Source: Leptospiraceae bacterium (GTDB lineage Bacteria; Spirochaetota; Leptospiria; Leptospirales; Leptospiraceae). Taken from it: 64,000 nucleotides of DNA. Below are positions 1-64,000 of this stretch, in pieces. The notes beneath the pieces are model-generated. The model saw only the letters and a program-made list of their open reading frames with translations, had not been told where the DNA came from and did no database searches. Each line of letters begins with the position of its first letter. Within the stretch, counting starts at the first letter, position 1. The position numbers and the translations under genes are program-made. The stretch spans positions 1,413,442-1,477,441 of the forward strand of contig JACKPC010000001.1 of the NCBI GenBank assembly GCA_024233835.1. The letters are read 5' to 3'.

Positions 1-1
1 A

Positions 2-238
2 TCCTGCGGACAGTGCACTCCCTGTCGGGAAGGAACGCACTGGATCAAAGACCTTCTTCACAAAATTCGGGATGGTCTGGGTAGTAAGAAAGACCTTGAG
101 CTCATCCTATCACTTACTGTGAATATGGAAGGAGGAACTACCATTTGTCCGCTGGCAGATGCCTGCGTGGGTGCAGTCAGGCCTACTATAGAAAAATTCA
201 GGCCGGAATTTGAGAAGAGGCTTCAGCCGACATCATAG
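2..238 (+). CDS. nuoF: NADH-quinone oxidoreductase subunit F, C-terminal fragment (gene starts upstream of window)
   Basis: Frame +2 translates to ...[19 protein letters not shown]...[19 protein letters not shown]..., the N3 4Fe-4S cysteine motif (CxxCxxC...C) characteristic of NuoF. Stop TAG at 236-238. Lies directly upstream of nuoH. Confidence 0.8.
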
Positions 239-262
239 AAAGGGATATTCGAAGGATTATTT

Positions 263-1333
263 ATGGATTTAAGCCTGCTTTTAGTCTGGATTGTAAAGAC
301 AGTCCTGTTTTTTGTAATTATCATCACGGGTTGTGCCTACTATACCCTCGCCGAAAGAAAGGTCGCCGGTTTTATTCAAAGAAGGCCGGGACCAAACCGG
401 GCGGGTCCATTCGGTATTTTTCAGCCCTTAGCGGATGGAGTGAAATTTCTTACTAAAGAAGAAGTTTTTCCCATTCATGTAAATAAAATTACCTACCTGA
501 TAGCTCCGGCGATTTCAGCTACCTGTGCGATTATGGCCTGGTCGATTGTTCCTCTCGGAGGAACGATTCCTTTACCGGAAGGTCTGGCGAAAATACTGGG
601 CTTTAACCAGCTCCAGCTTATGGTAGCCAATCCCAACACCGGGATTCTGGTTTTATTTGCGATTTCTTCTTTAGCTGTTTATGGAGTCATTCTTGCCGGC
701 TGGTCGAGCAATAACAAATACTCCCTTTTGGGTGGAATTCGTTCTACAGCCCAAATGATTAGCTACGAACTTCCTCTCGGCCTTTCCGTAGTAGCCGTAG
801 TACTATTAGCGGGTTCTTTAAGGCTTACCGAGATAAATGAAGCCCAGAAAGGTCTCTGGTTCATATTTACCTTGCCCGGTTTTATTGCCTTTTTAACCTT
901 TACAGTTGCCATGTTTGCCGAAACCAACCGTCTTCCCTTCGACCTTGCCGAAGCAGAATCGGAACTGGTTGTAGGATTCCATACGGAATACGGGGCTTTT
1001 AAATTTGCTCTCTTTTTCATAGCGGAATATATGAACATGATCACCATGAGCTGTGTGGTGAGTCTGCTCTTCTTCGGTGGTTATAATGTTCCTTTCGGAC
1101 TTTTTGCTAATAGTCCATTTGTTCATGTGGCAGGACTTCTCTTCTTCACCGTAAAAGTCCTCTTTTTTGCTTTTCTCTTTATGTGGGTACGCTGGACGCT
1201 TCCGAGGTTTCGTTATGATCAACTCATGCAACTGGGCTGGAAAAAACTGATTCCCTGGTGCCTTTTTAATATAGTATTAGCTGCCACTTATGTAGTTTAC
1301 TGGGGGGATTCCTGGAAAGGGATTTTTAACTAA
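263..1333 (+). CDS. nuoH: NADH-quinone oxidoreductase subunit H (ND1 homolog)
   Basis: 356-aa polytopic membrane protein. Conserved NuoH segments present ([54 protein letters not shown]). Position within nuo cluster. Confidence 0.93.
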
Positions 1334-1336
1334 GAA

Positions 1337-1942
1337 ATGATAGAAATTACACAACCACAGCAAGTCCTGTTTTTTCTTTTCGGAGGTCTGACCATAGCTT
1401 CGGCTCTTTTTGTGATTCTTCACAAAAACCCGGTGATTTCAGCGGTCTTCCTTGTATTGTCCTTCTTTTCACTTGCGGGCCTTTACGGGGTGATGAATGC
1501 CGTTTTCATTGCAACCATGCAGGTTGTAGTGTATGCGGGAGCCATTATGGTTCTGGTCATCTTTGTTTTGATGTTACTCAGTTTGCGGGAAGAAACCCTG
1601 AAAGACATCTGGGATAAACCGGTAAAAAAGACTATCATTATGGCCGTTGTCGCTTTTTATTCCTTCCTTTTGATTTCGGTGCTACTTTCAAGGGGAAGTC
1701 ATTCTTCGGAGGTCGTTCAGATTCCTAAGAGCAGCCATTTTATTTCGGATTCGATCCATTACGAATATAAAGTAAAAGCAGAAAAGGAAGTCAGCCTCAA
1801 AGGAAACACAGCTTCGGTAGGAGCTTCTACCTTTTTGGATTATTTACTTCCGTTTGAGCTTATTTCCATATTACTACTTGCCGCTGTTGTCGGAGCGGTA
1901 ATCATAGCAAAAAAAGAACCGACACAAAAAGAAAACAGTTAG
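1337..1942 (+). CDS. nuoJ: NADH-quinone oxidoreductase subunit J (ND6 homolog)
   Basis: 201-aa hydrophobic protein between nuoH and nuoK. 4-bp spacing suggests translational coupling. Typical NuoJ N-terminal TM helices. Confidence 0.8.
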
Positions 1943-1953
1943 GGGAGTTCAGA

Positions 1954-2274
1954 TTGCAGACACTTATTTCCGGTGTACCGGTGAATTTTTACCTTGCGAT
2001 TGCCGGTATTCTTTTCTCTATCGGGGTACTCGGTGTATTAATCAGGCGGAATGCCGTTGTAATTTTTATGGCGGTAGAACTCATGTTGAACTCCGTAAAC
2101 CTCGTTTTCATTACCTTTGCCAAGGCACTGTCCTCTATCAATGGTGAAGTAATCGTATTCTTTGTAATGGCGATTGCAGCAGCTGAAGCAGGAGTGGGTC
2201 TGGCCATTGTCATTGCCATATACCGGCAGAAAAAGACATCCAATGTGGATGAGATTAATCTCTTAAAGTGGTAA
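1954..2274 (+). CDS. nuoK: NADH-quinone oxidoreductase subunit K (ND4L homolog)
   Basis: 106-aa 3-TM protein with the NuoK motif ([25 protein letters not shown]). TTG start as given by the ORF track. Confidence 0.88.
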
Positions 2275-2278
2275 ACCT

Positions 2279-4222
2279 ATGTTAGATCTATTCGCTCTTG
2301 TTGTTCTTTTACCCCTGGCCGGATTTTTAATTAATGGTCTTCTTTATAAAAAGATGCCGGAAAAGCTGGCTGCTACCCTGGGCACTCTGGCTGTAGCGAT
2401 TCCTTTCTTTATTACCCTGGGAGCTTTTCTGGAGTATAAACCTCTTACGGCTACTGCACCACATTATTTCACTCTTTTCGAGTGGATGCAGGCCGGGAAT
2501 TTTCAGATTAATATTGGCTATCAGGTAGACCAGCTTTCTCTGTACATGACTTTGATTATCACAGGAATCGGTTCTCTGATTCACTTGTATAGTATTGGCT
2601 ATATGCACGGAGAAGAGGGCTTCAACCGTTTCTTTGTCTATCTGAACCTTTTTATTTTCTCCATGCTGAACCTGGTATTAGGAGATAACCTTGTCCTGAT
2701 GTTTTTAGGCTGGGAAGGTGTGGGACTCTGTTCTTACCTTCTAATTGGTTTCTACTATGACAAGGATTTCGCGGCCAATGCCGGAATGAAAGCGTTTATC
2801 ACGAACCGTATCGGGGATGTGGGTTTTGCTGTAGGAATTATCCTCACCTACTGGTATACCGGAAGCGTGAAGTACTCCGAAATCTTACAGGCTATGCCGG
2901 CAGCAGAAGGTTTTAAAGAAATTATTAACTTTGTAGCGATTGCCTTTTTTATCGGAGCCATGGGTAAATCGGCCCAGATTCCTCTTTATGTCTGGCTTCC
3001 CGATGCGATGGCAGGACCGACTCCCGTGTCTGCCCTTATCCACGCAGCGACTATGGTGACAGCCGGTGTATTCATGATAGCGAGGCTTAACCCGATTTTC
3101 TTAGCTGCTACATCCGCGAGCACCTTCATTGCTTTTGTAGGAGCCATTACTGCCTTTTTTGCAGCGACTATAGGGATTTTCCAGAATGACATCAAGAAAG
3201 TTCTGGCCTATTCCACCGTATCCCAGCTCGGCTACATGTTTATTGCCATGGGAGTCGGAGCCTATACGGCGGGAATGTTTCATTTGATGACCCATGCTTT
3301 TTTTAAAGCCCTCCTCTTCCTCGGTTCGGGTTCTGTGATTCACGCCATGCACCACGAGCAGGACATGAGAAATATGGGGAATGTGAAACAGTATATGAAA
3401 ATTACCTGGTTTACTTTTCTCATCGGAACCCTGGCCATTGCCGGTATTCCGCCTTTTAGTGGTTTCTTCTCCAAAGACCTGATTTTAGAAAAGGCTTTTA
3501 CCTATCATCATTACGGAAAAGTTATCTGGCTTCTGGGAATTTCCGGAGCCATTTGCACGGCTTTCTATATGTTTCGCCTCGTTTTTCTTACCTTTTATGG
3601 AAAAGAAAGAATCGACCATCACACAAAAGAGCATATGCACGAATCGCCGATTACCATTACCTTGCCTCTCATGATTCTTGCTTTCTTTGCAGCTGTGATG
3701 GGACTGGTTCAGATTCCTCACATCCTATTTGGCGGAAACCATCTCTTAGAAAGCTATTTTAAACCCATTTTTTCACAGGGAGAAAGTATTGTAGCTGCCT
3801 GGGGAATCAAACAGGAACCTCATCATCTCAGTGCGGGTCTGGAATGGGGACTTTTAATTGGTTCGGTTGCAATTGCTCTCATCGGTATCGCTTATGCCTA
3901 TAAGAAGTTTATTTCAGGTGCACAGGTACCTCCGAAAGACGAAGATATGCAGGGTCTACCTAAAACCATTTATGCCAAATACTATGTGGATGAGATTTAT
4001 GAGTCCGCTTTTATCCAACCTCTAATCCAGCTTTCTAACTGGTTATCCGCTTTCTTTGATAAGAAAGTGATAGATGGAATCGTAGAAGGAACCGGGAAGG
4101 TTTTTCTTGCTATCTCGGAAAGAGTTCGGAAATTACAAACGGGTATCGTTGGAGATTATGCTTTCTCGATTGTAATCGGAACTATACTTGTGATCGCTTA
4201 TTTACTCTTCAGTGGAGCTTAA
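2279..4222 (+). CDS. nuoL: NADH-quinone oxidoreductase subunit L (ND5 homolog)
   Basis: 647-aa antiporter-like subunit with conserved proton-pumping motifs (WLPDAMAGPTPVSALIHAATMVTAG). Confidence 0.93.
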   Translation: MLDLFALVVLLPLAGFLINGLLYKKMPEKLAATLGTLAVAIPFFITLGAFLEYKPLTATAPHYFTLFEWMQAGNFQINIGYQVDQLSLYMTLIITGIGSLIHLYSIGYMHGEEGFNRFFVYLNLFIFSMLNLVLGDNLVLMFLGWEGVGLCSYLLIGFYYDKDFAANAGMKAFITNRIGDVGFAVGIILTYWYTGSVKYSEILQAMPAAEGFKEIINFVAIAFFIGAMGKSAQIPLYVWLPDAMAGPTPVSALIHAATMVTAGVFMIARLNPIFLAATSASTFIAFVGAITAFFAATIGIFQNDIKKVLAYSTVSQLGYMFIAMGVGAYTAGMFHLMTHAFFKALLFLGSGSVIHAMHHEQDMRNMGNVKQYMKITWFTFLIGTLAIAGIPPFSGFFSKDLILEKAFTYHHYGKVIWLLGISGAICTAFYMFRLVFLTFYGKERIDHHTKEHMHESPITITLPLMILAFFAAVMGLVQIPHILFGGNHLLESYFKPIFSQGESIVAAWGIKQEPHHLSAGLEWGLLIGSVAIALIGIAYAYKKFISGAQVPPKDEDMQGLPKTIYAKYYVDEIYESAFIQPLIQLSNWLSAFFDKKVIDGIVEGTGKVFLAISERVRKLQTGIVGDYAFSIVIGTILVIAYLLFSGA

Positions 4223-4228
4223 TTCGAC

Positions 4229-5914
4229 ATGCCAGAATCTATATTAACCCTCATCACATTTTCTCCCCTCCTGGGAGTTTTCCTCATTGCCTTTTTAAAA
4301 AAAGAAACGGCTATCAAATGGGCAAGTGCACTTATCACCCTCTTGAGTTTTGTGATAAGTCTACCCCTAATGAAAGCTTTTGATAAAAGCCATTCCGGTT
4401 TACAGTTTATCCACAGAGTTCCCGATTGGATTGTCTCCGGGAACCTGAGAATTGACTACTATATGGGTCTTGATGGAGTGGCTCTACTACTCTTTGTCCT
4501 GACTTCCTTTTTGTTTTTTATTTCCAGTGTAGCTTCCTGGACCTATATTAAAAAACGTCAGAAAGAATTCTACATTTCTCTTCTTTTGCTTGAAGTAGGA
4601 GTTTTCGGAGTTTTCTCTGCCGGGAACCTCGTTCTTTTTTATGTATTCTGGGAACTCATGCTTATTCCTATGGCTCTTCTCATCGGTATCTGGGGAGGAG
4701 CGAACAGACTGTATGCAGCCATCAAGTTTTTCATCTATACCATGGCAGGTTCGGTTCTTATGCTGGCCGCTATTCTTATCCTGTATTTCAAAACGGGAAT
4801 TATAACGATAGAAGAACTTTCTACTTCTCCCTTATACGAGATTTCTCATGAACTTCAGCTCTTCCTTTTCTTTGCTTTTGCCCTGAGCTTTGCCATCAAA
4901 ATCCCGGTTTTCCCGGTACATACCTGGTTACCTGATGCACACACCGAGGCTCCGACTGCCGGTTCCGTAATTCTTGCGGGAGTGCTTTTGAAAATGGGAA
5001 CCTACGGTTTTATCCGCTTCTGTATACCTTTCTTTCCCGGCATTTCTCTGGAATATGCAGGATTTATCATGTCTCTCGCGGTTATCGGCATTATCTACGG
5101 TGCACTTGTAGCCATGGTTCAGAAAGATGGAAAGAAGCTGATTGCCTATAGTTCGGTTTCTCACCTTGGCTTCTGTCTTCTGGGCCTTATGAGTTTTACG
5201 GAAGAAGGCGTTATGGGTGGAATGATCCAGATGATAAACCACGGGGTTTCAACCGGTATGCTCTTCCTTATGATCGGGATGATTTACGAGAGAACTCATA
5301 CCCGAATGATAGCCGATTACGGTGGAATCGCGAAGGTAGTTCCAACTTTCGCCATATTTTTTATGATAGCCATGCTTTCTTCTGTAGGCCTTCCCGGTAT
5401 GAATGGTTTCGTGGGAGAATTCCTGGTTTTACTCGGAACTTTAAAAGCCAATGTGGTTCTCGGAATTCTTGCCGGAACGGGGGTTGTCTGGGCTGCGGCT
5501 TATCTTCTCTGGTTCACCAAGCGTTTTCTTTTTGGAGAAGTTACAAATGAGAACAATAAATCACTTTCTGATTTAAATGCAAGAGAAATTGGGGTTTTGA
5601 TTCCTATGGTAATTCTAATTTTCTGGTTTGGTTTATACCCCAAACCGTTTATGGATTATCTAAAGCCTTCTGTGAATGTTTACCTGAACTCGGCTTCGGT
5701 AAAGGCCATTACTGAAAGGAATGCTAAATCTTTCGAAGAAAAAACATACAAAGACTACATAAGTCTTGGTGTAAAACCCGGTTCTTTTGAAGAGCGTTTA
5801 AAAGGTTATACCGGGAAATATGCTCTTTTAATTGAAAAGAGTTCTAAGAAAGAACCGGGACATTCCGAGCCGGAAAAACCAAAAACTCCGGATGTACATA
5901 AGGATACTCATTAA
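4229..5914 (+). CDS. nuoM: NADH-quinone oxidoreductase subunit M (ND4 homolog), with a hydrophilic Lys/Glu-rich C-terminal extension of about 70 aa
   Basis: 561 aa. Motifs WLPDAHTEAPTAGSVILAGVLLK and HMGF-like segments typical of NuoM. Position in cluster. Confidence 0.92.
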   Translation: MPESILTLITFSPLLGVFLIAFLKKETAIKWASALITLLSFVISLPLMKAFDKSHSGLQFIHRVPDWIVSGNLRIDYYMGLDGVALLLFVLTSFLFFISSVASWTYIKKRQKEFYISLLLLEVGVFGVFSAGNLVLFYVFWELMLIPMALLIGIWGGANRLYAAIKFFIYTMAGSVLMLAAILILYFKTGIITIEELSTSPLYEISHELQLFLFFAFALSFAIKIPVFPVHTWLPDAHTEAPTAGSVILAGVLLKMGTYGFIRFCIPFFPGISLEYAGFIMSLAVIGIIYGALVAMVQKDGKKLIAYSSVSHLGFCLLGLMSFTEEGVMGGMIQMINHGVSTGMLFLMIGMIYERTHTRMIADYGGIAKVVPTFAIFFMIAMLSSVGLPGMNGFVGEFLVLLGTLKANVVLGILAGTGVVWAAAYLLWFTKRFLFGEVTNENNKSLSDLNAREIGVLIPMVILIFWFGLYPKPFMDYLKPSVNVYLNSASVKAITERNAKSFEEKTYKDYISLGVKPGSFEERLKGYTGKYALLIEKSSKKEPGHSEPEKPKTPDVHKDTH

Positions 5915-5928
5915 GAGGATTAGTAATT

Positions 5929-7362
5929 ATGAATATTATACCTGCAAAAGCTGATATACTTTCAATCTTACCCGCTCTGATTCTGAGCGGAGGCGGTCTG
6001 ATTCTTCTTGTCTTGCAATTTTTTTCTAAGTCTGAAGAAAGGAGATTACCGAGATATTTCACCGGTCTGATTCTTACTATAGCCCTCTGGAAAACACTGG
6101 ATAGTGGTTTTGGTTATCCGGGCTTCGGTCGTTATTTTCGTGACCAAATTACCTTTACTACAGTTTCGAGCTGGCTAAATCTTCTTTATGTAATTACAGC
6201 CCTTCTGACAGTTATTGCTTCTCCGAGAATATTAAAGCAGCATAATGTAAACTTTCCCGAATTTTATCCGCTTCTTCTTTTTGCTACAACCGGGATGTTC
6301 TTTATGACCTCAGCTTCAGATTTAATCCTGATGTTTGTAGGCTTGGAAACCCTTTCTATTGCGTTGTATGTAATGATTGGAATGGCAAGAAACGAAATGT
6401 CCTGTCTGGAAGCGAGCCTGAAGTATTTTCTTTTAGGAGCCTTTACTTCCGGGTTTATGCTCATGGGAATCGCCTTCTTATACGGAGGAAGCGGTTCTAC
6501 TTTGATGATAACCGCTTTTCAACCCATCATAGATGGAACCGCAACTACCTATTCCAAAATCGGTCTCGGACTTCTATTGGTGGGAGTGGCTTTTAAAATC
6601 GCCCTGGTTCCTTTTCACTCCTGGACCCCGGATGTATACGAAGGAGCCCTGACTACCATGACAGGATTTATGGCTTCGGCTCCGAAAGCAGCAGCTATGG
6701 GGCTTATGCTAATTATCTTCCAGTATCTCTTCCCGGTAATTCAGAATACTTCCTGGAATATTCTTATAGGGGGCCTTGCTTTTCTCTCTATGACTTTCGG
6801 AAATATTCTTGCTCTAAAGCAGGATAATCTCAAGCGGGTTCTGGCTTACTCTTCCATTTCTCACGCCGGTTATGTGGTAGCGGGGATCGCCTGTGGAGCG
6901 AACTTGGAAGTAGTTTACTATCTGGTTATATACGCATTTACGAATATAGCGGCCTTCTCGATTATCGCTTATCTCGAAAACGGAAAGAATATCATTACCT
7001 ATTCAAGTCTGCGTTACCTGGTAAAAACCAAACCCTGGTCGGCTATAGGGCTTGTTGCTCTTTTCTTTTCTTTAGGTGGCATTCCTCCTTTAGGTGGATT
7101 CTGGACAAAGTTGTTCCTATTTCAAAAAATTGCCGAGTCGGATAGTCCTTTAAATCGCTTCTTACTTATCACGGGGGTTATTAACTCTGCCATCGCGATT
7201 TTCTATTACTTGAGACTTACTGTGAACGCTTTCATGACAGAAGAAACCGGAGAAGTTGTTGAAGAAAGTATTCCTGCAAGCTGGGGCCTCTCTTTTACTT
7301 CTATCCTGGGGATTCTTATTGTTTCCTTAAGCTGGATTATTTTTCAACCATCCAGCCTATAA
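5929..7362 (+). CDS. nuoN: NADH-quinone oxidoreductase subunit N (ND2 homolog)
   Basis: 477-aa antiporter-like membrane protein (FHSWTPDVYEGALTT motif). Last gene of the nuo cluster. Terminator hairpin follows. Confidence 0.9.
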   Translation: MNIIPAKADILSILPALILSGGGLILLVLQFFSKSEERRLPRYFTGLILTIALWKTLDSGFGYPGFGRYFRDQITFTTVSSWLNLLYVITALLTVIASPRILKQHNVNFPEFYPLLLFATTGMFFMTSASDLILMFVGLETLSIALYVMIGMARNEMSCLEASLKYFLLGAFTSGFMLMGIAFLYGGSGSTLMITAFQPIIDGTATTYSKIGLGLLLVGVAFKIALVPFHSWTPDVYEGALTTMTGFMASAPKAAAMGLMLIIFQYLFPVIQNTSWNILIGGLAFLSMTFGNILALKQDNLKRVLAYSSISHAGYVVAGIACGANLEVVYYLVIYAFTNIAAFSIIAYLENGKNIITYSSLRYLVKTKPWSAIGLVALFFSLGGIPPLGGFWTKLFLFQKIAESDSPLNRFLLITGVINSAIAIFYYLRLTVNAFMTEETGEVVEESIPASWGLSFTSILGILIVSLSWIIFQPSSL

Positions 7363-7390
7363 GATAATATCTGAAAATGGTATAAATGCA

Positions 7391-7423
7391 GGCGAGAAAG
7401 CATTTTCTCGCCTACTTGTTTTT
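7391..7423 (+). terminator. Rho-independent terminator after nuoN
   Basis: Perfect 9-bp stem GGCGAGAAA / TTTCTCGCC with 4-nt loop, followed by a T-rich tract (TACTTGTTTTT). Confidence 0.6.
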
Positions 7424-7439
7424 AAAAATCTCTCCTTAA

Positions 7440-9197
7440 ATGAAAAAAAAATTATCCCTCTTTATACTTCTTATAGGAATCATCTATCTTTCTTATATAC
7501 TCCTTAATGCTGATTTTCCAAAAGAGAAGGAAACCATCTATTACAACGGAAACGTAATTACTCTCGAAGATTCTAATCCGAAAGCCGAGGCTGTTTTAAT
7601 TCAAGATGGACTTATCCGCTCTGTAGGGACAAATGAAGATATTCTTAAACTCCAAACAAAAAATACAAAGCTTGTGAATATGAAGGGAAAATTTCTTCTA
7701 CCCGGTTTTATAGATCCTCATACGCATCCCGATATTTCGGCCTTTCTGCACGGAATGGTGGATTTATCCGGCTTTAAGCACAAAACCCATGCAGAAGTTT
7801 GGGCTCATTTTGAAAAAAGTGTAAAACAATATAAGAAGGGAGAATGGATTTTATGCAAGGGTCTGGACTCAATTTTAATTCCGGATTTAAAAACACCCCA
7901 CATTTCTTATCTGGATAAAATAGCTCCTGAAAATCCGGTCGTCATTCTATCCCAGAGTTTACATTCTTACTGGGCAAATACAAAAGCCTTTCAGGATGCA
8001 GGAATAACAAAAGATACTCCGGCACCCTCCCAATCAAGCTTCTATGAAAAAGATGAGAGAGGAAATTTGACCGGATTGATCGTAGAGCAGGAAGCTTTCG
8101 GTCCTATACGGGAAGCCATGTTAAAAGCTACTCCGAAAAGTAGGCTTATGAAAAATGTAGAAACCGTGATGGACACCTATGCCAGAAGGGGTTTTACTAC
8201 TATAGTCACAGCGGGCCTTACTTCTAAAGATAAGATTATCCTAAAATTATATGAGCACCTTTCCGCAAAAAAACCTAGTTTTTCTTCTTCGCTTCTTTCT
8301 CTATTTGGAATTTTTCCGAAGCGAAAGCCCATGCCGAGACATTTCGTCTACTTACGTAAAGATGCAACAAAACTTCTTCCCCTTCCTTCTGAAAAAGGAG
8401 ATGATTTTTTCCGGGTAGCCGGCCTAAAACTCTGGTATGATGGCTCTCCCTATACCGGTTCTATGTATCTCGAAGAACCCTATTTTCGTTCTCAGCTAAC
8501 AGAGAAGGAACTGCATATTTCTTCAGGTCATAGAGGAAAGGCCCTTCTCGAAAAAGAAGAACTCGAAGATTTAATAAAGCAGTATAGCGAGGATAAGTGG
8601 CAGATTCTGATTCATGTTCAGGGAGACAGGGCTATACGGGAAAGTTTAGAAGCTTTTGAAAAGGTACAAAAGACTGTAGATATTCGTCCTTTGCGGCATC
8701 GACTTGAACATTGCCTGCTTCTGGATAAAACCTGGCTTGAAAGAATGAAACAAGTAAACCTTTCTCCGAGTCTTCACATTAACCACATTTACTACTATGG
8801 CCTTGCTCTACAGGATTCCATTTTAGGAAAAGAGAGGACTGCAAAAATATTGCCTTTGCGTTCTATTACGGATACGAGCCTGGCCTTTTCATTACATGCC
8901 GATCAACCTATGTTTGAAAGTGAGCCTTTTTCCTTGATGGCAACAGCCATTCAACGACAAACAAGAGAAGGCTTTGTTATAAATCCTGATGAAACCATTG
9001 ATAGACTTACAGCCTTGAAGTCTCTGACAACAATGGCTGCCTGGCAAATCGGCATGGAAGATAAACTCGGCTCTATTCGAGAAGGCAAATATGCAGATTT
9101 AATTCTTTTGGATGATAATCCTCTCAGCATCCCCATTGAAAAGCTAAGGAATATCCGGGTTTTAAAGACTCTTATTCACGGAAACCCGGTTCAATAA
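7440..9197 (+). CDS. Amidohydrolase-3 family metal-dependent hydrolase with N-terminal signal/anchor
   Basis: 585 aa. N-terminal hydrophobic segment. DPHTHPD (HxH metal ligands) near the N-terminus, HVQGDRAIRE and C-terminal HADQP segments typical of the Amidohydro_3 TIM-barrel family. Confidence 0.65.
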   Translation: MKKKLSLFILLIGIIYLSYILLNADFPKEKETIYYNGNVITLEDSNPKAEAVLIQDGLIRSVGTNEDILKLQTKNTKLVNMKGKFLLPGFIDPHTHPDISAFLHGMVDLSGFKHKTHAEVWAHFEKSVKQYKKGEWILCKGLDSILIPDLKTPHISYLDKIAPENPVVILSQSLHSYWANTKAFQDAGITKDTPAPSQSSFYEKDERGNLTGLIVEQEAFGPIREAMLKATPKSRLMKNVETVMDTYARRGFTTIVTAGLTSKDKIILKLYEHLSAKKPSFSSSLLSLFGIFPKRKPMPRHFVYLRKDATKLLPLPSEKGDDFFRVAGLKLWYDGSPYTGSMYLEEPYFRSQLTEKELHISSGHRGKALLEKEELEDLIKQYSEDKWQILIHVQGDRAIRESLEAFEKVQKTVDIRPLRHRLEHCLLLDKTWLERMKQVNLSPSLHINHIYYYGLALQDSILGKERTAKILPLRSITDTSLAFSLHADQPMFESEPFSLMATAIQRQTREGFVINPDETIDRLTALKSLTTMAAWQIGMEDKLGSIREGKYADLILLDDNPLSIPIEKLRNIRVLKTLIHGNPVQ

Positions 9198-9372
9198 GCA
9201 ATTTCTAATCTATTGTTAAGAAAGAATCGGACGAAATAAACAAAAATAGAAAACTATCTTTTTTAGCGGATACGTGTAGGGCTGTATTCTTTACTTGATA
9301 TTAACTTGAATGTAATTTAATTGTAACAAAAATTTTGCCTGATAAAGATAGTTTATTAGGAGAATCTTTTTT

Positions 9373-10212
9373 ATGAAAATTCCGTTTTCGAAGATGACAA
9401 CGAGGGCAATCGCGTATACAGCCCTTTTATTATCTGCTTTATATTTTACCTCACCGGTTTTAATTTCTCAGAGTTTACCGGATACAAAGGATAAGGTTAC
9501 CAATCCCGCTGAAAAAACACCGGCAAAGACCCCTGAAAAAACTGAAGAAAAAAAAGAAGTAAGCCAGGCTGAAAGTAAATCACCCGGTCTTGTAGACCTG
9601 TTTTTTAAAGGTGGCTGGTCCATGTATCCTCTGGCCCTTGCCTCTATTATCGGGCTCGGAGTTGCTTTTGAAAGGCTATATTTCTTTTTTGCTACCCGCC
9701 TTATTTCGAAAGGTTACAACCAGGGGCTTGTAGATGCTATCGAAGAGAAAGGTCTGGAAGGTGCTAAAGAATTTATTGAGACACATAAGAAAGATAAAAT
9801 TTCGGAAGTTCTGGTAAATGGAATGGATGTATCCAGGGAAGATCCGGATCTGTTCGCCAAAGGTATAGAAAGAGAAGCCGGAGAAGTTTTAGTAACCCTT
9901 GAAAGAGGACTTGTAGTTCTTGCTTCTGTTTCCACGATTGCTCCTCTTATCGGGTTTTTGGGAACTGTTTCCGGGATGATTAATGCTTTTGATGCAATTG
10001 CCAATGCCGATCAGGTGAATGCAAAGGTGGTTGCCGGAGGGATTAAAGAAGCTCTGATTACTACTGCCACCGGTCTTATTGTAGCCATACCTGCTATGGC
10101 CTTTTATCAATATCTTACAGGTAAGGTAAATGCATTTGCTGCCGAGGTAGAAGAAGCTGCCAACCGTATATATAAAGAATACCTGAAAAAGCAGGCTACG
10201 AAGGTTAGTTAA
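9373..10212 (+). CDS. exbB: MotA/TolQ/ExbB proton-channel family protein (ExbB-like) with a Pro/Lys/Glu-rich N-terminal periplasmic extension
   Basis: Signature [16 protein letters not shown] and three TM helices. Followed by two exbD genes and tonB. Confidence 0.8.
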
Positions 10213-10214
10213 AT

Positions 10215-10634
10215 ATGATTTCTCTCAGGAAGAAAACAGAAATGGAAGAAATATCGGCAGCATCCATGTCCGATATCGCCTTCTTACTTCTCGTGTTTTT
10301 CATGGTAACGGCTGTTTTTTTTGTGAAAGAAGGTTTGGATATAGACCTTCCGAGAAAGAAAGCCAATGCTCAGAAAATAATGAAAGAAGATTTGTATGAC
10401 TTCATTGTTACAAATAAAGAGATAAGCCTTGAAAATAAACTTCTGGGTAAGAAAAGAACCTATGGAACTTTTGCTGAATTTAAAACAGAGTTATCTAAAA
10501 TAGAAGTTCCTAATTTATCGGAAAAGGTAGCCCTGATTCGAACAGAAGGAAAAACTCCTTACGGTAATATGCTTGAGGTTCTTTCAGCAATTCAAGAAAA
10601 GGGGTTTAAGAAGATCTCGGTAAAGAGGAAATAA
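10215..10634 (+). CDS. exbD: Biopolymer transport protein ExbD/TolR (copy 1)
   Basis: 139 aa. N-terminal motif [18 protein letters not shown] typical of ExbD/TolR. 3-bp gap after exbB. Confidence 0.8.
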
Positions 10635-10635
10635 T

Positions 10636-11043
10636 ATGTTTCGAAGACGAAAAAAGAACGCACCTAACATTCCCGTTAGTTCTATGGCAGACATTGCATT
10701 TCTTCTGCTTGTTTTCTTCATGGTGACTTCGGTATTGGAAACCGATCCGGAGGTTCAAATTGCTGTTCCCGAAGTGAAGGGAGGGAAGCAATTAAAGAAG
10801 AAAATTTCGAATATCTATCTGAGTAAAGATGGTGCTATCTTCTATAATACTATGCGGGTTTCTATGCCGGAAGCCGTGAATTATGTAAGAGCCAAGTTAG
10901 CAACGACTCCTGACCTGCGGGTTTTAATTCATGCAGACAAAGAAATCGAATATGAAAAAGTGGATAAGGCCTTTTTATTACTCCGGGAGGCCGGGGCTTT
11001 AAAAGTCTCTCTGGTTACACAGACTGCACCGGGAGGTGAGTAA
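10636..11043 (+). CDS. exbD: Biopolymer transport protein ExbD/TolR (copy 2)
   Basis: 135 aa. [18 protein letters not shown] motif, paralogous to the preceding gene. 2-bp gap. Confidence 0.8.
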
Positions 11044-11684
11044 TGTCTTTAGCCATTATGGAAAAAGAGTTACCTAATCCGGTTCCGCAGAAAAAGGGCA
11101 GAAGAAGAACCGCTCTCGAAAAAACGCATCGGTTTATCGACCGAAACAGGATGAACGTAGGTTTAAGCCTTTCTCTGATTTTACAGCTCCTGTTGCTATT
11201 TTTCTGGTATGTCCCAAAACCTAGTTTGGAAGATAAGACAAAAAATGTAGCGGAAGATATCGCCTTTGTAGATGTGAATTTACAGGCACCTACGACCAAT
11301 GCTCCTGATATCCCGGATGATGGAGAAATAGAGCTGACAGATAAAAAGATAATAAAAAAAGATGAGCCGGATCCGAGAATCTCCGGTGCACAGGACGCTG
11401 TTTTTTCCGGTGCAACTGCTCCTGTGGATCTAAGTCCTACGGCAAGACCGGAGTATACGGCAGAGGCCAGGTCAAACGGTATCACGGGAACGATTACTCT
11501 GGAGGTGATAATTGCCGATTCGGGGGAAGTTCTGCGGGTGCGCTCGGTGGGAAAAAAGCTCGGTTTTGGTCTTGAGGAAGCAGCCATCCGTACCTACAGA
11601 AAGAAGAAATTCTCTCCTTCTATTCTGGATGGTAAACCGATTACTGTAAAAGTCCTGGTTCCTATTCGATTTAGTCTCAATTAG
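11043..11684 (+). CDS. tonB: Energy transducer TonB (TonB C-terminal domain protein)
   Basis: 213 aa. Single N-terminal TM, acidic/Pro-containing linker, C-terminal TonB_C-like fold ([15 protein letters not shown]...[13 protein letters not shown]). Start overlaps the exbD stop. Confidence 0.7.
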
Positions 11685-11711
11685 AAAGTCCTCATTTTTT
11701 CAGTCGATTAA

Positions 11712-11731
11712 GCGAGCCATTGGTGGCTCGC
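11712..11731 (+). terminator. GC-rich hairpin (putative terminator) downstream of tonB, part of a repeated AAGTCCTCATTTTTT+hairpin module
   Basis: GCGAGCCA-TTGG-TGGCTCGC perfect 8-bp stem. T-rich tract begins about 17 nt downstream, so terminator strength is uncertain. Confidence 0.4.
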
Positions 11732-11814
11732 CTGAGATAGGCAGTTCCTTTCTTTTCTTTTTTTCCTCTAAAAATCTATCTTGAGTATGGAATGATAGTT
11801 CGAAAATAGAAGTA

Positions 11815-13398
11815 ATGGTTGCGAAGTTTTTAGAGAGAGTTAAGGACTTTTTCCTCCGAGAAGAAGACTTAGGAGAAAGCTATTCGGAAGAATTAAATAT
11901 ACAGGCAAAGAAAGTTTTGATCATTGCCTGTGTGGTAGGAACTTTTATCTGGTTGCCGTATATTTCTCTTGATAGAGTTATTTTAAGCTCGGAACCTTCA
12001 GTTCCTTTTTTACGCCTGGGTTTAAGTCTTGTGAGTTTAATTATTCTTGGTTTGCAATTTTTACCTTCTCTCCAAAAACACAGGACAAAACTTCTGGCCT
12101 GCCTTCTTTTTTATCTCGAAGTATCTACCGGTTTGATAAGTGGAATTTCCAAGTGTAAACCCGTTTATATCGGAGGCTACTACTTTGTTATCCTTGCCCC
12201 TGTTATTCTTCCGATTCAGAGAATGCACGCATACCTGATTCTTATGATTTCTCTTGTAAGTTTCTCAATTTTTGCACTTTTTTTTGGTTCTACTCTAAGT
12301 GGCTACGAAAGTGTTTACCAGATTGCTGATTTTATTGGAGTCGTAATATTTGCGTTTTTCCTAATTTACTATATGGATAGACTCCGTTTTTCTCACTGGA
12401 AAAAAACTTCTCTCGAAAAACAGCAAAGAGAACGCTATAAGCAAAGTGTAGAAATGGTAGAAGGAATTATACAGGAATCTGAAACTTTGCTTAAGGAAGT
12501 AAAGGTAAGCGGAGAAGTTTTAACTACCTTTTCTAATGATTTAAAAAACGTGGTAGACAGGCAAATGCTTATATTTGCAGACAATCAAAAAATCGAGGAA
12601 CACCTACTTTCTTCTTTTAAGAAGTTTAAAGATAAGACGGAAGAGCAAATCCGCTTAAACAATGAGGGGAAAAACTTTGTTACTGTTGTTCAGGGAGAAT
12701 TGGAAGTCAGCAGCACGATTGCTTCAAAAGCCAATATGGAAACGAATAAGGCTTTTTCTGCCGGCAAAGAGAGTATTGTAAAATTAGAGGAAATTCGAAA
12801 TACAATAGATAGACTCAAACAGGAATCCAGGCGAATAGAAGAAATTTCGAGATCAATAAATGAAATAGCTGATAGAACAAATCTTCTTTCTCTGAATGCT
12901 TCTATTGAATCGGCCAGGGCCGGTGTACATGGAAAAGGTTTTGTAGTGGTTGCAGGAGAAGTTTCGAAACTGGCAGACAAGAGTATGGAGTCATCGAGAG
13001 AAATTGGGGGAATTATCAATTCTTCTATACAAACAATTAATGAGGCTTCTAAGAGTATTAAAAATATTTCTTATTCTATCAGTGAAATCAGTATGTTTAT
13101 TGAAAGCGATAAAAAATTTCTCACTACTTTTGGGGAAGTGGTAAAGAGACAGGAAGAGAATATATCAAAATTAGTAAGAAATCTTGATATTTCCAGCCAG
13201 GAGTCGAGGGAAATTGATTTATTGGCCGATGAAAACCTCTCCCGGCTTTCGAGTTCTGAAGATAGAAAGAAACAGCTTCACCGCTTTGCCACCAAGCTAA
13301 AAAATATGTCCGGGAATATAGATGATATTTCTGACAACCTCTATTCCTACATAACCAAACTGAATAAAAAATTGCAGGAAGCGAGGCGTATTCATTAG
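11815..13398 (+). CDS. Methyl-accepting chemotaxis protein with multi-TM N-terminal sensor module
   Basis: C-terminal MCP signalling signature [36 protein letters not shown]-terminal half has about 6 predicted TM helices. Confidence 0.8.
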
Positions 13399-14390
13399 TC
13401 CAACCTTATATAATACGGAATAAAACCTAACTGGTTAGATTTATCAATGTCGATGTAGGTTGTAATTTCTTCATTTATTTTTTGAACCCAGACTACGCTT
13501 GCACTAAGAGTTGCATTTTTGATTTTTTCTTCTTTTCCCTGTAGAGTAGCTTCTATTACTTTTTTAACCGTTTGAATGTTAATAGCTTCCGTGCCTCTGT
13601 GCAGGTTAATAATCAACCAGCCGGTCAAGCCGGTAATGACACCTACAAACTCTTTCTTTCCCCTTTCGTTTACGCAATTGGAATAGTCCTGAAAATTTGG
13701 CGATATATTTTTAGGTTGAGTCTGGGTTCCGATTTCAATGTATAACAATTCGGCTTTAGTGGTACTCTGTTCATCCAATTCATTATCTATCTGGATTCGG
13801 AAAATACTACTGAGTTCCGCCAGATGTTTTTTATCCAGGGTTTTATCTTCAGTTTTCAGGGTATTTTCGAAATCAGCAGAGAGGGAAGTTATTATTTTTT
13901 TCTTATAAATCTGGGAAAGAGAGATAGATTTTGGATGCTGAGAAATTCTTGCATATTTTGTAAACTCATCATAGTGACTACTATGGCAGGATCTGTATTC
14001 GAGTTGCTCGGAAAAAAGATTTCGACTTCGTTCACTTTTATTAATCACCTGATAAATATAATTAGACCAGACTTTTTTAGCCAACTTTTCAAAGATACCT
14101 GTTCTATCTATTTTATGAGATTCTTCTTTGAGCTTTTTTACATCCTCTTTAATATCCTGATTGTGAATGTCATTCGGATCAATTAAAAATTCCGAATAAG
14201 TAATTTCATGAGCCTTCTGCCAGAAGCCCTGAGTAGGTTTACAATCATTTGCATCTTTGTTGTATAAGGTATAGGGGCATAATTCTTCGGTAGGGACATT
14301 CCGTATCCCCAGTTGCCTCGGAACGCTCGAACAATGAGCGGATAAGAATAACACTGTAAACAATAGAATTTTTCTTATACTTTTATTCAT
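13395..14390 (-). CDS. Hypothetical secreted protein or lipoprotein
   Basis: 331 aa with N-terminal signal peptide ([22 protein letters not shown]). No recognizable catalytic motif. Convergent with the MCP and overlapping its stop by 4 bp. Confidence 0.5.
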
Positions 14391-14539
14391 CTACATTAGA
14401 CTCTATCGAAATAGTTTAATTTTCTTCTATTCATAAATAATGAATCGGTAATTCCTGTCTTTTTTTATTGAGTAGGCATAAAGTGAGTTTAATTATCCGA
14501 ATCTCTTCTTGACAGGGCAAAGAGGGAAAGAGAGTATGA

Positions 14540-15166
14540 GTGAAAGATTCATTTCGGAGGATAATTTTGTTTAAAAAAATTGCTTTTTTTCTATTTCTTG
14601 TCTTTTTGCTTTCTTATTGTAAGCCTTCTACGAAAACCTGTTCCTTTATTTACGAACCTAAAACTACTAATCTCGAATGGACTGCCTATAAATTTACCCA
14701 GATGCTGGGTGTGAAAGGAAGTTTTAAAGATGTAGATGTAAAGGGCTTGAAAGCAGGTAAAACTATAGAAGAATCGGTGACCGATTTAACATTTTCCATT
14801 AAAACCTCCGGTGTTGATACCAAGCTTCCGGAACGTGATGCAAAGCTTGTAAAATACTTTTTTGCAAAACTTCTTAAGGGAGAAACCTTAGAAGGTAAAT
14901 TTCAAAATGTCGGCTTAAACAAAGCTGATTTAGTATTGAAAATCAATAATGAAGAAAAAACAATACCACTTGAATACAGTATAGAAAATGAGACCAGGGT
15001 AAGCCTAAAAACCAAAATCAACCTTTTAGATTGGAATGCAAAAGAAGCACTTGATTCATTAAATGCGATTTGTAAAGATCTACATACCGGAACAGATGGA
15101 ATTTCAAAACTCTGGCCGGATGTAGAAATCAAAGTAGTTTCAACTTTTCAAAAAAAATGTGAATAA
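14540..15166 (+). CDS. Secreted protein, tentative YceI-like fold (paralog 1)
   Basis: 208 aa, signal peptide. Segment LEWTAYKFTQMLGVKGSFKDVDVKG loosely matches the YceI pattern (H.G......G.F..F.G). Three Cys conserved with the downstream paralog. Confidence 0.45.
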   Translation: MKDSFRRIILFKKIAFFLFLVFLLSYCKPSTKTCSFIYEPKTTNLEWTAYKFTQMLGVKGSFKDVDVKGLKAGKTIEESVTDLTFSIKTSGVDTKLPERDAKLVKYFFAKLLKGETLEGKFQNVGLNKADLVLKINNEEKTIPLEYSIENETRVSLKTKINLLDWNAKEALDSLNAICKDLHTGTDGISKLWPDVEIKVVSTFQKKCE

Positions 15167-15758
15167 TATGAGATACTTTTTCAGCTTCTATATCCTGTTT
15201 TTTAGCCTTCAGCCTTTGTTTTCAAAAGAATGTAAATTCTTTTTTGATAGATATAACTCGCATCTACAGTGGACGGCTTATAAATTTACAGAGAAAATAG
15301 GGGTTGATGGTACATTTAGCCGGTTTAAAGTAAAAAATCTGAGACCTTCTGAGTCCATTATGAAAACGGTTGGTGGAATTGTTTTTGCTATTGACCCGGC
15401 GAGCATTAATACAATGAATAAAACCAGGGATCGAGTGATTCTTCGCCATTTCTTCGGAAACCTGAAAGGACGAAAAAAGATTTATGGAACATTTCGAAAT
15501 ATTTATTCAGACTCAGCCCAATTAGTTTTGAGTATGAATAAGAAGAAAATCAAGACCCCGGTTAAATATTCGATTATCGGAGAAGACCAACTGGAAGTAA
15601 GCGGAACTTTGGATCTCACGGAATGGAATGCTCAAAAAGCTCTTCATAAGCTAAACATTGCCTGTACAGATACCCATAAAGGTAAGGATGGTTTGAGTTA
15701 TCTCTGGCCTCTTGTAGATTTTAAAGTAATTGCTAAATTTACAAAAGCGTGTAAGTAG
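15159..15758 (+). CDS. Secreted protein, tentative YceI-like fold (paralog 2)
   Basis: 199 aa, signal peptide. LQWTAYKFTEKIGVDGTFSRFKVKNL and LNIACTDTHKGKDG align with paralog 1 (about 30-35% identity by eye). 8-bp overlap with the upstream gene. Confidence 0.45.
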   Translation: MNNMRYFFSFYILFFSLQPLFSKECKFFFDRYNSHLQWTAYKFTEKIGVDGTFSRFKVKNLRPSESIMKTVGGIVFAIDPASINTMNKTRDRVILRHFFGNLKGRKKIYGTFRNIYSDSAQLVLSMNKKKIKTPVKYSIIGEDQLEVSGTLDLTEWNAQKALHKLNIACTDTHKGKDGLSYLWPLVDFKVIAKFTKACK

Positions 15759-15906
15759 GGATTTTTGATTAGAAATAAGTATATACCTTACACATAGGGC
15801 CGAATTCCTTCTGTTCTTAGCTGACTCTCTTTTAATTAAAGAAAAACTTCCGGTTTTTTAAGGATAAACCCAAACGATAGATAATTGTTCTGGATGAAAC
15901 ATAATT

Positions 15907-16377
15907 TTGAGGTTTTTGAGGATGAAAAAATCAATCTACAGTCTCTTCATTTTAACTCTATTCTTCCTTTTTTCCTGTATTCGGGCTATTGATTACTATA
16001 ATGCGAGGGGGGCAGAAACGGATATGTCAAATTTCATGAAACAGGCCGGTCTTCCGACTAAAAATCTCGAGTGTAGGATGTTAGATGGTAGCAGAATTTT
16101 CACCTGCCTAATTGATATCAATGAAGAAGAAGTCCAAAAGTTGATTCGGAACTTTAAGCTATTACCGGGAAAAGCAGATATGGTAAAACCCTATCCTCCT
16201 AAGGAGTCTTCACCTGTTGGATGTGAAGAACTCCCTGATTTTTCCCCCGATTTAATAGAGGAATACAGAACCGAAAAATATAGGCCGAAAGAAACCGGTG
16301 GTTTTGATTTTTTTCGTATTTTATTTAATAAAACTGAAAAAAAAGGCTGTATTCATAGCGCTTATGGATACGGATAA
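15907..16377 (+). CDS. Hypothetical lipoprotein
   Basis: 156 aa. Signal peptide with lipobox-like LFSC. No recognizable domain. Confidence 0.4.
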   Translation: MRFLRMKKSIYSLFILTLFFLFSCIRAIDYYNARGAETDMSNFMKQAGLPTKNLECRMLDGSRIFTCLIDINEEEVQKLIRNFKLLPGKADMVKPYPPKESSPVGCEELPDFSPDLIEEYRTEKYRPKETGGFDFFRILFNKTEKKGCIHSAYGYG

Positions 16378-16530
16378 TGAAAGAAACCTATCTTCTTGTT
16401 TTAAGGTTTTTCAATAAATGACGATACTAAATAGCGAACCGGTACGTGAAAAAACTATGGCCGGAAAATCGGGTGACAAATTTCTTAGATTTATTATCCT
16501 GAAGAATATCTAATTTGGAGTTTAAATGCT

Positions 16531-17637
16531 ATGGGTGAAGGCTCACTTTCGCAAGACGAGATAGATGCACTATTGGCAGGTGCCGATGATACTCCTTTCG
16601 CTGATCCGGGAAGTGGAGGTGGTGGCGGTAGCACAATTGTACCTCCTATGTCTCCGGTAGATAAAGAGCTACTGGCTGATATCTATAATTCTGCCTTTCA
16701 GATGGGTTCGGGAACGCTTTCTTCGCTTTTATCCAAGCAATCCAGGTTTTCTCCGATAGATGTTCAGGTAAAAAAGCCGGCGGAATTAACTCGTTCTCTC
16801 GGAAATAATAACGCCTATGTAAGTGCCAAATTCCTTTCCCAGGAAGTCAGCGGGAAGTTTACCTTATTGATGCCAGCTGATGATGCTTCCAAATTGGCCA
16901 GTGTTTTTATGGGGGGAATGGCAAAAGGTGATGTAGCAAGCCGAATGAAAGACCTGAAAAGCTGTATGGAACCGGTTTTGAATACAGCAAATAGTGTTAT
17001 ACAACAGAAACTTGGGATTATTCTTCCTGTTTCTTCGTATGATGCAAATATAGCAGCTTCCTCGAATGACATACCCATGCCGGAAGGTAATCAGATTGTT
17101 CAGATGATATTTAATCTGGAAGTGGATGGTCTGCCTACTTTTAAAATGAATGTTTTCTTAAGCCTTCCAACTGCTGAAAATATTCTTGCATTAACCCGAA
17201 AGCACCAGGTTACCCAGCAACAGGCCCAAGAAGTTCATAATATGGGAGGTGGAGGCATTAATATTCAGCATAATCCGGCAGCTTCTGCTTATAGTGGAAT
17301 GTCTCAGGCGCAACAGGTTCCAATAAAGGGAGTGGGTTTCCCTTCTTTATCTACAGCAGGTGCTCCACAGCAGGGAGGAAACCTGAACCTGCTTATGGAC
17401 GTACAGATGTCCCTTACAGTGGAACTCGGAAGAACCAAGATGTATATCAAAGACATTCTGGGTCTCGGAGAGGGTTCTATTATCGAGTTGGATAAACTGG
17501 CCGGCGAGCCGGTTGACCTCCTTGTGAATGGAAAACTGATTGCTAAAGGTGAGGTTGTGGTAATCGATGAAAACTTCGGTGTGCGGGTAACGGATATTGT
17601 GAGTCCAACCGACCGACTCAAAACCGAAGGCAAATAA
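16531..17637 (+). CDS. fliY: Flagellar motor switch phosphatase FliY (CheC-like domain plus C-terminal FliN/SpoA domain)
   Basis: N-terminal CheY-binding peptide LSQDEIDALL. C-terminal SpoA/FliN domain (LTVELGRTKMYIKDILGLGEGSIIELDKLAGEPVDLLVNGKLIAKGEVVVIDENFGVRV). 368 aa, typical of spirochete/Bacillus FliY. Confidence 0.85.
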   Translation: MGEGSLSQDEIDALLAGADDTPFADPGSGGGGGSTIVPPMSPVDKELLADIYNSAFQMGSGTLSSLLSKQSRFSPIDVQVKKPAELTRSLGNNNAYVSAKFLSQEVSGKFTLLMPADDASKLASVFMGGMAKGDVASRMKDLKSCMEPVLNTANSVIQQKLGIILPVSSYDANIAASSNDIPMPEGNQIVQMIFNLEVDGLPTFKMNVFLSLPTAENILALTRKHQVTQQQAQEVHNMGGGGINIQHNPAASAYSGMSQAQQVPIKGVGFPSLSTAGAPQQGGNLNLLMDVQMSLTVELGRTKMYIKDILGLGEGSIIELDKLAGEPVDLLVNGKLIAKGEVVVIDENFGVRVTDIVSPTDRLKTEGK

Positions 17638-17646
17638 AAACAAAAT

Positions 17647-17680
17647 AAGCGACTGTCCAAAAGGAAGTCGCTTTCTTTTA
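17647..17680. terminator. Bidirectional rho-independent terminator between convergent fliY and the FG-GAP lipoprotein gene
   Basis: AAGCGACT-(11-nt loop)-AGTCGCTT perfect 8-bp stem followed by TTTCTTTT. Confidence 0.55.
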
Positions 17681-17750
17681 TCCTATTGTTTCCCTGTTTT
17701 TTAAAAGACTGAAATCATAAAAACTATGTACCTTACATTTCGGTAAAGCC

Positions 17751-20435
17751 CTATTGGTATTTAAAAATATAAGCGGCACCGGAATCAGTAGCTGCGTTAT
17801 CATTAGTAATACTGGCATTATCTGTGTTATAGATTGTATTCAAATTATTGTCTTCACGAGAACTACCGACTATGATATATTTACCACTGATATAAACAGT
17901 TTGGCCGAACTGATCCCCTGCTTTAGTATTTGTTGCTTTCAGGTAAGCATCCTGTGTCCAGATTCCTGTAACCACGTTTCTTTTGAAAACATAAACCGCT
18001 CCGGCATCTGTAGCCGAATCATCATCTGTAAAACTGGCATTATCAGTATTATTGATAGTCGTAGATACATTGTCTTCTAAATAGGCAGAAACTACGGCAT
18101 AATTACCACTGATAGAGATAGAGTTTACGCCAAATTTATCACCGACACCTGTGTTGGTGGGTTTTAAATAGGCATCCTGTATCCAGTTTCCTGTTGTTTC
18201 ATCTCTTTTAAAAATATAGGCAGCACCGGAGTCTGTAGATAAGTCGTTATCTGTGAAACTGGCATTGTCTGTGTTGTTAATCCCTGTAAAATTACTATCT
18301 TCAGTTCGGGCTCCGACAATAGCGAAATTTCCACTGATAGCAACAGAACTGGCGAAATTATCCCCGGCGGCTGTATTACTTCCTTTCAGGTAGGCATCCT
18401 GTATCCAATCACCTGTAGTCGGATCTCTTTTAAAAATATAAGCTGCACCGGAATCAGTAGCTGCGTTGTCATCAGCAATACTACTGTTGTCTACATTATT
18501 AATAGAAGTTGAACTATTGTCTTCGGTAATAGCAGCAACGATTAAATAGTCTCCACTCATAGCAAGTCTCTGGCCGAATGAATCGCTTGCTTCTGCGTTG
18601 GAGGCTTTCAGATAAGCATCCAGAATCCAATCACCTGTGGTCGAATCTCTTTTAAACACATAGACAGCACCGGCACTTGCAGCTGAATCGTCATCTGTAA
18701 AACTCGCATTATCTGTATTATTTATGGAAGTAAAATTGCTGCTTTCTCCGGATGCTCCCACGGCTGCATAGTTTCCACTTATTGTAACACCGGTACCAAA
18801 TTTATCTACGGGTCCAGCATTGGTAGCTTTTAAATAAGCATCCTGAATCCAGTTGCCGGAAGAGTCTCTTTTGAAGATATAGGCTGCACCGCTAGCGTTG
18901 ACAAATGTGGTATCGGTAATACTCCCATTGTCGGTATTGTTGATAGAAGTCGAGCCATTATCTTCATCGGGTGCACCAGCAATGATGTAATCACCACTTA
19001 TGGCAACTTGCCAGCCAAAATTATCTACAGCCTCAGCATTTGTTGTTTTTAAATAGGCATCCTGAATCCAATCACCTGTAGTCGCATCTCTTTTAAATAC
19101 ATAGACAGCACCCGAGTCAGCAACCGAGTTGTCATCTATAAAACTGGCATTGTCGGTATTGTTGATAGTAGTGGAGCTATTGTCTTCAGAATTTACTGCA
19201 ACTACCGCATAATCACCATCAATTGCAACTCTGGAACCAAAACCATTACTCGCGTCATTATTGCTGGCTTTTAAATAGGCATCCTGTATCCAGACACCAT
19301 CTTTGATTGTAATAGGAAGAATTGTGTTAATATTTCCGAAACTATTTGCTGCTGTAATTGTATAATTTTGGCTCGCAGTAATTGTATCTGGAGTTCCGCT
19401 TATAGTGCAATTAGTCGTATTTAAACTCAAGCCTGAGGGCAGAGCAGGAGATACGCTACAAGTAGTTATTGCTCCTACTAAAGTCGGACTTATGCTTACA
19501 GCAATATTCTGGGATAAATTATAACTTGTGTTTGGGTAGGCGATACCGAGGAGTATTTCTGTTTTAATTTCTTCCATTAGGGAATTTATAAATGAGCTTG
19601 AATCCACTTGAGTATCGTTTGTAGTTGTGGTAGTATCAGGGTTTTGGTCTACGGATGAAGGAGTGCTTGTATCTTCTGTAATTGTAGCTACTTCATAAGT
19701 TATTTGGATATTAGAAGGAATTGTAATATCCAATTTCGTAGTATCATTTTTGATTTCTTCGAGAGATTCTTTGGTTGTTTTAGAGCTTAAATCAATTTTA
19801 ATATCTCCCATATCTTTAATCGGAGTTTTAACCGAAATTGTATTTATTTTTCCGGCTTTTAAATTTATTGTATATTCTCCATTACTGTCTGTTAGGCCTC
19901 CTATCGTGTTATCAGTGATGATTCCTTCTGAAAGAAGGTCTCCGGTACAGGAGAAAATCGTGAATCTATCTGATTCGGCCTGGATCTCATTATTATAATA
20001 ATAAACAATAGATTGACCTGAGCGAATATTGTTCAGCTTTGCAATGGACTGAATTTTTTTATTTGTGCTACTCCCATAATAAACTTCATAGCAAGCATTT
20101 GAAGACTTCTGCTCAAATAAATCCGGCTGAATGATTTTCACACATCGTAGATAATTTTTTTTGAAAGAGTAATCAACGCAACGAATAGTATCATTTGAAT
20201 TCTGCCTTCCCTTTTTGGAAAGACTGCTGGAAATACCTGTTGTGTTCAGGATGAGTACAGAGTTTGAGATAGGTTTTCCATTTGCATCGTTTAGCTTGCC
20301 CTTGATGGACATAGATACTTTTTGCTTATTATCATTTTGCAAAAAGAAAAGACGTATCAAAGAATCCTTCCCATCTGAAGAAGTAATCTTACAGGATAAA
20401 AGAAAAAAAAATGGAAAATAGATTAGAATTCTCAA
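17751..20435 (-). CDS. Surface lipoprotein with C-terminal seven-bladed FG-GAP-type beta-propeller (7 tandem repeats of about 74 aa) and N-terminal Ig-like/Thr-rich region
   Basis: 894 aa. Signal peptide with lipobox (FFFLLSC). Seven repeats of the consensus DWIQDAYLK.(S/T)N....D.FG..VAISGDY..VGA..ED....INNTDNASFTDD..A.DSGAAYIFKRD.TTG, an FG-GAP / Ca-binding-loop-like pattern. Confidence 0.8.
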   Translation of the reverse strand: MRILIYFPFFFLLSCKITSSDGKDSLIRLFFLQNDNKQKVSMSIKGKLNDANGKPISNSVLILNTTGISSSLSKKGRQNSNDTIRCVDYSFKKNYLRCVKIIQPDLFEQKSSNACYEVYYGSSTNKKIQSIAKLNNIRSGQSIVYYYNNEIQAESDRFTIFSCTGDLLSEGIITDNTIGGLTDSNGEYTINLKAGKINTISVKTPIKDMGDIKIDLSSKTTKESLEEIKNDTTKLDITIPSNIQITYEVATITEDTSTPSSVDQNPDTTTTTNDTQVDSSSFINSLMEEIKTEILLGIAYPNTSYNLSQNIAVSISPTLVGAITTCSVSPALPSGLSLNTTNCTISGTPDTITASQNYTITAANSFGNINTILPITIKDGVWIQDAYLKASNNDASNGFGSRVAIDGDYAVVAVNSEDNSSTTINNTDNASFIDDNSVADSGAVYVFKRDATTGDWIQDAYLKTTNAEAVDNFGWQVAISGDYIIAGAPDEDNGSTSINNTDNGSITDTTFVNASGAAYIFKRDSSGNWIQDAYLKATNAGPVDKFGTGVTISGNYAAVGASGESSNFTSINNTDNASFTDDDSAASAGAVYVFKRDSTTGDWILDAYLKASNAEASDSFGQRLAMSGDYLIVAAITEDNSSTSINNVDNSSIADDNAATDSGAAYIFKRDPTTGDWIQDAYLKGSNTAAGDNFASSVAISGNFAIVGARTEDSNFTGINNTDNASFTDNDLSTDSGAAYIFKRDETTGNWIQDAYLKPTNTGVGDKFGVNSISISGNYAVVSAYLEDNVSTTINNTDNASFTDDDSATDAGAVYVFKRNVVTGIWTQDAYLKATNTKAGDQFGQTVYISGKYIIVGSSREDNNLNTIYNTDNASITNDNAATDSGAAYIFKYQ
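17754..19300 (-). repeat. Seven tandem repeats of about 222 bp inside the FG-GAP lipoprotein gene, some with long near-identical nucleotide stretches
   Basis: For example 17762-17830 versus 18425-18495 share TTTAAAAATATAAGC(G/T)GCACCGGAATCAGTAGCTGCGTT almost exactly. The motif GCATCCTG(T/A)ATCCA recurs at about 222-bp intervals. Confidence 0.8.
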
Positions 20436-20504
20436 AGCATAAGCTCCTATGAACTTTTAAATTAATCTATAGTTTACCACTTTTCCTGTTTTTGTCGTCT
20501 TCGC

Positions 20505-21611
20505 TCATGAGTTAGGACTTTTTTTTCGAAATTCTGAAGGAGAAAGACCAAAACTTTCTTTGAAAACGCGGTTGAATGTTGATTTTGAATTAAACCCACA
20601 GCGAAAGGCTATATTCAATACTGTATCATTTTTATTTTCTGGGTTTTCGAGTAACTTCTTTGCTTCCCTGATTCGCCAATCATTTATATACTTAAAGAAG
20701 TTCATTTGTTTTTCTATGTTAATGACCATAGTCAGGTGGTAAGGAGATATATCTAATTGCTTTGCCAGTATATCCAGTGTTAAATTTTCATCGAGAAAGA
20801 GCTTTTCTTTTTCTAAATAGATTTCTAATTTTTTGAGGTAGCTCGTTCTTTTTTCCGGTGATAGGCTTTGTTTCGCATATTTCGCCTGACTTTTCTTCTC
20901 TGAAGAAGGAATGAATGGCTTTTTAATATAATAGAAAACCAGAATATAACTGAGAAACAATGTAATCCCTGCTCCCGGGGAGCTAATGGGAAATAAAGGA
21001 GTTCTTTTCCACATGTCAAGAATTGAAATTCCGATCGCAAGAAGAGCCCAAACAGATAGTGTTGAAATAATAATCTTAAGATAAAAAATATGAAAGCGAA
21101 TAAGGGGTAATAATTTATCGTAATGAAACTGGTACTTTTTTATCCATTTGAAAGATAAAGAATAAAAAGAAAGATTATAACAACCATTTAAAAAACTCAG
21201 GGCATAGGTATAAATTCTTACAACTTTTACCTGTTTTTTAATGCTTAGAGGATCCCTTAATTCTTCAAATAGGAAATACATGAACAGATGGATAAGAAAC
21301 ATGAGTATAACAGGAATGAAAACCTTTTTATCTTTATGAAGATGAAATTCTCTGAAATATAAGATAGATCTTGTATAAAAAAAGACTAGAGGTCCGAGAA
21401 GAAAATAGATGGGAAAAACCAAAAATGGAAAGTAAACAAGTAGTTTTCCGGAGGTTAAAAAAGATAAGCCCAATATAGAAAAGGATGCCAGAATAGATAC
21501 AATACCGAGCAAATACCAGCCCTGTCTTTCTTTGTAGTTAGAGACCAGAAGAGCGATAATTAAGAAATATAAAGCAATATTGGCTATAATAAGTTCATTT
21601 ATAAAATCCAT
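20505..21611 (-). CDS. Membrane-embedded AraC/XylS-family transcriptional regulator (about 7 TM N-terminal domain plus C-terminal AraC HTH)
   Basis: 368 aa. C-terminal LDILAKQLDISPYHL...NIAFRCGFNSKSTFNRVFKESFGLSPSEFRK is a canonical AraC-type HTH pair. N-terminal 230 aa contain about 7 hydrophobic helices. Confidence 0.75.
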   Translation of the reverse strand: MDFINELIIANIALYFLIIALLVSNYKERQGWYLLGIVSILASFSILGLSFLTSGKLLVYFPFLVFPIYFLLGPLVFFYTRSILYFREFHLHKDKKVFIPVILMFLIHLFMYFLFEELRDPLSIKKQVKVVRIYTYALSFLNGCYNLSFYSLSFKWIKKYQFHYDKLLPLIRFHIFYLKIIISTLSVWALLAIGISILDMWKRTPLFPISSPGAGITLFLSYILVFYYIKKPFIPSSEKKSQAKYAKQSLSPEKRTSYLKKLEIYLEKEKLFLDENLTLDILAKQLDISPYHLTMVINIEKQMNFFKYINDWRIREAKKLLENPENKNDTVLNIAFRCGFNSKSTFNRVFKESFGLSPSEFRKKSPNS

Positions 21612-21744
21612 ATAAGCAGATATCTCCTCTGGTATGAATTAATTATAGGAAGTAGTGCTTTATATTTCAAGCAATTCGTTAATTTCTCCGGGTCAGGGTT
21701 TTATATTCTGGAAAACACTTGATAAGCGGGCGGTAAGTTAGTTT

Positions 21745-22539
21745 CTAATTTTTTTCCATTTCTAATTCTATATACTCGATGATTTTTTTTCCCTTTTCCA
21801 GATCTTCTTTTACCGCCTCTATACTTGCATTTTGTAAAAGTTCCTGTAATAGGGCCTTACTTTTTTGAAAGGATTTAGGAAAGGCCGATTGAACGGCTTC
21901 GAAGTCAATGCTCGCTTCGTTTTTTCTCATCCTGGCAATATGGTAAAACTTTACCAGTTCAGAAATAGCCAGGCGTCGGTTGCATTTCTGTTTGCTACTG
22001 AGTAGTTTGATATAGTAAAAAATTGGATATTTTAGACTTTTATCCAGGGGTTTTATTCTATGGTTTCTTACGTCCATCACGAAGGTTTCTCTTTCTGCCA
22101 GTTCAAGGATTGCCCGGTTATGAAAGGCATTTCTCATGCTCAAAAGCCTATCAGATTTGAAAAAGAGTCCTTTTTTATCCCAGTGCATTAAAAATATCGT
22201 TCCTGGAAAGGGGTCGATTCGAAGTTTTCTTTTTTCATAACCTTTTTTCATCAGTGGCCAGGTGTATACCACATCAATCCAAACCTCATTTTCTAAGCTA
22301 CGAAGAATCGCCAATAGGCTTCGATTGGGGGATAAAGTCATATTGAGTATCTGGGAATGCTTATTGATTTTTCTCATCATCATAAAGACTTTTTCTTCGT
22401 AAGAATCTGCAAACACAGGAAAGGGCATGGAAATGGCTAAATAAAGCGAAAATAGGAGAGTTAAGGAGGGTCTGTTCAAATACATTCTTATGATTTCCTT
22501 CTTAGGGTCAAAAAAATCCGATAAAAAAACACTTTTCAT
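21745..22539 (-). CDS. Hypothetical secreted protein
   Basis: 264 aa. N-terminal hydrophobic signal-like segment (LTLLFSLYLAISMPFPVFA). No recognizable motif. Confidence 0.45.
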   Translation of the reverse strand: MKSVFLSDFFDPKKEIIRMYLNRPSLTLLFSLYLAISMPFPVFADSYEEKVFMMMRKINKHSQILNMTLSPNRSLLAILRSLENEVWIDVVYTWPLMKKGYEKRKLRIDPFPGTIFLMHWDKKGLFFKSDRLLSMRNAFHNRAILELAERETFVMDVRNHRIKPLDKSLKYPIFYYIKLLSSKQKCNRRLAISELVKFYHIARMRKNEASIDFEAVQSAFPKSFQKSKALLQELLQNASIEAVKEDLEKGKKIIEYIELEMEKN

Positions 22540-22607
22540 TAGATACCTTTTCTATTTTTAGTAAATAGAGCAAGTCTAAACATGAAATTTAAGGAGCAAA
22601 AGGCTAA

Positions 22608-23369
22608 ATGAAAGTTATCGTCCTTGTAAAACAAGTCCCCGATACAGAAGCAAATCTAAAATTAGGGGATAAACAGATAAACGAAGCTGGTATAAAGTGG
22701 ATCATCTCTCCTTATGATGAGTTTGCTATTGAAGAAGGCATTAAGATTAGAGAAAAGAATGGCGGGGAAGTAATTGCGGTTTCCGTTGGTCCGGATAGGG
22801 TAAAAGACGCACTGAGAACTGCCTATGCTATGGGCGTTGATAAAGCAGTGCAAATTAACGTACCTGAATACAACACTTTTGACTCTATGTTTACTTCCGA
22901 CTTGATTGCAAATTTTGCAAAAGCTGAGAACGCCGATCTTATTATTTCCGGAAGACAGGCCATTGATACAAATAGTTCCCAGGTACCGGTTCAGGTAGCT
23001 GAGAAACTCGGAATTCCACATGTTTCTCTCGCTATAAAATTAGAGATTGATGGTGATAAATTCAAAGCTACTCAGGAAATAGAAGGTGGGACCCAGACGG
23101 TTGAGTGTCCTAAGCCTGCAGTACTTACCGCTCAGAAAGGTCTAAACGAACCCAGATATCCTTCTCTAAAAGGTATTATGGCTTCCAAGAAAAAGCCTAT
23201 CGATGTAAAAACTCCTGCTGATCTTGGTGTGAGTGCAGGTAGCATAGAAGTAGTTTCACTCGAGCCTCCACCTCCGCGTATTCCCGGTAGAAAATTAGAA
23301 GCTGGTGATGCAGCCGGTTTTGCCGCTCAGCTTGTAAAAGCCCTCAGAGAAGAAGCTAAGGTTATCTAA
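22608..23369 (+). CDS. etfB: Electron transfer flavoprotein beta subunit
   Basis: MKVIVLVKQVPDTEANLKL N-terminus and overall EtfB signature. Followed by etfA. Confidence 0.9.
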   Translation: MKVIVLVKQVPDTEANLKLGDKQINEAGIKWIISPYDEFAIEEGIKIREKNGGEVIAVSVGPDRVKDALRTAYAMGVDKAVQINVPEYNTFDSMFTSDLIANFAKAENADLIISGRQAIDTNSSQVPVQVAEKLGIPHVSLAIKLEIDGDKFKATQEIEGGTQTVECPKPAVLTAQKGLNEPRYPSLKGIMASKKKPIDVKTPADLGVSAGSIEVVSLEPPPPRIPGRKLEAGDAAGFAAQLVKALREEAKVI

Positions 23370-23391
23370 GAAGGAAGGAGAACTTATAATT

Positions 23392-24351
23392 ATGGCTAAT
23401 GTACTTGTAGTTGGAGAAATAAAAGACGGAGCTTTAAAAAAAGTTTCTAAAGAAATTACCTCAGCCGGAAAGAAAATTGCTTCTTCTCTTGGTGGACAGG
23501 TAGAAGTGCTTTTAATCGGTGATAATGCAGCTGGTTTTGCCGCTGAACTTGCTGAAGCTGGAGCGGATGTTGTTATCACAGCAGCCGGTTCTGAATTTTC
23601 AGCAGAAGGTTATGCAAACCTTATTAGTGAAGTAATTAACGCAAAAAAACCTTCCGTTGTTTTAATGCCGCACACCGGTTACGGAAGAGATTATTCTGCC
23701 CGTGTAGCTGCTAAAACAAAAGCTGCTATCGTTGCGGATGTAGTAGAACTGAAAGTAGATGGTGCTAAAGTTGTAGCAAAAAAACCTGTATACTCAGGAA
23801 AAGCCTATGCAAACATTAAATGTTCCACCGATCTACAGCTTTTCACCGTTCGTCCGAATTCTCAGGAAGTAGGTTCCAGTAAAGGTGCCGGAACTGTAGA
23901 AAGTAGTTCTGCCGGTTTCGGAGATGTAAAAACTAAGTCTCTGAGTAAAGATGCAGCAGCAGGAAGTAAAGTTCAACTGGCTGAAGCTTCTATTATTGTT
24001 TCCGGTGGTCGTGGAATGAAAGGCCCTGAAAACTTCCCGATGCTCCAGGAACTCTGTGACATCGTAGGTGCAGCTATGGGAGCTTCTCGTGCTGCTGTGG
24101 ATGCAGGATGGATTTCTCACTCTCATCAGGTAGGACAAACAGGAAAAACAGTTTCTCCGAATTGTTATATTGCCTGCGGAATTTCCGGTTCTATTCAGCA
24201 CATGGCAGGGATGGGATCTTCTAAATACATCGTGGCAATTAACAAAGACCCGGATGCCCCAATTTTTAAAGTAGCTACTTATGGTGTAGTGGCTGACCTA
24301 TTTGAAGTAGTTCCTGAACTTACAAAAGAATTTAAAAAAGTTCTGGGATAA
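23392..24351 (+). CDS. etfA: Electron transfer flavoprotein alpha subunit
   Basis: 319 aa. FAD-binding C-terminal motifs (IIVSGGRGM, PNCYIACGISGSIQHMAGM, VAINKDPDAPIF) typical of EtfA. Confidence 0.9.
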   Translation: MANVLVVGEIKDGALKKVSKEITSAGKKIASSLGGQVEVLLIGDNAAGFAAELAEAGADVVITAAGSEFSAEGYANLISEVINAKKPSVVLMPHTGYGRDYSARVAAKTKAAIVADVVELKVDGAKVVAKKPVYSGKAYANIKCSTDLQLFTVRPNSQEVGSSKGAGTVESSSAGFGDVKTKSLSKDAAAGSKVQLAEASIIVSGGRGMKGPENFPMLQELCDIVGAAMGASRAAVDAGWISHSHQVGQTGKTVSPNCYIACGISGSIQHMAGMGSSKYIVAINKDPDAPIFKVATYGVVADLFEVVPELTKEFKKVLG

Positions 24352-24390
24352 ATTACTTTTCCTCAAATCTTAGGGCTGTAATCTTGGATT

Positions 24391-24975
24391 ATGGCCCTAA
24401 AATCTTTTTTTAGTTTTCTATTTTACTTAATTTTTTCATTTTTTCAATATACTGCTGCCCAATCCGGTAATGAACTTTTATCCTCTGTTATTGCGAAAAT
24501 GAATGGACTTCAGAGCCTGAAAGCCCGAATAAACATTGACGGTACCCTGACCGGCGAGTTATATTATCAGAGACCCTATAATATTCACGTAAAACTTTCG
24601 GATGGTAGAATTATTTCTGCGAATAAAAATATAATTTGGGTTTATTCTCCGTCCAGAATGATAGCAGGTAGACAGGATTTGCGAGGAGGAACCGGTGGAA
24701 TCAGCGGGCTTTTGAGTGGTTATGAAAGCGTGACATCTTCCGGAAACCGTTTGACTCTAAAATCAAATACGAAAGCTTATAGTGAAATAGTAGTTGTCGT
24801 AAGTCCTGATCATCTGATACGGTCAATTAGAATGAAACGAAAAGGTTCCGAGTCCTCCAAAACTATAAATTTATCTATTTCTGCTACTAATATTGGTTTG
24901 CCCTCTAACCTTTTTAATTTCCATCCACCATCGAGTGCACAGATAGTGGAAAATCCTTTGAATCAGAAGGAGTAA
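24391..24975 (+). CDS. LolA-like outer-membrane lipoprotein carrier/sorting family protein (tentative)
   Basis: 194 aa, signal peptide. Segments GELYYQRPYNIHVKLSDGRIISANKNIIWVYSP and C-terminal FNFHPPSSAQIV resemble the LolA pattern (...DG..lW.Yd... / F.F.pP). Confidence 0.45.
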   Translation: MALKSFFSFLFYLIFSFFQYTAAQSGNELLSSVIAKMNGLQSLKARINIDGTLTGELYYQRPYNIHVKLSDGRIISANKNIIWVYSPSRMIAGRQDLRGGTGGISGLLSGYESVTSSGNRLTLKSNTKAYSEIVVVVSPDHLIRSIRMKRKGSESSKTINLSISATNIGLPSNLFNFHPPSSAQIVENPLNQKE

Positions 24976-26831
24976 TGATGACAACCTCCAGAACCGATGC
25001 CCATAAAGTATTTGCGAACTTATATAGAAAGAAGCGCTCGCCGGAGCACCAGAAGAAAGTCGATGAGATTATCACCCGTTCCAATGATGTTTTTATCCGG
25101 ATCGACCTCATTAAAAAACTGGATGAAGAGTATTTTGAGGGAGAAAGAAAAAAGGGTGATGATGCAGATCCTCCTGAAGAAACTTCGATAAAAAGAAGTC
25201 TAAATGAAGAAATTATCCAGGATAAATTTGATGAATCAGAGGAGCGAAATTTAGCTCTTAAAAAAGATCCGGGTGATTCAGACAAAAAAACTCCTGAGCA
25301 AAAAAGCGGCGGAGGAATTGGTTTTTTAGAAATGCTTTTTGGAGGGGCCAGTGTCATAAATCGATTTGCTAAAGAATCGAAGGCACTGGATATCGGTCTT
25401 TTCGGGAGAAAAGTAACTATATCCAGAAATGTGGAAAAGCTTTTCCGGGGTTTACGGGAAGAACAAATTCTTTCTACTATACAGGCTTTGAAGTTTTGCG
25501 AGCAGGTGGGTTGGAAATACTGGAATCCCTTGACTTATAACGTGGTTCTGAATTTTGGTCGCTTTTTCAACTCTTTCATTTCCCTTGACTCCCTTTTTCG
25601 AGATGAAATTTCCGCTGAGGTTTTCCTGGGTCGTTCAACAAAGATGCAGATGTATTACGTTCGACTTTTGTCCAGACCGGATTCCAAAGATATAATCATT
25701 AAAAATGTGATGGAATTTGTTGATCAGGAAGATAAGTTAAAAATAAGAAGAAACCAAATTCTGCATGGTTTGAACTATGCCCTGAGTCTGGAAAATGGAA
25801 GGCCGAGTCTTACTGATTGTATCTGTGCCTTTTATATAGTAATGAAGAAAAAACTTGTGACCTGGCCTGAAATTGAGAAAATGCTAAAGGTAGCTCCGGT
25901 AGATGAGTTTAAGTTTATTGCTTCTGCCGAAATATCCAAGCAAATAGAGCTTCAGGTTAGTAAGTTAAGCAATGAGATAAAAGAAAGGCTATTAATTTTA
26001 GAAGAACTAAACCAAATTCGAAATGACTTTTTCAAACTAACTGATTCGGGAAAAGTGAGTTTTGATTTTCTTGCGACCCTTATAGATGATTATGTGAGTC
26101 GTTACTATGCAGAAGGTCAAATAGAAACAATGAGGTCTACTTACAAGACGAATCCTCATAGGCTTCTACAGCTATTATGTCGGGATTTACAGAGCATTTA
26201 TTTTGTTCTTATTGAAGGTTACATAAAAGTAGAAGACGTTCAGGTTCATGAAGTATTGATCATTCAGAATAATTTATTCTTTTCAGAACTTGATAAAATA
26301 AATTCTTTCCTGAGGGCTGTAGAAGCTTTTCAGAGAAAATTTAGTAGTTTTCAGTATACCTTTCAGGATTTTTCCCAGGGGATTCAAAAAGGCTCACAGG
26401 ATCAAATTGAGATGCAGCTTTTGAAAATTCTAACCGATGCCGGTGAATTGTTTTCAAAGTTTGCTAAGAAATTAAATGTCATTCTTCTAAATCACAGGGA
26501 AGCAGATCGCTTAGAGAAAGTTAACGGACTAAATGATAAAGTTTTGCTCACTAAAGAAAAACCGATAGACGATTTGAAAATTGGTCCGAGATTTATCCCC
26601 TATTATGAATCTAAAATTGTCAGTCAAAATAGGGTGAATGCCTATACGGTATTAGATCTATTTACAGAATTAACCCGCTTACTATTTAACTATTCTGTAA
26701 TTTTTAAAGATAGAACAATTACCGGGCAGTTGACCGCTCATAAGAAAATTGAAGAAGAGTTAAAGAAAATGTATGTGGATTATAAACGTCTAACCGGTCA
26801 GGATTTTCAATTAAAAGTGGAGGCTGAATGA
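24975..26831 (+). CDS. Large cytoplasmic protein of unknown function (618 aa)
   Basis: Long ORF with protein-like composition and no TM. Start overlaps the upstream stop and its stop overlaps the trpS start (26828), suggesting a translationally coupled operon. No motif recognized. Confidence 0.5.
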
Positions 26832-27808
26832 GAATCTTAACCGGTATTCAACCTTCAGGAAAACTTCATCTCGGCAATTATTTTGCTGCGATGAAAAAGA
26901 TGATCGCCTACCAGGAGTCTTCGGATTTATTTTGCTTTATTGCTAACCTTCATTCACTCACAACTTTTTCCGGAAGGAAAAGTTTGGAGGAAAATACTTA
27001 TGATGCGGTTCTGGATTTTTTAGCCCTGGGCATGAATCCGGACAAAGCTACTTTTTGGATCCAATCCGATGTTCCGGAAGTTACAGAGCTAACCTGGTAT
27101 TTAAGTCGTTATATGACTGTAAATCAACTTTCCTTAGCACATTCCTACAAGGATAAGGTGGCTAAAGGAATTAATCCAACTGCGGGTCTTTTTTTGTATC
27201 CTATACTTATGGCTTCGGATATTCTTTTATATGGTTCAGAGCGAGTACCGGTTGGGAAAGATCAAAAACAACATCTTGAAATTACCAGGGATATCGCAGA
27301 AAAGTTTAATTCTGAGTTTGGCGAAGTTTTTGTTGTTCCGGAAGCCGAAATCGATGAAGATACAGCTATTGTACCCGGAACCGATGGACAGAAGATGTCA
27401 AAATCCTACGGCAATACAATCAATATTTTTGATTCTGAAAAGGCTTTGAAAAAGTCGGTGATGTCGATTATTAGTGATTCTGCCGGGATTGATGAAGCCA
27501 AGGATCCGGACAAAAGTGTGATCTATGCTATATTTTCTCTTTTTTTAAACAAAGAAGAAAAACTTGTTTTACGGGATAGATTTTTAACTCCCGGCTTACG
27601 ATACGGGGATATAAAGAAAGAGCTACTGGAAAAAATTATAGAGTATTTTTCTCCGTATCGTGCAAAAAGAGAAGACCTTTCTAAGAATCTCGATTATGTA
27701 GAAGAAGTATTAGATAAAGGTAAACAAAAAGCTAAAGAGGCAGCTTTACCGATCCTGGATAAGGTTCGCTATCATTTTTCAGTAAAACGAAGTAATATGC
27801 ATGCCTGA
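26828..27808 (+). CDS. trpS: Tryptophan--tRNA ligase
   Basis: Class I aaRS HIGH-type motif ([14 protein letters not shown]) and KMSKS motif. 326 aa, typical TrpS size. Confidence 0.9.
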
Positions 27809-28913
27809 GCCCAAAAATCTTATTGAATTAAAAGCGGAAAAATGGGTCCATAATGGTTATTGCCTTGCTTTTTATAAAGGGGAAACCTATTTTCTTTCCG
27901 GGGCTATTCCGGGGGAAAAAGTTCTCGCTAAATTAATTTATAACTCAAAAAAATTCAAGCAGGCAGTTGTTAAAAAAGTATTAGAAACATCTGATAAACG
28001 TATTGAATCTGACTGTCCTGTTTTTCTTGACTGTGGAGGCTGTGCATATCGACATATTTCCTACACGGAAGAAAAAGAAATCAAGAAACAACTTTTTATT
28101 GAACAAACGGGTCTCAGGCCTACTGAAATTATAAGTGCAGAACCCGAGGGCTATCGTAATAATGCTCAACTTAAAGTGGATTATCCTGCCATTGGTTTTT
28201 ATAGGTATAATACCAATCAACTCGTAAACATCAGAGAACTGGGTTGTAAAAATCTTCCTGTTGAACTTAATAAGTTTTATGCCAAAAGACAGGAGAAAAT
28301 CACCGAATATAAACTTCGTTTAGATGATAAGGGAATCATAAATTACGCTAAAAAAGAATCTCAATATAAATATGGAAATATATCGGTTCGTGTGCCTGCA
28401 AATGGTTTTTTCCAAGTAAACCGTTTTTTAATTCCGGGCTGGTTAGATAAAATAAAATCTTTCGTTCCGGTATCCGCTGCGGTTTTAGAATTATTCAGTG
28501 GTTGCGGTCTAATCGGCTTGTATATTGCGGACAAGATAAAATCTCTACGTGGATATGAACTGGATGAGAATAGTGTAAAATACTCTTACATTAATGCTGA
28601 GGCTAATAAAATTAGTAATATAGATTTTACTAAAATTGATTTATACCATAGAGAAATAAAAGAGCAGGATGCCAAACGAGATGTCTATATAATGAACCCA
28701 CCACGTGCAGGTTTGGACAAGTTGATAGTTGAAACGATCCTGAAATTTAAACCCAAAACCCTTATTTATTCGAGCTGTAATTATGCTACTCTTAGCAGGG
28801 ATATAAGGCCTCTAATTGAAAGCAAAACATATAAAGTGAAAGACTGTCTCTTATTTGACTTTTTTCCCAGAACACAACACTTTGAATGCCTTATAGTATT
28901 AGAAAAATCTTAA
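27801..28913 (+). CDS. RumA/RlmD-type 23S rRNA (uracil-5)-methyltransferase family protein (TRAM plus Fe-S plus SAM MTase)
   Basis: 4Fe-4S cluster cysteines [18 protein letters not shown]-terminal class I MTase motifs ([24 protein letters not shown] catalytic Cys). Confidence 0.8.
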
Positions 28914-28929
28914 GCTTTTTCTATCAGCT

Positions 28930-29370
28930 ATGAAGGAAGTCTTTGTTCGCTTTGTCTTATATGGTCTTACCGGTTGGTGTGTGGAGCTTGTATATACAGC
29001 TATTATCGATAGTTACCATAAGAAAGACTGGAATTTGACAGGAAAAACGTATCTCTGGATGTTTTTTGTCTATGGTTCGGCTGTTTTTTTATTTGAACCG
29101 GTTCATGAGCTTATTTTAAATTTTCCTATAATACTTCGATTTATTATCTGGTCTTTAGGAATTACAGGAATCGAGTTTATTAGCGGTTTTTTAATTAAGA
29201 AAGTTTCCGGTTCCTGTCCCTGGGATTATTCTTATAGCCGGTTTGCGATTAATGAATATATCCGCTGGGACTACTTTCCTATCTGGGCGGTTTTCGGTCT
29301 TATTTTAGAAAAACTGCATGTATTTTATGTAAGATTAAGCCCGGTACTTGTAGAATTAATATTTACTTGA
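28930..29370 (+). CDS. Small polytopic membrane protein (resembles DUF1113 / putative ABC-transporter type IV family)
   Basis: 146 aa, 4 TM. N-terminus FVLYGLTGWCVELVYTAII resembles the F.iYsF.GW..E motif of that family, recalled from memory. Low certainty. Confidence 0.4.
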   Translation: MKEVFVRFVLYGLTGWCVELVYTAIIDSYHKKDWNLTGKTYLWMFFVYGSAVFLFEPVHELILNFPIILRFIIWSLGITGIEFISGFLIKKVSGSCPWDYSYSRFAINEYIRWDYFPIWAVFGLILEKLHVFYVRLSPVLVELIFT

Positions 29371-29902
29371 GTGTTATGTATTCTAACATAGAACCAATGA
29401 AAGACAGAATCAGACCTGCCATAAAAATTCTATAGCTAATTCCTAAATAAAAAAATTTCTTTCTTTGAAGTACGAGACCACTATTGTATATATCTTTAAC
29501 CATAGCTTCATACATTTTTTCTTCGGAACGCAAAAACTCAGACATAAGTTTCAAATACTCGTCCTGGTTTATACGGTGAAAGGAACCGAAAAATAGAGGA
29601 TTTATTTCATTCGGTTTGAAGGAAGAATCTTTTCCATATTGTATGGAAGGCATAGTTGCTATGATCGCAAAAAAGGAAGATATTATCGAGAAAAATGTGA
29701 GAGCTATTAGACTATAAGAATATTCGCCTTTTTGTAGCATATTGAGGGTTAAAGTGAAGATTAAAAAAGAAGCGCCTAAGATGATGTTAGCTTTATGGTC
29801 TGCCATTGAACTGAAATGACTGGTTTGCTGGTATAGAGAACGCAGCATGTGGTCTATCTGAACACTTCCTTTTAAACCCGCAAATAAATTTTGTTTTTCC
29901 AT
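29363..29902 (-). CDS. Hypothetical membrane protein (2-4 TM) of unknown function
   Basis: 179 aa. Hydrophobic segments ANIILGASFLIFTLTL, YSLIALTFFSIISSFFAIIATM and C-terminal FYLGISYRIFMAGLILSFIG. No motif recognized. Convergent and 8-bp overlapping with the upstream gene. Confidence 0.4.
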   Translation of the reverse strand: MEKQNLFAGLKGSVQIDHMLRSLYQQTSHFSSMADHKANIILGASFLIFTLTLNMLQKGEYSYSLIALTFFSIISSFFAIIATMPSIQYGKDSSFKPNEINPLFFGSFHRINQDEYLKLMSEFLRSEEKMYEAMVKDIYNSGLVLQRKKFFYLGISYRIFMAGLILSFIGSMLEYITLK

Positions 29903-29994
29903 GTTTACTCCTTTTTACAGACCGAAAGCATACAGGATTCTCATAAAAATTCAATAATTTTTTGGATGTTCCTGTTGCTTTCGTTAAAATATAA

Positions 29995-32900
29995 TTACTC
30001 TATGTTAAATTCTCCATTGGGAAACTCTCCAAACATTTCCGGAAAATACATGGCTTCAATTCTGGATGGTGGTAACATAAATTTTCCATCCTGATTGAGT
30101 CGGACTGTATACTCAATATTGTGGGTTCCTTCCGGGACATAGGTAAAATACTCTCTGTAAGCATCCATCCTTCTTTCTGTGAATGCAGAATATAAGCTCC
30201 AACTTTTATTATTATCCGAGCTTAAACTTTCTGAATCTCTACCCAGTCCCGAGCCCAGAATGGTTGAACCGGAAGGAATCGGATCGTTTAAGACTACCCA
30301 GGCTTTAGCTGAGTTTGCCTTGATTATAAGACGAATTTTCCACACATCTCCTTTGCTGTATTTTCCTTTGTTTTTTACCTCAACAGGAATGAGTTGCTTC
30401 GTAATGCTATAGCCCGCTGAAAAGGGTTTTTTCAATGCGATAGCTGCCCGGCTTTGAATATTTACCCAGGGCTTACCCTTTCCATCGTGTTTTATAGTAA
30501 GATTCATTTTTGATGAAGACCAGGGGAAATCATGTCTGGCTGCTGAGCGAACTTTTGACCAGGGCATTTTTTTATTTTTTCCGGCATAAGACGTTATACT
30601 GTAACCTGTTACTTTTTCCTTTTCAAATTTGGCTGCAAATTTTTCCAGTGCAAGAACTCCCCAGGCATTTGCAACAGTTAAATCCCAGGCTCCGCGTTTT
30701 TGTCGTGAAACGATTCCTCTTACAAGCCTTGGAATGTCTCGTTTCCATGTGTTCATTTCCAACAAGCTTAGAAGTAAGCGGGTTGCATTTACGTCGGAGG
30801 AAACCATAAGCCAGTATAGGTTATCTGTTTTTGCTGTACTGAAGCTCATTACGGTACCCTGCATATCCAGCCTTGCCCTGAGAATAGTTTCTACTTTATC
30901 CATTAGCATCGGTTTATGGGTAACCTGTAAGCGATTATAAATATTCCATAAGTCGATTAAAGCAGATGTCGGAAGTAGGTTGTGTATTACATCAAGAGGT
31001 TCCAGGTATTCTTTTTTTGCAAGGCCATAACGACTCAGGGCTTCAATGGCTGCTATTTTACGAATACTGAGATCCGGTGTGGATAAGACCGAATTTCTAT
31101 GGATAGAACCTGTTATAAAACCCTGCAAAGCATAGGTCATGCGACTGAAGACTTCAGGAGGAATCGGGTATGCTGCTTCTTTTGCAATAGAAAGTACGTA
31201 GGAGGTTAAAATCGGACTACCGAAAGAGAGGGATGGAAAGTATTTTATAAAACCTTCCGAATCAAGATAAGCCGGTGCTTTAGCCATGATTCTTTCCCAA
31301 TGGTCTTTTGAACGAAGACTTATCGCTTTGGAAACTTCCTGTTCAAAACAGGAGTAGGGGTAGTCTCTCATGTATTCTTTTACACCTGATAGACTGCGGA
31401 GTAAAGAGCGCGAGTAAATAATTCGAAGACCACCTTTTCCTTCTTCAGCTCCTTCCGGTTTTTCTACCGGAAGGTTATAAGTGTTTTCTAATTGTACGAT
31501 GCTTGCCTGTCTGACAGTGGGTTTTAAATAAGGTAATATTTTTTGTGATACCCGAATTGTGTCTGTTTTTCCATTTTCACTTTTGGCTGTTACTAAGTAA
31601 CTAGCTTTTTCTTTTCCCCTTGGAATTTTTATCTTCCAGGAGAATTCTTTCGCTTCCCCGGCTTGCAGAGAAAATTTATCCTGTTGTAAACCTTTAAATG
31701 CATCCTGAAGCTGGATACTTATATTTCCGCTTAAAGGTTCCTTACCGGCATTCCGCAGGGTAAAGGTTGCTGGAAAAATGTCTCCTTCTCGAATAATGGG
31801 CGGAATACCGGAGAATAACATGAGGTCTCTGGTACTACGAATCTTCGTATGCCCCTTACCGTATAATGAAGAACCTCCGATAGCCATGACGACTACTCGA
31901 AATGAGGTAAGAGAATCATTGGTGATGAAGCTAAATTCAGCTTCACCTGATGGATTTGGTTTAATACCGGTTTTCCAGTAAAGAAGAGTATCGAATAATT
32001 CCCTGGTATTTTGGGTACCTCCTCCACCTCCCTGCTTAATAGCTTTTAGTCCGAAGTGTCGTCTACCTACAACCTGCATTTGGGCAGTTGAGGTTTGCAC
32101 TGTATTACCTCTGGTTCCCATCATTTTTTCTAATACGTTCCATGATGTGTTATTCTTTAATTCTAATAATCCTTCATCCACTACAGCCACAATGAGTTCC
32201 GTATTTTTCGGAAGTTTTGATTGTATTAAAGGAGATACTTTTACTCGAATATTTGCTTTTTCTCTTACCCCGTAAACTTCTTTATCAGGTTCTACTTTCA
32301 CCTCTAATTCATGTGGCTTCCAACCAACTTTTATTTCAGCAATTCCTAATTTATAGGATGGTTTTCCCAGGTCAATAAGAGCTGTAGGACGTATGCCTCC
32401 TACACGACCCCTGACTGCCATAGCCGAAACAAAAACATTTGGCGAATAGTTGTTTTTTATAGGAATACGAATGCTCGGATTACGTCCTTTCACATTTTGT
32501 ATGTAAGAGTCAAGGATCCCCTCTCTTTCCACGGTAACCAGTACCCTCGCTTCTGAAAAGGGGATTCTAAACTGAAATTCAGCTTCTTCACCAGTTTCAT
32601 ATTTTTTTCTTACAGGAATTAAATCAGCCCTGTCATGGTCGCTGCCCGCATACCAGGAATTAGGAGATTCTATCCAAATCTCTGTATTTGAACGTGCTTC
32701 TTTTCCTGAGCTTGAAATAGTATTTGCGGAAAAGAGAATATTCCCTTCTTCCGTTGTTTTACCTTCACAGATAAGCATTCCTTTTTCATCTGTCTGACCG
32801 GAGCAAAACTCTCCTAATTTTTTTATTTCCCTATAGCTTTCATAGGAATAGAAACCACCTACGAGTCTTTTTCTGTGTGAGAAATACTTCCGGGAATACA

Positions 32901-35562
32901 TATCCACATTAACTTTCTGTCCGCGAACCGGCTTACCCCTTAGATCTAAAACCAGGGAAATAATTTTCAACTTATCTTTGGAAGCAATCCAACTATCCTG
33001 TTTAATCCCAATAACGTATTCTGTTGGATAAACCGGTATTCTTTTACTTACGGTTTGGATTTCTCCATTTGGATCTGCAAATTCTAACTCGGTCAAAACG
33101 TTATAGGGTGTATCTTTTGTGGGCAAACCACTGATTGTAATAGTTTTTCCACCGGTCTCATCAAGTTTGATTTGTTGAATCTTCTCAATTTTTAATTCAT
33201 CTTCATTTTCAGCTCTATCTGTACGGAATCTTCCCGGGATAATTTTTTCTGAATCAAAGGAGAAATCTGCATAATCAGGAAAGCTTGTATAATAATCATC
33301 TTTAACAAAATACTTAAATTTTACAGGAAGATTTCCGGCTCCTCCACCTGAAAGGTAAGAAATGCTCAGGTTCACAGGAAAATTTGTTTTTGAAACTATT
33401 TTTTCCGTTGGAACCTTTACATCAGCCTTCATTAGGGGAATTCTAAACTCCTCTACTCTAAAGCTTTCTGTACTATATTTCCTTTCATAAGAGTTATTTT
33501 TATCCTTAGGATACATAAGATAGATTTGGTATTCACCCAATTTTGCATCTTTAGGAATTTTCCAACTGGCATCAGCCGTTCTATTTGTCTCCCATTTTAA
33601 AGAAAAGCGAAATTTTTGACCGGAACCTATATGTTCGATTTCCATTAATTCCGGTACTGTATCAAGTTTCGGATAACGCATTCCTTTTCCGGTGTGTAAA
33701 CGAACCAGATTCTTTATATGAAGTTCTTCTCCGGCTCGTAATAAGCTTCGATCCAGGATTGAATGATATATTTCCTTGTTATCTATTTCTCCGGAAGAGA
33801 GGTTGAACCTCCAGTTTTCAATTCCATCTTCCCAGGAAGAATGAACAAATGAGAAATCGTTTCCTTTGCTTGCTGAAACTAAAAGGCCATTCGCATAGTT
33901 TTTATAAGAACAGTATTTCGGTTCTTTAATATTCTTTGAAGAAAATATAGCAATTCCTTCTTCATTTGTTCGGGCCTGTATCAAAACCTTATTTTCACAG
34001 TTTCGCACTTCAACTGTAGCTCCTGCAATGCCTTCACCTTTATCAAGACTTGTGACCCAAACGAGGCTATTCTCAGTACCTTTTTTTAAATGGACCGCCA
34101 TATTGGTCACGAGAGCGGAAGTTGCAACATAAGCACTTTTACCGGTTTTATTTACATGCACACCCAGAGCCGGACTGGTAAGTTCAAGTACATAAAAGCC
34201 GGGCTTTTTAAGAGGTATTCCCACTACTTCAAAAGCATTAATACCGTTCTTTCGTGGTAAGAGAAACTTCTTGCCCTGCTTTATATCTTTAAACACGGAG
34301 CGGCTTATCTTTGAGGAATATAATTTTTGAAGCCAGAAAACTATATTCTCCGGTTTCACTCCTACCTTTTTTCCTTCTAAAGGTCCAAAACTTTTAGAAT
34401 TCAGGGGGTTTAGCTGTAGGAGTCTGAGTTTTACTTTTTCTTCAATGTTTCGAACCGTAACGGGAAGTACGGGATTTGCATTCAGTTCAAGTATACCGAA
34501 TTTTGCAGAAAATTTGGCTAAAGGGGGAAAGGAGGAAATTTTCACAGACCTGGGAAAGTCTGAAGAGTTCTTTAAAATTCTACCCGCATCATCTTTAATA
34601 GAAGCCGGAATACTTAAGGTAAAATTGGTTTCCTCCGGAAAAGGGCCTGAAAAATTGATCTCTGTTACAGATGTAGGTTTTTCGGCTTTTAAGTCAAGAT
34701 CGGATTTCCAGATTTTAGAACCGGTTTGAAATTTTATTTTTAAGGCATCTTCTATAGATATAGGAGATGAGAATGATAGAGTAATCGGTAGGAGTGGAAT
34801 ACAATCACCTTTTTTAGATGCATAAGAACAATGTATGCTTGCTGTAAAATCATCCCTTGTTTTGTAATTTAAAACTTGCCTTGAAGTAGACGAAACTCCC
34901 GAAACGGATCGAATACCTGATTGCCAGATAAGGCTTACTTTTTTTCCGCTGGGAAAGGTCCTGTTAGCTTTGACGATAACTAAATTTTCCGGTATATTTT
35001 TACCATAATTAGCTTTAATGATTTCAGGTATATCTTCAGGAGAAAGGATTTGGGTATCTATAGGACTTGCAATACCTTCTACTATAAAATTAATATGATT
35101 TTCAAGAGAAGGCATATCTACAGGACCATCTACTTGTAATAAGAAGATTTGATCTTCGGAAACATCAGAGCCAATGTAGGGAGATGTATATAAAACCTGC
35201 GGTCCTCCTGTGGAAAACGAATATTTCTTTCCTCCGCGAATGGTATGACCGGAAGCTGTAGGAAAATCTTTTAAGGTAAAAGTGCATTCGTGTCCAGAGC
35301 CAAGTTTGCTTTCAAATTCGTAAAGGTAAGTTCTTTCATCTGCCCAGCGTGCTTTACCTTTTGCAGAACAGGAAATTTGAAAAATATCAGTATTTGCGGA
35401 TGGATCTCCAAAAGCAACAACCGGTTCTGAAAAAATAACTTTGACCTGCTGAATATCTTTTACTTCCCCTGTTGGAGAAAACAGGCTGAGGCCCGGAGCT
35501 GAGTATATGGAAAATGGAAGCAAAGCAAATAAAAAAAGTAAAACTCTTAAGTGAAATTTCAT
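29995..35562 (-). CDS. Bacterial alpha-2-macroglobulin family protein (thioester-containing protease inhibitor, YfhM/ECAM-like)
   Basis: 1855 aa. Signal peptide. CxEQ thioester motif (YPYSCFEQEV). Size and domain organisation typical of bacterial A2M. Confidence 0.85.
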   Translation of the reverse strand: MKFHLRVLLFLFALLPFSIYSAPGLSLFSPTGEVKDIQQVKVIFSEPVVAFGDPSANTDIFQISCSAKGKARWADERTYLYEFESKLGSGHECTFTLKDFPTASGHTIRGGKKYSFSTGGPQVLYTSPYIGSDVSEDQIFLLQVDGPVDMPSLENHINFIVEGIASPIDTQILSPEDIPEIIKANYGKNIPENLVIVKANRTFPSGKKVSLIWQSGIRSVSGVSSTSRQVLNYKTRDDFTASIHCSYASKKGDCIPLLPITLSFSSPISIEDALKIKFQTGSKIWKSDLDLKAEKPTSVTEINFSGPFPEETNFTLSIPASIKDDAGRILKNSSDFPRSVKISSFPPLAKFSAKFGILELNANPVLPVTVRNIEEKVKLRLLQLNPLNSKSFGPLEGKKVGVKPENIVFWLQKLYSSKISRSVFKDIKQGKKFLLPRKNGINAFEVVGIPLKKPGFYVLELTSPALGVHVNKTGKSAYVATSALVTNMAVHLKKGTENSLVWVTSLDKGEGIAGATVEVRNCENKVLIQARTNEEGIAIFSSKNIKEPKYCSYKNYANGLLVSASKGNDFSFVHSSWEDGIENWRFNLSSGEIDNKEIYHSILDRSLLRAGEELHIKNLVRLHTGKGMRYPKLDTVPELMEIEHIGSGQKFRFSLKWETNRTADASWKIPKDAKLGEYQIYLMYPKDKNNSYERKYSTESFRVEEFRIPLMKADVKVPTEKIVSKTNFPVNLSISYLSGGGAGNLPVKFKYFVKDDYYTSFPDYADFSFDSEKIIPGRFRTDRAENEDELKIEKIQQIKLDETGGKTITISGLPTKDTPYNVLTELEFADPNGEIQTVSKRIPVYPTEYVIGIKQDSWIASKDKLKIISLVLDLRGKPVRGQKVNVDMYSRKYFSHRKRLVGGFYSYESYREIKKLGEFCSGQTDEKGMLICEGKTTEEGNILFSANTISSSGKEARSNTEIWIESPNSWYAGSDHDRADLIPVRKKYETGEEAEFQFRIPFSEARVLVTVEREGILDSYIQNVKGRNPSIRIPIKNNYSPNVFVSAMAVRGRVGGIRPTALIDLGKPSYKLGIAEIKVGWKPHELEVKVEPDKEVYGVREKANIRVKVSPLIQSKLPKNTELIVAVVDEGLLELKNNTSWNVLEKMMGTRGNTVQTSTAQMQVVGRRHFGLKAIKQGGGGGTQNTRELFDTLLYWKTGIKPNPSGEAEFSFITNDSLTSFRVVVMAIGGSSLYGKGHTKIRSTRDLMLFSGIPPIIREGDIFPATFTLRNAGKEPLSGNISIQLQDAFKGLQQDKFSLQAGEAKEFSWKIKIPRGKEKASYLVTAKSENGKTDTIRVSQKILPYLKPTVRQASIVQLENTYNLPVEKPEGAEEGKGGLRIIYSRSLLRSLSGVKEYMRDYPYSCFEQEVSKAISLRSKDHWERIMAKAPAYLDSEGFIKYFPSLSFGSPILTSYVLSIAKEAAYPIPPEVFSRMTYALQGFITGSIHRNSVLSTPDLSIRKIAAIEALSRYGLAKKEYLEPLDVIHNLLPTSALIDLWNIYNRLQVTHKPMLMDKVETILRARLDMQGTVMSFSTAKTDNLYWLMVSSDVNATRLLLSLLEMNTWKRDIPRLVRGIVSRQKRGAWDLTVANAWGVLALEKFAAKFEKEKVTGYSITSYAGKNKKMPWSKVRSAARHDFPWSSSKMNLTIKHDGKGKPWVNIQSRAAIALKKPFSAGYSITKQLIPVEVKNKGKYSKGDVWKIRLIIKANSAKAWVVLNDPIPSGSTILGSGLGRDSESLSSDNNKSWSLYSAFTERRMDAYREYFTYVPEGTHNIEYTVRLNQDGKFMLPPSRIEAMYFPEMFGEFPNGEFNIE

Positions 35563-35960
35563 AAATCCCCCGTAATAATAAGCTCAAGTTAATTGTTTAT
35601 ACTTGGTTTTGTAAATCAGAATTTTAAAGAAACGAATTGAATTCTTATAGACAGGAAACTTAAGCTCTATAGTATATTTTCATGGAGAGAAAACCCGGGA
35701 TTCTGAAAGTTTTTCTTACAGCGTGTCTTAAAATAGACTTATCTATAAAAGAGAAGCAAGCTGTAAGAGCCTGCTGCTTCATTTTCAGACAGGCTCTTAT
35801 ACTATCCCTTATACTCAATATTTTTTTAGTTTTATACCAGAGTTCTAGTTTTCGAATTCGTCTCAGGTTCGTAGCTTATTATCTACTGGGATTTGAACCA
35901 CCCGGGAAAATACCCTCTTTTCAGAACGATCTCCTTTTAAGCTCTTTTGAGCCGGTGTCT

Positions 35961-36944
35961 ATGCTCGATAACCGGGATAAAAGATTGAATAAACTGGCTA
36001 AATATCCTGTATTCGAGGCACACGGGCATCTGGGTAAATTTTTCAAAACTGAGCCTGAAAAGTTTTTCAAGCAATTGGATGAACTCAATATACAGGGCTT
36101 TGCTAATTTGAATTTTCAAACAGGAGAGGAGTTCTTAAACTTACAAAATGAATATAAGGATAATAGAATGTTCTTTTTTGCTGGTTTTAACTGGGAACAT
36201 TTAAAAAAGAAAGAGAAAAATTATGTTTCTCTTATGCTCTCTGACCTGAGGGCAGATATAAAAAATGGAGCTAAGGGGATTAAGCTCTGGAAAAATTTTG
36301 GTCTTAATTTAAAAGATCTCAATGGAAATCGCTTGCATATCGATGAACCATCCTTAAAGCCTTTATTTGAGGAATGTGAAAAAGAAAAACTGATTGTAGC
36401 CATTCATACGGTAGATCCTCCCAGTTTTTTCCTGCCTATAGATGAAACAAACGAACGTTATCCGGAATTGATACGAAGGCCTGAGTGGTCCTTTACCGGG
36501 ACTGATTTCCCTTCAAGAGAAACTGTAATTCAGGAAAGAAATGCCTTATTTAAAAGGCATCCCGGCTTACGATTTATTGCCGTACACATGGCTGCATCCG
36601 GGCACAATTTGGAAGAAGTTTCTTTCTTACTGGATAATTTTCCCAATGTATATGTGGATATAGCGGCAAGAATTGATGAACTCGGAAGGCAACCCTATAC
36701 GAGCCGGAGATTCTTTACAAAGTATCAGGACAGGATTCTTTTTGGAACAGATGGTCCTCCGGATAGAAAGAAGTTGGAAATTTATACTCGATTTCTGGAA
36801 ACAAAGGATGAATATTTTGACTATTTTCCGTCACATAAACCCAGAAAAGGATTTTGGAAGATACACGGAATCGGTCTTGAAGAGGAAGTATTAAAAAAAC
36901 TTTATTATGAAAATGCAATGAATCTTTTTAAGCTAAGAAATTGA
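35961..36944 (+). CDS. Amidohydrolase-2 family (TIM-barrel metal-dependent hydrolase) protein
   Basis: The ORF opens at 35682 but the first about 90 codons are not protein-like. Met at 35961 places the HGH (HxH) metal motif about 20 aa from the N-terminus as in Amidohydro_2. Further ligands are HTVDP, HMAAS and FGTDGP. Confidence 0.6.
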
Positions 36945-38653
36945 GGGAAAACATGTTTTTTAAAAAAGAGAGTGATAGAGATATTTACAGTCTGGAATTC
37001 GTGAGGACGAAAGCGGATTTTTTAGATTTTACAGAAAAGGATTTAAAGTTACTAAATGAACTAAAGCCCTTTGTAGATATGAGAAAGGAAGAGATAGTTA
37101 AGAACTTTTATACTAAAATTTTAAAAACTGAAAAAGCTAAGAGAATTATCGAAAAAAATTCATCTATTGCTAAATTAGAATTTACTTTTGTACAATACTT
37201 AAATTCTATTCATAGAAAAACTTTAGATAAAGAATATATACAATATATTTCCAGAATTGCCAGAAAGCACTATGAAATTAATCTTCCCATAGATTTCTAT
37301 TTAGGTTCTTATGAAGTATTAAGAGAGAGTTTATTAAAGTATCTTTATAAATACGTCAAATCCGGAAACAAGTTTATACTCTATATGAATGCCTTAAATA
37401 AACGTTTTTCTCTGGATATGCAACTGGTAGTAGAATACTATTATGATATATTTTTCGGACTTAACCTGGAAAAAGCATCAGAGATATTAGAATATGTGAC
37501 CGGTCTGGATACCATACAGGATCTGGTTCATTTTTCAGATGAGCAGGATCAAAAGATTCATAGTATCCATTTCTCTATTGAGACTCTTAATTCTGGTATC
37601 CGGGATATTAATAGTCATGCAGAAATTATTACTGCAAAAGCAGAGGAGAGTGAAACAGTTATTTATAAAAGTGAAAAAGAAGTGAATAAGTCTATACGGG
37701 AATTTCAGAACTCAACGGAATTAATCGAAGAGAATATAAAAGCATTCCAGACCTTTAACATTAAGCTACAAAATATTTCTAAACTCGTAAAACTTATTAC
37801 TTCGATTTCCAAGAGGACAAATTTATTAGCTTTAAATGCCAGTATAGAAGCGGAAAGAGCCGGAGATTACGGGAAAGGTTTTTCTGTGGTTGCTGAAGAA
37901 ATTCAGAAGATGGCAGAGCAAATTCAAAATTCAGTACAGAAAATGTACAATGAAATTAATGAGCTTCTTGAAGAGTCCGATGAAATTACCAAACAGGGGA
38001 GTATTTCTTTAAAATCACTTCAGGAAAATCGAAATTCAGTATCTAATTCCAGCAAAGCAGTTCATGGAGTTTTGGACATCACGCGATCTATGCTAAATGC
38101 AAACGAGGGGATTTCGAAAACATTAACCCAGCAATTAGAATTGTCCAGGAAAGTTACGAATGACGCTTCCGAGATAAATACATTGGCAGATACTCTGAAA
38201 AAAGTCTCAAAAGATACAGGGGCTTCTATTTATAGATTGAGTTGTTTGTTGGATGAATTTCGTTTATCCATTCTTCCTCAAAATACAAATATTCGGTTTC
38301 AGAGATATTTACAGCTTGCCAAAATGGATCATTTACTTTGGAAGTGGAAAATATATAATTATATGATGGGTTTTGAAATATTAGATCCGAATAATATAGC
38401 AGATAGTAATACCTGTCGACTGGGTGTCTGGTATAATAAATTGCAGATAAATAAAACTACAGATACTGCAAGAGAATTTGAGAAACATCATAAAGATTTA
38501 CACGCAGTTGCAAAAGCAGCTGTTTTAAGCATTAAGAATTCAGATATAGACCTGGCAAAAAGGCAAATGAAAGAACTGGAGACTATTTCTAAAGAACTTT
38601 TAATTCTTTTAGAACGAATGAATAATGTATTAGAAAATGAGAACATAATTTAA
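36941..38653 (+). CDS. Soluble globin-coupled methyl-accepting chemotaxis protein (HemAT-like) with additional C-terminal CZB zinc-binding domain
   Basis: N-terminus aligns with the HemAT sensor globin ([20 protein letters not shown]...; [29 protein letters not shown] versus HemAT [24 protein letters not shown], proximal His retained). MCP signature [36 protein letters not shown]-terminal CZB pattern H..W...(n)...CRLGVWY...HH..H. No TM. 4-bp overlap with the upstream amidohydrolase. Confidence 0.8.
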
Positions 38654-38771
38654 ACATTAGACATATATAAATTAACAGAAAGCGTTTGCTCACCTGCTCT
38701 TTCGAAAGACAATGAGAATTGCAGGCGACACTCCGAAGGCTCGTCTTCCCGGAGAGCTTAAAAAATCTCGC

Positions 38772-39050
38772 TTACATCAAGGGAGAAACCTTCAATGGCT
38801 TTGGATTGAACCTTCCCTGTTTTTCCGATGCTGCCATAAAAGTAAGTTCTCCCTCTATCAGTTGGAAGGGTGCACCTTCCGGCAGGCTCAAATAATCCTC
38901 GAAGTTATAGTTATTTCCTTCCAGTATCTCGGCCATGAGGAATTGCTGTGAAGCCTCATCAAAAAAGATGAGCTTTCCCTCGAAGAAAGCCCAGTTTCTT
39001 CCACCCAAAAGTTCTTCGGGGTCAAATGGCCTGAGTAACTTATCTGACAT
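38772..39050 (-). CDS. Small hypothetical protein (92 aa)
   Basis: ORF between convergent MCP and ankyrin genes. No motif. Could be spurious. Confidence 0.25.
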   Translation of the reverse strand: MSDKLLRPFDPEELLGGRNWAFFEGKLIFFDEASQQFLMAEILEGNNYNFEDYLSLPEGAPFQLIEGELTFMAASEKQGRFNPKPLKVSPLM

Positions 39051-39122
39051 AGAAACAAAGTTTAAGTATTTGCAAAGTTTTGTTAAGCAATTAGAACTCC
39101 TGCTTTCCTTTTAGGCGAGAGC

Positions 39123-40895
39123 TTATTGAAAGTATTTGTAAAGATCCGAATACTTATATTTTTTAGCCAGACTGTAGGCGTCCTTACTTTTAGAACTGTG
39201 AACATCTATTTTTAAGTCTACCAGTTCTTTTACTGCTTCCGGGTTATTATCTTCGACTGCATACCAGAGTGCATTCTTACCCTCTTTATCTATACTATTA
39301 ATATCTCCTCCATTCTGAGCCAGAACTGTAACTGCCTTCCAATGTTTTTGTTTAAACGCCAGGATAATGGGAGTTTCATTTTCAGGCTCTTTTTTATGAA
39401 GATCGATCCCTTGAGAAATTAAATAACGAAGTAAATCTGCATTCCCATGATGGGCGGCATGGTGAATCATTTCCCATCCCGAATCGTCTTTGTATGTTGC
39501 ATCTGCTTTATTCTGAATCAGTAATTTAACTATTTCCGGACCGTATTCTGTATAACTATTCAATGCCAGAAATATAGCTGTTTGTCCCCATTTTGTTCGA
39601 GCATTAATATCAACTTTTTTTGAAATCAAAAATTGAATAAATTTTGCAGTTCCATACTCAGCTCCATAATGAATCAAACCTGAATCTTTTTCATCGATTA
39701 CATTTAGGTCGGATAAATCTTTCAGGTAATCTACCACATTGCTTTTTTGTGCATATAGAGCAAGCATTAAGGGTGTAGAACCATTTGCTGCTTTTGCATT
39801 AACATCAGCTTTTTTCTGAATAATTTTTTTTACTATATCAAGATAGCCAAATTGTGCACTTAGATGTAAGAGGCTTTGTCCATCAGCATTTTTGTAATTG
39901 ATGTTTGCAGTATTATCGAGAAGAAATGCGGCAATTTTTCTTTTTTCTTCATCCTCGTTTTGCAGGGCCAGGGAAAGGGGAGTTTCCTTACTTTTGGTTA
40001 CGGAATTTATATCTACCTTGTTTTTTGCAAAATAAGATACCATAGCCAGATCGCTATTTTGTACTGCATAGTGGAGTAAGCCAAATCCATCATCGTCTCT
40101 GTCTGATAAGTTAAATTTTTTCTCTAATAGTAGATGAACTATTTCCCCATCTGTATTTGCTTGAACCGCATATAGCAGGACACTCTGTCCTGTCTGGTTT
40201 TTAATTTTCTCGATATTGGGAATTCGAGTCAGTAAGTCTTTTACAACTTCTATCTTTCTGAGTCCGATAGCTTCAAATAAAAAGGCATAATCATTATAAC
40301 TTATTAGTTTCTCATCAAAGGAGAGGAAGGTTTTATAAGCCTCATAATTACTGGTATCACTTAAAGTTAGAGAAAAGGCCGTCTTGCCATTCGCATCCGG
40401 AGTAGAAATATCTACACCTTTTTCAAGGAGGAATTTAATTATATCTACGGCTCCTATTTTGGAAGCTTCCATAAGTAGGGTATTCCCTTCATAATCCTTG
40501 GAGTTGATGTCTCTTTTTGAGGGTAACAGAGCCTGTAGTTTTTTAAGATCATTATTTCTGATTAGTTTGAATAAATCCTGATTTTTGTTGAATTTGTATC
40601 TGTAATATAAAGTTTTTGTTCCGGAATAGGGAAGTAAGATTGTATCTAATATAAAACTAAAAGGGACATCAAATAGATAAAAGAAAGTGGGAGGGCCGTA
40701 ATAGTGGTAGGAGGGTGTTGGGGAAAAACCAATAGTTAAGCCTTCTCTGGCACCTTTATAGATTAAGGAATAATCATTAGGAGTTGGAGAATAATTCTGC
40801 AACACAATAACGCTCATACAACCATTCAAAAGAAAAGATAGTCCGAGAAGGATTAGAAGTATAAATTTGTTTTTCATTAACATACGAAATACCAT
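39123..40895 (-). CDS. Ankyrin-repeat lipoprotein (about 10 ANK repeats)
   Basis: Signal peptide with lipobox-like LLNGC. Repeated ANK consensus (G.T.L..A...G...iv..Ll..gadin..d..G.T.L). 590 aa. Confidence 0.85.
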   Translation of the reverse strand: MVFRMLMKNKFILLILLGLSFLLNGCMSVIVLQNYSPTPNDYSLIYKGAREGLTIGFSPTPSYHYYGPPTFFYLFDVPFSFILDTILLPYSGTKTLYYRYKFNKNQDLFKLIRNNDLKKLQALLPSKRDINSKDYEGNTLLMEASKIGAVDIIKFLLEKGVDISTPDANGKTAFSLTLSDTSNYEAYKTFLSFDEKLISYNDYAFLFEAIGLRKIEVVKDLLTRIPNIEKIKNQTGQSVLLYAVQANTDGEIVHLLLEKKFNLSDRDDDGFGLLHYAVQNSDLAMVSYFAKNKVDINSVTKSKETPLSLALQNEDEEKRKIAAFLLDNTANINYKNADGQSLLHLSAQFGYLDIVKKIIQKKADVNAKAANGSTPLMLALYAQKSNVVDYLKDLSDLNVIDEKDSGLIHYGAEYGTAKFIQFLISKKVDINARTKWGQTAIFLALNSYTEYGPEIVKLLIQNKADATYKDDSGWEMIHHAAHHGNADLLRYLISQGIDLHKKEPENETPIILAFKQKHWKAVTVLAQNGGDINSIDKEGKNALWYAVEDNNPEAVKELVDLKIDVHSSKSKDAYSLAKKYKYSDLYKYFQ

Positions 40896-40969
40896 TAGAA
40901 TTAAGCAGTATTAAAAATAGCAATGAATATTTAAGATTGCCGAATAAAGAATTATTCGTAACATAGTAA

Positions 40970-43891
40970 ATGATGGATGAATTGAATCAAGATTATTATG
41001 AATTATTTGAAAATGCACCAAATGCCTGTATTATTTTGAAAGATAATTCTATAATTGTTGTTAATAAAACATTTTCTGATTTAGTAAAACTTCCAAAAAA
41101 CAAAATTATTAAACGGAAAATTACTCATTTTATACATAAAAAGTTTTTAAATATTTTTTTTTCTAAGCAGAGCCGAGTTAAGCAAGGGGAAAAGGTTTCG
41201 GGTTTTGAAATTAAAATACAGAGTCCTGCAATAGGTCCTCTCCGGGTATTTGTTGATATGAAGCTTCAAAACAATCGGGATGACGTATATGTTTCGATTT
41301 TCAATATTCAAAAATTCAAAACTAAAGAATATCATACAAAATTAAGTGAAGATAAATACAGGAATTTGTTAGAAAGCTTTACAGATGTTGTTATAACTAT
41401 AGATGATAAAAGTATAGTTACGTATTGGAACAAAGAAGCTGCAAGAATATCCGGTATAGATGAGAAAGATATTTTAGGAAAAAAGATTGAACAAATTTTT
41501 CCTTTAACCGAAGAACTATTAGAGCTTAGAACGCTTTTAGACACACTCCTTCATTGTAAAACACCTATCAGTTTTGAACAAACAATCCCCTTCAAGACAT
41601 ATAATAGAATTTATGAAGTAAATGTATTTCCAAATCGTAAAGGAATCAGTATTCATGCCAGGGATAAAACAGAAAGAATCAGGATAGAAAAGCAGCTAAG
41701 CTTTCAAAGCCAGGTATTGCAAAATATGATTATCGGTCTTCATATAGTCTTTGTAAAAGATAATACGATAGCATATACAAATTTGGTTATGGAAGAAATG
41801 TTTGGTTATGATAAGGGAGAGCTTATAGGAAAACATGTAAGTATTTTAAACGATCCAAATAATCCTGAGATTCATGAGATTATTATCAATTCTTTAATTA
41901 AGAGTGGGAAGTGGGAAGGAGAAGTTTTAAATAAGAGAAAAGATGGAAGCTTATTTTGGAGTCGGGCAAAGGTTTCCGAGTTTGATCACTATGAGTACGG
42001 GAGGGTATGGATTTCTATACACGAAAACATTGATGATATTAAAAATACCAGTATCAGATTGGAGGAAAGTCAAAGAGAATTAGAGCTTATTTATAATAAT
42101 ATTCCCGTACTTGTCAGTCACGTAGATAGGAACTATCGATATAAATTTGCGAATCGGGCTTATATAAATTTCTTCGGGAGAAATGATATAATAGGAAAAA
42201 AAATTGCTGAGATCATTGGAGAAGAATCTTTCCAGCGTTCTGAAATAAATCTACAAAAGGCTTTTGAAGGAAATATTGTTGTATATGATAATATACTTTA
42301 TGATAAAGATAAGCTTTCCCATGATGTAGAAGTAACTTATATTCCTCATTTTGAGAATGGAGAAAATCGCGGTATTTTTATTATTGTATCAGATATAACG
42401 GTTAGGAAAAAATACGAAGAAAGTATTATAAAGTCCAAAGAAATTGCGGAATCTGCTAATCGTACAAAGAGCGAATTTTTGGCTAATATGAGCCATGAAA
42501 TCAGAACTCCTATGACATCCATTTTAGGTTTTGCAGAACTTATAGATCAAAAAACGAGAGAGCCCGAATTAAAAAAATATACAGAAAGAATACATAAGAG
42601 CGGAAATATTTTATTAAACCTCATAAATGATATTTTAGATTTATCAAAGATTGAAGCCAATAAAATTGAGATTGAACTAAAACCGGTTAACTTAAAAGAA
42701 ATGATAAATGAGTTATTACTTATCTTTCAAGAAATTGTCAATCGAAAAGGAATTCGTTTAAGTCTGGATTACCCCAAAAGTTTATCTCGTAATTTTTTGC
42801 TCGATGAGTTTCGGATTCGACAGATACTATTAAACTTAATTGGTAATGCAATAAAATTTACAGATGCGGGTAGTGTAAAAATAAAGGTAAGTATCAGAAG
42901 AAAAGAAGAAGGCTATAATAACGCTAAATTACAGGTACAGGTTATAGATACCGGTATCGGAATTGAGAAAGGACAATTATCCAGCATTTTTGATTCTTTC
43001 TCACAGGGAAAAACTAAAGACTCTAACAAATACTCAGGAACCGGATTGGGCTTAAGTATATCAAAGAAATTAGCGAAATTAATGGGAGGGGATATTTGGG
43101 TTTATAGTAAGCCTAATTTTGGTTCGATTTTTACACTTCAGATAGATAAAGTTTCAATCATCTCACAATCTGAATTTAACTTAATTCCTTCAAATAGTTC
43201 AGAAGAAATAGTGACTAAATTTGGTAAAACCAAAGTTTTAATTGTGGATGACGATGATATTAATCGTGAGTTAATTATCACATACTTGCAAAAAATCCCT
43301 GAATTGGAATATATAGAAGCTATTGATGGAGAAGAAGCGATTGATAAAGCTGAAAAGTGTTATCCGGATTTGATTATTATGGATTTAAACCTGCCAAAAA
43401 TCAATGGTTTTGATGCAATTAAACATCTTAAATCATTACATAAAACAAAAAATATTCCTATCATTGCTGTAACTGCTTCTGTATTGAATTTTTCAAAAGA
43501 AGAAGTGGAACATTTTTCCGATGCTTATTTATATAAGCCTCTTGTAATGCGTGATTTGCTGAGGCAGCTTAAAATTCTTCTGAGATCGGAAGAAGTGCTT
43601 ACTCAAGTAGTTGAAGATAAATTTGATAAAGAAAAGGCACGAATTATATATGATGTTCTACAAAAAAAGTTATCAAAAAAGTATAATGAAATTACAGTAT
43701 ATTATAATATTTCAAGGATTATAAGTTTTGCCGAGAAAGCCAAAAAAATTTCTATAAATTATGATTATTCTTCTTTGAAAGACTGGTCTGAGGAGCTACT
43801 AAAGGCAGCTAATTCCTTTGATATAGTTACCTTAAAAGAAGAGTTGAGTAAATTTCCACAGTGCTTGGATAAACTAAAAAATATGATCTAA
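40970..43891 (+). CDS. Hybrid sensor histidine kinase (multiple PAS domains, HisKA, HATPase_c, REC, C-terminal extra domain)
   Basis: H-box SHEIRTPMTSILGFAELI. N/G boxes (LIGNAIKFT, DTGIGIEK, GTGLGLSISKKLAKLMGG). Receiver VLIVDDDDINRELI...DLIIMDLNLPKINGF. PAS-like segments in the N-terminal 480 aa. 973 aa. Confidence 0.85.
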   Translation: MMDELNQDYYELFENAPNACIILKDNSIIVVNKTFSDLVKLPKNKIIKRKITHFIHKKFLNIFFSKQSRVKQGEKVSGFEIKIQSPAIGPLRVFVDMKLQNNRDDVYVSIFNIQKFKTKEYHTKLSEDKYRNLLESFTDVVITIDDKSIVTYWNKEAARISGIDEKDILGKKIEQIFPLTEELLELRTLLDTLLHCKTPISFEQTIPFKTYNRIYEVNVFPNRKGISIHARDKTERIRIEKQLSFQSQVLQNMIIGLHIVFVKDNTIAYTNLVMEEMFGYDKGELIGKHVSILNDPNNPEIHEIIINSLIKSGKWEGEVLNKRKDGSLFWSRAKVSEFDHYEYGRVWISIHENIDDIKNTSIRLEESQRELELIYNNIPVLVSHVDRNYRYKFANRAYINFFGRNDIIGKKIAEIIGEESFQRSEINLQKAFEGNIVVYDNILYDKDKLSHDVEVTYIPHFENGENRGIFIIVSDITVRKKYEESIIKSKEIAESANRTKSEFLANMSHEIRTPMTSILGFAELIDQKTREPELKKYTERIHKSGNILLNLINDILDLSKIEANKIEIELKPVNLKEMINELLLIFQEIVNRKGIRLSLDYPKSLSRNFLLDEFRIRQILLNLIGNAIKFTDAGSVKIKVSIRRKEEGYNNAKLQVQVIDTGIGIEKGQLSSIFDSFSQGKTKDSNKYSGTGLGLSISKKLAKLMGGDIWVYSKPNFGSIFTLQIDKVSIISQSEFNLIPSNSSEEIVTKFGKTKVLIVDDDDINRELIITYLQKIPELEYIEAIDGEEAIDKAEKCYPDLIIMDLNLPKINGFDAIKHLKSLHKTKNIPIIAVTASVLNFSKEEVEHFSDAYLYKPLVMRDLLRQLKILLRSEEVLTQVVEDKFDKEKARIIYDVLQKKLSKKYNEITVYYNISRIISFAEKAKKISINYDYSSLKDWSEELLKAANSFDIVTLKEELSKFPQCLDKLKNMI

Positions 43892-43908
43892 TATGAGGAT
43901 GGCTTAGA

Positions 43909-44988
43909 ATGAAAAAAAGACAGGAAATATTATTAGTAGATGATATGCCGCAGAATATTCAAATATTAGGAAATATCTTAGCAGCAAAAGGATACGAGAT
44001 AACTATTGCTATGAGTGGCAAAGAAGCACTCAATACTCTAAAAAATGCAAAACCGGACTTAATTTTACTCGATATAAATATGCCGTTTATGGATGGATAT
44101 GAAACTTTTCAGGAAATTAAGAAGATGCCTTCCTGTTCTGACATTCCGATCATCTTCGTGACGGCCAAATCAGAGCAATCAGAAAAGATAAAAGGTTTGG
44201 AAATGGGAGCCAGTGATTATATTACTAAACCTTTTGACACCTATGAATTATTATTGAGAGTGAAACTTCAATTGGAATTAAAAAACCAAAAGGAAAATTT
44301 AGAAAAAAAACAGCATAAAATTTTAGAACTACTCAGGGTTCTGCTGCATGACTTAAGTAATCCGCTTTCCGGATTAAAGTCTGCTTTTGAAATTGCAGAA
44401 ACAGATCCAAAAGCATTTATACAGTTTATGCCGCATTTATCTTCAAGTCTTCAATCCTGCTTTGACATCATTGATAGCGTTAGGAATATGAGAGCTTTAG
44501 AGGATGGTAAACTAGTATTAAAAGATTCTGAGATAAAATTATATGAAACCGTTGCAAATTCTATCAAGCTAATGGAACAAAAGATAAATGATAAACGACT
44601 TACCTGTATAAATCGGGTTCCGCAAAATATCACCATCAAATTAGATCCCACGGTATTTATGTATTCGGTATTTATGAATTTACTGAGCAATGCTATTAAG
44701 TTTTCCGAAGAAGGAAAAACTATTATAATAAAAGCTAAAGTAATAAAAAATAAGGTTAAAATGACAGTAAAGGATGAGGGTATCGGTATGCCTGAAAGTT
44801 TATTGGAAAATATATTTGATTATTCCAAGCCCACAAGTCGCAGCGGTACAAAAGGAGAAATCGGAACCGGTTATGGCATGCCTCTTATAAAAAATTTTAT
44901 GGATGAATTTGGTGGAAAAATTTATATACAGTCCAGAGAAGAAGAGCCCAATAAGGGAACCAAAGTAATCTTATATTTAAATAACTGA
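43909..44988 (+). CDS. Response-regulator/histidine-kinase fusion (N-terminal REC, then HisKA-like and HATPase_c)
   Basis: REC: ILLVDDMPQNIQ...DLILLDINMPFMDGYE...IFVTAK. H-box-like LRVLLHDLSNPLSGL. ATPase boxes LLSNAIKFSEEGK, DEGIGMP and GTGYGMPLIKNFMDEFGG. Confidence 0.8.
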   Translation: MKKRQEILLVDDMPQNIQILGNILAAKGYEITIAMSGKEALNTLKNAKPDLILLDINMPFMDGYETFQEIKKMPSCSDIPIIFVTAKSEQSEKIKGLEMGASDYITKPFDTYELLLRVKLQLELKNQKENLEKKQHKILELLRVLLHDLSNPLSGLKSAFEIAETDPKAFIQFMPHLSSSLQSCFDIIDSVRNMRALEDGKLVLKDSEIKLYETVANSIKLMEQKINDKRLTCINRVPQNITIKLDPTVFMYSVFMNLLSNAIKFSEEGKTIIIKAKVIKNKVKMTVKDEGIGMPESLLENIFDYSKPTSRSGTKGEIGTGYGMPLIKNFMDEFGGKIYIQSREEEPNKGTKVILYLNN

Positions 44989-45018
44989 GTCTAAGAGAAA
45001 AAACTGCAAAAAAAAATA

Positions 45019-46449
45019 TTGCTTTCTAACTTCCTATTTGTATTTAATCTTTTTATGCAGGAACAAACAGTAAAATCCGATAAACAAACCTATAAATATT
45101 TTCTTCGATCTCTTATTAAAAAACTTTTTGATAATATTGAATACTCTACTAAAATTCTCTGGCTCGTCCTTCTTTATCTTGTATCTACCTGGTTGGTTCT
45201 CGGAACCCTTAGTTCCCAACAGTTTCAGGAAAAGGTATATAAATACGTGGACCCTCAGACCAAAAAACGCTATTCCGTTCCTCAACTCATGAGCCTTGTA
45301 GAGCAGTACGAAGCAGGTCTTGTAAATCTCACCTCTTTAAAAACAGAAGTCAATACCCAGGAAACTTATCTAACTCAAGAAGACCAGAGATTAAAGAAAC
45401 TCCGACAACAGCGAGTTGACATTATTACTAATTTCAAATCCATTTCCGGCGACCTCGGTAAAGAATTTGAAGAGGTCTATACAAATTGGCTTGGCCTTCG
45501 CAATGCTATCAAAACCGAAGTCAAAGTTAAAGAAGTTAAAGATACGAATCTTCCACCGGGTTCAGAACTTACTAAAACCGAAGTAGATAAGTATATTCAA
45601 AAATTAGAAACTTCTACATCTAAACACAGTCAATTGATTGTACAGCTCGGAAAGATAACTGAGAATCTCGTTGAAAATGAAAAAAGTCAGAAAAGTTCAG
45701 AAGAGACCCTGGTTAAAACTCTGGATTCCCTGGTTTCTGCTATCAGGCAGCACGAAAAAAGCCAGAATGCACTTGGGGAAGTCGCCGAAGGAGATGTAAA
45801 GGATTTACTGGTAGAACTCAGGTATCTAACCTATCTCAAGTTTAAGTTACTTGCTACCATGCCTACGCAGCTTCTAACACTTATTCTGACTTTATCTATG
45901 GGTGCCCTTGGAAGTCTTATTTATCTGACACGAGAGCTTTTCCGACCTTCCGGGAAAAACCGTTCCCTCTTCTGGTTTTTATTTCGACCTTTTCTGGGAA
46001 TGGTAACAGCGATTGCTATATTTGTTCTGGTTAAGTCGGGCCAAATTATTATCACGGATTCCTCCGGCAATGTAGTTAATGATGGAGCTTTGAACCCTTT
46101 CTTTGTCTCTTTCCTTGCCATTATCTCCGGGATGTTATCCGAACATGCCTATGAGAAAATTTATCGCACGGGTCAGTCCTTCTTTAGTTCTACGGAAACC
46201 AATACACTTTCTCGCTGGGCGGTACGTTTAAAAGAAACTATGCAGAAGACAGGTAAAAAACCGGGAGAATTGAGTCAATTTGTAGAAGAAAGCCCGGAGG
46301 TTATCGAAGATTGGATAGAAGAGAAGAAACCGGTTCCTCCTGAGGCCCAAAAAATCATCTCGGCCTGGCTTGGGGTTTCGAGTCGTGAAATCTTTACCGA
46401 TGAGGCTCCGGCAAAGTCTTTAAATAAACGCGAAGAAACAGAAATATAA
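45019..46449 (+). CDS. Membrane protein with long coiled-coil region and C-terminal XRE-type helix-turn-helix
   Basis: 476 aa from a TTG start (alternative ATG at 45055). One N-terminal TM, about 200-aa coiled-coil/charged region, 2-3 further TMs. C-terminal ...GELSQFVEESPEVIEDWIEEKKPVPPEAQKIISAWLGVSSREIF matches the HTH_XRE pattern (is.wE.Gk.P ... LGVS..elf). Confidence 0.5.
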   Translation: MLSNFLFVFNLFMQEQTVKSDKQTYKYFLRSLIKKLFDNIEYSTKILWLVLLYLVSTWLVLGTLSSQQFQEKVYKYVDPQTKKRYSVPQLMSLVEQYEAGLVNLTSLKTEVNTQETYLTQEDQRLKKLRQQRVDIITNFKSISGDLGKEFEEVYTNWLGLRNAIKTEVKVKEVKDTNLPPGSELTKTEVDKYIQKLETSTSKHSQLIVQLGKITENLVENEKSQKSSEETLVKTLDSLVSAIRQHEKSQNALGEVAEGDVKDLLVELRYLTYLKFKLLATMPTQLLTLILTLSMGALGSLIYLTRELFRPSGKNRSLFWFLFRPFLGMVTAIAIFVLVKSGQIIITDSSGNVVNDGALNPFFVSFLAIISGMLSEHAYEKIYRTGQSFFSSTETNTLSRWAVRLKETMQKTGKKPGELSQFVEESPEVIEDWIEEKKPVPPEAQKIISAWLGVSSREIFTDEAPAKSLNKREETEI

Positions 46450-46596
46450 GGGCTGGACTCTTGCTGATGTGCTCGCTTTGAATAGGTGAGCTGTCTGTCA
46501 CATAATTTTTTTGCGCATTAAAATTCTATTCCTGAAATAAAATTCTTTCCAAAATCCCTTGTGGAAATATGCTTGTGAATCATATCGGGTTAATAA

Positions 46597-47403
46597 ATGC
46601 GACATAAATCACTTAAAAAAGGAACTCTTTTTGTTATTTTTTTCCTTTGTTTCGGTTTTTCTCTCCTGGCTGAATCCGAAACCGAGCGTTTAAATGACCT
46701 TCTAAAAAAAGAATTGGAGCCGGACAAGCAGGAAAGTCCGGTGGACAAAAAAGAAACCAAAGACAAAAACCCAAAAGAAACCAAAGAAATAAATCCGGTA
46801 GAAGAGCGTTATAAGCCTAAAGAAGAGGGTAGTTCTTTAACCTGGGTCTTATTTAAAATTATACTGGTTTTCGGTTTTCTAAGCGCTGTTATGTACTATG
46901 CTCTGAAATTTCTCTCCAAAAGTCGCATTGCGGGTTTTCCGGTAAAAGATTCTATGCAGGTTCTGGCCAGCCTTCCTCTGGCCCCGGGTAAACAATTGCA
47001 GATCGTAGATGTCGAAGGCATCCTTATGGTTTTAGGTGTGGCAGATGGTTCTATCAACCTGATAACTGAGATAACTTCACCTGAAATTAAAGAAAGAATT
47101 TATATGAAACGCGATGAAATTCAGCCGGTAGAAGAAAATTTTTTAGAAATATTGTTGAAAAATTTGAAAACAGGTATCAAATTGCCAGCCGAAGCCAAAG
47201 TAGATGAGACTCCTGTTGTTAAGCGAGAGGAAGGGTTTCGTGTAAAGGAAGAGCCGGAAACTGTAGACTTTTATTCCCGGTCAGAGGCTCAATCAGAGGA
47301 AGACGTTGTGAATGAAATCAAACAAAGACAGTTGGATAGGTTGGAAAAATTAAAGAAAGAACGGAACCAGCTTGAAAAGAAAAATAAAACACCGGGCAAA
47401 TAG
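46597..47403 (+). CDS. Putative flagellar biosynthesis protein FliO/FliZ-like (membrane protein immediately upstream of fliP)
   Basis: Assignment by position (2-bp gap to fliP) and topology (single internal [25 protein letters not shown]). No strong sequence motif. Larger (268 aa) than typical FliO. Confidence 0.4.
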
Positions 47404-47405
47404 TC

Positions 47406-48206
47406 ATGAACTTTAGCTTTTCACTTACTGAAACAAAAAAGATTATCTGGCCACTTGTGGGTTTCGGTTTATTTTTTCTTTTATCCTCGGCTATTTTTCC
47501 CCAGGATACCGGTACCCGGATTCCAATACCTAACTTGAATTTTAATATCAACGAAGCCAAGAATCCCAAAGAAACCAGTCTTTCTTTGATGATTCTTTTT
47601 CTTATTACCATCCTTTCTATAGCACCGGCCATTATCATGTCTGTCACCTCTTTCACCAAGATAGTCATAGTGATGGATTTTGTAAGAAGAGCCCTCGCGA
47701 TTCAAAACCTTCCCCCTAACCAGGTGATGATGGGTCTGGCTGTTTTTATGACTTTTTTTATTATGGCACCTACCCTGAAAGATGTTAATGAAAAAGCTTT
47801 GACGCCTTATCTGGATGGTAAAATCGATACAAGCAAGTTCTTTGATAGAACGATGATACCTCTCCGAAAATTTATGATAAAACAAATTGGAGATAAGGGC
47901 ACTAAGGATGTAGCATTGTTTTTGAAAATAGGGAAAATTAAAGACGTTAAGTCTTATGATGATGTCCCTTCCTATGTCCTGGTTCCGGCCTTTATGCTTT
48001 CAGAAATAAAAAAGGCCTTTATCATCGGGATTTACTTATTTATACCTTTTGTAGTGGTTGACCTTGTGGTGGCGGCCACTCTTTTATCTATGGGGCTTAT
48101 GATGCTTCCACCGGTAATGATAAGTCTACCTTTTAAGTTAATTCTTTTTGTCCTGGTGGATGGTTGGAACCTCTTGGTTTATGAGTTAGTCAGGAGCTAT
48201 AAATGA
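47406..48206 (+). CDS. fliP: Flagellar biosynthetic protein FliP
   Basis: Conserved FliP core [40 protein letters not shown]. 266 aa. Confidence 0.9.
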
Positions 48207-48466
48207 CAGATGTAGATGTAATAACGCTTTTACGGGAGAGTTTGTTTATCACGATGAAAGTTTCTTCTCCCATATTGTTGGTGGCTCTTGTGGTGGGTCT
48301 TTTTATCGGGATTTTACAAACTACCACATCGATTCAGGAGCCAACCATCGCTTTTGTTCCCAAGCTTTTTGCGATTTTCATTGTGATCGTAATTTTTGCA
48401 GCCTGGATTGTAAGGGTAATGATGGATTATACTACCATTATGTTTATGATGATTGAAAAAATATGA
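48203..48466 (+). CDS. fliQ: Flagellar biosynthetic protein FliQ
   Basis: 87-aa two-TM protein between fliP and fliR with 4-bp overlaps. FliQ-like sequence ([28 protein letters not shown]). Confidence 0.88.
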
Positions 48467-49248
48467 TAGAAACCTTTGTAGAACATTTTCAATTATTTAT
48501 GCTACTTTTTGCAAGAATCGTGGGCCTATTTAGTTCCGCACCTATTTACGCTTCTGCAGCAATGAAAGTTTCTACAAGGATGATTCTGGCTTTTTTTATT
48601 TCTCTGGTTCTGTTTCCTGTGTCTGCTAAATTTTTGCCCGGGGTTCCTACTCATATGGGTGACTATTACCTTTTAATCTTATCCGAATTACTCGTGGGAC
48701 TATTTATGGGTTTTATGGTAAGTATCATCTTTGCTTCCTTTCAGATGGCAGGTCAGTATTTTTCGGTTCCTATAGGTTTTGGTTATACGGAAGTTTTAGA
48801 CCCGGTCAGCCAATCGAATTTACCCGTTATCAGTACTTTAAAGAATCTTCTTGGAATGATGTTATTCCTGGTACTCGGTGCTCACCGAGTTTTGATTGAA
48901 TCCTTACATTATTCCTTTGAAAAGGTGCAGGTTTTACAATTTACAGCAGAAATTAATCAGGGGCTTTTTAAAGCTTTGCAGCTTGCCATCGGTTCGATGT
49001 TTGTAGTTGCTTTCCAAATCTCTCTTCCTATTCTGGGAATTCTCATTCTGGTTTCTATTGCCGAAGCCCTTATGGGGAAAGCAGCTCCGCAGTTAAATAT
49101 CCTGCAACTGGCATTCCCTACAAAAATTGCAATCGGTCTTTCTGTTTTGATTATTGTAAGTCCTTTTGTTATAAAACAGATGGAAAATGCTATTGTGATT
49201 GCTTTTGATAGGTTAAATATCCTTCTCCGGGAGTGGCCTGCGGGTTAG
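48463..49248 (+). CDS. fliR: Flagellar biosynthetic protein FliR
   Basis: 261-aa polytopic membrane protein in canonical position between fliQ and flhB. Confidence 0.88.
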   Translation: MIETFVEHFQLFMLLFARIVGLFSSAPIYASAAMKVSTRMILAFFISLVLFPVSAKFLPGVPTHMGDYYLLILSELLVGLFMGFMVSIIFASFQMAGQYFSVPIGFGYTEVLDPVSQSNLPVISTLKNLLGMMLFLVLGAHRVLIESLHYSFEKVQVLQFTAEINQGLFKALQLAIGSMFVVAFQISLPILGILILVSIAEALMGKAAPQLNILQLAFPTKIAIGLSVLIIVSPFVIKQMENAIVIAFDRLNILLREWPAG

Positions 49249-49249
49249 T

Positions 49250-50395
49250 ATGATAGTTCGTGATTTCGAGAACGATTCCCTCTTGTTTCTCAAGCAGGCA
49301 GGATTAAATCCTTTTGTAATAGATCTCCAATTATTTTCTGCTGAGGATGAGGGAAGAACCGAGGAGCCTTCTGATAGGAGAAGGAAAGAAGAAAGGGAAA
49401 AAGGAAATGTTCCTCGATCCCAGGAACTTCCGGGAGCTGTGGTTTTACTCGCTTCTGTAATTGCCTTTTATTTTTTTGGAAAACATCTCTTTATAAATGC
49501 TGTCGCTATCATAACCCGCTACTTTGGAAACTTCAAAGATTATGATTCTTTCACCGCGGAGAGTTTTGCTAATTTAATGAAAGTGGGTGCTTTGGATGTA
49601 ATTACTCTCGTTTTACCTGCCCTTATGATTACTCTTGTGGCTGCTATTGTAGGGAATGTGGTGCAGGTAGGTTTTTTATTTACTCCGAAAGCAGTAGGTT
49701 TTAATTTTAAAAAAATCATTCCAAATTTCAAGAAAGTTCTCCCGACACGACAGACCATTTTTAACCTGATAAAATCATTAGCCAAAGTGGTTTTAATCGG
49801 TTGGATTTCGTATATCATTATTTCCTTTGATTTTCTGGATCTTCTTCTTCTCGGTCAGATGGGGATTAAAGAAGCTATGCAGTTAATTTTCTTTTCCTCT
49901 TTTAAATTATTTTTTTTCATAGGAATTTTTCTTGTTATTATTGGGATTGCTGATTTTTTCTATAATAAATACGAGTATGAAGAGAATTTAAAAATTACAC
50001 CTTCAGAAGCCAAACGGGAGCATAAAGAAGCAGAAGGGGATAAAACTCTTCTGAACCGTAGACGAAACATGATGAGAGAATTTATTCGAAAAGGAATGTT
50101 ACAGAAAGTAAAAACAGCTGATGTAGTGATTGTGAATCCCACGCATTTTTCTGTAGCTCTGAGTTATGACCCGAAGGTTCACGATGCTCCGGTAGTAGTA
50201 GCTAAAGGAATGGATGAATTTGCCCTGATGATACGCCGGATAGCCAAAAATAATAATGTGCCGATAATTGAAGATAGGATGCAGGCCCGGATGTTGTATG
50301 ATGAGGCCGAGCTGGACATGCCGATTCCGGTAAAATTTTTCCGTGCAGTTTCCTTGATCATTGCGAGACTGGATAAATACAGGAGAGTTGCTTGA
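49250..50395 (+). CDS. flhB: Flagellar biosynthesis protein FlhB
   Basis: NPTH autocleavage motif ([13 protein letters not shown]). 4 TM plus cytoplasmic domain. 381 aa. Confidence 0.9.
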
Positions 50396-52521
50396 TGGAT
50401 AAAAAATGGTATATGCAATCAGATGTGATTATGGGGATAGGGGCTATCTCTATTGTTGCAATGTTGATTATCCCTCTTCCGGGCTTTCTTCTGGATATCC
50501 TGATTGTGGTGAGTCTTGCGATGGGGCTTCTGATTCTTTTAACGTCTATGTCTGTGAAAGAAGCTTCGGACTTTTCTATTTTTCCTAACCTACTATTAAT
50601 AACAACCCTGTTTCGACTTGCCCTGAACGTATCTACTACACGGCAAATTTTAACCCAGGGAGCCAGTTTCAATAGCCATATTATAGATGCGTTCGGTACC
50701 TTCGTAATCGGTGGGGGAACGGGCCTATCCAAGTATATGGTCGGATTTATTATCTTTTTAATTCTTACTATCGTTCAGATTATCGTGATCACAAAAGGTG
50801 CCACTCGTATTTCGGAAGTAGCTGCCAGGTTTACTCTGGATGCCTTGCCAGGAAAGCAGATGGCCATTGATACAGAACTTTCAAGTGGAAATATTACAGA
50901 AGAAGAAGCGAAAGAGCGAAGGAAAAAAGTTCAGAGAGAAGTCGATTTTTATGGAGCCATGGATGGTGCGAGTAAGTTCGTGCAGGGGGATGTTCGTGCG
51001 GGCTTGATTATTACCGCCATTAATCTTTTGGGTGGAATTATTATCGGAACTTCGATCCGCAACGAATCTTTCGTCGTGGCCATTCAAAATTACGGCAAAT
51101 TTACCATTGGGGATGGTCTCGTATCCCAGATTCCGGCTCTTCTGGCCACAACAGCGACCGGTATGATTGTTACCCGTGCAGGTTCGGATAAGGCTCTGGC
51201 TACCGAGTTCAAAGACCAGCTTTTTACAAAACCCAAGATTCTCTATGTTATCGCGGGAAGCTTATTTTTTGCCGGGTTTATTCCGGGTTTACCTTTTTTT
51301 ACCCTTCTCTTTTTCGCACTGTCATTTGCTTATCTGGCCTATACGATTGAGAAAAACGCAGAAGAAACCCTTGCCAACATTGAGAAGGCGAAGAGTGAAA
51401 CCAAAAGTCAGGAAGAGAAAAAACCGGATTATTACAAAGAACTCCGTACAGATCCCATTGAAGTGGAACTGGGCCTTAATCTGGTACCTCTCGTAGATAC
51501 GAATCAGGGTGGAGTTTTACTGGATCAGATTTCCAATCTACGTAAACGATTTGCTGTGGATATAGGCCTTGTAATACCTGCGGTTCGAATTCTGGATAAC
51601 CTCGAACTGGATCACGATTCCTATGCAATTAAAATCAATGGAATTGTAGTAGGAAGTAGTAAGGTGAAAGCCGGTAAATTAATGGCTCTCGATACTGCCG
51701 GAAAAGTGCAGGAAAAGATTACCGGTGAAGAGTTTATAGAGCCTACCTTCGGATATAAGGCTCTCTGGATAGACCCGGCAGATAAAATTGAGGCAGAGAA
51801 TACAGGTTATACGGTAGTCGATCCATCTACTGTAATCGTAACCCACTTGAAAGAGCTTATCTCCAACCATGCGGCCTCTTTACTGGGAAGAGAAGAAGTG
51901 AAAAACCTTCTGGAACACGTTCGGGCTACTCATCCTACTCTTGTGGGAGAACTGGAAGAAAAAAAAGTGGGTCTGGGTGTTATTCAGCAGGTTCTGCAAA
52001 ATTTACTTAAAGAAGGCCTGGGAATTCGTAATATAGTTTCCATTCTCGAGTCGATTGCGAATAGTGATTCGAGGGATTCGTATTTCTTATCTGAAAATGC
52101 GAGGCAGGCTATATCCCGTCAGATTGTGAGCGATTATTTACATCATGATGGAAAACTTCATGTGGTTACTCTTGACCATAAAATAACAGAGCGTTTGAGT
52201 AAAAATATAGTAATGGATCCGATAGAGGGGAGCTTGATTTCAATATCCCCTGAGTTTCATAATCGGCTTTTGGAACTGGTAATAAAAGAATATAGTCGCT
52301 GTCATGGCGAGGGAAAATTCCCAATTTTTGTGGTAGGAAGGGTGCTTCGTTTGCCTTTCTCTTATATGCTAGCAAAAGAATTACCTCCCCGGAATTTTGC
52401 AGTTCTGGCGGTTGAGGAGATTCATTCTTCGGTTAAAACCCAGATTGATGCTTCTATCAGCATGAATTTACCGGAACCCGGACAAAAGGTCAGTACAACT
52501 ACCACTTATGTAGGACAATAG
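50392..52521 (+). CDS. flhA: Flagellar biosynthesis protein FlhA
   Basis: 709 aa. Conserved FlhA segments ([45 protein letters not shown]) and a large cytoplasmic C-terminal domain. Confidence 0.93.
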
Positions 52522-52549
52522 TATTTATTCAGAGATATAGAGGAAAAAA

Positions 52550-53830
52550 ATGGACTTTGTTAAAATTAGAGGCAAGGATATTCAGGATTGCTTCATGCAA
52601 ATGAAAATGAAATATGGACCGGAGGCTCATGTGTATGACCAGAGAGTAATTTCGGAAGGGGGCTTGTTTGGTACTAAATTCCTCGCTAAAAAAACCTATG
52701 AAATTGCTATCGGTATTCCGGAGCAGCAAACTTCTAAAGATAGAGTAGAGAAGAAACTACAGGATCTAAAAGAATTACTACGACAAAAAACCGGTGCTGA
52801 GCCAAAGAAAAAAAATTTAGGTGATATGAAGCCTCTGGCCAGAGAAACGGATCCGGGATCTGGAGAAGAGGAGGATGCGCCCGGAAAACATTTTTATATT
52901 TCTAATAACCTTCAATCTCGAAAAGATGCTCTGCATCCACTTAAAGATGAAGTTCTCAATAAGCCAGGAAACCTGGATAATCTGAGAGAATTTGATTCGA
53001 TTCATCTTTATCGTCTAAAAGAAAGGCTTTGTTCGGAAGGGATGAGTCAGGATTATGTATTTGAAATTATTCATAAAGCTGAAAAACACCTGTCTTTTAT
53101 AGAAAAATCGAAGAATGCTGTTGTAATTGAGAAAACAGCTAAAATTCTGGAGGAAAGAGTCAGTGTTGATACGGATTTACTTTCCGGAGTGGGCAGGGGC
53201 AGAAGGAAAATAATCTTTTTTGTTGGGCCTACCGGCAGTGGAAAAACTACCACAATCGCTAAATTAGCTGCAAAATACTTCTTACACCAGAATCGTCTTG
53301 TTTCCCTGTATTCTACCGATAATTACCGAATTGCAGCGATTGAGCAGTTAAAGAGATATGCCGATACAATGGATATACCTTTTTATACTGTAAAGGATAT
53401 TCGTAAGTTTAAGGAAAACTTACAGAGAGATGGTTCTGAGTTGATATTGATTGATACGGCAGGCTATAGCCATAAAAATCCGGACTTCCACGCAAAAATG
53501 AAGGCATTCAGTGAAGCTTTCGGGGAAAAAGACGATGTTGAGAATATACTGGTTTTATCCTCAACTGTTTCCTATAATAATGCAAAATCGGTTATGGAAG
53601 CGTATGAAAACTTGGACTACAAGCGTCTAATACTAACAAAATTGGATGAAACGGAGTATGTAGGTCCCTTTATGGAACTTGCAGATATAAAGAATAAAGC
53701 ATTTACTTATTTCAGCACCGGACAGGAAGTTCCTTTTGACATAATTCCCGCTTCAAAAGCACTTCTGGCAGATGTGATAGTTCATCCGGAAAAGATGAAG
53801 GATATTAAGGGAGAGGTTTTTTCAGTATAA
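52550..53830 (+). CDS. flhF: Flagellar biosynthesis GTPase FlhF (SRP-type)
   Basis: SRP-GTPase G-boxes: [18 protein letters not shown] (G1), DTAG (G3), TKLDET (G4). Position after flhA. Confidence 0.85.
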
Positions 53831-53844
53831 GATTTCCGGGTAGT

Positions 53845-54759
53845 ATGATGGATCAAGCAGAAGGACTTAGAAAATTAAGAGAGTTTAGAGAAGCCAGAAA
53901 TACCGCTCTGAGTGAAAGGCCTAAGAGTACGGTGATTGGAATCGCTTCCGGAAAAGGAGGGGTAGGAAAGTCTACTATCTCTATCAATCTCGCTATTTCT
54001 ATGGCCAGAGAGGGCAAAAAAGTTCTCGTATTTGACGGGGATTTGGGTCTGGCAAATGTCAATGTGCTACTGGGGATTATTCCAAGATTTAATTTACTGC
54101 ATGTAATTAAAGGTCATAAAACCCTGCGGGAAGTGATTGTACAAACTACCGAGGGAATCGACATCATTCCCGGTGCAAATGGATATACACAGCTGGCTGA
54201 TCTGGATTCAACTGAAAGAAATCAATTAATCCGAAAGTTTGGAGAAATTGGTGAGGATTATGATTTCATCATCATCGATACAGGAGCCGGAATTGGAGCC
54301 AATGTTATGGGACTTTTGACCTCGGCTAAAGAGCTTTTAGTGATAACCACTCCGGATCCCACTTCCATTACAGATGCTTACGGACTTATCAAATCGGTAC
54401 TCCTATACGATAGGGATAAGAAAATTCAACTGGTGATAAACCGTGTTCGTAACGATGAAGAAGGGAATAAAGTTGCCTCAAGGCTAATAAATATAACTTC
54501 TAAATTTATAGGAGTCAATATAAGTTGTATAGGTATGGTTTATCTTGATGATGAGGTTGAGTTAAGTGCAAGAAAACAAAAACCTTTTATTTCTCTATTT
54601 CCGAAGAGCAAGGCTTCAGCCTGTGTAAATGCAATCAAAAATCGTATTTTAGAAATGGATGAGGACGAAGATTCCGAATTCAGGATTGGGGATTTTTTTA
54701 AAAAATTCTTTAATTTCCTTGATAGTAAAGATAAGGAATATAAAAAAAAGGTAATATAA
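53845..54759 (+). CDS. flhG: MinD/ParA-family ATPase FlhG (YlxH/FleN)
   Basis: Deviant Walker A GIASGKGGVGKST. Position after flhF. Confidence 0.8.
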   Translation: MMDQAEGLRKLREFREARNTALSERPKSTVIGIASGKGGVGKSTISINLAISMAREGKKVLVFDGDLGLANVNVLLGIIPRFNLLHVIKGHKTLREVIVQTTEGIDIIPGANGYTQLADLDSTERNQLIRKFGEIGEDYDFIIIDTGAGIGANVMGLLTSAKELLVITTPDPTSITDAYGLIKSVLLYDRDKKIQLVINRVRNDEEGNKVASRLINITSKFIGVNISCIGMVYLDDEVELSARKQKPFISLFPKSKASACVNAIKNRILEMDEDEDSEFRIGDFFKKFFNFLDSKDKEYKKKVI

Positions 54760-54814
54760 AGGTAAGATTCTGCAAATTAAGTTCATCATATTTCTTTCTG
54801 TCCTGGCCTTTATC

Positions 54815-55237
54815 GTGAGTTCTCTCTGTGGTTTTTCTGTTGGAAATCATGCAGGTTATGTTTTGATGGTGGCTCTCCTGGCTGCTATGATTTTTGCCGC
54901 TCTCGGATTTTTAATCTATTTTTTTATGCAAAGAAATGTTCCCGAAGTTATCGACTTTTTTGAGGGCACTTCCCATGCGAGGGGAATGGGTGAGGAATCC
55001 TTTTCTTCCGAGGATTCAGAACCTGATTATTCCGCACAGTCAGATAAGGGATTTAATCTTGAAGAAGAAACAGGAAAATTTGCTTCCTCGGAAGAATCTA
55101 CTCCGGAACCTGTAAGACCTAAAAAACCGGATGGTAACTACGGAGACCATATAATCGTTGATAATGTTCCAATTCGAAACGAACCCAAGTTGATGGCAGA
55201 AGCGATTCGGACTATGATGGCAAATGATTCCGAATAA
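54815..55237 (+). CDS. Small membrane-anchored acidic protein of unknown function
   Basis: 140-aa ORF (true start may be the internal Met of MVALLAAMIFAALGFLIYFF). One TM then a Glu/Ser/Asp-rich tail. Located between flhG and fliA. Confidence 0.35.
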   Translation: MSSLCGFSVGNHAGYVLMVALLAAMIFAALGFLIYFFMQRNVPEVIDFFEGTSHARGMGEESFSSEDSEPDYSAQSDKGFNLEEETGKFASSEESTPEPVRPKKPDGNYGDHIIVDNVPIRNEPKLMAEAIRTMMANDSE

Positions 55238-55488
55238 AAAAATTGATTGTACAAATTTACCTTTTAAATTTACTATTAAAATATCCTGATAAAACCTGAG
55301 TGCAGGACATGAGGATTTTCCTAAAAATTAGGAAGGTCTACAAATTTTTTGATTATTTTTGCTACATAATATAAAAAAAAGACTATCCTTTTTTTTTATA
55401 TTCAATAAGGTAGATGTGAATTTGTTATCTGCACTCTAAGAGATAAATACAAGAAAATCGGGGTTTCTATAAGAGAGTCAGAGTAAGT

Positions 55489-56289
55489 ATGTCCAAATTA
55501 TTAGAGAAATATAACCAGATTGATGAAATGTCCCTTTGGAGAGAATACAGGGCAACTAAGAGGGGAGAGATACGTGATTATCTTGTAGAGAAATATTCTC
55601 CTCTTGTGAAGCATGTTGCCGGTAGGGTAGCTATTGGAATGCCCCAGAATGTTGAATTTGATGATCTGGTGAGCTATGGAATCTTTGGACTTTTAGATGC
55701 GATTGAAAAGTTCGATCCCAACCGTGAAATTAAGTTTAAGACCTATGCCATGACGAGAATACGGGGAAGTATTTTTGATGAACTTCGTTCCGTAGACTGG
55801 ATTCCTCGTTCTATTCGTCAGAAAGCCAAGCAACTCGAACAAATTATCGGAATGCTGGAGAACAAAGAAGGTCAAACAGTAGATGATGAGGCCATTGCTC
55901 GCGAATTAGGGGTCTCCATGAGTGAGTATTCATCCTTACTTACCAAAATTAGCGGCACATCTTTAGTATCCTTAAATGATATCTGGTTTCTGGGTGATGA
56001 GAATGATGAAGTTTCTTTTATGGAAACACTGGAATCTCCACAAAACCTGAATCCGGATGTCATTATAGAAAAAGAGGAAATAAAAAATATTATCGTGGAA
56101 GCCATCAAGACCCTTCCTGATAAAGAAAAAAAAGTTATCGTACTTTACTACTACGAAGATCTGACTCTAAAAGAGATCGGAGAAGTTTTAGAAGTCACCG
56201 AGTCCCGGATTTCTCAACTTCACACTAAAGCCGTGATGAGACTGCGCGGAAAATTAAGCAAAGTAAAGTCAGTAGTTACCAGAAAATAA
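55489..56289 (+). CDS. fliA: Flagellar RNA polymerase sigma factor FliA (sigma-28)
   Basis: Sigma-70 family regions 2 ([17 protein letters not shown]...[18 protein letters not shown]), 3 and 4 ([29 protein letters not shown]). 266 aa. Follows the flhF-flhG genes as in other bacteria. Confidence 0.85.
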
Positions 56290-56322
56290 GGCGAACTTTT
56301 AGGTTCGCTTCCTTTCTTTTTT
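56290..56322 (+). terminator. Rho-independent terminator after fliA
   Basis: GGCGAAC-TTTTAG-GTTCGC stem-loop followed by TTCCTTTCTTTTTT. Confidence 0.6.
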
Positions 56323-56391
56323 AAAAAACTTTAATCTATAGAGAATGAATGGACAGATACTTTCAGGTATAAGCTAGTTCCATTTATCACT

Positions 56392-58173
56392 ATGAAACAA
56401 TTCTATCCATTTTTTTTTCGTTTTAAACGAACTAAGCTCTTTGATTATTTTTGTTATGCTGGCCTGGCTTTCTTTTCAGCCCTTTCTTTTGCTCCCTATG
56501 GACTCAGTCATTTCGTCTGGTTCGTTCCCTTTTTCCTTTTTGCTGTCGAGGCTAAATACAGAGGGCAATATAAGAAACTTCTTTTTAAGGGGATGGGCTT
56601 TTCTCTTTTTTTTACGAGTTTTTCTTTTTACTGGCTTATATACATGTTTGTTGTGTTTGGTGGTTTGCCGGTTTTTATAGCTTTACCTTTATTTTTCCTG
56701 TATGCTTCTATAGCTTCTTTCAAATTCCCAGTTTTTTTAATTCTGTATTCTTTTTTAAGAAAAAAAATAGGGCGAAATATTTTTCTTGCCGGTTTTGCTA
56801 TTTTAATATCTGAATTATTTATTTATCAGCTTTTCCCCTGGCATTTTGGAAACCTGATCGCCGGAAACCTAATATTCGCACAGACTGTTGAAGTTTTCGG
56901 AGTCTACGGGCTTTCTTTTTTAGTTTTCATCGTTTCTTTTTATCTATATACTTTTTCTCCCTTTATTTTTCGATTACTTCATAGAAAGAAGACTTGGCTA
57001 AATTTCTTTAAACAACATCGATTATTTACTTTTAGTATTCCTCTTATGTTGCTCGGTTTTTTTCTTTTAGGTTCGGGTTTGTTTCTATATTGGGAAAAAC
57101 AACAACCCACAAAATATGTGGATGTGATGATGATTCAACCTGATGCTCCATTAGAATTTAGAGATGGACGAAGCATTGAAGAAAGTATGGAAATTCTATT
57201 TAAACGAATTGAAAAATTGGCGAAAAAAGGGGGGGAAGGAGATACTCATCCCGATTTAATCGTGCTTCCTGAATCAGCTGTTCCTTTTTTTTCTGCGCAT
57301 AATACGAAAGCTACCAATTCTTTTTTTCCCAGTTATTGGTATCGTTTTGAAGCTCTTATCTTTCTTTTAAACCAGAGATTTAAGGCAAATGTTTATTTCA
57401 ATGAAATCGATAGCTTTTTTGTAAATGGAAAGGCTGAAGCAAAAAACCATCGTTCTTACAATCATTCAGTTTTGTATGATCCAAACGGGGAACGGAAAAA
57501 TTCATATGCTAAATCTTATTTACTTGCTTTCGGAGAATACATTCCCCTTGGAGAAACTTTTGAGTTTTTGTATTCTATTATACCGCAGGTCGGACGATTT
57601 TTACCCGGCGATAAACAGGAACTCATTTCCTATTACAGACCTTTAACAAAGCGTACCTCTTTTTCTAAGTCACATATTAATTGGATAGAAACAAAACCGA
57701 TGACTATGTCGTATTTAAAGGATTACTACCGGGATAATAATGTGGAATTAAAAGAAGAAGGAAAATTTCTTCCCCTTATTTGTTATGAGGTAATAATTCC
57801 TGAGTTTGTGCGTAAGTTTGCAAAAGCCGGTGCTCCCGATTTTATTGTAAATATCACCAATGATAAGTGGTACGGAAGGACTGTAGAGTCCTATCAGCAT
57901 ATGGATTTGGCCAGACTACGTTCTATTGAATTTCGCAGGTGGATGGTTCGTTCAACAAATTCCGGAACTTCTACATTTGTCGATCATCTTGGAAGAATTG
58001 TGGATAATAAGTTTACAGATATCTTATCTTCCGATGTATACAGGCATAAGGTAGGTGTTTTACAGTCCGGTTCTACATTTTATATGCTTTTTGGAAATGC
58101 AATATCATACATTTTTCTTTTTGTATTTACAATCTATACACTTATAAAAATATTTAAGAAACAAGATAGATAA
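56392..58173 (+). CDS. lnt: Apolipoprotein N-acyltransferase
   Basis: N-terminal polytopic domain plus C-terminal CN-hydrolase domain with catalytic Cys in LICYEVIIPEF, and E/K partners upstream. 593 aa. Confidence 0.8.
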   Translation: MKQFYPFFFRFKRTKLFDYFCYAGLAFFSALSFAPYGLSHFVWFVPFFLFAVEAKYRGQYKKLLFKGMGFSLFFTSFSFYWLIYMFVVFGGLPVFIALPLFFLYASIASFKFPVFLILYSFLRKKIGRNIFLAGFAILISELFIYQLFPWHFGNLIAGNLIFAQTVEVFGVYGLSFLVFIVSFYLYTFSPFIFRLLHRKKTWLNFFKQHRLFTFSIPLMLLGFFLLGSGLFLYWEKQQPTKYVDVMMIQPDAPLEFRDGRSIEESMEILFKRIEKLAKKGGEGDTHPDLIVLPESAVPFFSAHNTKATNSFFPSYWYRFEALIFLLNQRFKANVYFNEIDSFFVNGKAEAKNHRSYNHSVLYDPNGERKNSYAKSYLLAFGEYIPLGETFEFLYSIIPQVGRFLPGDKQELISYYRPLTKRTSFSKSHINWIETKPMTMSYLKDYYRDNNVELKEEGKFLPLICYEVIIPEFVRKFAKAGAPDFIVNITNDKWYGRTVESYQHMDLARLRSIEFRRWMVRSTNSGTSTFVDHLGRIVDNKFTDILSSDVYRHKVGVLQSGSTFYMLFGNAISYIFLFVFTIYTLIKIFKKQDR

Positions 58174-58182
58174 GGTGATAAC

Positions 58183-60018
58183 ATGAAATTTTTTCTTAGA
58201 CTAACAGGCTTACTTTTTTTGACTTTTTTTATGGTGTCTGGCCTTTTAGGGGAAGAGCCTAAGGATACCGGGACTAAGCCACCTGCTAAAGAAACCGAAA
58301 AGCCCAATGAAAAGGAAGATACAGTTCCCAGTGATTATTCCATTGAATACTTTGCAGTGAGGGATCTTTCAAAAAACTACTACTGGGTTTCCGTTCTCGG
58401 TAAAAATCCGAAGAAGATGATCGCAGAATTAAACGGTGAAGGGGATCATGGAAAAGAGGGACATGATGCTAAAAAAGCCATGATTCCCTTCCGTATTCAA
58501 ATTGGTTCAGTAAAAACAGATGTAATCAGGGGAACCGCTGAATCAGATCCGGACAATCCGGAACTGGTAAATTTTCAGGTTATCGCTTACCATAATATTA
58601 AAGAAACCGGAAGAGTAACGGTACAGCTATATAAACTGGATAAGGATTATGAGTCAGTAGTAGCCGAAACTTTCTATGAAGTAGAAACGGGCGATGATGG
58701 TCCTGACAAGCAACCTCTCATTGATAAACTGGATCCTAAGGGAGGAGCAGAAGGTGCTACCGTTACAGTTGTGGGGAAAAATTTTGGTGAGGATATTGAT
58801 GATATAAGTATTGAGTTTGTTGAGAACGAGCCTTATGTCAACGATGATGGTCTGACTTTTGAACGCTTTATTACTGATCTGAAACCTTTCTATCTTTCGA
58901 AACCGGAAAAGGGAGTGCAGACTCTGAAGTTTTCTATCCCGGTAGGAAGAAATCTTTTACAGGATCAACCTGATACAAGAGGTAATAAGAAAGTCATTAT
59001 ATTTCGTAACCAGGTAAAAATCAGGGTAATTGTAAAAGGAAGACCTTCTGATTATAATACACTCAGTATTTTACCACCTACCTGGAAGATACGCACCGGT
59101 TTTTTAAGTATCGTAGTAATGCTTATTATTCTGGGAATTATTGCCTTTATTATGAAACGCTGGAATTACTATGAAATGATTTTACTGGAAAGCACTACGA
59201 ATACCTATAGTCTTTCCCGGTTTCAGGCTGCCTCCTGGACCATTGTTTTGATGGGTGCTTATTTTTATCTTGCTATCAGTCACGGACTTTTGCTTCGAAA
59301 CGGGCAGATACCGGACTTTAATTCTTCCCTTCTTATCTTACTTTCTATCAGTTACGGTGGGCTTTTAACCTCTCATACCCTCGGTAATAAAAAGACCAAG
59401 AATGAGAGAAGTGATACACCTCCGGCATTGAGTAACCTTATTATGGAAGGGGGTGTTATCAGTCTTCCGAGGCTACAGATGTTTGGTTTTACTATAGTCT
59501 CAATTATCATTTACCTATATACTTTATATACTTCAAATCTATTACTCGGACTTCCTGATATGCCACCTACACTTTTAAGTCTTTTAGGCGTGAGTCAGGG
59601 TGGATACCTGGGTGGTAAGGTGATGAGTGATTCGGTGAGAATTAATATCGTAACTCCTCCAAAAGTTGACTTGAGTGAAACGGATATAGCTGTAAATTTA
59701 GTGGGAAGTGGTTTTGTGGATGGAACTCAGGTAATGTTTGAGGGTCTTTCTCCGGTGCCTGCTAAATTTGAAAATCCAAATAACATAAGTTTCGTTGTTC
59801 CCAAATTTAAGAGAGCCGGGAAAAAGACTCTGGTCTTAATACCTCCTACAGGTTCCACAGTAACCGTGCAGGAGGCCCTGGAAGTGTTTGAAGGTCTGGA
59901 AGGAAGTGCTGAAGATTCCAACGATGAAGTTGGAACCTATAGCACAGAGCCTATAGACGATTCCTCACTCGAAGACGAAACTGCGGGCCATAACTTCGAT
60001 ACCGAAGAAAAAGCCTGA
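58183..60018 (+). CDS. Membrane protein with signal peptide, two IPT/TIG-like Ig-fold segments, about 4 central TM helices and acidic C-terminus. Function unknown
   Basis: IPT-like segments KLDPKGGAEGATVTVVGKNFG and IVTPPKVDLSETDIAVNLVGSGFVDGTQVMFEG. TM cluster at aa 300-470. 10-bp gap after lnt. Confidence 0.5.
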   Translation: MKFFLRLTGLLFLTFFMVSGLLGEEPKDTGTKPPAKETEKPNEKEDTVPSDYSIEYFAVRDLSKNYYWVSVLGKNPKKMIAELNGEGDHGKEGHDAKKAMIPFRIQIGSVKTDVIRGTAESDPDNPELVNFQVIAYHNIKETGRVTVQLYKLDKDYESVVAETFYEVETGDDGPDKQPLIDKLDPKGGAEGATVTVVGKNFGEDIDDISIEFVENEPYVNDDGLTFERFITDLKPFYLSKPEKGVQTLKFSIPVGRNLLQDQPDTRGNKKVIIFRNQVKIRVIVKGRPSDYNTLSILPPTWKIRTGFLSIVVMLIILGIIAFIMKRWNYYEMILLESTTNTYSLSRFQAASWTIVLMGAYFYLAISHGLLLRNGQIPDFNSSLLILLSISYGGLLTSHTLGNKKTKNERSDTPPALSNLIMEGGVISLPRLQMFGFTIVSIIIYLYTLYTSNLLLGLPDMPPTLLSLLGVSQGGYLGGKVMSDSVRINIVTPPKVDLSETDIAVNLVGSGFVDGTQVMFEGLSPVPAKFENPNNISFVVPKFKRAGKKTLVLIPPTGSTVTVQEALEVFEGLEGSAEDSNDEVGTYSTEPIDDSSLEDETAGHNFDTEEKA

Positions 60019-60019
60019 T

Positions 60020-61564
60020 TTATTTCTGTTCAGACTCTTTAGCTGCTGCTAAGGAGTCTTTGTTTTTTTTATCTTCTCTCTTTTCTCTTGGCCCCTGTCT
60101 CTGGGACCTGTTATGCGATTCTCTTTTTTCACCACCTGTTTTTTCGGATTCCGCAGAATTTCTTGGCTTATTTCCACTTTTCACAACCCTTTTTTTTACA
60201 GATTTTTTATGACCTGAGTTATGGGTTTTTGATTTATGGGTTTTTTGCTGATTGCTTCTGGGGGGTTTCTTACGGGAACTCTGTTCTTCCGAAGAAGAGG
60301 TTACAGCAGAGGAGATTTCCCAGTAAAGAGCTTTTTGAAGTGCATCTTCATCCGTTTCTGCCATAGCATTGATCTTGAAGAGCATGAAAGCTTCATAGAA
60401 AAAGTCTTTATTTCTAAATACTTCTGAATGTGCCTTGTTGCGGTCTTCTGATTTAAAAAATCTTTGCTGACTGGCGAAAACTTTTACAATTTTTTCCCTT
60501 TCCCTTCTGGGGTGTTCAAGCTTTAAAAAAATGGGTTCAAGGGTTGTTTTAATCGTTTGAATCATATTTTTTGAGCTATCACCTTTTAGAGCTTCATTTA
60601 CGATGTCTGAGAATAGGATAGAGTAGAAGATAGTTGAATTTATTTCCTCACGTTCACTGAGCAGGCGGTCTGCAATAGCAAGTCTTTTACCAACAGAAGT
60701 CTCCAGGAAATCTTCTCTCCAATTGGTTTGCCTTTTTACGTGTTCTAACGCTTCGGAAAACAGAACATCTAAAAGAAAGTTTTCTGCGAGTCCTTTAAAG
60801 ATCTCGGAGGCTTTCCATGTTCTGAATATCTTGTTATATTCTTCGAGCATTCTTGAAGTTGAGGCTTTGAGGATCTCAAAGCGATTCTTTTTCAAAGCTT
60901 TCTGGGTGGCTTTGTCAATCTCAAGTCCGTGAATTTTAGCAAATTTGACTGCTCGAAGCATTCTTACCGGGTCTTCTTTGAAAGAAATGTCCGGATCCCC
61001 AATTACTTTTAGAATTTTTGCCTGTATATCATCGTATCCTCCCACAAAATCTATAATGGATTCATTTCTGAGGTCGAAATAAAGGGAATTAATTGTAAAA
61101 TCCCTTCTGGCTGCATCTTCTTTAGGGTTTCCGTAGTTGTTGTCCTTCCGTAAAAGGTAATCTTTGTTGCCTTCCGGTTTCTCTAAACGGTGATCCGGTA
61201 GAGAACGGAAAGTCGAAACCTCGATAATCTTGTTCTTGAATATAACATGAACAATTTTAAACCTTCGGCCAACGATCCTGCAATTGTTAAAGATATTTTT
61301 TAATTGATTAGGAGTCGCACTGGTCACAATATCGAAATCCTTGGGCTTGCGACCGAGAAGTATATCCCGAACGCAACCACCTACTAAGAATGACTTATGA
61401 CCGAACTTCGAAAGCCGATAGATTATCTTTTGAACGTCTTCGTCGATATGGTTTTTTCGAATTATGTGAGAATCTCTATAGTATCTCTTTCCCTCCGGAA
61501 AGAGTAGAATATTATCTACTGTCGGAGTTTTTTTCTTAAAAAGATCTGAGATTATCTTAAACAT
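60020..61564 (-). CDS. pcnB: Poly(A) polymerase I-like / tRNA nucleotidyltransferase-family protein with Lys/Arg-rich C-terminal tail
   Basis: Nucleotidyltransferase head motif [20 protein letters not shown]...RRDFTINSL. 514 aa with basic C-terminal extension as in PcnB. Confidence 0.7.
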
Positions 61565-61652
61565 AGGTATTGCTATGGTGTTTATTTTCTGGAAAAGATC
61601 AACAACAAATTGACATATATCATATCTCTTTTTTAATAATCAAAGGTGCGGT

Positions 61653-62666
61653 ATGAGCAGTCTTCAATATAAGTTAAAGCCCCAGGAAAAGCTGATTTTA
61701 TTCCTGGAACGCAGTAAAAAGGCCATTTCGCGCGTTCAGGAGCTGGGAAAAACGAGGCTCTCTTTATTACTCATCCCTCACAGTCAGGAAAAAATTTATA
61801 AAATTGAGCTCTCCATTAATTTACTTTTTTTTCTGGGTTTAACAGCAGCCTTTATTCTTTTAGCCAGTTTTTATTATTCTTTGAAATATATCTCTTTTCC
61901 GGAGAATCATAGGGAGCTTTATGAGAGCAGCAGTCGCAATCGTCTCTATTTTATTCATCAGGATATGATGATAGATGAGATGGACGACACGGTAGATATA
62001 CTCATAAAAAAGACCCGTAGGCTTCATCGTACCATCTGGAAACAGAGTTCCGCTCTGGATTATTTTAGCCTGAATTGGAGGGATTGGATTCCTAATTCGA
62101 TTTTTTCGGAGAAACAGGAAGAACTTTCTTCCAATATGCAAATTTACAGAAGTACGGTAAAAAAAGTAAGGAAGCTTTCCCAGAGATTGAAACAGTTAAA
62201 ACCTGGTTTTGAGAATGCCATAGAGTTTTTAGAAACACGGGAAGGAATTTACCAGTCTATGCCTCAGGGTAGGCCTCTTGCTCCCGGTGTGGGATTTATT
62301 ACTTCTCTTTTTGGCAAGAGAAATGACCCCTTTGGACTGGGAGAAGGAGAGTTTCATAGCGGAATAGACTTTGCTTCATCCTACAGAACTCCAATTTATG
62401 CCACCGGTCCCGGTATTATTGCTGAACTCAGGGAGACTCCCGGAGGTCTGGGCCGAAGTGTTAGGATTAATCATGGAAACGGAATTTATACTCTGTATGG
62501 CCATTGTTACGAATTTAAAGTAAGGGAAGGTCAGAAAGTAAAAAGGGGACAACTCATAGCTCTAATGGGTGCAACCGGAAAAGCTACCGGTTCCCATGTG
62601 CATTATGAAGTGCATATTGGCTCTGAACCTTCTATGGATCCCAGAGAGTTTATCAATTTAGAGTAA
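61653..62666 (+). CDS. M23-family (LytM-type) metallopeptidase
   Basis: HSGIDFA, HGNGIYTLYGH and GATGKATGSHVHYEVH zinc-ligand motifs. N-terminal TM/signal anchor. Confidence 0.8.
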   Translation: MSSLQYKLKPQEKLILFLERSKKAISRVQELGKTRLSLLLIPHSQEKIYKIELSINLLFFLGLTAAFILLASFYYSLKYISFPENHRELYESSSRNRLYFIHQDMMIDEMDDTVDILIKKTRRLHRTIWKQSSALDYFSLNWRDWIPNSIFSEKQEELSSNMQIYRSTVKKVRKLSQRLKQLKPGFENAIEFLETREGIYQSMPQGRPLAPGVGFITSLFGKRNDPFGLGEGEFHSGIDFASSYRTPIYATGPGIIAELRETPGGLGRSVRINHGNGIYTLYGHCYEFKVREGQKVKRGQLIALMGATGKATGSHVHYEVHIGSEPSMDPREFINLE

Positions 62667-62702
62667 AAACTCTAGTAAGTCCTCATTTTTTTCGGGGAGC
62701 AG

Positions 62703-62730
62703 GCGACCCTCCGGAGGGTCGCTTGCTTTT
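62703..62730. terminator. Bidirectional rho-independent terminator between the M23 peptidase and the HDAC-family gene
   Basis: Perfect 10-bp palindrome GCGACCCTCC|GGAGGGTCGC followed by TTGCTTTT. Preceded by the AAGTCCTCATTTTTTT motif (62677-62692). Confidence 0.65.
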
Positions 62731-62748
62731 AAAGAGAAACTTCCTAAT

Positions 62749-63774
62749 TTAAGTATCGATAGCAAAGACTCTGGCTGTATTATAATGGATTTTTACGGTA
62801 TCCTGGAAATTCACAGCATAGCCTCCGGCTGTCACGATGACAACGGGACACTTCATTTCTTCTGCAAAAGCTTTTACTATCCTATCTCTTTCTTGCAGGC
62901 CTTTAAAACTTAAACGCAGACTTCCCAGTTTATCTCCTTCAAAGGGATCAGCACCTGCAAGGTAAAAAATCAGGTCGGGTTGAAAATTTTTTAGCTTATG
63001 CAGAGCTCTTTTTAATTCGGAAAGATATTCGGTATCTTCGCAGCCATCATACAGAGGAATATCCAGATCGGACTTCTCTTTTACGGGATATAGGTTTTCC
63101 TGGTGCATAGAAAATGTAAATACGGTATCATCCTGCTGGAAGATGAAAGAATTTCCATTTCCCTGATGCAAATCCAGATCCAGTATGAGAACCTTCTTAC
63201 CCGGATTTTCTTTTTGATATACTCTCGTAGCCACCGCCACGTCGTTTAAATAGCAGAAGCCTTCTGCATGGTCAGGGTAGGAATGATGAAAGCCTCCTCC
63301 TGTGTTAAATACAAATTTGTATTCCTTTGTCTTTTGCATGGCGAGTATGGTCCCTCCCACTCCGTATTTAAAGTTTTCAATAAGCGTATGGGTCAGGGGA
63401 AGTTCGGAGCGTTTGGTTCTGTAGCTGTACTTGAGTTCTTCGAGGTCATCTAATAACTCTTCTGTGTGTACCAGGAGTAAGTTTTCTTTTGTTGCGGGCT
63501 CCGGATCAAAAAATGGCACATCGCATAATTCTTCATCCATTGCGAGAAAATCATGAAGGCTTGCAAACTTATGAGCCGGGAACACATGAGCTTCTAAGGC
63601 GAGGTTGTACTGGGGCGAATAGATAAACGCGATTCTATCGGAAGCCTTTAAACCCTCGTTTTTTTTTTCAAAGAGATTAAATATTGAGAAGACCATGATA
63701 ACCCTTCTTCCATTAAACGGTCTTTTTACTCTTTGTAAAGCCTTATTCTGGAATTTGTGTTTCTTTGGGTGCAT
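62749..63774 (-). CDS. Histone deacetylase-family / AcuC-like deacetylase
   Basis: NTGGGFHHSYPDHAEGFCYLNDVAVA and DLDLHQGNG motifs of the arginase/deacetylase (HDAC) superfamily. 341 aa. Confidence 0.8.
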   Translation of the reverse strand: MHPKKHKFQNKALQRVKRPFNGRRVIMVFSIFNLFEKKNEGLKASDRIAFIYSPQYNLALEAHVFPAHKFASLHDFLAMDEELCDVPFFDPEPATKENLLLVHTEELLDDLEELKYSYRTKRSELPLTHTLIENFKYGVGGTILAMQKTKEYKFVFNTGGGFHHSYPDHAEGFCYLNDVAVATRVYQKENPGKKVLILDLDLHQGNGNSFIFQQDDTVFTFSMHQENLYPVKEKSDLDIPLYDGCEDTEYLSELKRALHKLKNFQPDLIFYLAGADPFEGDKLGSLRLSFKGLQERDRIVKAFAEEMKCPVVIVTAGGYAVNFQDTVKIHYNTARVFAIDT

Positions 63775-64000
63775 CGCTATTTTTTAGATAGTATTTTTGA
63801 TTGCAAAAAGAGACTTTCGGAAATCTAATTTCGCCCTTCCCGTTCAGCCGAACAATAAACCATCCGGCTGGGATAAGGCTTGTAATTCGTTGAAACTAAA
63901 CACTAATACCTAAACACTAAAGAGGGAGGGCAGTCAACCAGAGCCTGATTTCTCCAAACCAAAGCCTGATTGGTTCTGATGCAAAGCGTGATTTCTCTAA

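Follow-up and report, generated by a model that had tools for sequence, protein, structure and literature searches.

A predicted cytoplasmic chemoreceptor with a HemAT-like globin and a zinc-binding CZB domain, encoded beside an amidohydrolase gene in a Leptospiraceae genome

Could a soluble chemoreceptor of a spirochaete read a haem signal and a zinc-cysteine signal through one signalling hairpin, and does the hydrolase gene in front of it belong to the same system? Both questions are raised by two neighbouring genes in the stretch of Leptospiraceae DNA analyzed here (64,000 nucleotides, referred to as the window), for which an earlier note had proposed an operon of an amidohydrolase-2 enzyme and a receptor with globin, MCP and CZB domains. 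We regard the receptor, with a probability of about 0.7, as a cytoplasmic chemoreceptor of the homodimer type that belongs to the globin-coupled-sensor class and carries an additional TlpD-type CZB domain at its C-terminus. The HMM, sequence-profile and structure-prediction evidence agrees and supports a predicted soluble transducer made of a HemAT-like globin, an MCP hairpin and a CZB domain.

The two genes lie on the same strand and their boundaries were read as follows.

35682..36944, + strand: Amidohydro_2 (PF04909) gene, 420 aa, Pfam 79.2 bits; first gene of a probable two-gene transcript
36943..36947, + strand: GAGGG Shine-Dalgarno-like site, read from the sequence, overlapping the hydrolase TGA stop at 36942-36944, with a 5-nt spacer to the receptor ATG
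36953..38653, + strand: receptor gene, 566 aa from ATG 36953; soluble product

An ATGA overlap had been placed at 36941-36944, where direct reading of the sequence gives TTGA. The TTG at 36941 overlaps the TGA stop of the hydrolase and is an alternative start, with which the receptor length of 570 aa given earlier is possible. ATG 36953 is the likely start and a better one, leaving an intergenic gap of 8 nt after the hydrolase stop: it has the GAGGG site in front of it, it is used by the gene callers in public assemblies, and the N-termini of homologues (MF.KK) align with it. The protein encoded from this ATG to the end of the + strand ORF at 38653 is identical to GenBank MCP5499549.1, listed at 566 aa. 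The receptor gene has a GC content of 31.3%, and both its GC3 and its codon-usage distance fall inside the range of the neighbouring genes. Recent horizontal transfer was considered and rejected, there being no compositional signal of it; an ancient transfer from or to Bacillota is possible.

The maximum Kyte-Doolittle value of the receptor in a 19-residue window is 0.82, and therefore no transmembrane segment is predicted, in accordance with the original description. The three motif strings quoted in that description all occur in the translation. An HMM search had been proposed as a check of the three-domain call, and it returned significant Protoglobin, MCPsignal and CZB matches, all above the gathering cut-offs. 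The first of them covers the N-terminal region.

37013..37444, + strand: sensor globin (Protoglobin, PF11563), aa 21-164, Pfam 113.5 bits, cut-off 25
37109-37111, + strand: codon of the distal Tyr53, checked in the sequence
37184-37186, + strand: codon of Thr78, checked in the sequence
37268-37270, + strand: codon of the proximal His106, checked in the sequence

An ungapped phmmer alignment to 1OR4 (E 2.7e-9) places Tyr53, Thr78 and His106 on Tyr70, Thr95 and His123 of HemAT-Bs, so that the proximal histidine is kept, as had been noticed before; the roles of the three HemAT-Bs residues have been described (PMC13401364). The predicted structure likewise bears out the globin fold, since the globin in the AF2 model superposes on 1or4_B with a TMt of 0.90 and an rmsd of 1.3 Å, and the globins of AfGcHK, GsGCS and BpeGReg are further structural matches. 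Among 35 aligned sequences Tyr53 is nearly invariant, and the proximal His is present in most and lost in four. A word-indexed database search with the globin alone found only a fragment of the receptor itself; an exhaustive HMMER search recovered the metagenomic protein P0242 and HemAT-like relatives.

The central region is predicted to form the signalling hairpin.

37511..38272, + strand: MCP signalling hairpin, helices aa 187-302 and 304-440, from the AF2 secondary structure
37703-38182, + strand: Pfam MCPsignal (PF00015) match, 89.5 bits, cut-off 34.6
37865-37867, + strand: MCP hairpin tip near Asp305, kinase-interaction region

By sequence this region matches 2CH7 and 3JA6 in the PDB (E about 1e-17), and by Foldseek 2ch7 and 3g67. 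The AF2 model of the full-length receptor, with a pLDDT of 81.7, displays an all-helical hairpin, and a core of 21 residues at the tip is invariant in the homologue alignment.

The third domain follows C-terminally to the MCP domain.

38330..38524, + strand: CZB domain (PF13682), aa 460-524 (aa 464-528 in the 570-aa form), Pfam 47.4 bits, cut-off 29.4
38330-38332, + strand: His460, predicted Zn ligand, aligned with a DgcZ ligand
38414-38416, + strand: Cys488, predicted Zn ligand, aligned with a DgcZ ligand
38489-38491, + strand: His513, predicted Zn ligand, aligned with a DgcZ ligand
38501-38503, + strand: His517, predicted Zn ligand, aligned with a DgcZ ligand

The 3His/1Cys pattern proposed for this domain was recovered in the profile alignment, where the family profile matches the DgcZ CZB domain 3T9O (E 6e-4) with all four Zn ligands aligned. 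The homologues show little or no variation at these four positions. The cysteine lies in the motif C-R-L-G-V-W-Y, which fits the CxLGxW α3 motif; soluble CZB chemoreceptors have a Cys motif with Arg at position 2 and Gly at position 4 (PMC8262984). A phmmer comparison of the isolated CZB region to the PDB gave no relevant match, and DgcZ was reached with the family profile only. The AF2 model of the domain has a pLDDT of 87.6 and its top PDB match is 3t9o_B, a modest one (E 0.034, TM 0.55-0.58) closely followed by generic helical bundles, as four-helix bundles match many things.

Based upon these three domains, a signalling route can be proposed. The N-terminal globin would carry haem b on His106 and take up O2, perhaps NO or CO as well, with Tyr53 and Thr78 stabilising the ligand. 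Ligand-dependent changes of the globin dimer would then be relayed along the hairpin helices and modulate the CheA/CheW bound in the region of Asp305, close to the tip, biasing the rotation of the periplasmic flagella and giving rise to aerotaxis. Since the MCP hairpin joins its two ends, the CZB four-helix bundle is expected at the distal end that the globin occupies, and we infer a globin–CZB contact from this topology. Zinc would be held by His460, Cys488, His513 and His517. A change of this site, either oxidation of Cys488 to the sulfenate by HOCl-like oxidants, as in TlpD and DgcZ, or loss of zinc, would be expected to shift the same hairpin that the globin acts on. A single kinase-control output may thus combine what the receptor senses of O2 with what it senses of oxidants or zinc homeostasis.

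The globin might instead be the sole sensor of a single-input aerotaxis receptor, with the CZB domain serving as a constitutive zinc-stapled structural cap or dimerisation module, an explanation that we hold to be rather improbable. HemAT works without any CZB domain (PMC13401364), and the subfemtomolar Zn affinity of DgcZ (PMC8262984) means that the site could simply stay occupied. Moreover, the CZB domain persists in two homologues, P0047 and P0093, after loss of its Cys and two His, and this suggests that a structural role can suffice. The proximal His is lost in turn in the Anoxybacillus group of the family, and either sensor can therefore be dispensable. However, the receptor, P0242 and almost every homologue strictly keep all four ligands and C-R-L-G-x-W. 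HOCl oxidises the Zn-bound Cys of TlpD and DgcZ, and a HOCl response via the CZB Cys was found in both CZB clusters tested experimentally (PMC8262984).

Canonical methylation sites of MCPs follow the consensus [ASTG][ASTG]xx[EQ][EQ]xx[ASTG][ASTG]. A regular-expression search found no match to this canonical form in the receptor or in P0242, and a non-canonical site is possible; of the 34 Bacillota homologues, 28 match it once or twice, at conserved positions. Classical CheR/CheB adaptation, and perhaps flagellar Che coupling, are therefore uncertain. No CheR/CheB-binding pentapeptide was found at the receptor C-terminus, and neither cheA, cheW nor any other che gene is present within the 64-kb window. 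The MCPsignal score of the receptor is also lower than the 115-145 bits of its HemAT-like and Bacillota relatives. Furthermore, all named full-length relatives and all those from the reference-genome scan are Bacillota; the nearest relative overall is the metagenomic P0242.

These observations would suit a receptor outside flagellar chemotaxis: one of an alternative Che-like pathway, a methylation-independent regulator of, for example, gene expression or c-di-GMP, or a decaying and poorly coupled acquisition. We judge this to be improbable, because the kinase-interaction tip shows no departure from classical MCPs, the reading frame is intact, has the same sequence in independent assemblies and resembles the host in codon usage, and the window is rich in flagellar genes. 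Encoded in it are motA, a protein with a FliN domain, another MCP and fliO/P/R-flhB-flhA-flhF-flhG-fliA. The respiration genes nuoH-N are also located there.

The remaining question concerns the hydrolase. Its assignment to amidohydrolase-2 was correct, as indicated by the Pfam score against this profile of TIM-barrel metal-dependent hydrolases, and the gene is longer than first proposed: position 35961, where the locus had been said to start, is an internal Met (Met94) of a protein that has the same sequence as P0121, a GenBank MAG protein with an annotated length of 420 aa from 35682. Orthologues conserve about 60 more N-terminal residues ahead of Met94, including a hydrophobic anchor and the invariant G70 and P91, and the gene therefore starts at 35682.

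35778..35834, + strand: hydrophobic N-terminal anchor or signal-anchor of the hydrolase, aa 33-51, Kyte-Doolittle value 2.26 in a 19-residue window

All 12 aligned orthologues retain this hydrophobic segment. H114-x-H116, H242, H302 and D357, comprising the HxH motif and the C-terminal Asp, are invariant in orthologues. The family profile had no match in the PDB and the single protein had none in NCBIfam, and hence no substrate can be proposed.

The operon claimed for the two genes stands in part. Scans for promoters and terminators at the junction gave weak consensus matches only, and no terminator-like site was found between the genes. Co-transcription is likely because of the 8-nt gap, and a meaningful coupling of enzyme and sensor is not borne out. 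Orthologues of the hydrolase in other Leptospiraceae (55-63% identity) adjoin a Lon protease gene and have an OmpL1 or Pyr_redox gene downstream of them, in no case a receptor gene. A functional module, in which for instance the substrate, product or redox state of the enzyme is linked to taxis, is thus very improbable: the shared strand, the close spacing, the overlap of the Shine-Dalgarno site with the hydrolase stop codon and the missing terminator-like site would fit it, but the genes downstream of the orthologues differ, an Amidohydro_2 relative occurs at none of the 86 receptor-homologue loci fetched, P0242 has unrelated genes beside it, and a membrane-anchored enzyme would be paired with a cytoplasmic receptor. 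Across the orthologue neighbourhoods and these 86 loci the adjacency was seen only in this organism. It looks accidental, the hydrolase probably being a lineage-specific neighbour of the receptor and not its functional partner, and the proposed coupling should not be carried forward.

The preferred reading of a globin-coupled receptor with a CZB extension can be taken one step further, tentatively and with considerable doubt. The receptor and P0242 may form a divergent branch of the globin-MCP-CZB family, apart from its Bacillota members, which has dropped canonical methylation adaptation and reads haem (O2/NO) and Zn-Cys (HOCl or zinc) jointly via the globin–CZB contact at the distal end of the hairpin. 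If this is true, the spirochaete would possess a combined sensor for aerotaxis and oxidant taxis, a type that has never been characterised experimentally; our literature search found neither an experimental study of any protein with a sensor globin and a CZB domain nor biochemical data for any globin-MCP-CZB protein. PAS-haem Aer2 is known from Leptospira interrogans, and the receptor represents a second candidate type of O2 receptor for Leptospiraceae besides it. The receptor reveals no new class of system. O2 sensing is explained by HemAT, and the sensing of HOCl and zinc by TlpD and DgcZ; the question that the receptor poses is how two sensors are integrated at one end of one MCP hairpin. 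Being small (566 aa), soluble and well predicted, it would lend itself well to studies of how cytoplasmic chemoreceptors integrate signals, and its homologues from Brevibacillus or Paenibacillus would be more tractable.

Among the known systems, HemAT-Bs of B. subtilis (1OR4/1OR6) resembles the receptor in its N-terminal sensor globin followed by an MCP hairpin, in its solubility, and in the distal Tyr (B10), Thr (E11) and proximal His (F8), on a fold to which the predicted one superposes closely. It differs in ending after the MCP domain (432 aa) without a CZB domain; the identity of the two globins is about 23%, and it is the receptor that is without a canonical methylation motif. TlpD of Helicobacter pylori shares with the receptor the cytoplasmic MCP, the C-terminal CZB domain with its 3His/1Cys site, and a Cys motif with Arg at position 2 and Gly at position 4. 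Unlike that of the receptor, the N-terminal region of TlpD is, to our knowledge, not a globin. TlpD comes from a host-adapted species of Campylobacterota and the receptor from a Leptospiraceae MAG. Perkins et al. (2019, 2021; PMC8262984 for 2021) count TlpD among their "TlpD-like" soluble CZB chemoreceptors. In DgcZ of E. coli (3T9O/4H54), H22, C52, H79 and H83 correspond to H460, C488, H513 and H517 of the receptor, whereas the CZB domain is N-terminal and controls a GGDEF cyclase instead of an MCP, with an identity of about 16%.

The closest likeness in architecture is to the Protoglobin-MCPsignal-CZB proteins of Bacillota, which share the domain order, the length (562-593 aa) and the conserved ligands, and align with the receptor over 94-99% with almost no indels in the hairpin. 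They belong to another phylum, their identity to the receptor is 25-31%, and most of them keep two canonical methylation motifs where the receptor has none. The spirochaete host and the absence of a canonical methylation motif stand out in the receptor. When GTDB genomes were scanned with the receptor protein alone, no relative emerged, and a scan with a two-sequence alignment found only full-length Bacillota relatives and generic MCPs, so that this collection contains neither the source species nor the organism of P0242; the full-length relatives are encoded in genomes of Brevibacillus, Paenibacillus, Sporosarcina, Bacillus and others. Examples from Brevibacillus agri, Paenibacillus thiaminolyticus, Anoxybacillus flavithermus and Microaerobacter geothermalis are annotated merely as "methyl-accepting chemotaxis protein" or "protoglobin domain-containing protein", and we found no experimental characterisation of these Bacillota proteins in the literature. 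The architecture had been called uncommon in the earlier note. On the contrary, the three Pfam domains are found over 94-99% of the receptor in about 100 of the best 120 database clusters, the full-length three-domain homologues, more than 100 in number, being almost all from Bacillota, and the legend of Fig. 6A of Perkins et al. (2021) lists globin among the domains of CZB-containing proteins (PMC8262984). Judged by these sequence comparisons, the globin-MCP-CZB architecture is already catalogued and common in Bacillota, and the receptor is an unusual spirochaete member of it.

Two ORFs fill the interval on the same strand, 35682-36944 (+) and a second one ending at 38653 (+), and the genes were delimited as follows.

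Genes of the pair, with evidence for their boundaries
35682-36944, + strand: hydrolase gene, Amidohydro_2 (PF04909), 420 aa (Pfam, orthologue alignment, public annotation)
36953-38653, + strand: receptor gene, 566 aa (SD-like GAGGG, public gene calls, homologue alignment)

The junction reads A-TTGA-GGGAAAAC-ATG, in which the hydrolase stop TGA (36942-36944) is overlapped by a TTG (36941-36943). The ATGA overlap proposed by the earlier note at 36941-36944 is absent, the bases there being TTGA. The receptor probably starts at ATG 36953, because GAGGG (36943-36947) precedes it with a spacing of 5 nt, gene callers chose it in the organism's public assemblies (566 aa, with an 8-nt gap to the hydrolase), and the homologue N-termini (MF.KK...) line up with it; the GenBank protein likewise has 566 aa. 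Receptor residues are numbered here on the 566-aa form. Upstream, the alignment of 12 hydrolase orthologues, mostly from Leptospiraceae MAGs and 40-58% identical to the 420-aa form, shows that a hydrophobic anchor near the N-terminus (aa 33-51, Kyte-Doolittle window 2.26) and residues before Met 35961 are conserved. The hydrolase is therefore membrane-anchored and its gene begins at 35682, as annotated, whereas the Met at 35961, formerly taken as the start, is internal.

The upstream product is an amidohydrolase-2 enzyme as first described (Amidohydro_2, 79.2 bits). Since the pair is flanked by opposite-strand genes, upstream by an alpha-2-macroglobulin-like gene and downstream by a 92-aa ORF, the transcription unit would comprise hydrolase and receptor only. 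Judged from the shared strand and 8-nt gap, co-transcription is likely. Functional coupling of enzyme and sensor, however, is not supported, as the pair is not conserved: tblastn with the hydrolase found relatives at 0 of 86 receptor-homologue loci. Unrelated neighbours occur at the homologues in Microaerobacter and Brevibacillus and at P0242, the nearest receptor relative, and in other Leptospiraceae assemblies the hydrolase orthologue adjoins Lon protease and has OmpL1 or a pyridine-nucleotide disulfide oxidoreductase, not a receptor, downstream. The hydrolase represents a membrane-anchored Amidohydro_2 subfamily (385-420 aa) conserved across Leptospiraceae MAGs (the window gene and loci L003-L006), with relatives in MAGs of Planctomycetes and Acidobacteria (~45% identity), and with invariant HxH and Asp. 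At the sequence level the subfamily profile finds no relative of solved structure, and no NCBIfam model matches the window hydrolase.

Pfam matches in the receptor (hmmscan, gathering cut-offs)
Protoglobin: 113.5 bits (cut-off 25)
MCPsignal: 89.5 bits (cut-off 34.6)
CZB: 47.4 bits (cut-off 29.4)

All three matches are well over the cut-offs, which bears out the globin, MCP and CZB architecture read from the sequence. The Kyte-Doolittle maximum of 0.82 (19-residue window) agrees with the claimed lack of TM segments and indicates a soluble protein. Residues 25-161 align ungapped to the HemAT-Bs sensor domain 1OR4 (phmmer against PDB, E 2.7e-9), where Tyr53, Thr78 and His106 correspond to HemAT Tyr70 (B10), Thr95 (E11) and His123 (F8). 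In HemAT, Tyr70 and Thr95 form the O2-stabilising network and His123 is the proximal ligand (2026 review, PMC13401364). In an AlphaFold2 model of the receptor (input 35 homologues, mean pLDDT 81.7) the globin part matches 1or4_B (150 columns, TMt 0.90, rmsd 1.3 Å), in agreement with the HemAT-like reading; other sensor globins matched are AfGcHK, GsGCS and BpeGReg. The modelled MCP hairpin consists of two long helices (187-302 and 304-440) and has the Thermotoga receptors 2CH7 and 3G67 among its matches.

In the CZB domain, every homologue aligned keeps His460, and nearly all keep Cys488, His513 and His517. A profile built from the family's C-terminal region finds the crystallised CZB domain of DgcZ (3T9O, E 6e-4) and places its four zinc ligands on these residues, in keeping with the zinc-binding pattern noted before. 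A separate domain model (pLDDT 87.6) has 3t9o_B as its best PDB match, a modest one (E 0.034, TM 0.55-0.58). The Cys motif CRLGVWY carries Arg at position 2 and Gly at position 4, the pattern of soluble CZB chemoreceptors (Perkins et al., PMC8262984). One main alternative is that the CZB domain is merely structural, with no sensor role. In alignment A1, the CZB-site Cys and two His are lost in two metagenomic homologues (P0047, P0093), and the proximal globin His in Anoxybacillus-type Bacillota members (P0073, P0079, P0103, P0106); either sensor can thus degenerate independently.

The receptor is identical to GenBank MCP5499549.1 ('MAG: CZB domain-containing protein [Leptospiraceae bacterium]'). 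A total of 4,332 relatives were found among 5.8 billion clustered proteins; about 100 of the best 120 align over 94-99% of the query, are 25-31% identical to it and have the same three Pfam domains, and those named include Brevibacillus, Paenibacillus, Anoxybacillus, Bacillus, Metabacillus, Microaerobacter and other Bacillota. The architecture is already catalogued, given these relatives and the globin listed among domains of CZB-containing proteins (Perkins et al. 2021, Fig. 6A legend, PMC8262984), where soluble 'TlpD-like' chemoreceptors are the largest CZB subgroup (45.6% of 10,140 sequences). A literature search found no experimental study of any globin-MCP-CZB member. The earlier note is largely right: its architecture call holds, but 'uncommon' overstated the rarity and the coupling is unsupported.

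Within this family the receptor is an outlier. In a GTDB species genome scan, full-length relatives occurred only in Bacillota, and when just the globin domain served as query, a word-based search returned only a fragment of the receptor itself. When 1.84 billion representatives were searched exhaustively with HMMER, one closer relative emerged, the metagenomic P0242 (572 aa, 32% full-length identity, just 2 gaps, same three domains), followed by HemAT-like proteins of ~430 aa. GC and codon usage of the gene are similar to those of its neighbours, so that composition does not point to a recent transfer. The canonical MCP methylation consensus has no match in the receptor (36953-38653, +) or P0242 (L011:10001-11719), and the C-terminal pentapeptide is absent from the receptor. 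The other main alternative is that the receptor couples poorly to the flagellar pathway, genes of which lie in the window, or acts outside it.

Flagellar and chemotaxis genes in the window
46597-56289, + strand: flagellar export cluster fliO, fliP, fliR, flhB, flhA, flhF, flhG-like ParA/MinD ATPase, sigma factor (probably fliA)
9373-10212, 11815-13398, 16531-17637: motA, second MCP (527 aa, without recognised sensor domain), FliN-C-domain gene

Together with nuoH-N and a PAS hybrid histidine kinase, these surroundings fit a motile, respiring organism, in which an aerotaxis receptor makes sense. The kinase (multi-PAS, 973 aa) is followed by a response-regulator/HATPase_c protein (40970-44988, +), both genes being very AT-rich (30-33% GC), as is the receptor gene. 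Convergent with the receptor gene are the 92-aa ORF (38772-39050, -), without family match and also called in public assemblies, and next to it a 590-aa ankyrin-repeat protein (39123-40895, -; Ank_2 297 bits), nearly all repeats with a hydrophobic N-terminus. Divergent from the hydrolase gene is the 1855-aa alpha-2-macroglobulin-like ORF (29995-35562, -), to which the contig's public annotation assigns bMG3, MG2 and A2M_BRD domains. It is the upstream same-strand neighbour of a 179-aa ORF (29363-29902, -) matching PycTM (Pycsar effector family, PF18967; 76.8 bits), beside which no cyclase gene was recognised.

We favour, at about 70%, a two-input receptor for haem-O2 and Zn-Cys. O2 would be sensed by haem at His106, as in HemAT, and the signal would pass via the hairpin to CheA/CheW at its tip. 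As the hairpin brings both its ends together, the CZB domain would share the distal end with the globin. There it may report the state of Zn-Cys488, which HOCl-like oxidants or a loss of zinc would alter as they do in TlpD and DgcZ, and one receptor would integrate both inputs.

The receptor is not a new system; it belongs to a known architecture, and its host and missing methylation motifs are notable. It differs from its Bacillota homologues, 28 of 34 of which keep one or two canonical methylation motifs at conserved positions (~220 and ~402). It resembles HemAT-Bs in keeping the B10 Tyr, E11 Thr and F8 His, and DgcZ in that the zinc ligands of the latter match its His460, Cys488, His513 and His517.
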